Shown: positions 1 through 21,246 of the stretch, piece by piece
Layout of the letters: each line of letters starts with the position of its first letter
Numbering within the stretch: position 1 is the first letter of the stretch
Source: Pirellulaceae bacterium
GTDB taxonomy: Bacteria > Planctomycetota > Planctomycetia > Pirellulales > Pirellulaceae
DNA: 21,246 nucleotides
Reading direction: 5' to 3'
Assembly: GCA_044359485.1 (NCBI GenBank)
Contig: JBIKMB010000090.1
Location: 1-21,246, forward strand
Notes under the pieces: generated by a model
Told to the model about the DNA's origin: nothing
The model's database searches: none
The model's input: only the letters and a program-made list of their open reading frames with translations
Position numbers and translations under genes: made by a program

Positions 1-1653
1 TTGCTGGCGATGATTAGGCTGGACTCAGGCGATATTGGCATCATAACGTTATTTGCTTTGGTGATTGGCTTATTGGGCTTGGCGACACCGTTGGCAGTCG
101 AGTCGTTAGTCAATACGGTGGTTTTTGGTCGTTATGTTCAGCCGATCATTATTTTGTCGCTGATGCTGTTTGTCTTTTTGATGTTCTCCGGCTTTCTCCG
201 AATATTGCAATCTTATGCGGCGGAGATTATTCAGCGACGCATGATGGTTCGCGTGGTAGGCGACCTAGCGAATCGAATACCTCGCGCGAACATCAAGCAA
301 TGGGACACTGTTTGGGGGCCAGAGCTAACAAACCGCTTCTTTGATGTGCTGACGCTTCAAAAGTCGGTTTCAACACTTTTTGTGGACGGAATCAGTTTGA
401 TCATGCAAACCATTATTGGTTTGGCATTGCTCGGTTTTTACCATCCATTCTTGCTCGGGTTTGACATCGTTTTAGTCGCTTGCGTCGTGGTTATCATTTT
501 GGTTTTGGGGCGTGGTGGTATCAAAACGGCTGAGAATGAATCGATTGTAAAGTACAAAGTTGCTCATTGGTTGCAGGATTTAGCTGGGGCGACAACGGCT
601 TTTAAGATTCATGGTGGCCGGCAGTTGGCGGTCGACCGAGCCAACCGATTGATGGGTGAGTATGTCGCGATGAGGAGTCGCCATTTTCGCGTGTTGTTAC
701 GACAGAATGCGGCGGGGATGATTCTTTACGCAGTCGCTTCAACCGCTCTGTTGGGCTTGGGTGGGTGGTTGGTTGTGCAGGGGCGATTGTCACCGGGTCA
801 ATTGGTCGCGGCAGAACTAATTGTCACGGTGATTCTTGGGTCATTCATGAAAATTGGAAAGCAAGTTGAGACCTTTTTTGATTTGACTGCCGGTGTCAAT
901 AAACTTGGACACCTTCTCGACCTGGAGACTGATCCGCCAGGACGCTTGATTGATGTCGGTACTGGGCCTGCTCCGGTGCACTGGACCAATCTAGCCATTG
1001 AGATAGAGAATACGCACAAGGAAATGCACTTCGAAGACTATACGATCGAAGCTGGTGAAACGGTTGCGATTGTCGGGCCCAGTGGATATGGCAAGTCGCT
1101 CCTGGCGGAGGCTTTGGTGGGAATGAGGAGTCCTTGTAGTGGCTATATTGAAATCGAAGGAATCGAAGCTCGTGAAGCTTCGCGATTGAGCGATGGTGGC
1201 ATGGCTGCAATGGCTGGCGGCCGCCATGTCTTTCATGGTACTGTGGCAGAGAATATTCATCTCGGTCGTCCCACGGTAACCGATGCGGATGTGCGAGAGA
1301 GTTTGCGCAAGGTTTTGGCTTGGGATGAAGTGCTCAAATTGCCCGAGGGGATGGAGACACCATTGCTCACTGGCGGGCGTCCCTTGTCTAGCGGCCAGAT
1401 TGACCGGCTGATGATTGCCAGAGCGATCGCCGGTTCGCCCAGAGTGCTTATCCTGGATGGGGCGTTAGATGCTTTGCCGATCGATGTTCGTCAAGGAATA
1501 TGGAACAATTTGACCAATCCGAAAACAGCGACGATCATCGTGATCACCAACGAGCCAGACATCATACAGAGATGTGATAAAGTAGTGAGTTTGCCTGGAG
1601 TGGGCGGTTCAGGGGTAGTTGGTAAATTGGACTCTTCACATGCTTTTGCGTAA
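1..1653 (+). CDS. ABC transporter, fused transmembrane domain (six predicted TM helices, type I exporter fold) plus C-terminal nucleotide-binding domain; HlyB/T1SS-type. The 5' end is probably truncated by the window edge, since TM1 begins at about residue 12. The NBD motifs are degenerate.
   Basis: The translation has six hydrophobic helices in the first ~300 aa. These are followed by Walker A GPSGYGKS, ABC signature LSSGQIDRL and a Walker B-like LILDGALDAL in which Gly replaces the catalytic Glu. The H-loop region reads ITNEP with no His, and no clear Q-loop Gln is present. The ORF begins at nt 1 only because TTG is accepted as a start codon. Confidence 0.85.
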   Translation: MLAMIRLDSGDIGIITLFALVIGLLGLATPLAVESLVNTVVFGRYVQPIIILSLMLFVFLMFSGFLRILQSYAAEIIQRRMMVRVVGDLANRIPRANIKQWDTVWGPELTNRFFDVLTLQKSVSTLFVDGISLIMQTIIGLALLGFYHPFLLGFDIVLVACVVVIILVLGRGGIKTAENESIVKYKVAHWLQDLAGATTAFKIHGGRQLAVDRANRLMGEYVAMRSRHFRVLLRQNAAGMILYAVASTALLGLGGWLVVQGRLSPGQLVAAELIVTVILGSFMKIGKQVETFFDLTAGVNKLGHLLDLETDPPGRLIDVGTGPAPVHWTNLAIEIENTHKEMHFEDYTIEAGETVAIVGPSGYGKSLLAEALVGMRSPCSGYIEIEGIEAREASRLSDGGMAAMAGGRHVFHGTVAENIHLGRPTVTDADVRESLRKVLAWDEVLKLPEGMETPLLTGGRPLSSGQIDRLMIARAIAGSPRVLILDGALDALPIDVRQGIWNNLTNPKTATIIVITNEPDIIQRCDKVVSLPGVGGSGVVGKLDSSHAFA

Positions 1654-1669
1654 GACAGATGAGTAGACA

Positions 1670-3052
1670 ATGTCGACCAAATATAGACCATGGGTGAGCG
1701 GCTTTGAACTAGCGAACGAAGTAGGGGGGGATTTTCCTGCCCTATTGCTTGTTCGCTCGGTCCGCTGGATTCGCAAATTAGCCTACTACACCATGTTTGG
1801 TCTCTTGTTAGTTTTAATCGCAATGGCAGCATTGCCGTGGCAGCAAACCTCCAGAGGCGAAGGCACGGTTTCCGCTCTCAATCCGCAAGAACGGCCGCAG
1901 CAAGTGAAGTCGCAGTATGATGGCATCGTCAAGCGAATTGCGGATGGGATGGTAGAAGGAAGAAGGGTTAAGAAAGGGGATTTTATCCTAGAGTTAGAAC
2001 CGACTGCGGCAGAGGAGTTAGCCCAGACCGATGCGATCTTGAATTTGTTGGAAGAGCAGTTGCGAGCCGAGCAATCCGAGTACGAGTTGTATCAATCCCA
2101 AGTGGAGCTAGCCGAATCAACACGGGATGCCAACATAGAGAAGCAGGAACTGGCGATTCAGACGGCGGAGTTTAAGTTGCAGGAAAAAGATTCGCTGATT
2201 CGCAAGTACAAGGTTGAATTGGAGCTAGCAAAATTAAATCGGGCACAAAGCGATCGATTGATAGCTGTTGGTGTGGAAGCGGGATTGGATAATGCGGCGT
2301 ATCGGGCCAAAGAAAATAGTTTGATCGAGGAATTAACCGCCAATTCACAATCGCGATCGGCGATCGAAACGGAGATCGGTGAGAAAAAGGCGGAACTGAA
2401 CAAGATCATCGCCGAGGGTAATGACAAAGTTGCCAGTGCAAAGACGAAAGTTCAGAGCGCTTATGGCAAATTGCAGATGACACAGCAGAAGATGAATGAT
2501 ACTAAAATAAAGCGGGGAGCATTGGATCGACTCAATCAGGATGCTCCCTGCGATGGGGTGCTTTATCGTTTGGTGACAGCCGAAGGTGCTTCAACAGTCA
2601 AAAAGGGGGATGAATTGTTTACGATCGTTCCCGATGTGAAAGAGTTGGCTGTCGAAATGGTGGTTTCGGGTAACGATACCTCCTTTATTCGTGAGGGCCA
2701 GGAAGTTAGGTTGCAGTTTGAAGGCTGGCCAGCGGTCCAATTGATCGGTTGGCCCTCGATTGCGATTGGAACATTTGGCGGTCGGGTAAAGATGATTGAC
2801 AAGTTTAGCGAGGGGGCTGGCAAGTTTCGAATACTTGTGGTTCCAGATCCTGAGCTGGATGTATTGAGCGGTCAGCGCCCCTGGCCGACTGAGTTATTGC
2901 GTCAAGGAATGCGTGCCAACGGATGGGTCATGCTTAATGAAGTAACACTGGGATTCGAAATATGGCGACAGTTGAATGGATTCCCGCCATCGCTGGACGA
3001 AGATGCGTCAGGCGAAGAAGAGAAGGCCAAGAAAGTCAAGTTACCGAAGTAA
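1670..3052 (+). CDS. HlyD-family membrane fusion protein (periplasmic adaptor) of a type I secretion/efflux system
   Basis: It has a short cytoplasmic N-terminus, one TM helix (YYTMFGLLLVLIAMAALPW) and a long heptad-rich coiled-coil region (EQLRAEQSEYELYQSQVELAE...KYKVELELAKLN...). The C-terminal beta-rich segment (VKKGDELFTIVP..., QEVRLQFEGWP) is typical of HlyD/EmrA adaptors. The ATG at 1670 lies 17 nt after the ABC gene stop, consistent with an operon. Confidence 0.85.
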   Translation: MSTKYRPWVSGFELANEVGGDFPALLLVRSVRWIRKLAYYTMFGLLLVLIAMAALPWQQTSRGEGTVSALNPQERPQQVKSQYDGIVKRIADGMVEGRRVKKGDFILELEPTAAEELAQTDAILNLLEEQLRAEQSEYELYQSQVELAESTRDANIEKQELAIQTAEFKLQEKDSLIRKYKVELELAKLNRAQSDRLIAVGVEAGLDNAAYRAKENSLIEELTANSQSRSAIETEIGEKKAELNKIIAEGNDKVASAKTKVQSAYGKLQMTQQKMNDTKIKRGALDRLNQDAPCDGVLYRLVTAEGASTVKKGDELFTIVPDVKELAVEMVVSGNDTSFIREGQEVRLQFEGWPAVQLIGWPSIAIGTFGGRVKMIDKFSEGAGKFRILVVPDPELDVLSGQRPWPTELLRQGMRANGWVMLNEVTLGFEIWRQLNGFPPSLDEDASGEEEKAKKVKLPK

Positions 3053-4920
3053 CGCAGTCTTTTTTCGGAACTTCGTTAGGGGCGACTCGGCTCGTAATTT
3101 GTTTACTACTGTTCATTACCTTCAGTTGCGCTTTCCGTTCTCGGAGCGTAGCATGTCAGGATAATGAGGAGGAAGTGATTGAGCCACAGAGAGTCGTGGC
3201 GGAGAGTGTTGTGCCGGAAGTTGCTCAACCTCAGGGCGTTGAGCTACAGGCGATCCGTTCAGCAAGCGGTATTGTGATACCTGCGCAAGAGCCTCAAGTT
3301 CAGGAGGGTAGGCCGCAGGGAGATTTGGCATTGCCTGCAACCATAGCTCCTCAAGTAACACCGGGTCAGAAACCCAACCCGATCGGAAATCCGAACCCGC
3401 CTCAAGATCCGAACCAGATTATCGATCCGAGCAAATTGTCTCAACCTTCTTTCGAAGAACTTCAGTCACAGTTGCCAGAGGGATTAAGGCGAGCTATCGA
3501 GGAACCTGAGAATGAAGGGAATCCCTCGGCATTAACGTTGAGCGATGTGATTGCATCGGTTTATCGAGCTTATCCGACGATTGAAGCGATTCGAATTCAG
3601 CGGCAAGTGGCTGATGGCGATTTATTGGCAACCTTTGGAGAATTTGATACGAAGATTCTCGCCGATACGATGAACGAGCCGACGGGATTCTACGAAAATT
3701 ATCGCCATGGGATTGGAGTAGCTCGCAACACATGGTGGGGCGGTTACTTAGCTACCGGTTATCGCATTGGACGCGGCGAGTATCAGCCGTGGTATAAAGA
3801 GCGAGAGACCTTGGATGGTGGTGAATTCAAGTTGGCCTACATTCAGCCGCTTCTGCAGGGGCGTGACATTGACCCAAGACGCGTGGCGGTTTTTCAGAAT
3901 CGAATTGCTGTGCAGGTTGTAGAACCGCAATTACAGACCGCAATTCTGCAGACATCTTTAGAGGCCGCAACGGTATATTGGGACTGGTTAGCCGCGGGTC
4001 GGAATCTGCGTGTGCAGCAGCAGCTCTTGGCGTTGGCGAGGCAAAGAGTGGCGCAGATACGAGAATTAATTGCCGCCCAACGACGGGCCAAAGTTGATGA
4101 GCTTTTTAATGACGTGTTGATAGCGCAGCGTCTTACCAAGGTCATTGAATCCGAACAAAAATTGCAGCAATCAACATTTAAGCTTGCGCTTTATTTGCGA
4201 GATGAAGGTGGTTCACCTTTGGTAGCGGATACTGGTTGGTTGCCCTCTTCGTTTCCGCCGTTGAGCGATACGCGGGAGATCGATGTGCAGCAGCAGATCG
4301 ATGAAGCTTTAGATCGACGTCCGGAGTTGGTCGAATTGCGTTTGCAAAACGAGGCTGTCCAGTGGGATCGCCGTTGGGCACAAAACCAGTTGCAGGGGCG
4401 GCTCGATTTCGTGGGTGAGATATCGCAAGATGTGGGACCCACGACGAGCAAGAATCGAGACAAGCAGCAATTTGAAGGTGAATTTGGTTTGACCTATGAA
4501 TATCCTTGGCAACTGCGCAAGGCTCGCGGAAAGCTGCGATCGACGGCCGCTAAATTGCAGCAAATCGATCAGAAAAGTCGTTTGCAAATGGACAAGATTT
4601 CGCTGGAAGTCCAAGCCGCAATTGTCGCTTTGCAGCGATCCCAAGAAGTGATCGAGCAATTGGTAAAAGTGGTCGAAACCCAAACACAGGTACTGGAGTT
4701 GCAAGAGATTCAGTTCAATACAGGGCGTATTGACTTGATCGAACTCAATTTGCAGGAACAGTTAATTACCAACTTAAAAATGGATTTGATTATGGCTCAG
4801 CGGGATTGGTTTACGGCGCTGAGCCAATTGGCGACTGCTACCGGTCTAGACCCGCTCGAGCAGGCTTTGCGATTGGAGACGATTCCCGATGGTACCCAAT
4901 CACCGGCTCCAGGGCGGTGA
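2962..4920 (+). CDS. TolC-like outer membrane factor (outer membrane efflux protein family) with an N-terminal signal/anchor segment and a Pro/Gln-rich linker
   Basis: A hydrophobic signal-like segment (RLVICLLLFITFSCAF) is followed by a low-complexity linker rich in P, Q and N. Two OEP-type repeat halves then follow (LTLSDVIASVYRAYPTIEAIRIQRQ... and IDEALDRRPELVELRLQNEAVQWDRRW...) with long predicted coiled coils. The start is uncertain: the only canonical start in frame is the ATG at 2962, which overlaps the hlyD-like gene by 91 nt. Confidence 0.75.
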   Translation: MATVEWIPAIAGRRCVRRRREGQESQVTEVTQSFFGTSLGATRLVICLLLFITFSCAFRSRSVACQDNEEEVIEPQRVVAESVVPEVAQPQGVELQAIRSASGIVIPAQEPQVQEGRPQGDLALPATIAPQVTPGQKPNPIGNPNPPQDPNQIIDPSKLSQPSFEELQSQLPEGLRRAIEEPENEGNPSALTLSDVIASVYRAYPTIEAIRIQRQVADGDLLATFGEFDTKILADTMNEPTGFYENYRHGIGVARNTWWGGYLATGYRIGRGEYQPWYKERETLDGGEFKLAYIQPLLQGRDIDPRRVAVFQNRIAVQVVEPQLQTAILQTSLEAATVYWDWLAAGRNLRVQQQLLALARQRVAQIRELIAAQRRAKVDELFNDVLIAQRLTKVIESEQKLQQSTFKLALYLRDEGGSPLVADTGWLPSSFPPLSDTREIDVQQQIDEALDRRPELVELRLQNEAVQWDRRWAQNQLQGRLDFVGEISQDVGPTTSKNRDKQQFEGEFGLTYEYPWQLRKARGKLRSTAAKLQQIDQKSRLQMDKISLEVQAAIVALQRSQEVIEQLVKVVETQTQVLELQEIQFNTGRIDLIELNLQEQLITNLKMDLIMAQRDWFTALSQLATATGLDPLEQALRLETIPDGTQSPAPGR

Positions 4921-5097
4921 ACAGGTATTACGGTATCTCTGCAAATTGGAACGCAAAAGGAGGTTGAGGGAAAGGTTTTTTTCAACTTGAGGGTGAGTCG
5001 GGTTGGCGTGGTGCAAGCTAAAAGCGTATAACGCTTACCTTTCCAGCACTTCGATGCTAATTCGATTTTTAAGTTTATCCATCGAGATCATGACGCC

Positions 5098-6111
5098 GTG
5101 GCCTTTGCACATCTAGGACCTATCGCGATAGCCTTTCCTAAGCGACTGGAAACCAATGCTCAGCTGCAAGCGGAGTTTCCGGAGTGGGATTTAAACCAAA
5201 TTGAAGAGAAGACGGGTATAGGCGCCCGCTATGTTGCCGAGCCTGGGCAGTGCGCTTCCGATCTGGCCGTAGAGGCGTGCGAGAAACTGTTTGCCGAAAA
5301 TCAGGTCGATCGAGCGGAAATCGATTTTTTGCTGTTGTGCACCCAAACGCCCGATTATCCGTTGCCAACTACGGCATGCCTTCTGCAAAATCGGCTTGGG
5401 CTATCGACTGGGATAGGAGCTCTCGATTTCAACCTCGGCTGTTCGGGATTTGTCTACGGATTATCGCTAGCCGACGGGCTCATTCGCAGCGGTGTGGCGA
5501 AGAAGATATTATTGATCACAGCGGATACTTACTCCAAATACATCGATCGAGCCGATCGAAGCCTGCGTACAATTTTTGGCGATGCGGCGGCGGTAACGCT
5601 AATCGAGGCGAGAGAGCAGCAAGAGGTATCGGGTTTTGTTTTTGGTACCGATGGTAGCGGAGCCGATACGCTATTGGTAGGCGAAGGTGGTTGCCGCGGA
5701 CCCGAAGAAGCGATTCGACCTCGGGGAAGAAAACGGTGGAAAAGCCGCTTGTATATGGATGGCCCAAGCCTAATGGCTTTTACCGTCGAAGCGATTCCTA
5801 TGCTGGTTGATACCGTGGCGGCCAAAGCAGGAGTTCGTAAAGAATCGATCGATTGGTTTCTTTTGCACCAAGCGTCGTATAAAATGTTGTCTCAGTTGCA
5901 AGGACGAATTGGATATGGCAACGAGAAAATTCCGATTCGCTTGCGAGAGTATGGTAACACCGTCTCTTGCACGATTCCCTTATTGATTCACGATATGCGT
6001 AAAAGTGGTGAGATCAAACTGGGCTCGACCTTGATGTTGGTGGGTTTTGGTGTGGGGTGGTCCTGGGCAGGTTGCGTATGGCGGGAGACGCATGCGCCAT
6101 GTTTGGCTTAG
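5098..6111 (+). CDS. 3-oxoacyl-ACP synthase III (KAS III, FabH family)
   Basis: The N-terminal FabH pattern IAFPKRLETNAQL...EEKTGIGARY is present. A Cys-His-Asn triad is present in conserved contexts (NLGCSGFVYGL, FLLHQASYKML, EYGNTVSCTIPLL). Length is 337 aa with a GTG start. An Arg-rich insertion of roughly 9 aa (RGPEEAIRPRGRKRWKSR) precedes the MDG motif. Confidence 0.85.
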   Translation: MAFAHLGPIAIAFPKRLETNAQLQAEFPEWDLNQIEEKTGIGARYVAEPGQCASDLAVEACEKLFAENQVDRAEIDFLLLCTQTPDYPLPTTACLLQNRLGLSTGIGALDFNLGCSGFVYGLSLADGLIRSGVAKKILLITADTYSKYIDRADRSLRTIFGDAAAVTLIEAREQQEVSGFVFGTDGSGADTLLVGEGGCRGPEEAIRPRGRKRWKSRLYMDGPSLMAFTVEAIPMLVDTVAAKAGVRKESIDWFLLHQASYKMLSQLQGRIGYGNEKIPIRLREYGNTVSCTIPLLIHDMRKSGEIKLGSTLMLVGFGVGWSWAGCVWRETHAPCLA

Positions 6112-6650
6112 AAGGTAAATTGCTCATCGCTTCGCCACAATTGCAGGATCCGAATTTCTATCGGTCTGTGGTTTTCATTATTCGGCACGACGAAGAAGGA
6201 GCATATGGTTTGGTCGTCAATCGTCCAACCAATCAATGCGTCGCCAAAGTAATGGAAATGCTCCTAGAGAGCCCGTGTCATCGCTCGGGCTTTATCATGA
6301 ACGGCGGGCCCGTCGAAGGCCCCTTGGTGGTTCTTCACGATTCCCCCAGCACATCCGATATCGAATGTGGTCATGAGCTATACCTGGCCAGTTGCCAAGA
6401 ACGCGTGCGTGAACTTATGGCCATCGATGATGGGCATGCACTGATTTTTGATGGTTACTCCGGTTGGGGCCCCGGACAACTCGAAGAAGAGTTGAAGATT
6501 GGGGGATGGTTGGTCGCCGAAACCGATGTTTCCGAGCTTTTCGGCGAAAACGCCGAGATTTGGGAACGTACATTGAGGCGAATCGGCCGTGACATCATCG
6601 CCTCAATTACGGGTAATGTCCCGTTGCCACCCGATCCAACGATCAACTAA
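6099..6650 (+). CDS. YqgE/AlgH family protein (UPF0301/DUF179)
   Basis: The family's N-terminal signature is present (LEGKLLIASPQLQDPNFYRSVVFIIRHDEEGAYGLVVNRP). The ATG at 6099 is preferred over the ORF-track start at 6057, which would overlap the FabH-like gene by 55 nt. Confidence 0.75.
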   Translation: MFGLEGKLLIASPQLQDPNFYRSVVFIIRHDEEGAYGLVVNRPTNQCVAKVMEMLLESPCHRSGFIMNGGPVEGPLVVLHDSPSTSDIECGHELYLASCQERVRELMAIDDGHALIFDGYSGWGPGQLEEELKIGGWLVAETDVSELFGENAEIWERTLRRIGRDIIASITGNVPLPPDPTIN

Positions 6651-6819
6651 CTTTTCGGTAACGGTAGCCATTCGAAGGTATCCGAACCAATGCCGGTCGA
6701 CTTGGTTTAAAATCATTCCCTTCCGGACCTGGATTTCGTGAAAAATAGCGCGAGGATTTGTTCCAGCTTCGAATTGGTTGAACCTCCAAGCCGTCGGATG
6801 GTCGATACCAGTCCTTATC

Positions 6820-6845
6820 GGGAATTCGTTAAAATGCGAATTCCC
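6820..6845. promoter_or_regulatory. Perfect 9-bp inverted repeat GGGAATTCG-N8-CGAATTCCC in the 376-nt leader upstream of the FAAL-ACP-AOS gene; candidate operator/regulatory hairpin
   Basis: Read directly from the sequence: gggaattcg ttaaaatg cgaattccc. It lies about 180 nt upstream of the ATG at 7027. No T-tract follows it, so it is not a classical terminator. Confidence 0.3.
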
Positions 6846-7026
6846 TGTAAATAGTGGCCTTACTATGGTGGCCTCGTTTGGGGCGTGAATTTTTGGAAGT
6901 TGTTAGGTACAATCCGCTATATTCTCTAGCTTTCGTAAACCCTGCAGATGGGAAGTTTGCAGGGGGAGACCCTTTGGTCTGGAGCGAATGTTGGAATTGG
7001 CGGGAGTTAGCAAGCATGGGTGAACC

Positions 7027-10000
7027 ATGAATGAGTTGGAGCCTGCGGACGTATCGAAATATTTTCCGACGTACGCTGTTCCTCAGACCGATTTAGTTTC
7101 GGCTGCACAGTTTTGGGCAGCTAAGACTCCAGACAATCCTGTGTTCTACTTTACCGATGGTGAAGATGGTGAGGATGTATGTCTGACGTATCGGCAGTTG
7201 GATCAGGCAGCGCGTGCGATTGCTTCGCGCCTTCAGCAAGCGGGTAGTGCCGAAGGGCAAAGGGTATTGTTGCTTTATCCGCCGGGACTCGATTTCGTGG
7301 TCGGTTTCTTTGGCACACTGTATGCCGGCGCGATTGCGGTTCCAGCGTTTCCTCCTCGCAAGAATCGCAGGGGGGCCCGCATTCAAAGTATCGCGGAGGA
7401 TTGCTCGGCGAATTGGGCGTTGAGCATCACCAGTGTTTGTGATTTGATTCATTCGGACGACAGCGCTCAGCAGGATTTGACGGGTGTGTCGATATTGGCC
7501 ACCGATCAAATCTCGTTGTCTCTCGCAGATCAATATAAGCCGGTAGCGATCAACCAGTTGGCACCTGCCGTTTTGCAATACACCTCCGGCTCTACTGGGC
7601 AACCGAAGGGTGTGGTTTTGAGCCATGCTTGTTTGGTGCGAAATTCTGAATTGATTTTGCTGGCCTTTGAACCGGGGCCTGGGGGAGGCTGCAGTTGGTT
7701 GCCGTTGTATCATGACATGGGACTGGTGGGTGGAGTTTTGGAACCGGTCTTTTTGGGACGTCCCAATGTTTTGATGAGTCCGATGAGTTTCTTGCAGCGG
7801 CCGGCAAGATGGTTGCGAACGATATCCAAATATCGTGTCGCCGTCAGTGGTGGACCGAATTTTGCTTATCAACTCTGCGTCGACAAAGTGACCGAGGCGG
7901 ACATGGAGGGGATCGACTTAAGTTGTTGGTCGGTCGCTTATAACGGAGCCGAACCGGTTCGGGCATCGACCTTAACGCAGTTTAGTGAGAAGTTTGAGAA
8001 ATATGGTTTCAATAAATCCGCATTTCTTCCATGTTATGGGATGGCTGAAACGACGTTGATTGTTACCGGTGGACCCACATCGACCCGTCCTTTCTTCCGA
8101 ACCTTTGATGCTCAGGCACTGGATCAGCGCAAAGTGCAACCGCTTGCTGCGGACGATGGATCGGACAAGTGCCGAACGTTGGTCGGTTGCGGAGCTGTAT
8201 TGTCCAATGAAAACGTGATTGTGGTGGATCCGGACACGTTGGAGGAGCTGCCGCCAGGGCGAGTGGGAGAGATTTGGATACAGAGCCCGAGTGTGGGCAA
8301 AGGATATTGGCGGAAACCGCAGGAAAGCCAGCGGACATTTCAGGCATTTACGGTTGCAGGCCGAGGGCCCTTTTTGCGGACGGGCGACTTAGGTTTTCTG
8401 CATGAGAATCAGTTGTTTGTCGCGGGTCGATTGAAGGACATGATCATTGTCCGCGGGGTGAATCGCTATCCTCAAGATATTGAGTTGACTGTCGAAGAAT
8501 CGCACAAGAGTATCCAGTCTGGCTCGGTGGCGGCGTTTTCCTTGCAAGTCGATGAACGCGAGCGACTGGTCGTTACGGCAGAAGTCCAGCGTGGTGCTCA
8601 GCAGAATTGGGACGAAGTGATACAGGCGATTCGTCGTAGAGTTACCGAAGTACATGAACTCCCTCCCGAAGCCATCGCGTTGGTCCGCTTTGGAACTCTC
8701 CCGAAAACCTCGAGCGGAAAAATTCAGCGGCATGCCTGCATGAATGATTACAAAAACAATGCGTTGAAATTGGTGGCGCATTGGAAGTTGGGCGAAGTGC
8801 AAATGCTTAAGCAGGAGCCGATGATTGCGGCCTCGACCATTGATGCGCCGGTTCGAGATAGTGGTTCGATCAAGAGTCTATTGAGCGACCCCAAGCTGAA
8901 TGAAAAAGATCCGCATCCAGAAATTGTACGCGTCGTGATAGCAGCGGTGAAAGCGATCGCTCAAGAGCGGGCCGAAAATGTAAGTATTGATACGAACATC
9001 GTCTTGGACTTGGGGCTTGATTCGTTGGAACGATTGCAGATTGCGCATTCCTTGGAACAGCAATTTGGGGGTCGGTTCCCTGAGGATATCTTGCAAGATA
9101 TTGAAACGGTGCGGCAGGTATCGGCAGCGATCGAGGAATTGTTTGGAGTCGAACGCATTCATCGCAGTTTGACCGAGGCGGTTGCTGCAGAAGAAGTCTT
9201 ATACAGTCGCGAAGTGACACCCGAGGATTATCAATTTGATTTGATTCCCGAGTATCGTCGTCTCAAGATGACGATGGCCGAACTGTTATCGACCGGAGTG
9301 CGCAATCCTTATTTTGCCGCGCATCAAGGCGTGGTTCGCGACACGACAACGATCGGTGGTCGCGAGTTGATCAGTTTCGCATCGTATAACTATCTTGGCA
9401 TGAGCGGTGATCCCGCCGTCAACAAGGCTGTGGTGGAAGCGGTTCACAAATATGGAACCAGTTGCTCGGCATCGCGTTTGGTGAGTGGCGAAAAAGACCT
9501 GCACCAAAAACTAGAGCGTCGCATCGCCAAGTGGATCGGCGTCGAAGATAGTATTGTGATGGTGGGGGGGCATGCGACCAATGAATCGGTGATTGGGCAT
9601 TTGCTCGGTCCTGGCGATTTGATTTTGCATGATTCGTTATCCCACAATAGTATCGTGCAAGGAGCAATACTCTCGGGTGCAAGAAGACGTGCATTCCCGC
9701 ACAATGATTGGCGAGCGCTCGAACGAATCCTGCAAGATATCCGCGACAAGTATCGACGTGTGTTGGTGATTGTCGAAGGCGTCTACAGCATGGATGGTGA
9801 TTATCCCGACTTGCCAAAGTTTGTTGACATCAAGCAGCGAAACAAATGTTGGTTGATGGTCGATGAAGCGCATTCCATCGGCACCATGGGTAAGACGGGA
9901 CGTGGTATTAGCGAACACTTTGGTCTAGATGCCAATGTCGTCGACATTTGGATGGGAACGCTCAGCAAGTCGTTCGGTTCATGCGGCGGCTATATCGCTG

Positions 10001-10467
10001 GCCGTCGTGAATTGATTGAGTATTTGAAGTATACGACTCCTGGGTTCGTCTTCAGTGTCGGTTTGTCACCCTCCAATGCGGCTGCCGCACTTGCTTCGTT
10101 AGATGTTTTGGAAGCGGAACCGATGCGGGTCGAGCGTTTGCGACAAAACTCTCAATTGTTTTTGGAAGAAGCCCGCAAACGCGGACTCAATACGGGCGAT
10201 TCGTGCGGAACTCCGGTGGTTCCCGTGATTTTGGGTAATTCGTTCATCGCGCTAAAACTAGCCGATCGCATGGTTAGCCAAGGCATCAATGTGCTACCGA
10301 TCTTGTACCCAGCGGTTGAAGAAGCTGCAGCACGCTTGCGTTTCTTCATCAATTCGACGCATTCTGAAAATCAAATATTGTTCGCAGTACGATTGGTTGA
10401 GGAGTCGTTACGCGATCTCTATCCCGAGTACTTTGTGAATTCCGATTCCGATCGATCGGTCGCTTAG
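7027..10467 (+). CDS. Tri-domain fatty acyl-AMP ligase (FAAL) - acyl carrier protein - alpha-oxoamine synthase (class II aminotransferase, BioF/KBL/SPT/CqsA family) fusion protein
   Basis: Adenylation motifs are present in order: YTSGSTGQPKGVVLSH, CYGMAETT, RTGDLGF and PKTSSGKIQR. The ACP Ppant site is LDLGLDSLERLQIAHSLEQQFG. The C-terminal PLP-dependent AOS domain carries NYLGM, DEAHSIGTMG and the PLP-lysine motif GTLSKSFGSCGGY. The ORF is a single uninterrupted 1146-aa reading frame. Confidence 0.9.
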   Translation: MNELEPADVSKYFPTYAVPQTDLVSAAQFWAAKTPDNPVFYFTDGEDGEDVCLTYRQLDQAARAIASRLQQAGSAEGQRVLLLYPPGLDFVVGFFGTLYAGAIAVPAFPPRKNRRGARIQSIAEDCSANWALSITSVCDLIHSDDSAQQDLTGVSILATDQISLSLADQYKPVAINQLAPAVLQYTSGSTGQPKGVVLSHACLVRNSELILLAFEPGPGGGCSWLPLYHDMGLVGGVLEPVFLGRPNVLMSPMSFLQRPARWLRTISKYRVAVSGGPNFAYQLCVDKVTEADMEGIDLSCWSVAYNGAEPVRASTLTQFSEKFEKYGFNKSAFLPCYGMAETTLIVTGGPTSTRPFFRTFDAQALDQRKVQPLAADDGSDKCRTLVGCGAVLSNENVIVVDPDTLEELPPGRVGEIWIQSPSVGKGYWRKPQESQRTFQAFTVAGRGPFLRTGDLGFLHENQLFVAGRLKDMIIVRGVNRYPQDIELTVEESHKSIQSGSVAAFSLQVDERERLVVTAEVQRGAQQNWDEVIQAIRRRVTEVHELPPEAIALVRFGTLPKTSSGKIQRHACMNDYKNNALKLVAHWKLGEVQMLKQEPMIAASTIDAPVRDSGSIKSLLSDPKLNEKDPHPEIVRVVIAAVKAIAQERAENVSIDTNIVLDLGLDSLERLQIAHSLEQQFGGRFPEDILQDIETVRQVSAAIEELFGVERIHRSLTEAVAAEEVLYSREVTPEDYQFDLIPEYRRLKMTMAELLSTGVRNPYFAAHQGVVRDTTTIGGRELISFASYNYLGMSGDPAVNKAVVEAVHKYGTSCSASRLVSGEKDLHQKLERRIAKWIGVEDSIVMVGGHATNESVIGHLLGPGDLILHDSLSHNSIVQGAILSGARRRAFPHNDWRALERILQDIRDKYRRVLVIVEGVYSMDGDYPDLPKFVDIKQRNKCWLMVDEAHSIGTMGKTGRGISEHFGLDANVVDIWMGTLSKSFGSCGGYIAGRRELIEYLKYTTPGFVFSVGLSPSNAAAALASLDVLEAEPMRVERLRQNSQLFLEEARKRGLNTGDSCGTPVVPVILGNSFIALKLADRMVSQGINVLPILYPAVEEAAARLRFFINSTHSENQILFAVRLVEESLRDLYPEYFVNSDSDRSVA

Positions 10468-10569
10468 GAATCGTAAAGCTTCTTGGCAAAATTCGCAGGG
10501 GATGTTGCCGACACGTTTTTGAAGTTGTACAGTTGACCAAGTTTGACTGTGGCAAAAGGAGACGTATCG

Positions 10570-11073
10570 GTGACAGAACCAGCGAAATCAGGTGGAATGC
10601 TCGATTGGCTCAAATCGATGATACCCGGCTATTCGGGCTATCAAGAATTTGAATCTCGCAGAGAAGACGATCGCAAAACGCGAAAATTTTTGATCGATCG
10701 ATTGCAAGAATACAAACGCTTATCGCAGAGCTACACCAAAAATTTTCTACAATCGGCTCAGTTGGATCAAATTGCCAAAGGTGAAAAACTGAGAGCCGAT
10801 ATCGATGCGCTGCAGCAAAAAATTGAAGCATCGGTGGATGGAAAAAGCAATTGGTTTACGCAGTCAAAGCCAGATGCGGCAGCAAGTTTGAGGTTGAGCC
10901 AGATTGATGGGGCGATTGTGGCCGACTTGGAACGACTTGCGAAATATCTGGCCGATCCAGAAGTCCCTTCTTTGGAACCTTTGGTGGTGGATTTAGATAA
11001 GGCGAGTGAATCACTGGGTGAAATGCGGGCAAAGTGGGAACGCAGGCTATCGATATTGCGAGGCGAGAATTAG
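10570..11073 (+). CDS. Hypothetical protein, largely alpha-helical/coiled-coil, with no recognisable family
   Basis: The ORF is in frame from the TTG at 10543. The GTG at 10570 is preceded by AAGGAG (10556-10561) with an 8-nt spacer. The ATG at 10597 (MLDWLKSM...) is an alternative start. The gene ends 12 nt before the SPFH gene, so the two are likely co-transcribed. Confidence 0.5.
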   Translation: MTEPAKSGGMLDWLKSMIPGYSGYQEFESRREDDRKTRKFLIDRLQEYKRLSQSYTKNFLQSAQLDQIAKGEKLRADIDALQQKIEASVDGKSNWFTQSKPDAAASLRLSQIDGAIVADLERLAKYLADPEVPSLEPLVVDLDKASESLGEMRAKWERRLSILRGEN

Positions 11074-11085
11074 AAAGGACTTGGT

Positions 11086-12447
11086 ATGGTTTTTCGATTG
11101 GAAGTCATCGACTTTTTTGATCCCTCCGGTGACATGGTTGTGGGGCGAGTTCCCGCCGATGGAACTGCGGCTATTCAGTTGGGAGCTCAATTGCTCGTTC
11201 AACAAGCGCAAGAAGCGGTTTTTTTTCGCGATGGCAAAGCGATGGACGTCTTCGGCCCCGGTCGCTATACGCTGACGACTGCCAATGTGCCCATTCTTAC
11301 TCGCATATTGACCATCCCGTGGGAGAAGTCTCCCTTTCAAGCGGCAGTCTATTTTGTTGGCAAGCAAACCTTTGTCGATCAGCGGTGGGGTACCAAAACT
11401 CCGATCACGATGCGAGATCCTGATTTTGGATTGGTGCGTTTGCGCGGTTTCGGCAAGTTTGGCTTTCGCGTTATCGATGCACCCTTATTGATCAATTCAT
11501 TGGTTGGAACACGCGGACGCTTTACCACCGAACAAGTCACAAGTTACTTGAAGGATGTGATCGTTTCAGGCTTAACCGATTTTTTGGCGACGGCAGGTAT
11601 CGGTCTGATCGATCTCCCCTCAAAATTTGATGAAGTGGCCGCCGCCGCGCGACTCAAACTTGCCGATTCGTTCAACAAATTTGGGATCGAGCTTACCGAT
11701 TTCGTTATCAACAGTATCACTCCACCGGAAGAGGTCGAGAAAGCAATTGACGCTCGTTCCGGCATGACTGTCTTAGGCGACTTGAAATCGTATACGCTTT
11801 ATCAAGCAGCCAATTCGATGGCAGCAGCAGGTCAGAACCCGGCTGTGGGGACAGGTATGGGCTTCGGCATGGGGATGGCATTTCCAGCAGCGTTGCAACA
11901 AGCCTTTCTGCCGGGGGGCGTGGGGGCCTCGCCGCCGCAACAAGTTCCCGTCGCTGCGCAGCCCGCGACTCCTTCAGGGACGTCTGCCGCTGCGGCTCCT
12001 AAGCTGAATTTGAACGCGCTCGAATCCTTTAAACCCCCGATAGACATTCGCTCGTTGGTACGTCAAGTCGCCAGCTCGTCTCATTGGAGCTTGAAGGAGC
12101 AAGGGGATCAGTGGGCGATGACTGTCCCGGTCGGCAGTTTGCGGAAACAAGTCGTTTATGCCAACTTCGGACGCAAAGATGATGATGGGCATGAGCTGAT
12201 TGGATTTTGGTCTCCTTGTGGGCCCGCCAATCCCAATAATGCCGTGACCTTATTGAGGTTTAATCATCAAACCGTTCATGGGGCTTTCGCGTTCCAACCC
12301 AAGGAACAGGGGGGGGAAGAGTTAGTTCTCCGCAGCAATTTGTTGGCAGATACAATCGATGCGTTCGAAGTGCTGCGCGTGGTAAGCGCGATTGCGTTTC
12401 AAGCGGATGAAGTCGAGCAGCAACTGACGGGAGCGGACGAACTTTAA
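11086..12447 (+). CDS. SPFH/band-7 domain protein of the group often annotated 'putative virion core protein' (PF13421-like), with a low-complexity Gly/Met and Pro/Ala linker and a distinct ~120-aa C-terminal domain
   Basis: The N-terminal pattern FRDGKAMDVFGPGRYTLTTANVPIL...SPFQAAVYFVGKQTFVDQRWGTKTPITMRDPDFGLVRLRGFGKFGFRV matches the conserved block of this SPFH subgroup. The linker reads GMGFGMGMAFPAALQ...PPQQVPVAAQPATPSGTSAAAAP. The C-terminal globular region reads YANFGRKDDDGHELIGFWSPCG... Confidence 0.75.
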   Translation: MVFRLEVIDFFDPSGDMVVGRVPADGTAAIQLGAQLLVQQAQEAVFFRDGKAMDVFGPGRYTLTTANVPILTRILTIPWEKSPFQAAVYFVGKQTFVDQRWGTKTPITMRDPDFGLVRLRGFGKFGFRVIDAPLLINSLVGTRGRFTTEQVTSYLKDVIVSGLTDFLATAGIGLIDLPSKFDEVAAAARLKLADSFNKFGIELTDFVINSITPPEEVEKAIDARSGMTVLGDLKSYTLYQAANSMAAAGQNPAVGTGMGFGMGMAFPAALQQAFLPGGVGASPPQQVPVAAQPATPSGTSAAAAPKLNLNALESFKPPIDIRSLVRQVASSSHWSLKEQGDQWAMTVPVGSLRKQVVYANFGRKDDDGHELIGFWSPCGPANPNNAVTLLRFNHQTVHGAFAFQPKEQGGEELVLRSNLLADTIDAFEVLRVVSAIAFQADEVEQQLTGADEL

Positions 12448-12474
12448 CGTGCGCTGCAAGCTGCTGTGGCGACG

Positions 12475-12516
12475 AAAAAACCGTAGGTTCGCAGCAACAG
12501 AGCGAACCTACGGTTT
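12475..12516. terminator. Bidirectional rho-independent terminator between the convergent SPFH and glutathione peroxidase genes
   Basis: A perfect 12-bp stem ccgtaggttcgc / gcgaacctacgg (12481-12492 and 12502-12513) encloses a 9-nt loop. It is flanked by AAAAAA on the 5' side and TTT on the 3' side, so it can terminate transcription on either strand. Confidence 0.65.
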
Positions 12517-12585
12517 CATGTTTGTGAATCGGTTCCGTTTGCAAATCCTCGCCGACCGACAGCCAAGGGTGAGCAAAAGTTAGAG

Positions 12586-13188
12586 TTATTTACCTAAAGC
12601 CGATTCGATCTGCTTGACCAGCTCGTCACCGTCTGGTGCCGTTGTAGGCGCAAATCGACCCACGACGCTGCCATCACGTCCAATCAGGAATTTTTCAAAA
12701 TTCCAGCTCACTTTGCCCGATCCCTTGGGTTTGGTTTCCAGTGCGGTGAGATGTTTGAAGAAGGGAGCAGCCTTGTCGCCATTGACATCGATTTTGGCAA
12801 ACATATCGAATGTCACGCCGTAGTTCTTGGTGCAAAATGACTTGATCTCAGCGGCTGAGCCAGGTTCTTGGCTTCCAAATTGATTGCAAGGGAACCCGAG
12901 AACCACCAAACCCTTGTCTTTGTATTTTTCATGGAGAGCTTGGAGTCCTTCGTACTGACCGGTTAAGCCGCATTCGCTGGCGACGTTTACCACCAAAATT
13001 ACTTTTCCGGCGTAGGAATTGAGGTCGACTTTTTTGCCATCGAGAGTTTCCATTTCGAAGGCTAGGGCAGGAGGTGCCTTCTTGGCTTTGTCATCGGCGA
13101 CACCTGAGGAACTCATGGCGAATACTCCCAAAAGAATTGCAGCGGAACAGAGACCGGCCAAACTTTTGGCCCAATTTTTTTTCATCAT
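12586..13188 (-). CDS. gpx: Glutathione peroxidase (Cys-type, non-selenium) with an N-terminal signal peptide
   Basis: GPx signatures are present: VNVASECGLTGQYEGL (catalytic Cys), LGFPCNQFGSQEPG and WNFEKFLI. The start is assigned to the MMKKNWAKSLAGLCSAAILLGVFA signal peptide rather than the upstream TTG-initiated extension. Confidence 0.88.
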   Translation of the reverse strand: MMKKNWAKSLAGLCSAAILLGVFAMSSSGVADDKAKKAPPALAFEMETLDGKKVDLNSYAGKVILVVNVASECGLTGQYEGLQALHEKYKDKGLVVLGFPCNQFGSQEPGSAAEIKSFCTKNYGVTFDMFAKIDVNGDKAAPFFKHLTALETKPKGSGKVSWNFEKFLIGRDGSVVGRFAPTTAPDGDELVKQIESALGK

Positions 13189-13574
13189 GACATGTGGCTC
13201 CGGGGCGGGGGGAAGGAATTTGAACATTGAATTTGAACATCTGAAGTCAAGAACTGCGGCGAAGCTGACGAAACAAGAGGGGCGGCTATCAAGGTGGCAT
13301 TGAACCTGTGCCTCTTGTCAACCGTCTCTACTGCACAGCCTGCTTGTTACGCCGCCATTGTAGGTGAGATGTCTAGACCCTGCTACGGTTGGGCTGCCAG
13401 CTACCGAAAGTAAGTGCGATACAGCTCTTTCTAGCGTACTTATTGCAGGGTGGTGTTTAGCTAGTTTTATGGTAAGAAGATATTTACGGAGGGGGTAAGT
13501 GGAGGGATCGAGCGTTTTTTCGGATTAAATCGTCTTGGATTTAGGCAGGGTACCCACGGACGCAAGTCCCCCTC

Positions 13575-13604
13575 TTGACGGAACTTGGGGAAATTCACTA
13601 CATT
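13575..13604 (+). promoter_or_regulatory. Candidate sigma70-type promoter for tRNA-Thr (TTGACG-N18-TACATT)
   Basis: TTGACG lies at 13575-13580 and TACATT at 13599-13604, about 47 nt upstream of the tRNA 5' end. The call rests on pattern match only. Confidence 0.3.
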
Positions 13605-13651
13605 TTCACCTTCGATTTAGGCCCCACGATATAGTCGTAGCGTTAGGTGAA

Positions 13652-13725
13652 GCCAGCATAGCTTCAATTGGCAGAGCACCGCATTCGTAATGCGGGGGTT
13701 GTGGGTTCGATTCCCACTGCTGGCT
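13652..13725 (+). tRNA. tRNA-Thr (anticodon CGU)
   Basis: Manual cloverleaf folding gives a perfect 7-bp acceptor stem (GCCAGCA/TGCTGGC), a D stem GCTT/GAGC and an anticodon stem CCGCA/TGCGG with loop TTCGTAA (anticodon CGT). The T arm is GTGGG-TTCGATT-CCCAC. No CCA is encoded. Confidence 0.85.
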
Positions 13726-13773
13726 CTTTTATCGCTACCATTTCTGAATCGTTTCCCGAGGAGTCTTGGCCAA

Positions 13774-15099
13774 ATGGCTCAAGGAGCAGTAGTAGATCTT
13801 CGCGACATTGTTCTGTCCAACAACACGTTCGGTCCTGCCGAAATCAGGCAACTTTGCCAGGGTATTGCTGAGGACTTTACTCAGTTTACAACCTTGCGAG
13901 ATGCAGTGCAGGAATTGGAAGGGGTGGAGGAACGAAGTCCAGCCACTTCGACCCGTCTTGGTGTTTGTCTGTATTTGATTGGTCGCATACCGTTAGCCGA
14001 GCAAGTGTTGCTGAAAGGTGACGGTGGTGCTTTGGCTCAATATTATTTGGGCAAGGTATGCTTCCAGCAAGAGCAGTACGATCGGGCGCTCGGTTATTTC
14101 GATGCGGCCAAGAAAGCGGGTTACGACCCTGAGCAATGCCAACTTGCGACTGCCGAAGCGTTGCGATATCAGGGCAAGTTCCAAGAAGCGATGAACTTGT
14201 TGGACAACATGTTCGGACCGGTGGAGCAAACGGCTGAGTATTTATATCAGCGTGGAGCGACGACGGCGGCATTGGGAGGCAATCCCAACGAAGTAACAAC
14301 GTATTTCCAGCGAGCGGTTTCTGCGGATGGTCGTCATGCAGGAGCTTTGTTCGGCTTGGCGATGGAAAACGATCGATTTGGCAATGATGATGACGCATTG
14401 CGATTGTACGAAAGAGCGGCTGGTGTTTTCCCAACGCATATCGGCACATTGATTAACCTCGGAATCGTTTACGAAGATCGTAACGAATACGGGAAGGCCC
14501 AATTGTGTTACAAACGTATTCTCGAAGTGTATCCCGATCATCCTCGCGCTCGTCTGTACATGAAGGATGCGTCTGCATCAGGTAATTCGTACTATGATGA
14601 GGAGTCGGCGAAACGGACCGAGCGATTGTCGCAATTGCTCAGTATTCCAGTTGCCGATTTCGAACTATCGGTTCGCAGTCGTAATTGTTTGCAAAAGATG
14701 GGTGTGCGAACGTTGGGGGATTTGACCCGCACGACCGAGCAGGAATTGTTGGCCAGCAAGAATTTTGGCGAAACCTCTTTGGTCGAAATTCGCGATATGT
14801 TGTCCTCCAAGGGACTCAGTTTGGGGCAGTTCTCGCATGAACGCCGCGAACCCGAGCCTTCCGTGGATTTATCAACCTTGTCTCCGGATCAAGCGGCTAT
14901 TCTCGATCAGCCGATTTCTAATTTGAATTTGTCGGTACGTGCCCGCAAGTGTATGGTTCGCTTGGGAATCAACACGATTGGTGAGTTGATTCGCAAGACT
15001 GGCGACGACTTGCTGGAGTGCAAGAACTTCGGCGTTACCAGTTTGAATGAAGTGCGGCAGAAGCTCACTGGTATGAATCTAAAATTGCGTGGTGATTGA
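13774..15099 (+). CDS. TPR-repeat protein with two tandem C-terminal RNA polymerase alpha-subunit CTD-like (helix-hairpin-helix) domains
   Basis: Several TPR-like helical repeats are present (YYLGKVCFQQEQYDRALGYFDAAKKAGY..., INLGIVYEDRNEYGKAQLCYKRILEVYPDHPRA). Two copies of the alpha-CTD motif follow: FELSVRSRNCLQKMGVRTLGDLTRTTEQELLASKNFGETSLVEIRDMLSSKGLSLG and LNLSVRARKCMVRLGINTIGELIRKTGDDLLECKNFGVTSLNEVRQKL. Both closely resemble the E. coli RpoA CTD (LELTVRSANCLK...[22 protein letters not shown]). The start is set at the ATG at 13774 because the longer ORF would overlap the tRNA. Confidence 0.8.
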   Translation: MAQGAVVDLRDIVLSNNTFGPAEIRQLCQGIAEDFTQFTTLRDAVQELEGVEERSPATSTRLGVCLYLIGRIPLAEQVLLKGDGGALAQYYLGKVCFQQEQYDRALGYFDAAKKAGYDPEQCQLATAEALRYQGKFQEAMNLLDNMFGPVEQTAEYLYQRGATTAALGGNPNEVTTYFQRAVSADGRHAGALFGLAMENDRFGNDDDALRLYERAAGVFPTHIGTLINLGIVYEDRNEYGKAQLCYKRILEVYPDHPRARLYMKDASASGNSYYDEESAKRTERLSQLLSIPVADFELSVRSRNCLQKMGVRTLGDLTRTTEQELLASKNFGETSLVEIRDMLSSKGLSLGQFSHERREPEPSVDLSTLSPDQAAILDQPISNLNLSVRARKCMVRLGINTIGELIRKTGDDLLECKNFGVTSLNEVRQKLTGMNLKLRGD

Positions 15100-15285
15100 T
15101 CGATAGGGATGAGCGTTTTGAGGAATGATTGATGGCATCGTCGATCATTCTTTTTCTCGCGGCTCGATGGCGATGAAGCGTTTCGGATTGAAATGAATTT
15201 GAATGACAACTGCGGGCGATTGGGATCATGAGATTCCAGTCGCCTTTTGTTTTTGGGACTCATCGGAACTGGCTTGGACAAGAAT

Positions 15286-16446
15286 ATGGCTGCGATGCCG
15301 TTTGAATTCGAATTGATCGCGCAGGATCAGGCGACTGGAGCGCGTCGGGGCCAGCTCCACACGCCGCATGGTATTGTGCAGACACCGACGTTTATGCCTG
15401 TTGGTACCCAAGCTACCGTTAAGGGGTTGACGATCGACCAAGTTGCTTCGACGGGTGCGCAAATCCTGTTGGGAAACACCTATCATTTGGCATTGCGACC
15501 TGGTAGTGAATTGATTGCCAAGCATGGCGGTCTGCATCAATTTATGGGGTGGCAAGGTCCCATTTTGACCGACAGTGGTGGGTTTCAAATTTTTAGTCTC
15601 GCGGATCGCGCCAAAATAACGGAAAAGGGTGCTGAGTTTCGCTCGCACATCGATGGACGATTGTTGAATTTAACGCCGGAGGAATCGATTCGTATTCAGG
15701 AGGAATTGGGCAGTGACATTGCCATGGTATTAGATCATGTTGTCGCCCTCCCCTCTGCGCGGGAAAAGATTTGGGAGGCTCATCTTCGCAGTATTCGTTG
15801 GGCGGAGCGATGTTTGCAGGCAGCGACACGCAAGGATCAAGCATTGTTTGCGATTGTTCAAGGTGGGCTGGATGAAGAATTGCGGGTTGAGTCCGCGCGG
15901 CGATTGCGTGAGTATCCTTTTCCCGGCTTCGCTGTTGGGGGGTTGAGTGTAGGCGAAGCGCCTGAGGAAATGTATCGCATCATTTCGGCAACCACGCCTG
16001 AGATGCCGGTGCATAAACCACGTTATTTGATGGGAGTTGGGCGACCGATCGACTTGATCGAAGCGGTGTCGCGCGGGATCGATATGTTTGACTGCGTGAT
16101 GCCTACACGCAATGGCAGGAATGCATTAGCCTTTACGGATGAAGGGCCGTTGAGGTTGCGCAATAAATGCCATGCGGAGGATCTGCGTCCCCTGGAAGAG
16201 CATTGCCCTTGTTTGGCCTGCAAGCATAGTCGTGGTTATCTGCGGCATCTTTTTCAGGCGGACGAAATGTTGGGTCCCATATTATTGACGCATCATAACT
16301 TAACCTATTACCAGCGGTTGATGCGGGATGCTCGTTTGGCGATTGAAGAAAATCGCTACCGCGATTGGATGGATAGCAAGAGACTCGGTTGGCAAAAGAG
16401 TCGTCCCGAGGGTGAGTCTAATTCGGATTCGTCGAGGGCGTCCTAG
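15286..16446 (+). CDS. tgt: Queuine tRNA-ribosyltransferase (tRNA-guanine transglycosylase)
   Basis: The conserved N-terminus [42 protein letters not shown] is present, along with LTDSGGFQ and the C-terminal zinc site [16 protein letters not shown]. The start is assigned to MAAMPFEF. Confidence 0.9.
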
Positions 16447-17662
16447 CTTGGGCTTGAATCGCCGAAAGTTCTTCCACTGCGGACTCGTATTTTTTTTGCA
16501 GGCGTGGCAATATGCGAAGCAGATTTTCACGATAGATTTTGCTCAACACCTCATCGGGTAAAAAGAGACCATAGATATTCCAAAATCCTTGCGGGGGAAA
16601 TTCTTTTTCGCTGTATGGAAAGTATTCATCTTCGGTTTCGAGAAAACGCCAATAGAGTCGCAAGCGTTCTTCGGGCCAGGGGCCATCTGTTCCGAAAAGA
16701 ATTCGATCTTGATATTTGAGAAAGAATTTTCGAGCCGTGTAAGGCTGTCGTCCCAGCTCGGCAATTCGCGAAGCGAGTTCAACATACATGTTGGGATAGG
16801 TGTCGAGCCAAAGAGCGGTTTCCTTTAAATCTTCGGCATCGTTGCCAAAGTGAGCGGCGATGAAGATGGTATCCGGGTGCTTGGCGATGACTCGATTTCT
16901 GGCAGAATGCAGAGAAGCTCGAGTGGGAAATTTATCTATTGGAAATGCCCAATCAGGATGACGCGATAATTCTTCATACCTTTCATTGGTAGCATCGATG
17001 GGTTCAAAGAATGCCGATGGATCTGCGGTATGCATGATGACGGGAATTCCCAGTTTACCGCAAGTGTGCCAAATGGGATCGAAGCGGGGATCATCGATTT
17101 GGATCAAGCTCCCATCGCTGTTTCGATATTCCAAGCCGAATTGTTTGAAGAACTTCAGTCCGCAAATTCCGAGCTGGTTTGCTGCTCGTAGTTGCTCACA
17201 GGTCAACCGCACAAAATCGGGTTGATTGCAGTCCCAGGTTTCAGGCCGGGTTCGTTCCCCGCGTCCGATAAAGTCGAGATTGGCAAAGATGGCAAATCGA
17301 TTCGGGGCTTTCCGTTGCAAAAAGTCGATATGCTCGGCAAGTTTCGTTCCGAGTGTTCCATCTAAACTGATGCATATTGCGATTCGATTTCGATTCATCA
17401 CCGAGATAAAATTGTCGAGGGCAATCGTATCGTGCCGCAGTCGAATTTGGAAATGGGTGTGAAGATCGATGACTGGGAACTTGGCCATGGGGACCGCCGT
17501 CTGTTTGACTTGGAGTCGGGTTTGGGGGCGAAAGTCAGCCAGTGGCAGGTTCCGTTCGGTTTGCGGTTGGGAATCTTGCGCAACCGTTAATTCTGGGAAA
17601 AAAAAGAGGCAAATCGGGATAAAAATGTGCCAAATGTTGAGCAACTTGCAGTAGGACCGCAT
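16418..17662 (-). CDS. Amidohydrolase-family (PF04909-like TIM-barrel metal-dependent hydrolase) protein with an N-terminal signal peptide
   Basis: A metal-binding HxH motif occurs early ([11 protein letters not shown]) and later conserved His/Asp positions follow ([23 protein letters not shown]). A signal-like segment reads [21 protein letters not shown]. Its 3' end overlaps tgt convergently by 29 nt. Confidence 0.7.
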
Positions 17663-17820
17663 CCAACTCTGGGGAGCGAGCTTAATGACGATTCGAGTCG
17701 GGGAGTTGGCGAGTGGTTGGGACATTTGGGAAACCTCAAAACTGAAACCGACTGAGCGCCTAAAATCTGGTATGCTTGCAGAGAACGAGAATCATTTAAT
17801 GGATCAACCTATACCGAGTC

Positions 17821-20103
17821 ATGGATAAAGATTTTACCGAGTTCCAGTCGCTTGGCGAACAGGATGCAGCTCAGAGATTGAGTTTGCAGAGCCAACAACC
17901 CCCCAGCGACGTGCCGGGTTATCGCCTGGAGCGTCGTTTGGGGCAGGGTGCGTTTGGACAAGTTTGGGTTGGGCATGATCTCAATACGGGCCGGCAGGTG
18001 GCCATCAAATTTTACTTGCATCGCACCGGAGTGAACTGGGCTTTATCTCGCGAGGTGAAGCATTTGGTGACGATGTCCACCAATCGGCACATTGTACAAG
18101 TGCTTGAGGTGGGCTGGCAGGGCGATCCGCCGTATTACGTGATGGAGTATTTGGAGAACGGGTCGCTGGAGGATTTGTTGCGGCGTGAAAAAAGGCTGCC
18201 AGTTCAAACGGCGGTCTCCATGTTTTTCGATATTGCCAGGGGGCTGAATCATTCGCATGGCAAGGGTGTGTTGCATTGCGATTTGAAGCCAGCCAATATT
18301 TTATTGGATCAGGATTTTCGTCCCCGCTTAGCGGATTTTGGTCAAAGCCGTTTGTCGACCGAGCAATCACCGGCGCTTGGGACCTTGTTTTATATGGCGC
18401 CCGAGCAAGCGGATCTAGCAGCTGCGCCTGATGCTCGATGGGATGTTTATGCCTTGGGGGCTATTTTGTATTCGATGTTGGTTGGCGAGCCGCCGTATCG
18501 CAGCGAAAAAGCTCTTAAAGAAATTGAAAATGCAAAATCCATCGCCGAGCGGCTGGAGCTTTATCGCCGCATCATTTTCGAGGCGCCACCATCTCGAGAG
18601 TTACAAAAGATTAGCGGTGTAGATCGTTCATTGATCCAGATTATTCAGCGCTGTATTGCCCGCGAGCCAGAGCGTCGTTTTGATAACGTTCAGCAAGTCT
18701 TGGAAGCGCTCGGGCAGCGACAAGAAGTGCGACTGCGTCGTCCCTTGCAGTTGTTGGGAGTGGTTGGTCCCTTGCTGTTAGTCGCGGTGATGTCATTCTT
18801 CGCCATTCGCAGTATTCGTCTATCCGAAGCTGAAACCCTTCAGCGACTCCAGAATAGAGCGCTCGAATCGAATCGTTTTGCCGCGCGTTTCGCAGCGAGG
18901 TCTATCGAAAGTGAATTGGTAGAAGTGTATCGACTTTTGGAAGAACAAGTGCGGACGCCCGTATTTCAGAAGCGTTTTCGCGAGGCTTTGAAAGCGACCG
19001 AAGAGGGGCGAGCTTTGCTGATAGACAGCCATGATTCTGGAGCGGTTCCCAAAGCTTTTCGGGAGCAGATGCAGCGGCAAGCGTTGGACATGCATTTGTC
19101 TGAGCTCACGATGGGTTGGGGAAAGTCGAGTTCCAATCAGTTGTTGTCGAAACTGAATAGCCTCTTTGTGACGGATGCTTCGGGTACCACCTTCGCGGCC
19201 GCTTTTCGCGATAAGACGTCCGATGATCAATCTCCGGTGGGAAAAAATTTCGCTTATCGAAGTTATTTCAATGGAGGTCGAGATGATGCGAATCGAAACA
19301 AGAAAGCGACCGAATTCCGGCCCATCATGGAGACGCATTTATCGGCTGCATTCAAGAGTACATCCACGGGTACTTGGAAAGTCGCTGTGAGCACGCCTGT
19401 ATGGTTGGATGAACAAGCAACTTTAGGGGAAAATAATCCGGTGCTGGAGGGGGTACCGGAGGTCACGGCAGAGGGCAAAATTTTGGGTGTGTTTTGTTTA
19501 ACGATCGAATTGTCCGACATCAGCATTTTAGAAGATGGTGATTTTGAAGAAGAGGACAAAAATCAAATTGCCGTTCTGATCGATGGTCGCGATGGCGAAT
19601 TGAAGGGGACGTTGTTATATCATCCATTGCTCGAACGTATGGCTCGCAGTCCCATGGCGAGCGGGATAGCCCGCGACGGTCGATTTCAAATTGATGAGCA
19701 AACATTAACGCGCTTGCAGAGCAATGGGATTTTTGACTACGAGGATCCGGTATCCAATACGGCCCCGGGGCAAGAGTTTCAGGGACATTGGATTGCGACG
19801 GTCGAAAAGGTAAGGCTTCCGGTTTCGGCAAACTATGAGGGGAATTCAAGCGGTCGATCGGATTCGGATTTATGGATGCTTGTTCAGGAACGAGCAAGCA
19901 ATGTCACCGATCCCGTACGTCAATTAAGCAGCCGCTTGGCGGGAGAAGGGGTTGCGGCCGTAGCCACCATTATTGCTGTTGTTTTGCTCTTATGGTTGAT
20001 TGTGTGGCGTGTATTGCGACCGGGTGAAAAATCTTTATGGCGGGCTCTGCGCGGGGAGTCGGGACAGGATTCATCATTAAAAAGCACTTCTGAATCGCTC
20101 TAA
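17821..20103 (+). CDS. Transmembrane Ser/Thr protein kinase: N-terminal Hanks-type kinase domain, TM helix, ~370-aa extracytoplasmic Cache-like sensor region, second TM helix
   Basis: Kinase motifs are present: GQGAFGQVW, AIKF, HCDLKPANILL, DFG and APE. TM1 is LQLLGVVGPLLLVAVMSFFAI and TM2 is VAAVATIIAVVLLLWLIVW. Cache-like motifs lie between them (FAYRSYFNGG, TGTWKVAVSTPVW). Confidence 0.9.
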   Translation: MDKDFTEFQSLGEQDAAQRLSLQSQQPPSDVPGYRLERRLGQGAFGQVWVGHDLNTGRQVAIKFYLHRTGVNWALSREVKHLVTMSTNRHIVQVLEVGWQGDPPYYVMEYLENGSLEDLLRREKRLPVQTAVSMFFDIARGLNHSHGKGVLHCDLKPANILLDQDFRPRLADFGQSRLSTEQSPALGTLFYMAPEQADLAAAPDARWDVYALGAILYSMLVGEPPYRSEKALKEIENAKSIAERLELYRRIIFEAPPSRELQKISGVDRSLIQIIQRCIAREPERRFDNVQQVLEALGQRQEVRLRRPLQLLGVVGPLLLVAVMSFFAIRSIRLSEAETLQRLQNRALESNRFAARFAARSIESELVEVYRLLEEQVRTPVFQKRFREALKATEEGRALLIDSHDSGAVPKAFREQMQRQALDMHLSELTMGWGKSSSNQLLSKLNSLFVTDASGTTFAAAFRDKTSDDQSPVGKNFAYRSYFNGGRDDANRNKKATEFRPIMETHLSAAFKSTSTGTWKVAVSTPVWLDEQATLGENNPVLEGVPEVTAEGKILGVFCLTIELSDISILEDGDFEEEDKNQIAVLIDGRDGELKGTLLYHPLLERMARSPMASGIARDGRFQIDEQTLTRLQSNGIFDYEDPVSNTAPGQEFQGHWIATVEKVRLPVSANYEGNSSGRSDSDLWMLVQERASNVTDPVRQLSSRLAGEGVAAVATIIAVVLLLWLIVWRVLRPGEKSLWRALRGESGQDSSLKSTSESL

Positions 20104-20323
20104 GGATGGCCCCCTAAGTTACCCACACCCTAGTCAATAAAGATGGCTTGCCTTTGGTGGTCGCGGCCAGAACTCTCGATCAAAGTCAGAACATTTAAGG
20201 ATGTAGAGACAGCCCATGGGTCGAAAAAACATCTTAGATCCGCTAAGATGCTGACGACTCTTGAGGATGCTTCGAGGAAGCCTGGAACCATCGAACTCGA
20301 ATGAAAAGTTGAGGTTGCGTCGA

Positions 20324-20548
20324 ATGGACGCTGTTGACGATAGAATTTTCAATATCTTGAGGGAAAAGTTCAGTATGGAGTCGACCAAGGACACCCCTTT
20401 GGCTGCCCTGGGGGTCGATTCTTTGGGGATGGCCGAATTGACTGTTGATTTAGAAAAACAGTTTTCCATCAAGGTGGATGAAGATATTTTGGGAATTGAA
20501 ACGGTAGGTGAATTAATTGCCTACGTTCGGTCGAAACAGACGACCTAA
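20324..20548 (+). CDS. Stand-alone acyl carrier protein, divergent from housekeeping AcpP
   Basis: A phosphopantetheine attachment motif sits at the expected position (LGVDSLGMAELTVDLEKQF) within a ~74-aa ORF. An ACP-like helix III/IV follows (ILGIETVGELIAYV). The start is assigned to the ATG at 20324 (MDAVDDRIF...). Confidence 0.7.
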   Translation: MDAVDDRIFNILREKFSMESTKDTPLAALGVDSLGMAELTVDLEKQFSIKVDEDILGIETVGELIAYVRSKQTT

Positions 20549-21246
20549 TTGTTGGCAATTACATGAGGGGACAGCTCCGTTGCTAAGGGGTCTGCATCGG
20601 GCTCGCAGAAGCCTTGGTGCGAATGGCGACGCCAACCTTCACCGTACTGAGCTTGCTGCGACATATTTCCAACTTCGCGTCCCAGATCCCACATCGTCTG
20701 AACATACGATGACATTTTCTGAGTGGTATCAAGCCAGGACTCTTGGCTAGCATGGCAGCGAAGCAATTCAGACTTTCGCTCCATTAAGTTAGATACATCG
20801 ACCACATACGTTGGGGACACGAGTTCACCGAGGGGGGTTCGGTTGCCGTGCGGTTGAGCGTGGTAGATGGTCGTCGAGCCCGAATGGATGACATGTGGTG
20901 GATCGCAAGGCATGTTGGGCATACCTCGCACAAAAGCGGCCGACACGGCTAGCCGACAGGCGTTTTGGTGATCTTCCATATAATCCACGGGAGAGTGAGT
21001 CAAAAGGATCGATGGGGCAGCTTGGCGAACAACCGATACAACTTGAGCGAGAAGCTGCGGAGTATAAAAAATGTTCATATCATCGCAGATTGGCGGATAA
21101 AAGCGGGCACCCATTTTTTCGGCAGAAAGGCGAGCTTCGGATAATCGTGTCGCCGCGCATTCTTTAGGGCCCTGTACCATGGAACCGTAGGCTCCATTGG
21201 CAATGTTGAAGTAGTGCAATTCCCAGCCCTTTTCGGCCAGACGCAG
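20545..21246 (-). CDS. LmbE/PIG-L family N-acetylglucosaminyl deacetylase-like protein (N-terminus beyond the window end)
   Basis: The central region has the family pattern RLSEARLSAEKMGARF...APSILLTHSPVDYMEDHQNACRLAVSAAF (HxDH-type motif). The reading frame stays open to the window edge, where the N-terminal AHPDDE motif would be expected. It overlaps the ACP gene convergently by 4 nt. Confidence 0.55.
   Translation of the reverse strand: MRLAEKGWELHYFNIANGAYGSMVQGPKECAATRLSEARLSAEKMGARFYPPICDDMNIFYTPQLLAQVVSVVRQAAPSILLTHSPVDYMEDHQNACRLAVSAAFVRGMPNMPCDPPHVIHSGSTTIYHAQPHGNRTPLGELVSPTYVVDVSNLMERKSELLRCHASQESWLDTTQKMSSYVQTMWDLGREVGNMSQQAQYGEGWRRHSHQGFCEPDADPLATELSPHVIANN

What the first reader, a model, noticed from the sequence alone, without database searches (positions are those of the whole stretch)
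1..10467. Candidate biosynthesis-plus-export locus: T1SS-like ABC/HlyD/TolC operon followed by KAS III, AlgH and the FAAL-ACP-AOS enzyme
Six same-strand genes are tightly arranged. A three-component envelope-spanning exporter (gaps of 17 nt and -91 nt) comes first. A non-housekeeping-context FabH-like KAS III and a YqgE/AlgH gene follow; these two overlap or abut. The amino-ketone megasynthase comes last, preceded by a 376-nt leader containing a perfect palindrome. In a canonical fab cluster fabH sits with plsX/fabD/fabG/acpP, and none of those are present here. The KAS III could therefore supply an unusual primer or chain for the FAAL, and the exporter could secrete the lipid-derived product. 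The arrangement resembles a compact secondary-metabolite or signal cluster rather than primary metabolism.
Basis: inference. Interest (0 to 1): 0.6.

Follow-up and report, generated by a model that had tools for sequence, protein, structure and literature searches.

The report
Three unrelated gene modules, not one cluster
The six genes are real, but comparison with relatives shows three separate units (an export pump, a fatty-acid starter enzyme with its partner, and a large lipid-amine synthase) that lie together only in this planctomycete's closest relatives, so this is probably not a dedicated make-and-export cluster.

Summary

- **Exporter.** The ABC–HlyD–OMF exporter lies next to KAS III and the synthase only in genus-level relatives (HlyD ≥70 % identical). 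Its ~44 % homologues keep the three-gene pump but have unrelated neighbours.
- **KAS III–AlgH.** This pair is what remains of a KAS III–AlgH–ApaH-like phosphoesterase operon that is widespread in Pirellulales and usually lies far from the synthase. The phosphoesterase gene is absent here, and that absence accounts for much of the 376-nt "leader".
- **Synthase.** The FAAL–ACP–AOS protein is widely conserved (~60 % identity) and mostly stands alone. Only one family-level clade keeps KAS III–AlgH–phosphoesterase–synthase as an array, always with a gap of at least 250 nt before the synthase.
- **Leader.** The palindrome is not conserved even in the nearest relative. A promoter-like block and a structured 5′ leader are conserved at genus level.

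Most likely the synthase independently turns free fatty acids into a sphingoid-like amino-ketone, as a fused analogue of AasR–AcpR–Spt. Whether this KAS III is the housekeeping FabH could not be tested. Interest is modest.

The parts
1..1653 (+). ABC exporter, fused transmembrane and ATPase domains (ABCB/type I-secretion-like). These are the C-terminal 550 aa of a 745-aa protein whose first ~195 aa lie outside the window.
   Evidence: PF00664 and PF00005 match. The best NCBIfam matches are NHLP/type I secretion ABC families, all far below their cut-offs. The full gene is seen in L081, and its N-terminal extension has no Pfam domain. PDB similarity is generic ABCB, PCAT, MsbA.
1670..3052 (+). 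HlyD-family periplasmic adaptor (membrane fusion protein), 460 aa.
   Evidence: PF13437 and PF16576 match. TIGR01843 scores 75.6 bits against a cut-off of 208. Homologues at >=70 % identity share this context; ~44 % homologues sit in ABC-HlyD-OMF modules elsewhere.
2962..4920 (+). Outer-membrane factor (OEP/TolC-like). The start is uncertain: ATG 2962 keeps a signal-peptide-like N-terminus, while gene callers chose GTG 3175 or GTG 3196.
   Evidence: PF02321 matches in two stretches. Start-codon analysis is; the gene calls are.
5098..6111 (+). KAS III (FabH-like condensing enzyme), 337 aa, with an intact Cys-His-Asn triad. It belongs to a non-canonical subfamily.
   Evidence: PF08545 and PF08541 match. 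NF006829 scores 258.8 (cut-off 249), but TIGR00747 fabH scores 220 (cut-off 292). The best PDB match is 3GWA at 319 bits, against 139 bits for E. coli FabH; identity to E. coli FabH is 27 %. Orthologues at ~65 % identity occur across Pirellulales.
6099..6650 (+). AlgH/YqgE (DUF179) protein, 183 aa. It overlaps the KAS III stop codon by 13 nt.
   Evidence: PF02622 E = 4e-37. AlgH follows KAS III in about 60 % of orthologous loci.
6651..7026 (+). Intergenic region before the synthase. In relatives at 92 % and ~62 % synthase identity, an ApaH-like metallophosphoesterase gene occupies the position between AlgH and the synthase; here it is absent without remnant.
   Evidence: The phosphoesterase is present in L085, L092, L088, L089, L090 and L086. 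tblastn finds no remnant in the window. Window 6769-7100 aligns to L085 9760-10074 at 79 % identity.
6820..6845 (.). Perfect 9-bp inverted repeat GGGAATTCG-N8-CGAATTCCC. It is specific to this window.
   Evidence: Found. It is imperfect in the closest relative L091 and absent from the other ten relatives examined.
6885..6913 (+). Promoter-like block: GTGAAT, 17 nt, TACAAT.
   Evidence: TACAATCCGC lies at -119 to -126 from the start codon in all seven genus-level relatives, whether or not the phosphoesterase gene is present. It is below the threshold of the sigma-70 consensus scan and is not found in ~62 % relatives.
6914..7035 (+). Candidate structured 5' leader of the synthase mRNA, with a final hairpin (CAUGG-GUGAA-CCAUG) that contains the start codon.
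   Evidence: MFE -49.1 kcal/mol, z = -3.64. Across six relatives 90.5 % of cells are paired, against 31-48 % in slid controls, and 8 pairs show compensatory changes. There is no Rfam match. A covariance model finds it only in the genus-level relatives.
7027..10467 (+). FAAL-ACP-AOS tridomain synthase, 1146 aa. FAAL is ~aa 30-583 (nt 7114-8777), ACP is aa 636-702 (nt 8932-9132), and the SPT/KBL-like alpha-oxoamine synthase is aa 780-1117 (nt 9364-10377).
   Evidence: Pfam matches are and FAAL-family NCBIfam matches. The carrier Ser666 and PLP Lys981 are invariant in 19 homologues. The AOS domain's best PDB matches are LCB2/SPTLC2, S. multivorum SPT, ThAOS and KBL. The top 120 hits are all full-length and >=59 % identical, from Pirellulaceae or Planctomycetota.

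Best explanation
The region is a lineage-specific juxtaposition of three independent modules, not one biosynthesis-plus-export cluster.

1. **ABC-HlyD-OMF.** This is an autonomous tripartite envelope exporter of the type I-secretion or peptide-exporter kind. Its substrate is unknown. It arrived next to the other genes only in this genus.
2. **KAS III-AlgH.** This is the remainder of a KAS III-AlgH-ApaH-like phosphoesterase operon that is conserved across Pirellulales. The KAS III is probably a core fatty-acid-synthesis initiating enzyme of these organisms rather than a tailoring enzyme (inferred). The phosphoesterase gene is absent in this lineage, and that leaves most of the 376-nt gap.
3. 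**The FAAL-ACP-AOS gene.** It is probably transcribed from its own promoter-like element, about 120 nt upstream, through a structured leader. Its inferred chemistry follows from domain order and intact catalytic residues. The FAAL domain adenylates a free long-chain fatty acid and loads it on the internal carrier domain. The PLP domain then condenses the acyl chain decarboxylatively with a small amino acid (serine most likely; glycine or alanine possible). The product would be a long-chain alpha-amino-ketone similar to 3-ketosphinganine. This is a one-polypeptide version of the AasR + AcpR + Spt system, and the product is probably used for a cell-envelope lipid.
For: **Synteny.**
- The exporter is linked to the other genes only where HlyD is >=70 % and the synthase >=84 % identical.
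- HlyD homologues at ~44 % keep ABC-HlyD-OMF with unrelated neighbours.
- Rosistilla has KAS III-AlgH-phosphoesterase beside trigger factor, with no synthase and no exporter.
- AlgH follows KAS III in about 60 % of 64 informative loci, and the phosphoesterase follows in 22 of 55.
- The synthase is near KAS III in only 5 of 32 informative loci, and two of those five are close relatives.
- Only 2 of 13 synthase-centred species loci have KAS III upstream.

**KAS III as a core enzyme.**
- Orthologues show ~65 % identity and 78 % mean column identity across the order.
- Its recurring neighbours are housekeeping genes, including trigger factor and, in some loci, a FabI-like reductase.

**Synthase.**
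- The catalytic residues are invariant.
- The A domain matches FAAL families.
- The AOS domain is nearest to SPT and KBL.
- Homologues in other phyla are followed by an SDR and lie near GNAT-type genes, as expected if they make long-chain bases or ceramide-like lipids.
- Even where the four-gene array is kept, 251-433 nt precede the synthase.
- A conserved TACAAT block and a structured leader lie upstream.
- The unfused analogue is documented in PMC9386255.
Against: - The KAS III-AlgH-phosphoesterase-synthase order persists at ~62 % identity although the flanks differ, and it recurs in L103, which sits in another branch of the synthase tree. This is more than expected in genomes with little operon conservation, so a functional link between KAS III and the synthase is not excluded.
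- This KAS III is atypical for a housekeeping FabH. It fails the TIGR00747 cut-off, is 27 % identical to E. coli FabH, and its closest solved relative is a Burkholderia paralogue outside the fab cluster.
- I could not check whether a canonical fabH exists elsewhere in the genome.
- The amino-acid substrate, the product and its destination are all inferred.
- No reductase or N-acyltransferase partner was found in the window.
- The promoter-like block fails the sigma-70 scan threshold.
- The leader structure rests on only three sub-lineages.
Confidence: 0.6

Rival explanations
1. KAS III-AlgH-(phosphoesterase)-synthase is a genuine lipid pathway module, without the exporter. The KAS III would make or extend a particular acyl chain, possibly acting on the synthase's own carrier domain. 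The FAAL-ACP-AOS enzyme would then convert that chain into an amino-lipid. AlgH and the phosphoesterase would act as regulators or accessory proteins.
For: The four-gene order is conserved in L002, L088, L089 and L090 at ~62-63 % synthase identity, with different flanks on both sides. It recurs in L103, which lies in a different branch of the synthase tree, and KAS III lies 3.1 kb from the synthase in L115 and L117. The KAS III belongs to a non-canonical subfamily whose solved member is a paralogue outside the fab cluster.
Against: Most KAS III orthologues are not near the synthase (27 of 30 informative loci that are not close relatives), and most synthase genes are not near a KAS III (11 of 13). 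In L115 and L117 the two genes are convergent and separated by unrelated genes. No KAS III accompanies synthase homologues in other phyla. A FAAL takes free fatty acids and needs no dedicated primer. The phosphoesterase can be absent, as here. The adjacency could stem from one or two ancestral events.
Confidence: 0.22
2. One reading: all six genes form one secondary-metabolite or signal cluster. KAS III supplies the chain, FAAL-ACP-AOS makes an amino-ketone, and the tripartite ABC pump secretes it.
For: The six genes share a strand and the same order in all genus-level relatives. Tripartite ABC exporters can move lipids; DevBCA-TolC, recalled from my own knowledge, is one example. In Acidobacteriota, an MFS exporter gene lies beside synthase homologues, so export of such products is conceivable.
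Against: The exporter linkage disappears beyond the genus in every direction tested. There are gaps of 177 nt and 376 nt, and the synthase has its own conserved promoter-like block. Both the synthase and the KAS III are order-wide conserved genes, not patchy accessory genes. By sequence the ABC protein is a generic ABCB or peptide-exporter type.
Confidence: 0.07
3. The synthase makes a diffusible alpha-amino- or alpha-hydroxy-ketone signal, like CqsA and LqsA, rather than a membrane lipid precursor.
For: The AOS domain matches the alpha-hydroxyketone autoinducer synthase family NF005526 at 167 bits. The chemistry is the same.
Against: That match is weaker than the matches to BioF, SPT and KBL (349-303 bits) and is far below its own cut-off. 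CqsA-type enzymes are stand-alone and use acyl-CoA (my own knowledge). No cognate sensor kinase lies adjacent to the synthase. Conservation across the whole order fits a structural role better.
Confidence: 0.08

Closest known systems
AasR (acyl-ACP synthetase) + AcpR (dedicated ACP) + Spt of Caulobacter and other Rhodobacteria (PMC9386255)
   Same: The logic and order of chemistry are the same. An adenylating enzyme loads a fatty acid on a dedicated carrier protein, and a PLP-dependent alpha-oxoamine synthase condenses it with an amino acid. The AOS domain here is most similar to SPTs among solved structures.
   Different: Here the three functions are fused in one 1146-aa polypeptide. The adenylating domain matches FAAL families rather than AasR. 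Use of serine is not shown. No ceramide synthase or reductase gene is nearby in the window.
A-CP-AOS proteins catalogued by Milano et al. 2013 (Blastopirellula marina A3ZWL3, Microscilla marina A1ZVW4, Synechococcus PCC 7002 B1XHP8; PMC3870968)
   Same: The domain architecture is identical, and one example comes from a planctomycete.
   Different: That work only catalogued and modelled the proteins; no function or product was assigned. The sequence relationship to A3ZWL3 was not measured here.
Type I secretion and peptide-exporter systems (HlyB-HlyD-TolC, PrtDEF, PCAT-type)
   Same: The composition is the same: ABC, membrane fusion protein and outer-membrane factor. The gene order is the same, and the best NCBIfam matches are to these families.
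   Different: All matches are far below family cut-offs. The 195-aa N-terminal extension has no recognisable C39 or C39-like domain. No candidate substrate gene was identified.
Burkholderia pseudomallei BURPS1710b_0096 KAS III (PDB 3GWA)
   Same: It is the closest solved relative of the window's KAS III (319 bits). Like the window gene, it lies outside the fabD-fabG cluster, and it shares only 30 % identity with the fab-cluster FabH orthologue 4DFE.
   Different: Its biochemical role is not described in the paper I read. It comes from a different phylum and a different genomic context.
E. coli-type housekeeping FabH
   Same: It has the KAS III fold domains and the Cys-His-Asn triad.
   Different: Identity is 27 %. 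The window protein scores below the TIGR00747 cut-off. It is never next to plsX or fabD in the 77 orthologous loci examined.

Membership tests
Dedicated biosynthetic gene cluster (core enzyme + tailoring enzyme + transporter) | The component genes stay co-located across relatives that carry the core enzyme. | tested here: not met
   The exporter is linked only at genus level and is absent from relatives at ~62 % identity. KAS III is linked in only one clade plus L103.
Dedicated biosynthetic gene cluster (core enzyme + tailoring enzyme + transporter) | The genes are co-transcribed or co-regulated. | not testable with these tools
   Only indirect evidence is available: gaps of 177 and 376 nt, and a conserved promoter-like block before the synthase. 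The promoter and terminator scan found no more sites than chance.
Type I secretion system (ABC-MFP-OMF) | Three components are present: an ABC exporter with transmembrane and ATPase domains, a HlyD-type adaptor, and a TolC-type outer-membrane factor. | tested here: met
   PF00664 + PF00005, PF13437 + PF16576, and PF02321 with two stretches. The same three-gene module is conserved in L172-L174.
Type I secretion system (ABC-MFP-OMF) | The proteins reach the curated family thresholds (TIGR01842, TIGR01846, TIGR01843). | tested here: not met
   The ABC protein scores 151 and 132 bits against cut-offs of 510 and 726. HlyD scores 75.6 against 208.65.
Type I secretion system (ABC-MFP-OMF) | A cognate secreted substrate (RTX-type or leader-peptide protein) is encoded nearby, or the ABC protein has a C39 or C39-like domain. 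| tested here: not met
   The 195-aa N-terminal extension has no Pfam domain. The neighbours are a PSCyt/PSD1 + DUF1501 pair and KAS III. No RTX-type or leader-peptide gene was seen in the Pfam scans and precomputed neighbour annotations of window-identical contigs; there was no dedicated substrate search and small ORFs were not examined.
Housekeeping FabH (KAS III of type II fatty-acid synthesis) | The Cys-His-Asn catalytic triad is present. | tested here: met
   C115, H257 and N287 are invariant in 16 orthologues.
Housekeeping FabH (KAS III of type II fatty-acid synthesis) | The protein reaches the fabH family threshold. | tested here: inconclusive
   TIGR00747 scores 220, below the 292.1 cut-off, so it is not met. 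The broader NF006829 scores 258.8, above its 249 cut-off, so it is met.
Housekeeping FabH (KAS III of type II fatty-acid synthesis) | The gene lies with plsX, fabD, fabG and acpP. | tested here: not met
   None of these genes is in the window. They are also not among the recurring neighbours in 77 orthologous loci. A FabI-like gene is adjacent in a few loci.
Housekeeping FabH (KAS III of type II fatty-acid synthesis) | It is the only KAS III in the genome, or it is essential for bulk fatty-acid synthesis. | not testable with these tools
   No whole-genome access was available. No second KAS III appears in the 2.35 Mb of loci held, but these loci were targeted, not random.
FAAL-ACP-AOS / serine palmitoyltransferase-type long-chain-base synthase | The adenylating domain is of the fatty acyl-AMP ligase type. 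| tested here: inconclusive
   The best matches are FAAL families (NF004509 462 bits, FadD32 397 bits), and the DIP2-like C-terminal subdomain PF23024 matches. All FAAL matches are below whole-protein cut-offs.
FAAL-ACP-AOS / serine palmitoyltransferase-type long-chain-base synthase | The carrier-domain serine and the PLP-binding lysine are conserved. | tested here: met
   D665-S666-L667 and K981 are invariant across 19 homologues.
FAAL-ACP-AOS / serine palmitoyltransferase-type long-chain-base synthase | The enzyme is specific for serine, making it a true SPT. | tested here: inconclusive
   SPT LCB2 is the best PDB match (243 bits), but ThAOS and KBL are close behind (223 and 211 bits). In NCBIfam, bioF scores 349, SPT 313 and KBL 304 bits, all below their cut-offs.
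FAAL-ACP-AOS / serine palmitoyltransferase-type long-chain-base synthase | Downstream pathway genes (3-keto reductase, N-acyltransferase) are present. | tested here: not met
   None is found in the window. An SDR follows the homologue in L019, L021, L024 and L115, and a GNAT-type gene lies near it in L020, L021 and L023.
AlgH/YqgE (DUF179) | The protein matches the family profile. | tested here: met
   PF02622 scores 128 bits against a cut-off of 27. The NCBIfam equivalogs score below their cut-offs.

The most novel reading that the evidence does not exclude
The FAAL-ACP-AOS fusion is the committed enzyme of an undescribed, order-wide planctomycetal long-chain-base (sphingoid-like) lipid pathway. 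In one family it is functionally coupled to the KAS III-AlgH-phosphoesterase operon. In this genus it is controlled by a structured 5' leader that hides the start codon, and it has been placed next to a tripartite pump that delivers the lipid to the outer membrane.
Probability: 0.12. Interest if true: 0.6.

Novelty: new member of a known kind. Interest (0 to 1): 0.3.

Why it matters
If the ordinary reading is right, this window adds no new system. It shows that same-strand proximity in a planctomycete genome is weak evidence of a cluster, and it corrects the idea that the 376-nt gap is a regulatory leader.

The useful residue is the FAAL-ACP-AOS gene. It is conserved at about 60 % identity across Pirellulales, and its architecture was catalogued in 2013. 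My literature searches found no assigned product.

Planctomycete envelope lipids are poorly known, and metagenomic surveys count many Planctomycetota with Spt-like genes (PMC11334938). A direct assay of this one-polypeptide enzyme would show whether these bacteria make sphingoid-type bases from recycled fatty acids.

Tried and rejected
- **Palindrome as regulator: rejected.** It is perfect only in this window, degraded in the closest relative examined (L091, whose MEGA N-terminus is identical) and absent in the others.
- **Riboswitch or known RNA in the gaps: none.** Rfam gave no match at E <= 1 in 4900-7100. The only gathering-level hit in the window is a tRNA.
- **Promoter and terminator scan.** Counts were no higher than in shuffled sequence, so the scan is uninformative.
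- **Pseudogene remnant of the phosphoesterase in the gap: none**. The 61-aa ORF called in L085 is not in one frame here, so it is probably not a gene.
- **Phosphoesterase as LpxH (lipid A): rejected.** It matches ApaH, PrpE and Ser/Thr-phosphatase types.
- **Leader covariance model.** It found only its own training sequences and nothing upstream of the synthase in ~62 % relatives.
- **Exporter belongs with the upstream PSCyt/PSD1 + DUF1501 pair.** This pairing is seen again in L172 but not in L173 or L174, and the pair is highly paralogous in planctomycetes (the last point is my own knowledge). It is not supported.
- **ABC substrate from sequence.** PDB matches are generic ABCB, PCAT and MsbA, so they are uninformative.
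- **Second, canonical fabH.** I could not look for one.
- **Literature.** Searches pairing FAAL with 'oxoamine synthase' returned nothing. That is not proof that the enzyme is uncharacterised.
- **An error of mine.** The AlgH query used was translated from 6100, which is out of frame. It gave spuriously low identities (74, 41 and 36 %) and briefly suggested a 'divergence hot spot'. With the correct frame (6099), AlgH is 94.5 %, 80 %, 77 % and 60 % identical to L091, L085, L092 and L171. The HMM-based counts are unaffected.

Full report
**What is in the sequence.** The window is about 50 % G+C with positive GC skew throughout. Positions 1-10467 carry six + strand genes with strong family matches.
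- ABC exporter, 1-1653.
- HlyD-family adaptor, 1670-3052.
- OEP/TolC-like outer-membrane factor, ending at 4920.
- KAS III, 5098-6111.
- AlgH/DUF179, 6099-6650.
- A 1146-aa FAAL-ACP-AOS protein, 7027-10467, called "the synthase" below.

- The ABC gene is cut by the window edge. It encodes 745 aa in identical metagenome contigs (L081-L084), and the missing 195-aa N-terminus has no Pfam domain.
- The ABC-HlyD gap is 16 nt.
- The TolC start is ambiguous. ATG 2962 is the only in-frame start that keeps a signal-peptide-like segment. Gene callers chose GTG 3175 or GTG 3196.
- AlgH starts at ATG 6099 and overlaps KAS III by 13 nt.
- Gaps of 177 nt (before KAS III) and 376 nt (before the synthase) interrupt the array.

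The closest homologues are named Pirellulaceae, Pirellula or Planctomycetota, so the source is a Pirellulales-type planctomycete.

**Synteny centred on the synthase.** The synthase has very many full-length homologues at 59-64 % identity. I scanned one genome per species with a profile of 19 homologues. I then ran tblastn with the window's proteins against the flanks.
- The complete ABC-HlyD-TolC-KAS III-AlgH-synthase order occurs only in L004 (84 % synthase identity).
- KAS III-AlgH-synthase occurs in L002 (63 %).
- Eleven other Pirellulales-type loci with 3-10 kb of upstream sequence have none of these genes nearby: L003, L005-L008, L011, L013, L022, L025, L027 and L029.
- Homologues in Acidobacteriota, cyanobacteria, Legionella and Phycisphaerales have other neighbours: short-chain dehydrogenase, a 383-aa GNAT-type protein, an MFS exporter, or acyl-CoA dehydrogenase. 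None has a KAS III.

**Close and intermediate relatives.** Contigs carrying the identical protein, a 92 % relative (L085) and a relative with 71 % HlyD identity (L171) share the window's order. All also have a PSCyt/PSD1 + DUF1501 pair upstream of the ABC gene.

Three relatives at 62-63 % synthase identity (L088, L089, L090) have KAS III-AlgH-metallophosphoesterase-synthase. Their flanks are unrelated to the window's and they carry no exporter. In these three loci the gap before the synthase is 433, 251 and 255 nt.

**Synteny centred on KAS III.** KAS III orthologues are also conserved at about 65 % identity across the order.
- In Rosistilla oblonga the gene sits in a KAS III-AlgH-metallophosphoesterase unit beside trigger factor, with neither the synthase nor the exporter.
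- A metagenome scan returned 80 orthologous loci. The exporter is upstream only in the three closest (KAS III 96, 90 and 76 % identical).
- AlgH follows KAS III in about 60 % of the 64 informative loci.
- The phosphoesterase follows in 22 of 55 informative loci.
- The synthase lies within 10 kb downstream in 5 of 32 informative loci. Two of these are close relatives. L103 has it on the same strand. In L115 and L117 it is on the opposite strand, with a Zn-peptidase, a 3-keto-disaccharide hydrolase and an SDR in between.
- Recurring KAS III neighbours are AlgH, the phosphoesterase, trigger factor, a histidine kinase and, in a few loci, a FabI-like reductase. plsX and fabD never appear.

**Synteny centred on the exporter.** HlyD homologues fall from >=70 % identity (same context) straight to about 45 %. 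Three of the ~44 % homologues on long contigs (L172-L174) keep ABC (679-731 aa)-HlyD-OMF as a three-gene module. Their neighbours are unrelated, and no KAS III, AlgH or synthase lies within 10 kb. The exporter is therefore an autonomous module.

**Tree.** I built a crude neighbour-joining tree of synthase proteins. It places all loci with KAS III upstream in one clade (the window group plus L002 and L088-L090), except L103, which falls among loci without KAS III. L115, with the convergent arrangement, is sister to that clade. The adjacency is thus inherited within one family-level clade and has at least one possible second origin. This is why a KAS III-synthase link keeps a probability of about 0.2.

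**What each part is.**
- *Exporter.* It is a type I-secretion or peptide-exporter-like tripartite pump by composition. Every curated family match is far below its cut-off. PDB similarity is generic. The substrate cannot be read from the sequence.
- *KAS III.* It has the Cys-His-Asn triad. It passes the broad NF006829 model but not TIGR00747 fabH. It is 27 % identical to E. coli FabH. Its nearest solved relative is B. pseudomallei BURPS1710b_0096 (3GWA, 319 bits), a paralogue outside the fabD-fabG cluster. Order-wide conservation and housekeeping neighbours suggest a core role. I could not check for a second fabH.
- *Phosphoesterase.* It resembles ApaH, PrpE and Ser/Thr phosphatases, not LpxH.
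- *Synthase.* Its best A-domain matches are FAAL families (below cut-offs), and the carrier serine and PLP lysine are invariant. Its AOS domain is closest to serine palmitoyltransferases (LCB2 243 bits, S. multivorum SPT 222 bits), with ThAOS and KBL close behind. The A-CP-AOS architecture was listed for Blastopirellula marina in 2013 without a function. The unfused AasR + AcpR + Spt system is the known analogue.

**The 376-nt "leader".**
- Relatives at 92 % (L085, L092) and at about 62 % synthase identity carry the phosphoesterase gene between AlgH and the synthase. The window, its nearest relative L091, and the L171/L004/L093 group do not. No remnant is left in the window.
- The last ~260 nt of the gap align with L085 at 79 % identity.
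- The palindrome is perfect only here.
- A block ending in TACAATCCGC lies 119-126 nt before the start codon in all seven genus-level relatives. It can be read as GTGAAT-17 nt-TACAAT, which is too weak for the consensus scan to report.
- The 122 nt from that block to just past the ATG fold unusually well (z = -3.64).
- The consensus fold has 90.5 % paired cells, against 31-48 % in slid controls, and eight pairs with compensatory changes. It includes an invariant hairpin that contains the start codon.
- This rests on three sub-lineages, and the structure was derived from the same alignment. A covariance model finds nothing in more distant relatives, and there is no Rfam match. I treat it as a genus-level candidate 5' leader that is consistent with independent transcription of the synthase.

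**Most likely mechanism.**
- *Shown:* domain content, intact catalytic residues, and the conservation patterns of the three modules.
- *Inferred:* the FAAL domain adenylates a free long-chain fatty acid and loads it on the internal ACP. The SPT-like PLP domain condenses it with serine (or glycine or alanine) to give a 3-ketosphinganine-like amino-ketone for an envelope lipid.
- *Also inferred:* KAS III-AlgH is a separate, probably housekeeping unit, and the pump serves an unrelated substrate.

I give the three-module reading 0.60.

**Novelty and score.** All components are known kinds. The locus is a new member of those kinds, not a new system. The synthase's product is the only open and worthwhile question. 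Interest is 0.3.

**Caveats.**
- The metagenome and genome scans returned only the best 80 loci each, and many contigs are short.
- The tree is crude.
- My early AlgH tblastn query was out of frame; this was corrected.
- The housekeeping status of the KAS III, the substrate and product of the synthase, and the transcription units are all untested.

Noticed in passing
window 6651-7026, compared with L085 9004-9744 and L092: An ApaH-like metallophosphoesterase gene (235-246 aa) sits between AlgH and the synthase in relatives at 92 % and ~62 % synthase identity. It is absent without remnant in this window, in L091 and in the L171/L004/L093 group. KAS III-AlgH-phosphoesterase is a recurrent triad across Pirellulales, and its function is unknown.
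   Followed up: yes
window 6914-7035: A candidate structured 5' leader of the synthase mRNA (z = -3.64). Compensatory changes occur among genus-level relatives, and an invariant hairpin encloses the start codon. There is no Rfam match, and it was not detected in more distant relatives.
   Followed up: yes
window 13652-13725 (+): A tRNA gene (Rfam RF00005, 61 bits). It overlaps the first listed start (13690) of the TPR/RpoA-CTD ORF, so the true start of that ORF is probably downstream; gene callers used a position equivalent to about 13774.
   Followed up: no
window 13690-15099 (+): An unusual protein that combines TPR repeats with two stretches matching the RNA polymerase alpha-subunit C-terminal domain (PF03118, E = 4e-43).
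   Followed up: no
window 20324-20548 (+); L175 18782-21889 (beyond the window): A small stand-alone acyl carrier protein (74 aa) that is not AcpP-like lies beside a PIG-L deacetylase gene. About 6 kb past the window end lie a FabF/FabB-like ketosynthase, a second small ACP and an amine-oxidase or CrtI-like flavoprotein. This may be another lipid or polyketide module in the neighbourhood.
   Followed up: partly
L081 1-2257 (upstream of the window); L171; L172: A PSCyt1/PSCyt2/PSD1 protein plus DUF1501 pair precedes the ABC gene in this genus and follows the homologous pump in L172. It is not next to the pumps in L173 or L174.
   Followed up: partly
L019, L021, L024, L115 (SDR); L020, L021, L023 (383-aa GNAT-type); L017, L018, L023 (MFS_3); L008, L017, L018, L021 (acyl-CoA dehydrogenase): Synthase homologues in other phyla, and in L115, have recurring neighbours that would fit a pathway of keto-reduction, N-acylation and export, similar to ceramide synthesis.
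   Followed up: partly
L007 13861-15042 (-), and homologues in L005, L009, L011, L022, L025: A ~390-aa protein lies convergent to the synthase in several Pirellulales. It has no Pfam or NCBIfam match, has a signal peptide, and has a C-terminus resembling a beta-barrel outer-membrane protein. It is absent from this window.
   Followed up: partly
L099 4217-5023: In a few Pirellulales loci the KAS III orthologue is followed directly by a FabI-like enoyl-ACP reductase (the twelve best NCBIfam hits are FabI models, all below cut-off). This hints that this KAS III works in ordinary fatty-acid synthesis.
   Followed up: partly
window 10543-12447 (+): A ~170-aa protein of unknown family and an SPFH/Band 7 protein follow the synthase. 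The pairing is conserved only in genus-level relatives (L085, L171).
   Followed up: partly

Follow-up and report, generated by a model that had tools for sequence, protein, structure and literature searches.

Results

The locus holds a three-gene exporter cassette

The window, that is, the whole stretch of 21,246 nucleotides of Pirellulaceae DNA analysed here, opens inside a gene for an ABC exporter. The 3' part of this gene (positions 1 to 1653, plus strand; 550 codons and the stop codon) was recognised as an open reading frame with Pfam ABC_membrane and ABC_tran matches. The window cuts the gene, and nucleotide 1 is not the start of its reading frame. The full protein, of the HlyB/PCAT type, has 745 amino acids, and its first 195 codons, which encode a C39-like domain and a His-rich linker, lie upstream of the window. 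The complete gene is present at positions 7747-9984 of contig L001, which differs from the window at 2 of 13,052 shared bases. Six metagenome contigs, obtained from six separate assemblies, agree with the window with 1-3 mismatches across overlaps of 6-13 kb, and thus the motif losses described below are not a sequencing artefact.

The exporter is composed of a C39-like N-terminal domain, a His-rich linker, a six-helix TMD and an NBD, in this order. The TMD (13-930, plus strand; PF00664 over amino acids 13-281 of the window's reading frame) shows six long helices in the AF2 model and has the type IV, or exporter, fold. The region at 976-1605 (plus strand) is a genuine ABC NBD, as judged by its Pfam match (PF00005, ABC_tran, E = 4e-20) and by a pLDDT above 90 over the NBD in the AF2 model of a 91%-identical ortholog, whose mean pLDDT is 81. 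HlyB (8dck_A, from the HlyB/HlyD complex) and PCAT1 were the best Foldseek matches, over about 720 columns. Modelled alone by AF2, the N-terminal domain reached a pLDDT of 87 and matched the peptidase or CLD domains of PCAT1, HlyB, ComA and LahT (Foldseek probability 1.0, TM 0.5-0.6). The domain was identified by this fold search alone, since its Pfam C39 match is weak (E = 0.24) and a sequence-profile search against the PDB returned no significant match. Residues 1-195 contain no Cys, and hence the C39-like domain has no catalytic Cys. His makes up 19% of the linker, which carries at least four His in 102 of 112 family members. Among the NCBIfam models, the best matches were TIGR03796 and TIGR03797 (AMS/PCAT; E = 5e-48), at 164 bits against a cutoff of 853. 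Scores for TIGR03796 and TIGR01193 fall far under the cutoff; the corresponding values are 132 of 726 bits for TIGR01846 (HlyB), 151 of 510 for TIGR01842 (PrtD) and 148 of 693 for TIGR03375 (LssB).

Only 16 nt past the ABC stop codon starts a gene for a HlyD-family membrane fusion protein of 460 amino acids (1670-3052, plus strand; Pfam HlyD_3 and HlyD_D23), whose match to NCBIfam type_I_hlyD (E = 3.7e-21) is under the curated cutoff. It is followed by a gene for a TolC-like outer-membrane factor (3175-4920, plus strand), supported by gene calls and by Pfam OEP matches in two stretches (E = 4e-24). The reading frame of the latter is open from 2962, and the gene callers set its start at 3175 or at 3196. 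Neighbourhoods were compared in 80 genomes of other Planctomycetota species, with flanks of 10 kb, by phmmer searches with NBD, TMD, MFP and OMP queries and by all-vs-all clustering. The HlyD-family gene comes next after the ABC gene in 73 of the 80 loci and the TolC-like gene is the third cassette gene in 67. This ABC-MFP-OMP (ABC-HlyD-TolC) trio is the only conserved cassette in the 80 loci, with no conserved fourth gene, and it is conserved across genomes sampled from two families, Pirellulaceae and Planctomycetaceae. Gimesia is represented among the loci, and the cassette is present in complete genomes such as CP197412.1, NZ_CP036432.1, OZ247499.1 and that of Pirellula staleyi DSM 6068.

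The original prediction placed a second, catalytically competent ABC gene just upstream of the window, and this expectation was not supported. On the matching contigs, the exporter gene's own N-terminal 195 codons come first in the upstream direction. Beyond them lie DUF1501, PSCyt1/PSCyt2/PSD1, a BBP7 porin and a SecA-like gene, and there is no ABC gene in about 7.7 kb. Likewise, no second ABC gene was found in the 19.6 kb downstream within the window, and a second TMD-NBD exporter is absent within 10 kb in all 80 species-level loci. The few additional NBD matches of exporter size in these loci are soluble ABC-F proteins; the other additional NBD matches are reading frames of 270-340 amino acids with no match to the TMD query. 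More distant members of the family also have a single ABC gene. Operons are often scattered in planctomycetes, and a canonical partner could conceivably be encoded elsewhere in the genome.

The neighbouring genes gave few hints of function. There is no RTX-type substrate gene near the cassette, and the genes for putative substrates may be unlinked to it. Downstream lipid-type genes (FabH-like, FAAL-ACP-BioF/SPT-like) were considered as an indication of the substrate and discarded, being syntenic in close relatives only. In the source genus, the upstream DNA includes a short SecA-like gene at a distance of about 7 kb. Loci of the 'secondary SecA_DEAD + HlyD/OEP' kind were also rejected as an explanation: the system described by Kamneva et al. 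has no ABC protein (PMC4452313), and the SecA-like gene is not a conserved neighbour in the 80 loci.

The NBD has lost most of its catalytic motifs

Motif positions were assigned by phmmer alignment to both NBDs of P-glycoprotein. All the motif strings on which the original prediction was built were located in frame 1 of the plus strand, and the alignment confirmed their positions. A manual reading of the motifs had called the NBD degenerate, with Walker A and signature intact, the Walker B Glu and H-loop His missing, the D-loop altered and no clear Gln in the Q-loop; this description was upheld, and no Glu or His is aligned at the catalytic positions. Walker A reads GPSGYGKS (1075-1098) and the signature, LSSGQ (1384-1398), is near-consensus. 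The Q-loop region, AMAGGRHVFHGTVAENI (1207-1257), aligned to SQEPILF of P-glycoprotein, has Gly (1216-1218) in place of Gln. In the Walker B and D-loop segment, VLILDGALDALP (1444-1479), aligned to ILLLDEATSALD of P-glycoprotein, the Walker B Asp is retained, the catalytic Glu is replaced by Gly (1459-1461) and the D-loop SALD has become LDALP. The H-loop, IIVITNEPD (1534-1560), aligned to VVAHRLS, has Asn (1549-1551) for His. A further loss, missing from the earlier list, affects the A-loop, where Ile (1003-1005) is aligned with the adenine-stacking Tyr of P-glycoprotein; this Tyr is not conserved across the family. All these motifs lie on the plus strand. Five of the seven NBD motifs are off consensus, and the positions that hold Tyr, Gln, Glu and His in a catalytically competent NBD are occupied by Ile, Gly, Gly and Asn. 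In the numbering of the full protein these are I530, G601, G682 and N712, and the Walker A Lys is K560.

Degeneracy extends across the family

The same positions were followed in three samples, consisting of 115 homologs, 79 species-level genomes and 144 representatives at 50% identity. Among the 115 homologs, Walker B reads D-G in 88 and keeps its Glu in 2, the H-loop His is found in 41, and the Q-loop Gln in none. In the 79 species, Gln is again absent, Glu occurs in 6 and His in 19, and the Glu position is Gly in 54. Among the 144 representatives, Gln was found in 7, Glu in 36 and His in 29. No member of either of the latter two samples (0/79 and 0/144) has all three residues together. Arg is the residue most commonly found at the Q-loop Gln position. 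The Walker A Lys is retained in 61 of 79 species and 114 of 144 representatives, about 20% being without it, and Walker A is destroyed in a sizeable minority of the 144. The family signature is L[ST]xxQ, the GG being mostly gone. The Thr before the H-loop His position is nearly invariant, and so is an Asp four residues past the Walker B Asp (L-D-x-L), present in 76 of 79 species and 130 of 144 representatives.

The Walker B Glu is still present in about one quarter of the broader family, and 15 of the 144 representatives retain Glu, His and Lys jointly, which suggests that some members may still hydrolyse ATP. The catalytic loss may thus be lineage-specific rather than a property of the whole family. 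In a search of 1.84 billion proteins, the best 150 matches were all family members, the boundary with canonical relatives lying beyond them.

The degenerate NBD is under purifying selection

Selection was estimated against the 91%-identical ortholog, which was used instead of orthologs of 80-82% identity because dS was saturated in these (dN 0.2). The dN/dS ratio is 0.076 for the NBD, indicating strong purifying selection, and 0.032 for the TMD; every domain falls between 0.03 and 0.09. The TMD is the best-conserved domain, with a mean pairwise identity of 61% compared to 45% for the NBD. This appears to reverse the usual pattern in ABC proteins. The TMD has many invariant charged residues, located mostly in the cytoplasmic helical extensions and coupling helices and not in the membrane core, and the residues that couple TMD and NBD are conserved. 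Purifying selection on the NBD, together with the conservation of the coupling residues, argues that the NBD still does something important, which could include slow hydrolysis by means of non-canonical residues.

Discussion

The best structural match of the Planctomycetota exporter is HlyB, from the HlyB-HlyD-TolC system of E. coli (PDB 8dck/7sgr). Both combine a non-catalytic C39-like domain with a type IV TMD and an NBD, both have a HlyD-family adaptor gene next to the ABC gene, and both use a TolC-type channel. However, HlyB has fully canonical motifs, and its E631/H662 dyad and A-loop Y477 are essential (PMC8277102), whereas all three residues, as well as the Q-loop Gln, are replaced in the window's protein. 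The Planctomycetota family also differs from HlyB by its His-rich linker, by encoding the outer-membrane factor in the operon, by a sequence score well short of the HlyB cutoff (132 against 726 bits) and by the lack of an RTX-type substrate gene nearby. PCAT1, ComA and the NHLP-type bacteriocin exporters share with it the papain-like C39 fold at the N-terminus, and PCAT-type exporters provide the best NCBIfam matches and are among the best PDB matches in sequence and fold. Unlike PCATs, which hydrolyse ATP at consensus sites, our protein has no catalytic Cys in the N-terminal domain, and unlike NHLP systems, where two ABC genes are adjacent, the Planctomycetota cassette has one.

Since five of the seven NBD motifs are off consensus, the gene could be thought to be decaying and non-functional, or the result of faulty assembly. 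This is effectively refuted by the intact 745-codon reading frame on contigs with 1-3 mismatches to the window from six separate assemblies, by orthologs, with the structure of the operon preserved, in at least 80 species, by a dN/dS of 0.03-0.09 in every domain and by the confident AF2 model. A different origin of the losses was advanced by the original prediction, which took the protein for the degenerate half of a heterodimer, as in exporters of the TAP1/TM287 type. The degenerate protomers TAP1, TM287, TmrB and Rv1273c indeed lack the Walker B Glu and H-loop His and keep Walker A, and in such heterodimers the dead protomer retains a consensus signature, which completes the active site of its partner (PMC7756269). 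The window's protein follows this pattern, its Walker A and LSSGQ signature being near-consensus and its Walker B and H-loop dead. Nevertheless, each of those protomers is paired with a partner, adjacent or obligate, that has a consensus site, and each retains its own Q-loop Gln and signature. To our knowledge, the bacterial heterodimeric exporters known so far are encoded by adjacent genes. A competent partner would here have to be encoded elsewhere in the genome, as no second exporter gene was found in the 7.7 kb upstream, the 19.6 kb downstream or the flanks in 80 species; given the tight linkage of the ABC-MFP-OMP trio, one would expect the gene for any further essential subunit to lie with it. 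Moreover, most lineages have lost the signature GG and about 20% the Walker A Lys, losses that would cripple the consensus site of the partner, and the loss of the Q-loop Gln, a residue that degenerate protomers normally retain, is family-wide (0/79 species, 7/144 representatives). We therefore regard a heterodimer with an unlinked partner as unlikely.

If the protein is a homodimer, it might still hydrolyse ATP, slowly or non-canonically, by a substrate-assisted reaction or via an acidic residue of the family such as the L-D-x-L Asp. Such activity would agree with the strong purifying selection that acts on the NBD, with the P-loop Lys/Ser and Walker B Asp conserved in the window's protein and with the near invariance of the L-D-x-L Asp, and HlyB itself is thought to work by substrate-assisted and not by general-base catalysis (PMC8277102). 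In the HlyB mechanism, however, the H-loop His acts as linchpin in a dyad with the Glu (PMC8277102), and both residues are absent here, along with the Q-loop Gln and A-loop Tyr. Were turnover selected, one would not expect the catalytic positions to vary freely among lineages, as they do, nor Walker A to be destroyed in a sizeable minority of them. Residual hydrolysis of this kind is a minor possibility that deserves some weight. Alternatively, the exporter fold might be driven by the proton-motive force, with the NBD retained only for dimerisation or regulation, perhaps under the control of the C39-like domain or of metal bound by the linker. There is a precedent in SbmA, which has the ABC-exporter fold and no NBD and is driven by the proton gradient (PMC8442886, PMC13316013); in the SbmA/BacA peptide transporters (SLiPT), an exporter-type TMD functions without ATP hydrolysis (PMC8442886). 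The degree of conservation of the TMD and its many invariant charged residues, the repeated decay of the nucleotide motifs of the NBD and the His-rich linker (19% His; at least four in 102/112 members) would fit. Yet no proton pathway was identified, the invariant charges lie mostly in the cytoplasmic extensions and coupling helices and not in the membrane core, and Walker A is intact in the window's protein and in about 80% of lineages. Besides, SbmA/BacA has lost the NBD altogether, is an importer and has neither adaptor nor outer-membrane partner. An SbmA-like drive is accordingly given little credence.

Since each cassette has a single ABC gene, and a single polypeptide carries the defects of both halves of the composite site, a homodimer is the most likely arrangement. 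On the evidence of sequence comparisons and models, we lean towards a homodimer with two non-hydrolytic sites, in which a pseudo-ATPase NBD would serve as a nucleotide-gated or structural switch and the energy for export would come from elsewhere. The original prediction had offered, as its fallback, an exporter that binds ATP and does not hydrolyse it, and this is the reading that the evidence appears to favour. The ABC protein would be the inner-membrane part of a three-gene exporter spanning the envelope, together with the HlyD-like adaptor and the TolC-like channel. Its NBD would be a conserved pseudo-ATPase. Fold and P-loop are kept, as are the signature Ser and Gln and the Asp that binds Mg; the A-loop has lost its aromatic residue, the Q-loop its Gln, Walker B its catalytic Glu and the H-loop its His, and the D-loop is lost as well. 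ATP binding is probably retained in the window's protein and would bring about closure of the NBD dimer, a nucleotide-gated switch linked to the coupling helices and the highly conserved TMD. Export of the putative substrate would then not be powered by canonical ATP hydrolysis.

Movement upon nucleotide binding is not without parallel. A D-loop mutant of TAP is a passive, nucleotide-gated facilitator, which implies that translocation itself does not need hydrolysis (PMC4242082). In this mutant, as in the ATP-gated channel CFTR, an exporter fold moves its substrate or gates upon nucleotide binding alone, and the D-loop is altered in our protein too. On the other hand, the TAP mutant is engineered and CFTR is a eukaryotic channel, each with one hydrolytic site, while the system considered here is natural, bacterial and tripartite, and neither of its sites would be active. 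No homodimeric exporter with two dead sites was found described in the literature searched, which is not proof of novelty. It is tempting to propose, as a tentative and broader view, that Planctomycetota contain a large family of natural ABC exporters that form homodimers with both ATP sites dead, acting within a T1SS-like ABC-adaptor-TolC machine. Such exporters might operate by nucleotide binding only, by the proton-motive force or by another source of energy, with the NBD as a pseudo-enzyme switch that is possibly controlled by metals via the His-rich linker.

ATP hydrolysis is the defining trait of ABC exporters, and we know of degenerate sites only beside one active site, in heterodimers or full-length transporters. 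Here, a strongly conserved and widespread bacterial family has one ABC gene per cassette and lacks Gln, Glu and His in both sites. If the protein is a homodimer, the family would offer an experiment of nature on the long-standing question whether translocation as such requires hydrolysis, or whether hydrolysis serves only to give direction and to reset the transporter, and natural variants with and without the Glu, His and Lys, inside one family, are ready-made test cases. Secretion in Planctomycetota is poorly understood. A homodimeric exporter of this kind would represent an uncharacterised export system that spans the cell envelope and occurs in the majority of the genomes sampled from the Pirellulaceae and Planctomycetaceae.

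Results

The ABC exporter gene lies on the forward strand in frame 1, where it is truncated by the window edge (nt 1 to the stop codon at 1651-1653); Pfam places ABC_membrane at residues 13-281 of this ORF and ABC_tran at residues 347-488 (E = 4e-20). Look-up of the downstream HlyD-like protein yielded six metagenome contigs (L001-L006) with 1-3 mismatches to the window across the overlapping part (6-13 kb). On contig L001 the full-length gene spans 7747-9984 (745 codons), window nt 1 being L001 nt 8332. An HlyD-family adaptor (MFP, 1670-3052) starts 16 nt after the ABC gene, followed by a TolC/OEP-type outer-membrane factor (OMP, 3175-4920 by gene calls). The start of this third gene is uncertain, because its ORF is open from 2962, a 91-nt overlap with the adaptor gene, and gene callers choose 3175 or 3196.

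The ABC protein is HlyB-like, with three domains, and belongs to a conserved tripartite cassette. An ortholog at 91% identity (P0002) was modelled by AF2 from an alignment of 112 sequences, with a mean pLDDT of 81 and values above 90 in the NBD. The best Foldseek matches of this model, over ~720 columns, were HlyB from its complex with HlyD (8dck_A, E = 1e-24) and PCAT1. Modelled separately (pLDDT 87), the N-terminal 160 residues matched C39 or C39-like domains of PCAT1, HlyB, ComA and LahT. In the window's protein this N-domain contains no cysteine and is thus, like that of HlyB, C39-like but non-catalytic (PMC8277102). A cytoplasmic His-rich linker, HSTHGHNSHGHSHHAH, joins it to TM1 (residues ~165-195; L001:8230-8330, upstream of the window). 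Histidine makes up 19% of the linker family-wide, against 2.9% of the whole protein, with at least four in 102 of 112 members, and the segment looks like a putative metal-binding one. To our knowledge, HlyB and PCAT1 have no comparable linker.

The original prediction held the NBD to be degenerate, and every motif string that it quoted was located in the window. Motif positions were checked by phmmer alignments to both P-glycoprotein NBDs. In the Q-loop region (AMAGGRHVFHGTVAENI, 1207-1257), a-g-g-r-h-v-f lies opposite S-Q-E-P-I-L-F, so that Gln is replaced by Gly, in agreement with the earlier failure to find a clear Gln. In Walker B and the D-loop (VLILDGALDALP, 1444-1479), lildgaldalp faces LLLDEATSALD, hence Glu to Gly and SALD to LDALP; in the H-loop (IIVITNEPD, 1534-1560), vitnep faces VVAHRL, with His to Asn. 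The alignment therefore puts neither Glu nor His at the catalytic positions, as had been proposed, and it adds a loss in the A-loop, where Ile faces Tyr. These pairings show degeneracy in five of the seven NBD motifs; Walker A (GPSGYGKS, 1075-1098), the Asp of Walker B and the signature (LSSGQ, 1384-1398) are retained.

As far as sequences tell, this degeneracy is a property of the family. No member of three samples (115 homologs of at least 650 aa, 79 species-level genomic copies and 144 representatives at 50% identity) combines Gln, Glu and His. Respectively, the Q-loop Gln is found in 0 (R, G or S instead), 0 and 7, the Walker B Glu in 2 (Gly in 88), 6 and 36, the H-loop His in 41, 19 and 29, and the Walker A Lys in 102, 61 and 114. 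The signature of the 115 homologs reads L[ST]xxQ, and only 12 of them carry Gly at position four. Of the 79 species, 75 retain the Walker B Asp and 74 the signature Gln, and Walker A is unrecognisable in many lineages of the broadest sample.

A competent partner ABC gene had been expected just upstream. That region holds the 5' part of the same gene and then, going outwards, genes for DUF1501, a PSCyt1/PSCyt2/PSD1 protein, a BBP7 porin and, on the opposite strand, a SecA-like protein; orthologs at 80-91% identity share this context. No second ABC gene occurs in the remainder of the window. Scanning a single genome for each GTDB species gave 80 loci from Pirellulaceae and Planctomycetaceae, among them those of Rhodopirellula baltica, Pirellula staleyi, Stieleria, Gimesia and Fuerstiella. 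By phmmer of all ORFs and all-vs-all clustering, the sole conserved neighbours are ABC, MFP and OMP (80, 73 and 67 loci). The few extra exporter-size ORFs that contain an NBD carry ABC_tran_Xtn and are therefore soluble ABC-F proteins, and two more distant family members have a single ABC gene each. The predicted heterodimer thus fails wherever testable, no second exporter gene being present in the window, close relatives or the 80 species loci.

The only recurrent extra neighbour in these loci is a LysR-family regulator beside the ABC gene, mostly divergently transcribed, which occurs in 15 of the 80 (L036:8338-9258 and 14 others) and in a distant member (L091:1172-2098); its presence suggests that some lineages place the cassette under small-molecule-responsive control. 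On L001 (1134-7614) the PSCyt1/PSCyt2/PSD1 and DUF1501 genes come after the gene for the BBP7 beta-barrel porin; this pair appears to be multi-copy because homologs were found in ~9 other loci. The short SecA-like protein (720-737 aa, minus strand; upstream of the window, L001:1-817 and L088:968-3130) aligns with SecA models over no more than their first ~600 positions, scoring under their cutoffs. It is reminiscent of the 'secondary SecA_DEAD' proteins of Planctomycetes, which are linked to HlyD/OEP genes (PMC4452313); its gene is not conserved beside the cassette in the other 80 loci.

Directly 3' of the cassette (5098-10467) lie genes for a FabH-like KAS III (5098-6111), DUF179/AlgH (6057-6650) and a 1146-aa fusion (7027-10467) of fatty acyl-AMP ligase, ACP and BioF/serine-palmitoyltransferase/CqsA-like PLP acyltransferase, which resembles a synthase of the aminolipid or alpha-hydroxyketone type. 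Their synteny with the cassette is confined to close relatives. The window also encodes a 469-aa protein with TPR repeats and two tandem RNA polymerase alpha-subunit C-terminal domains (13690-15099), an unusual stand-alone alpha-CTD architecture, and a 760-aa Ser/Thr protein kinase with a weak Cache-like extracytoplasmic region (17821-20103).

The NBD is not decaying. Comparison with the 91% ortholog gave dN/dS values of 0.076 (NBD), 0.032 (TMD) and 0.071 (N-domain); against the 80-82% orthologs, NBD dN was ~0.2 with dS saturated. Mean pairwise identity is 45% in the NBD versus 61% in the TMD. Set against the general pattern of ABC transporters, in which the NBD is usually the better conserved part, this order is reversed. 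The fold is under selection; the catalytic residues, and in many lineages also the nucleotide-binding residues, are not. Invariant residues cluster in the cytoplasmic helical extensions, the coupling-helix regions and the periplasmic turns TM3-4 (YHPFLLGFD) and TM5-6 (GQLVA...). A pseudogene or artefact is ruled out by selection, conservation and recovery from six separate assemblies.

Discussion

Each nucleotide-binding site combines Walker A/B plus the A-, Q- and H-loops from one NBD with the signature from its counterpart (PMC7756269), so a TAP1/TM287-type protomer must retain its own signature. Here both halves of the site decay within a single polypeptide. A protomer serving its partner's consensus site, as first proposed, is therefore a poor fit, and the sequences would rather fit a homodimer with two degenerate sites. 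A canonical partner could also be encoded unlinked, elsewhere in the genome; with both halves degenerate in one protein, we consider this quite unlikely. For a homodimer hydrolysing ATP slowly or non-canonically, a nearly invariant Asp four residues past that of Walker B offers a candidate residue for catalysis, but HlyB-type catalysis needs a Glu/His dyad (PMC8277102) that is missing in the window's protein, and we find such hydrolysis unlikely. SbmA has an exporter fold able to run on a proton gradient (PMC8442886, PMC13316013); that the present protein is a PMF-driven exporter with a regulatory NBD seems to us very improbable.

As a whole, we lean slightly towards a homodimeric pseudo-ATPase switch without hydrolysis-powered export as the best explanation. 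The protein would be a homodimer with its NBDs as a non-hydrolytic switch: given Walker A, the Asp of Walker B and LSSGQ, all intact in the window's protein, ATP would probably bind and promote NBD closure, and resetting would occur by dissociation, not hydrolysis. Experiments provide two precedents: a D-loop mutant of TAP, which becomes a passive nucleotide-gated facilitator (PMC4242082), and SbmA with its proton-driven exporter fold, mentioned above. The HlyB-HlyD-TolC type I secretion system is the closest in working and shares the architecture, but this NBD lacks the residues of a catalytically competent one, and the protein scores under every curated family threshold tested. Degenerate protomers of heterodimeric exporters are similar in which residues they have lost, but they come with a second exporter gene, which this cassette lacks. 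Our literature search found neither a published account of a homodimeric exporter whose two sites are both dead nor one of this planctomycete family.

The case, built wholly on sequence and predicted structure, is relevant to ABC-transporter mechanism. In the broader family (proteins P0121-P0268; locus L091) the Q-loop Gln is mostly replaced by Arg (80 of 144), variants of ~550-590 aa without the N-domain exist, and a minority (15 of 144) retains Glu, His and Lys. NBDs of greater and lesser degeneracy therefore occur as natural series within the family.

Follow-up and report, generated by a model that had tools for sequence, protein, structure and literature searches.

A gene fusion in an uncultured Pirellula-like planctomycete that likely encodes a stand-alone FAAL-ACP-alpha-oxoamine synthase

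Alpha-oxoamine synthase (AOS) domains fused to carrier proteins are found in pigment and toxin pathways, as in RedL and SxtA, and Olea-Ozuna et al. are said to have described in 2021 a five-gene sphingolipid set in Caulobacter. In S. wittichii an ACP gene adjoins the SPT gene, which provides a precedent for ACP-delivered acyl groups (PMC6148460). As of 2013 PigH was the sole characterised member with an AOS fused to a carrier protein, and the in-silico survey of that year also gave two proteins, A3ZWL3 and A1ZVW4, as 'A-CP-PLP2', with specificity, cluster type and product each marked '?' (PMC3870968). A 2025 review of FAALs makes no mention of PLP or oxoamine enzymes. Our full-text literature searches, which included combinations of FAAL with AOS, SPT and PLP, returned no experimental study of the FAAL-ACP-AOS architecture, in agreement with an earlier reading of this locus, made from the sequence alone, that the product class is not experimentally established. 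The rarity which that sequence-only reading implied was overstated: proteins of this architecture occur widely, and the 2013 survey already gave one from Blastopirellula marina.

Here we examined one such fusion in a window of 21,246 nucleotides (the whole stretch of DNA analysed) from an uncultured Pirellula-like planctomycete. We consider it likely that the gene encodes a stand-alone FAAL-ACP-AOS lipid-forming enzyme that yields an amino ketone. The gene and its parts, all on the forward strand, are as follows.

7027-10467, forward strand: complete FAAL-ACP-AOS tri-domain gene, ATG start, stop codon included, 1146 aa (ORF list and translation)
7114-8310, forward strand: FAAL N-terminal adenylation domain, residues 30-428 (PF00501 AMP-binding, E 1e-65)
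8068-8133, forward strand: FAAL-specific insertion, approximately residues 348-369, GGPTSTRPFFRTFDAQALDQRK (22 residues extra compared with E. coli FadD)
8437-8775, forward strand: FAAL C-terminal subdomain, residues 471-583 (PF23024 AMP-dom_DIP2-like, E 1e-13; A10 motif PKTSSGK at 559)
8818-8832, forward strand: PMIAA motif in the FAAL-ACP linker, residues 598-602 (invariant among close homologues)
8932-9132, forward strand: acyl carrier domain, residues 636-702 (PF00550 PP-binding, E 1e-10; phosphopantetheine site Ser666, nt 9022-9024)
9364-10377, forward strand: PLP-dependent AOS domain, residues 780-1117 (PF00155 Aminotran_1_2, E 1e-48; Schiff-base Lys981, nt 9967-9969)

The Pfam scan places all three domains proposed for this protein in the single frame 7027-10467, and both motifs quoted for it are present, the DSL phosphopantetheine site within LGLDSL (Ser666) and the PLP lysine within GTLSKSFG (Lys981). 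An artefact of assembly, which had been raised as a possible source of the fusion, is excluded because the exact 1146-aa protein is encoded by at least 24 independent metagenome contigs (it is present in 91 index blocks), and a frameshift or chimera is excluded because those contigs keep the gene order of the window. AlphaFold2 predicts three well-folded domains with a mean pLDDT of 85.3, the linkers at residues 590-624 and 715-730 being of low confidence, and tri-domain homologues align across 97-100% of the length. As in PKS-embedded AOS proteins, the AOS lies downstream of the carrier domain. Pfam found no KS, AT, TE or R domain in the ORF, and neither a ketosynthase/acyltransferase module nor partner PKS genes were found, a stand-alone FabH being the only condensing enzyme among the neighbours.

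As had been claimed, the N-terminal domain is a genuine FAAL. It retains the core motifs YTSGSTG (185), GDLG (453), GRLKD (467) and PKTSSGK (559), and comparison with E. coli FadD places the 22-residue insertion after the YGMAETT motif. Against the FAAL domain of a Picosynechococcus PKS (7R7E/F/G) it scores 554 bits and, judged by eye, is ∼50% identical to 7R7E across the whole domain without large gaps; the insertion stretch aligns to structure 7R7F apart from a 3-residue gap. The top NCBIfam matches of this region are all FAAL subfamilies, and the cut-offs of the named models, which cover stand-alone actinobacterial or proteobacterial FAALs, are not reached (PRK05850 462 vs 775, PRK12476 403 vs 922, FadD32 397 vs 975). 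The FAAL is predicted to transfer its acyl group to the in-cis ACP rather than to CoA, and its similarity to long-chain FAALs suggests that the fatty acid is probably long-chain. In the ACP, residues G663, D665 and S666 are invariant among 96 homologues. The PMIAA motif, which sits in linker with pLDDT below 50, occurs in 120/120 homologues of at least 59% identity and in 0/184 more distant tri-domain proteins.

The AOS domain was aligned with reference enzymes (E. coli BioF and Kbl, plant LCB2a, human SPTLC2 and Thermus BioF/KBL), and its expected catalytic residues (Lys, His, Asp, Arg) are all in register. His873, Asp946, His949, Thr978, Lys981 and Arg1103/Arg1105 match the reference enzymes; His873, Asp946, His949, Lys981 and Arg1103/Arg1105 are invariant across five references and the 96 homologues. 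The domain nevertheless scores under every curated NCBIfam family cut-off (BioF, KBL, ALAS, CqsA and bacterial Spt). One product suggested earlier, a CAI-1/LAI-1-type precursor, turned out to be the least supported. An alpha-hydroxyketone quorum-sensing signal made in CqsA/LqsA fashion is conceivable in that the enzymes share the AOS superfamily, and an acyl-thioester plus an amino acid could give an amino ketone and from it a hydroxyketone. The CqsA-type model NF005526, however, gives 167 bits where its cut-off is 428; of the ten AOS-family models among the best 25 matches, just one scores lower. No CqsS/LqsS-type sensor kinase gene adjoins the fusion gene in the window. To our knowledge CqsA and LqsA act as stand-alone enzymes, neither with a FAAL-ACP, and we regard such a signal as extremely improbable.

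Among solved structures the best relatives of the AOS are Arabidopsis LCB2a (243 bits) and human SPTLC2 (225 bits), both serine users, with Thermus BioF/KBL and S. multivorum SPT also matched; identities are 37% to LCB2a, 36% to SPTLC2, 30% to bacterial SPTs and 29% to E. coli BioF. These relatives bring in a narrower version of our explanation, which we hold only tentatively: that the enzyme is of serine palmitoyltransferase type and supplies 3-ketosphinganine to the synthesis of a housekeeping membrane lipid of the Pirellulales (a sphingolipid or a ceramide-like lipid), apart from the bacterial Spt/CerR/bCerS route. The active-site loops SYNYLG, ATN, DEAHSIG and KSFGSCGGYIAG are LCB2-like, KSFGSCGGYIAG being identical to that of Arabidopsis LCB2a, and in this loop Ser384 and Gly382 of SPTLC2 affect the choice of Ser or Ala (PMC6148460). 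In neighbour-joining trees with few reference sequences, the LCB2 pair was sister to the clade of the window AOS in 41/60 bootstraps (68%). The 59-92% identity maintained throughout the Pirellulales resembles that of core metabolism, the link to reductases in relatives (described below) fits a step from 3-KDS to sphinganine, and a Black Sea study reported 138 Planctomycetota MAGs with Spt-like proteins, some of them parts of longer proteins (PMC11334938). Against serine palmitoyltransferase activity, all three NCBIfam Spt models remain far under cut-off (NF047600 313 vs 640, NF047599 278 vs 500, NF047603 204 vs 670), and the same method grouped the window AOS with S. multivorum SPT, to the exclusion of LCB2 and Kbl, in 0/60 bootstraps, whereas in 47/60 the bacterial SPTs joined a separate group of fused proteins. 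No ceramide reductase or ceramide synthase gene was found in the window (the neighbour survey ran without a bCerS query sequence), nor any other reductase, N-acyltransferase or PPTase, and in the full-text literature searched, cultured Pirellulales were nowhere reported to contain sphingolipids or long-chain bases. In addition, none of the sequence positions compared in AOS enzymes separates Ser, Ala and Gly users, in keeping with the earlier remark that the amino-acid substrate is unreadable by eye. The match of the active-site loops to eukaryotic LCB2 weakly favours serine as the substrate; alanine or glycine could also serve.

A bolder proposal, which we think unlikely, is that the clade of the window protein is the closest bacterial relative of LCB2/SPTLC2 and turns free fatty acids into sphingoid long-chain bases in the Pirellulales, on an ACP-tethered route that bypasses CoA and is unrelated to Spt/CerR/bCerS. 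If true, sphingoid lipids would join the eukaryote-like lipid traits of Planctomycetes, and the clade would bear on the origin of the catalytic subunit of eukaryotic serine palmitoyltransferase.

Two genes precede the fusion in the window.

5098-6111, forward strand: FabH-type KAS III gene (PF08541, PF08545; NCBIfam PRK09352 259 bits vs cut-off 249)
6099-6650, forward strand: AlgH/YqgE (DUF179) gene (PF02622, E 4e-37; start 6099 as called on identical contigs)

AlgH/YqgE is the most persistent upstream neighbour of the fusion gene (loci L001-L009, L017 and L029), while FabH is syntenic in the Pirellulaceae relatives L001-L009 and missing from the other contexts surveyed. Over 12 genomic and 80 metagenomic contexts no conserved partner gene emerged. 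The FabH gene could be taken to act as BioZ if the fusion were the planctomycete BioF, with pimelate activated in the manner of BioW and pimeloyl-ACP condensed with alanine to 8-amino-7-oxononanoate for biotin. Homologues are indeed named '8-amino-7-oxononanoate synthase' by JGI, and a natural BioW-BioF fusion is known (PMC9544090). The best NCBIfam match of the AOS domain is likewise TIGR00858 (bioF), at 349 bits against a cut-off of 426, but this model is a generic attractor: eight diverse, unrelated fused AOS domains score 335-388 bits on it, always below 426. Furthermore, none of the references is more distant than E. coli BioF, and the domain that activates the acid is a FAAL of the long-chain type, not BioW. 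One context has a BioD-like PF13500 gene ∼1.2 kb upstream; beyond this, a TBLASTN search of 100 loci around homologues (1.34 Mb), with BioB and BioA of E. coli as queries, returned only one BioB-like gene 9 kb off and one weak aminotransferase, so that no association with bioA, bioB or bioD was found in these loci. The relatives are tied to reductases and lipid-tailoring genes instead of bio genes, and a role in biotin synthesis seems highly improbable.

Conservation of the fusion across the Pirellulales is strong. We found more than 120 full-length homologues with 59-92% identity in Pirellula, Pirellulaceae and Planctomycetales MAGs, and dozens of other 50%-identity clusters, cyanobacteria among them, share the tri-domain architecture. 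Over 96 sequences 132 residues are invariant, including the catalytic ones, and these together with the more than 120 homologues indicate that the gene is under purifying selection. Some relatives carry signs of a subsequent reduction. An epimerase/3-beta-HSD-type SDR domain is fused directly behind the AOS in P0128, P0137, P0155 and P0138, free-standing homologues of this SDR adjoin the fusion gene in L038, L058, L080 and L092, and an epimerase-family gene follows it in L008. The homologues of Okeania, Phormidium and Moorea (∼45% identity overall, 51-53% in the AOS) lie in a conserved cluster with a TetR regulator, a sulfotransferase, an SDR, an acyl-CoA dehydrogenase, an SBF transporter and an alpha/beta-hydrolase. 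Because relatives have a fused or adjacent NAD-dependent reductase, and the cyanobacterial cluster includes one, the comparison points to reduction of the amino ketone to an amino alcohol as the following step. The description of the protein as self-contained therefore stands as far as the amino ketone and no further, since the relatives suggest a later reductase and a PPTase is required in trans.

The same cyanobacterial cluster raises the alternative that the protein supplies the starter of a specialised metabolite, such as an amino-alcohol lipid that is sulfated or tailored in another way, or alkylpyrazines that arise when the amino ketone dimerises; the tailoring genes would then be dispersed over the planctomycete genome. 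Many relatives form part of PKS-sized proteins (1436-2963 aa), Nostoc variants have acyl-CoA dehydrogenase domains inside the same protein, and the window has an ABC-HlyD-OEP exporter upstream of the fusion gene. The synteny of this exporter, however, is limited to the closest relative, L002, and none of the cyanobacterial partner genes was found near the planctomycete fusion genes. Occurrence in very many Pirellulales MAGs at ∼60% identity, in some cases beside the housekeeping genes rplM-rpsI and rpoBC, is also atypical for an accessory cluster, and we consider a specialised metabolite rather unlikely.

A pathway from FAAL through ACP to AOS is the best-supported reading by homology, and each in-silico check that the earlier reading had proposed came out as it predicted. 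In the chemical steps that we infer, the N-terminal FAAL would adenylate a free, probably long-chain fatty acid to acyl-AMP, with no handover to CoA, and the acyl group would move onto the phosphopantetheine arm at Ser666 of the protein's own ACP. The PLP enzyme, with its Schiff base at Lys981, would then take up an amino acid and join it to the acyl-S-ACP in a Claisen condensation that releases CO2. Because the condensation itself would cleave the thioester, the free long-chain alpha-amino ketone could leave without a thioesterase or reductase release domain. The presence of a FAAL, a carrier and a PLP condensing enzyme in one protein makes this product probably a sphingoid-like long-chain amino ketone, which an NAD(P)H-dependent reductase from elsewhere in the genome would most likely turn into a sphingoid-like amino alcohol.

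Among the closest known systems are A3ZWL3 of Blastopirellula marina, itself a Pirellulales planctomycete, and A1ZVW4 of Microscilla marina, which have the same order of AMP-binding, carrier protein and Aminotran_1_2 domains; these proteins are catalogued only (PMC3870968), and the likeness noted here is one of architecture. In PigH (CP-CP-SerT), as is predicted for the fusion, the substrate of the AOS is tethered to a carrier domain of the same protein. PigH, RedL and SxtA, however, belong to PKS pathways, use malonyl- or polyketide-derived units and have KS/AT domains or partners, whereas the window protein has only FAAL, ACP and AOS. The loading didomain of the Picosynechococcus PCC 7002 PKS (7R7E) also combines a closely similar FAAL with an ACP in cis, but there the acyl-ACP goes to a ketosynthase, and in the window protein it would go to a PLP enzyme. 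BioWF, a pimeloyl-CoA synthetase joined to AONS, is another natural fusion of an acid-activating enzyme to an AOS (PMC9544090); its BioW belongs to an unrelated ligase family, uses CoA without an ACP, and is specific for a C7 diacid in biotin synthesis. Although LCB2a and SPTLC2 are the top-scoring solved relatives and share the four loop motifs, their 36-37% identity to the window AOS is too low for transfer of substrate specificity, and they are acyl-CoA users without FAAL or ACP, membrane-bound as heterodimers with LCB1 and small subunits. The split bacterial sphingolipid set of Caulobacter and Sphingomonas, consisting of an acyl-ACP synthetase, a dedicated ACP and Spt, follows the same logic as the fusion: ATP-dependent activation of a fatty acid, transfer to a dedicated ACP and PLP-dependent Claisen condensation with an amino acid. 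Compared with that set, the AOS of the window protein lies outside the bacterial Spt clades, a FAAL takes the place of the AasS-type ligase, and all functions are combined in one polypeptide.

The window has a G+C content of about 50%, with its genes mainly on the forward strand. The open reading frame at 7027-10467 of that strand starts with ATG and encodes 1146 residues, and four Pfam matches bear out the sequence-only reading that a fatty acyl-AMP ligase (FAAL), an acyl carrier protein (ACP) and a PLP-dependent alpha-oxoamine synthase (AOS) are joined in a single frame:

Residues 30-428, + strand: AMP-binding (E 1e-65)
Residues 471-583, + strand: DIP2/FAAL-type C-terminal subdomain
Residues 636-702, + strand: PP-binding
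Residues 780-1117, + strand: Aminotran_1_2 (E 1e-48)

The two motifs cited in that reading are also present, with Ser666 lying within LGLDSL and Lys981 within GTLSKSFG. The reading had named a frameshift or assembly artefact as one finding that would count against it. An exact copy of the protein occurs on at least 24 contigs of independent metagenome assemblies (91 index blocks list it), and every identical-protein contig that was read carries the order FabH, DUF179, fusion gene, hypothetical gene, Band_7. Because the identical protein recurs in the same gene order on independent contigs, a frameshift, an assembly artefact or a chimera is excluded. An AlphaFold2 model built with 96 homologues as input consists of three well-folded domains (mean pLDDT 85.3) joined by low-confidence linkers at residues 590-624 and 715-730; the model said nothing on substrate. 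Within the FAAL-ACP linker, the pentapeptide PMIAA (window 8818-8832, residues 598-602) is invariant in 120 of 120 homologues of at least 59% identity and occurs in none of 184 more distant tri-domain proteins. This stretch has a pLDDT below 50, and a W at -12 and -9 and an L at -5 are nearly fixed as well; PMIAA looks like a clade-specific short linear motif.

The FAAL region aligned over its full length with PDB 7R7E/F/G (554 bits, ∼50% identity by eye), which according to a 2025 FAAL review is the FAAL domain of a PKS from Picosynechococcus PCC 7002. The runners-up were a Legionella FAAL and the mycobacterial FadD32, FadD23 and FadD28. When compared with the acyl-CoA ligase FadD of E. coli, the protein has an insertion of 22 residues (348-369) after YGMAETT, the position of the FAAL-specific insertion. 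Named FAAL models of NCBIfam were the top matches of the adenylation region, yet all scored under their cut-offs. In the ACP, G663, D665 and S666 are invariant across 96 homologues.

The best supported model, which we consider probable, has four steps. A free fatty acid would be converted to acyl-AMP by the FAAL and transferred to Ser666 as acyl-S-ACP, which the AOS, acting through Lys981, would condense with an amino acid in a PLP-dependent decarboxylative reaction to give a free long-chain alpha-amino ketone; reduction of the ketone in trans would probably come next. Pfam searches found no KS, AT, thioesterase or reductase domain in the open reading frame, and with no release domain encoded, release would have to be brought about by the Claisen condensation, in which the thioester is broken; this follows from the mechanism established for AOS enzymes (PMC6148460).

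Alignment of the AOS domain with E. coli BioF and Kbl, Arabidopsis LCB2a, human SPTLC2 and Thermus BioF/KBL placed His873, Asp946, His949, Thr978, Lys981, Arg1103 and Arg1105 at the catalytic positions of these references, so that the lysine and histidines on which the earlier proposal depended are in place. None of the following curated NCBIfam-type family models reached its own cut-off with this domain:

bioF TIGR00858: 349 bits (cut-off 426)
Spt NF047600: 313 bits (cut-off 640)
KBL (PRK06939): 304 bits (cut-off 460)
Spt NF047599: 278 bits (cut-off 500)
ALAS model: 220 bits (cut-off 339)
Spt NF047603: 204 bits (cut-off 670)
CqsA type model: 167 bits (cut-off 428)

By these scores the AOS belongs to none of the characterised families. 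The bioF match is generic and uninformative, because this model gives 335-388 bits to each of eight fused AOS domains drawn from very different subclades. A BioF-like role in biotin synthesis is therefore very improbable and we rejected it: besides the generic match, bio genes showed no association with the fusion homologues in the loci searched, and the adenylation domain is of the long-chain FAAL type. The suggestion that the enzyme makes a CAI-1/LAI-1-type signal precursor did not hold up; among the characterised AOS families that had been proposed, CqsA shows the lowest similarity, and we give this option a slighter chance still.

Searches against solved structures ranked Arabidopsis LCB2a first (243 bits), followed by SPTLC2 (225), Thermus BioF/KBL (223), the serine palmitoyltransferase (SPT) of S. 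multivorum (222), KBLs (∼200-211) and S. paucimobilis SPT (174), with E. coli BioF and R. capsulatus ALAS (172 each) the lowest given. Over 395 aligned columns the AOS was closest to LCB2a (36.9% identity) and SPTLC2 (36.1%), then to the Thermus enzyme (33.8%) and Kbl (31.3%); the two bacterial SPTs (30.4% and 30.3%) and BioF (29.0%) came last. The AOS signature of the window clade comprises SYNYLG, S[VC]SASRLVSG, GGH[AS]TNE, D[AS]LSHNSIVQG, LMVDEAHSIGTM, WMGTLSKSFGSCGGYIAG and ILYPAVEE.AARLRFF, and four of its elements are common to LCB2 or SPTLC2. The KSFGSCGGYIAG loop of the window AOS is identical to that of LCB2a; its counterpart in human SPTLC2 includes Gly382 and Ser384, where changes shift the enzyme towards alanine (PMC6148460). 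None of the aligned residues checked separated users of serine, alanine and glycine, in keeping with the initial view that the amino-acid substrate cannot be read from sequence by eye. The LCB2 pair was sister to a large fused clade containing the window protein in 41 of 60 bootstrap replicates of a neighbour-joining tree built from 119 AOS domains, and the window AOS grouped with bacterial SPTs in none. Since the tree holds few reference sequences and the method is simple, the LCB2 affinity is a lead and not a result. The bacterial SPTs grouped instead with another fused set, the proteins P0184, P0204, P0214 and P0228 (47/60), and P0214 scored 354 bits against S. multivorum SPT. From this score and grouping, there are also FAAL-ACP fusions whose AOS is a canonical Spt-type domain, and the window protein is not among them. 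The FAAL-ACP fusion is thus seen with at least two distinct AOS lineages, which may reflect independent fusions or divergence after fusion. The most attractive specific form of the four-step model has serine as the amino acid and a sphingoid base as the product. It draws no support from the curated models, the neighbouring genes or the known lipids of Pirellulales, and we hold it only tentatively, at somewhat less than even chances.

The nearest genome records were a Planctomycetota bacterium MAG (92% identity) and a Pirellula sp. MAG (87%), followed by Pirellulaceae and Aureliella (61-63%). A search of 5.8 billion proteins gave at least 120 full-length matches of 59-92% identity, all with the same domains, and the named ones were all Pirellula, Pirellulaceae or Planctomycetales. 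An exhaustive search of 50%-identity representatives returned 23,230 proteins at E <1e-30, a number to which a match to any single domain may contribute. Among the best 150 of these, dozens were ∼1000-1160 amino acids long and matched continuously over residues 20-1130 at 36-53% identity, and many others were PKS-sized with the FAAL at the start and the AOS further on. The wider family comprises dozens of 50%-identity clusters and includes cyanobacteria (one representative is from Okeania, and additional homologues are named Moorea, Symploca, Phormidium and Nostoc); with this spread of homologues the family is large and old, and not a peculiarity of one lineage. Blastopirellula marina A3ZWL3 was entered in 2013 as 'AOS, A-CP-PLP2' by an in-silico survey of carrier-fused PLP domains, with specificity, cluster type and product all entered as '?', and PigH was then the sole characterised carrier-fused member (PMC3870968). 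Neither PLP nor oxoamine enzymes come up in the 2025 FAAL review. Our full-text literature searches turned up no experimental study of a FAAL-ACP-AOS protein, as the first assessment had supposed for its product. The fusion protein is real, conserved and uncharacterised, yet mechanistically predictable and already catalogued in silico.

Several relatives carry additional domains. An epimerase/3-beta-HSD-type NAD-dependent SDR is fused directly after the AOS in P0128 (1454 aa), P0137, P0155 and P0138, an alpha/beta-hydrolase follows it in P0244, and a second FAAL-ACP with a class-III aminotransferase in P0121. Free-standing homologues of the fused SDR immediately adjoin the fusion gene at four loci (L038, L058, L080, L092), and genes of the wider epimerase family lie downstream of it at L008 and L038; in ten long metagenome loci, the only family that recurred downstream was one epimerase-type reductase. 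In Phormidium, Okeania and Moorea the fusion gene heads a conserved cluster (L022 10001-20632, L023 10001-20047 and L024 3540-13495) of sulfotransferase, small unknown protein, SDR, acyl-CoA dehydrogenase, SBF transporter and alpha/beta-hydrolase genes. A divergent TetR regulator gene lies upstream in Okeania and Phormidium, and the Moorea contig has only short unannotated ORFs there. This cluster, on which we found no publication, has the look of a biosynthetic route to a sulfated long-chain amino-alcohol lipid. The SDR fusions, SDR neighbours and cyanobacterial clusters together suggest that reduction to an amino alcohol, followed by tailoring, is the usual fate of the amino ketone across the family. 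No reductase, acyltransferase or phosphopantetheinyl transferase is among the genes of the 21-kb window, and the reductase of this organism would need to lie elsewhere in its genome. Nostoc-type variants (P0292, P0294, P0296, P0316 and P0328; 1689-1736 aa) have acyl-CoA dehydrogenase domains within the same protein, preceding the AOS as judged by its start at about residue 1275, and in two metagenome loci (L075, L076) an acyl-CoA dehydrogenase match directly follows the FAAL. Such variants suggest that the acyl chain is desaturated while on the carrier, ahead of the condensation. That the fusion protein serves specialised metabolism is, in our estimate, rather unlikely.

The genes around the fusion gene are as follows:

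1-4920, + strand: ABC exporter (fused TMD and ATPase), HlyD-family adaptor, OEP/TolC-like protein
5098-6111, upstream of the fusion gene: FabH
Between FabH and the fusion gene: AlgH/DUF179
Directly after the fusion gene: hypothetical protein, 167-176 aa
After the hypothetical protein: SPFH/Band_7 protein
After Band_7, - strand: glutathione peroxidase
13690-15099, + strand: TPR protein with two RNA polymerase alpha-CTD domains
After the TPR protein, in order: Tgt, amidohydrolase, Ser/Thr kinase, PIG-L deacetylase

A FabH-AlgH-Metallophos-fusion block is kept in nine loci (L001-L009), with differing outer flanks and AlgH identities of 35-77% (35-42% in seven more distant loci), and AlgH is also upstream of the fusion gene in L017 and L029. 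The FabH-AlgH block is absent in six other genomic contexts (L013-L016, L025 and the P0115 contig) and in 79 of 80 metagenome loci; a neighbour of any kind was shared by 1 of the 80. An operon of FabH-AlgH with the fusion gene is therefore not established. Other contexts have unrelated housekeeping neighbours (leuCD, rplM-rpsI, rpoBC, fur, glyA), and a promoter and terminator scan of 4900-12700 found no more sites than in shuffled sequence. The Metallophos gene of L001-L009 encodes a calcineurin-like phosphoesterase (226-246 aa, PrpE/ApaH-like) between AlgH and the fusion gene; the window has a 376-bp gap in its place (6651-7026, compared with L002 8948-10000), in which tblastn found no Metallophos remnant. 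The genes at 1-4920 form a tripartite export set in which the HlyD and OEP frames overlap by 91 bases, syntenic only with the closest relative, L002. Directly 3' of the fusion gene, the hypothetical and SPFH/Band_7_1 genes (10570-12447, +) are 12 bases apart, and the pair occupies this position only in the window, L001 and L002; the small hypothetical protein is coiled-coil-like with a weak match to the Leptospira LIMLP_15305 family. The 469-residue TPR protein, whose repeats accompany two stretches of PF03118, is 93-97% identical in L001 and L002, the highest conservation of any neighbouring gene, and the fusion gene there is 87-92% identical. In L025, a Thermoguttaceae MAG, a gene for serine hydroxymethyltransferase, which interconverts serine and glycine, lies ∼1.2 kb upstream of the fusion gene (at 7444-8760, -) and is read in the opposite direction; its position may be coincidence.

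If the proposed chemistry is right, most Pirellulales own one gene that takes a free fatty acid to a sphingoid-like amino ketone; in the literature searched, no such lipid was reported for cultured Pirellulales. The wider family, some members of which have fused reductases, acyl-CoA dehydrogenases or PKS modules, would be a large unexplored source of amino-lipid chemistry. The likeness of the AOS to eukaryotic LCB2 over bacterial Spt raises a noteworthy phylogenetic question, and interest would grow if this relationship or a planctomycete sphingoid lipid were confirmed. In its predicted working the window protein resembles the bacterial set in which acyl-ACP synthetase, ACP and Spt are separate proteins, and also the PigH-type AOS domains that are fused to carriers. 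It differs from both in that all three functions reside in one polypeptide, the activator is a FAAL, and the AOS falls in none of the characterised families.
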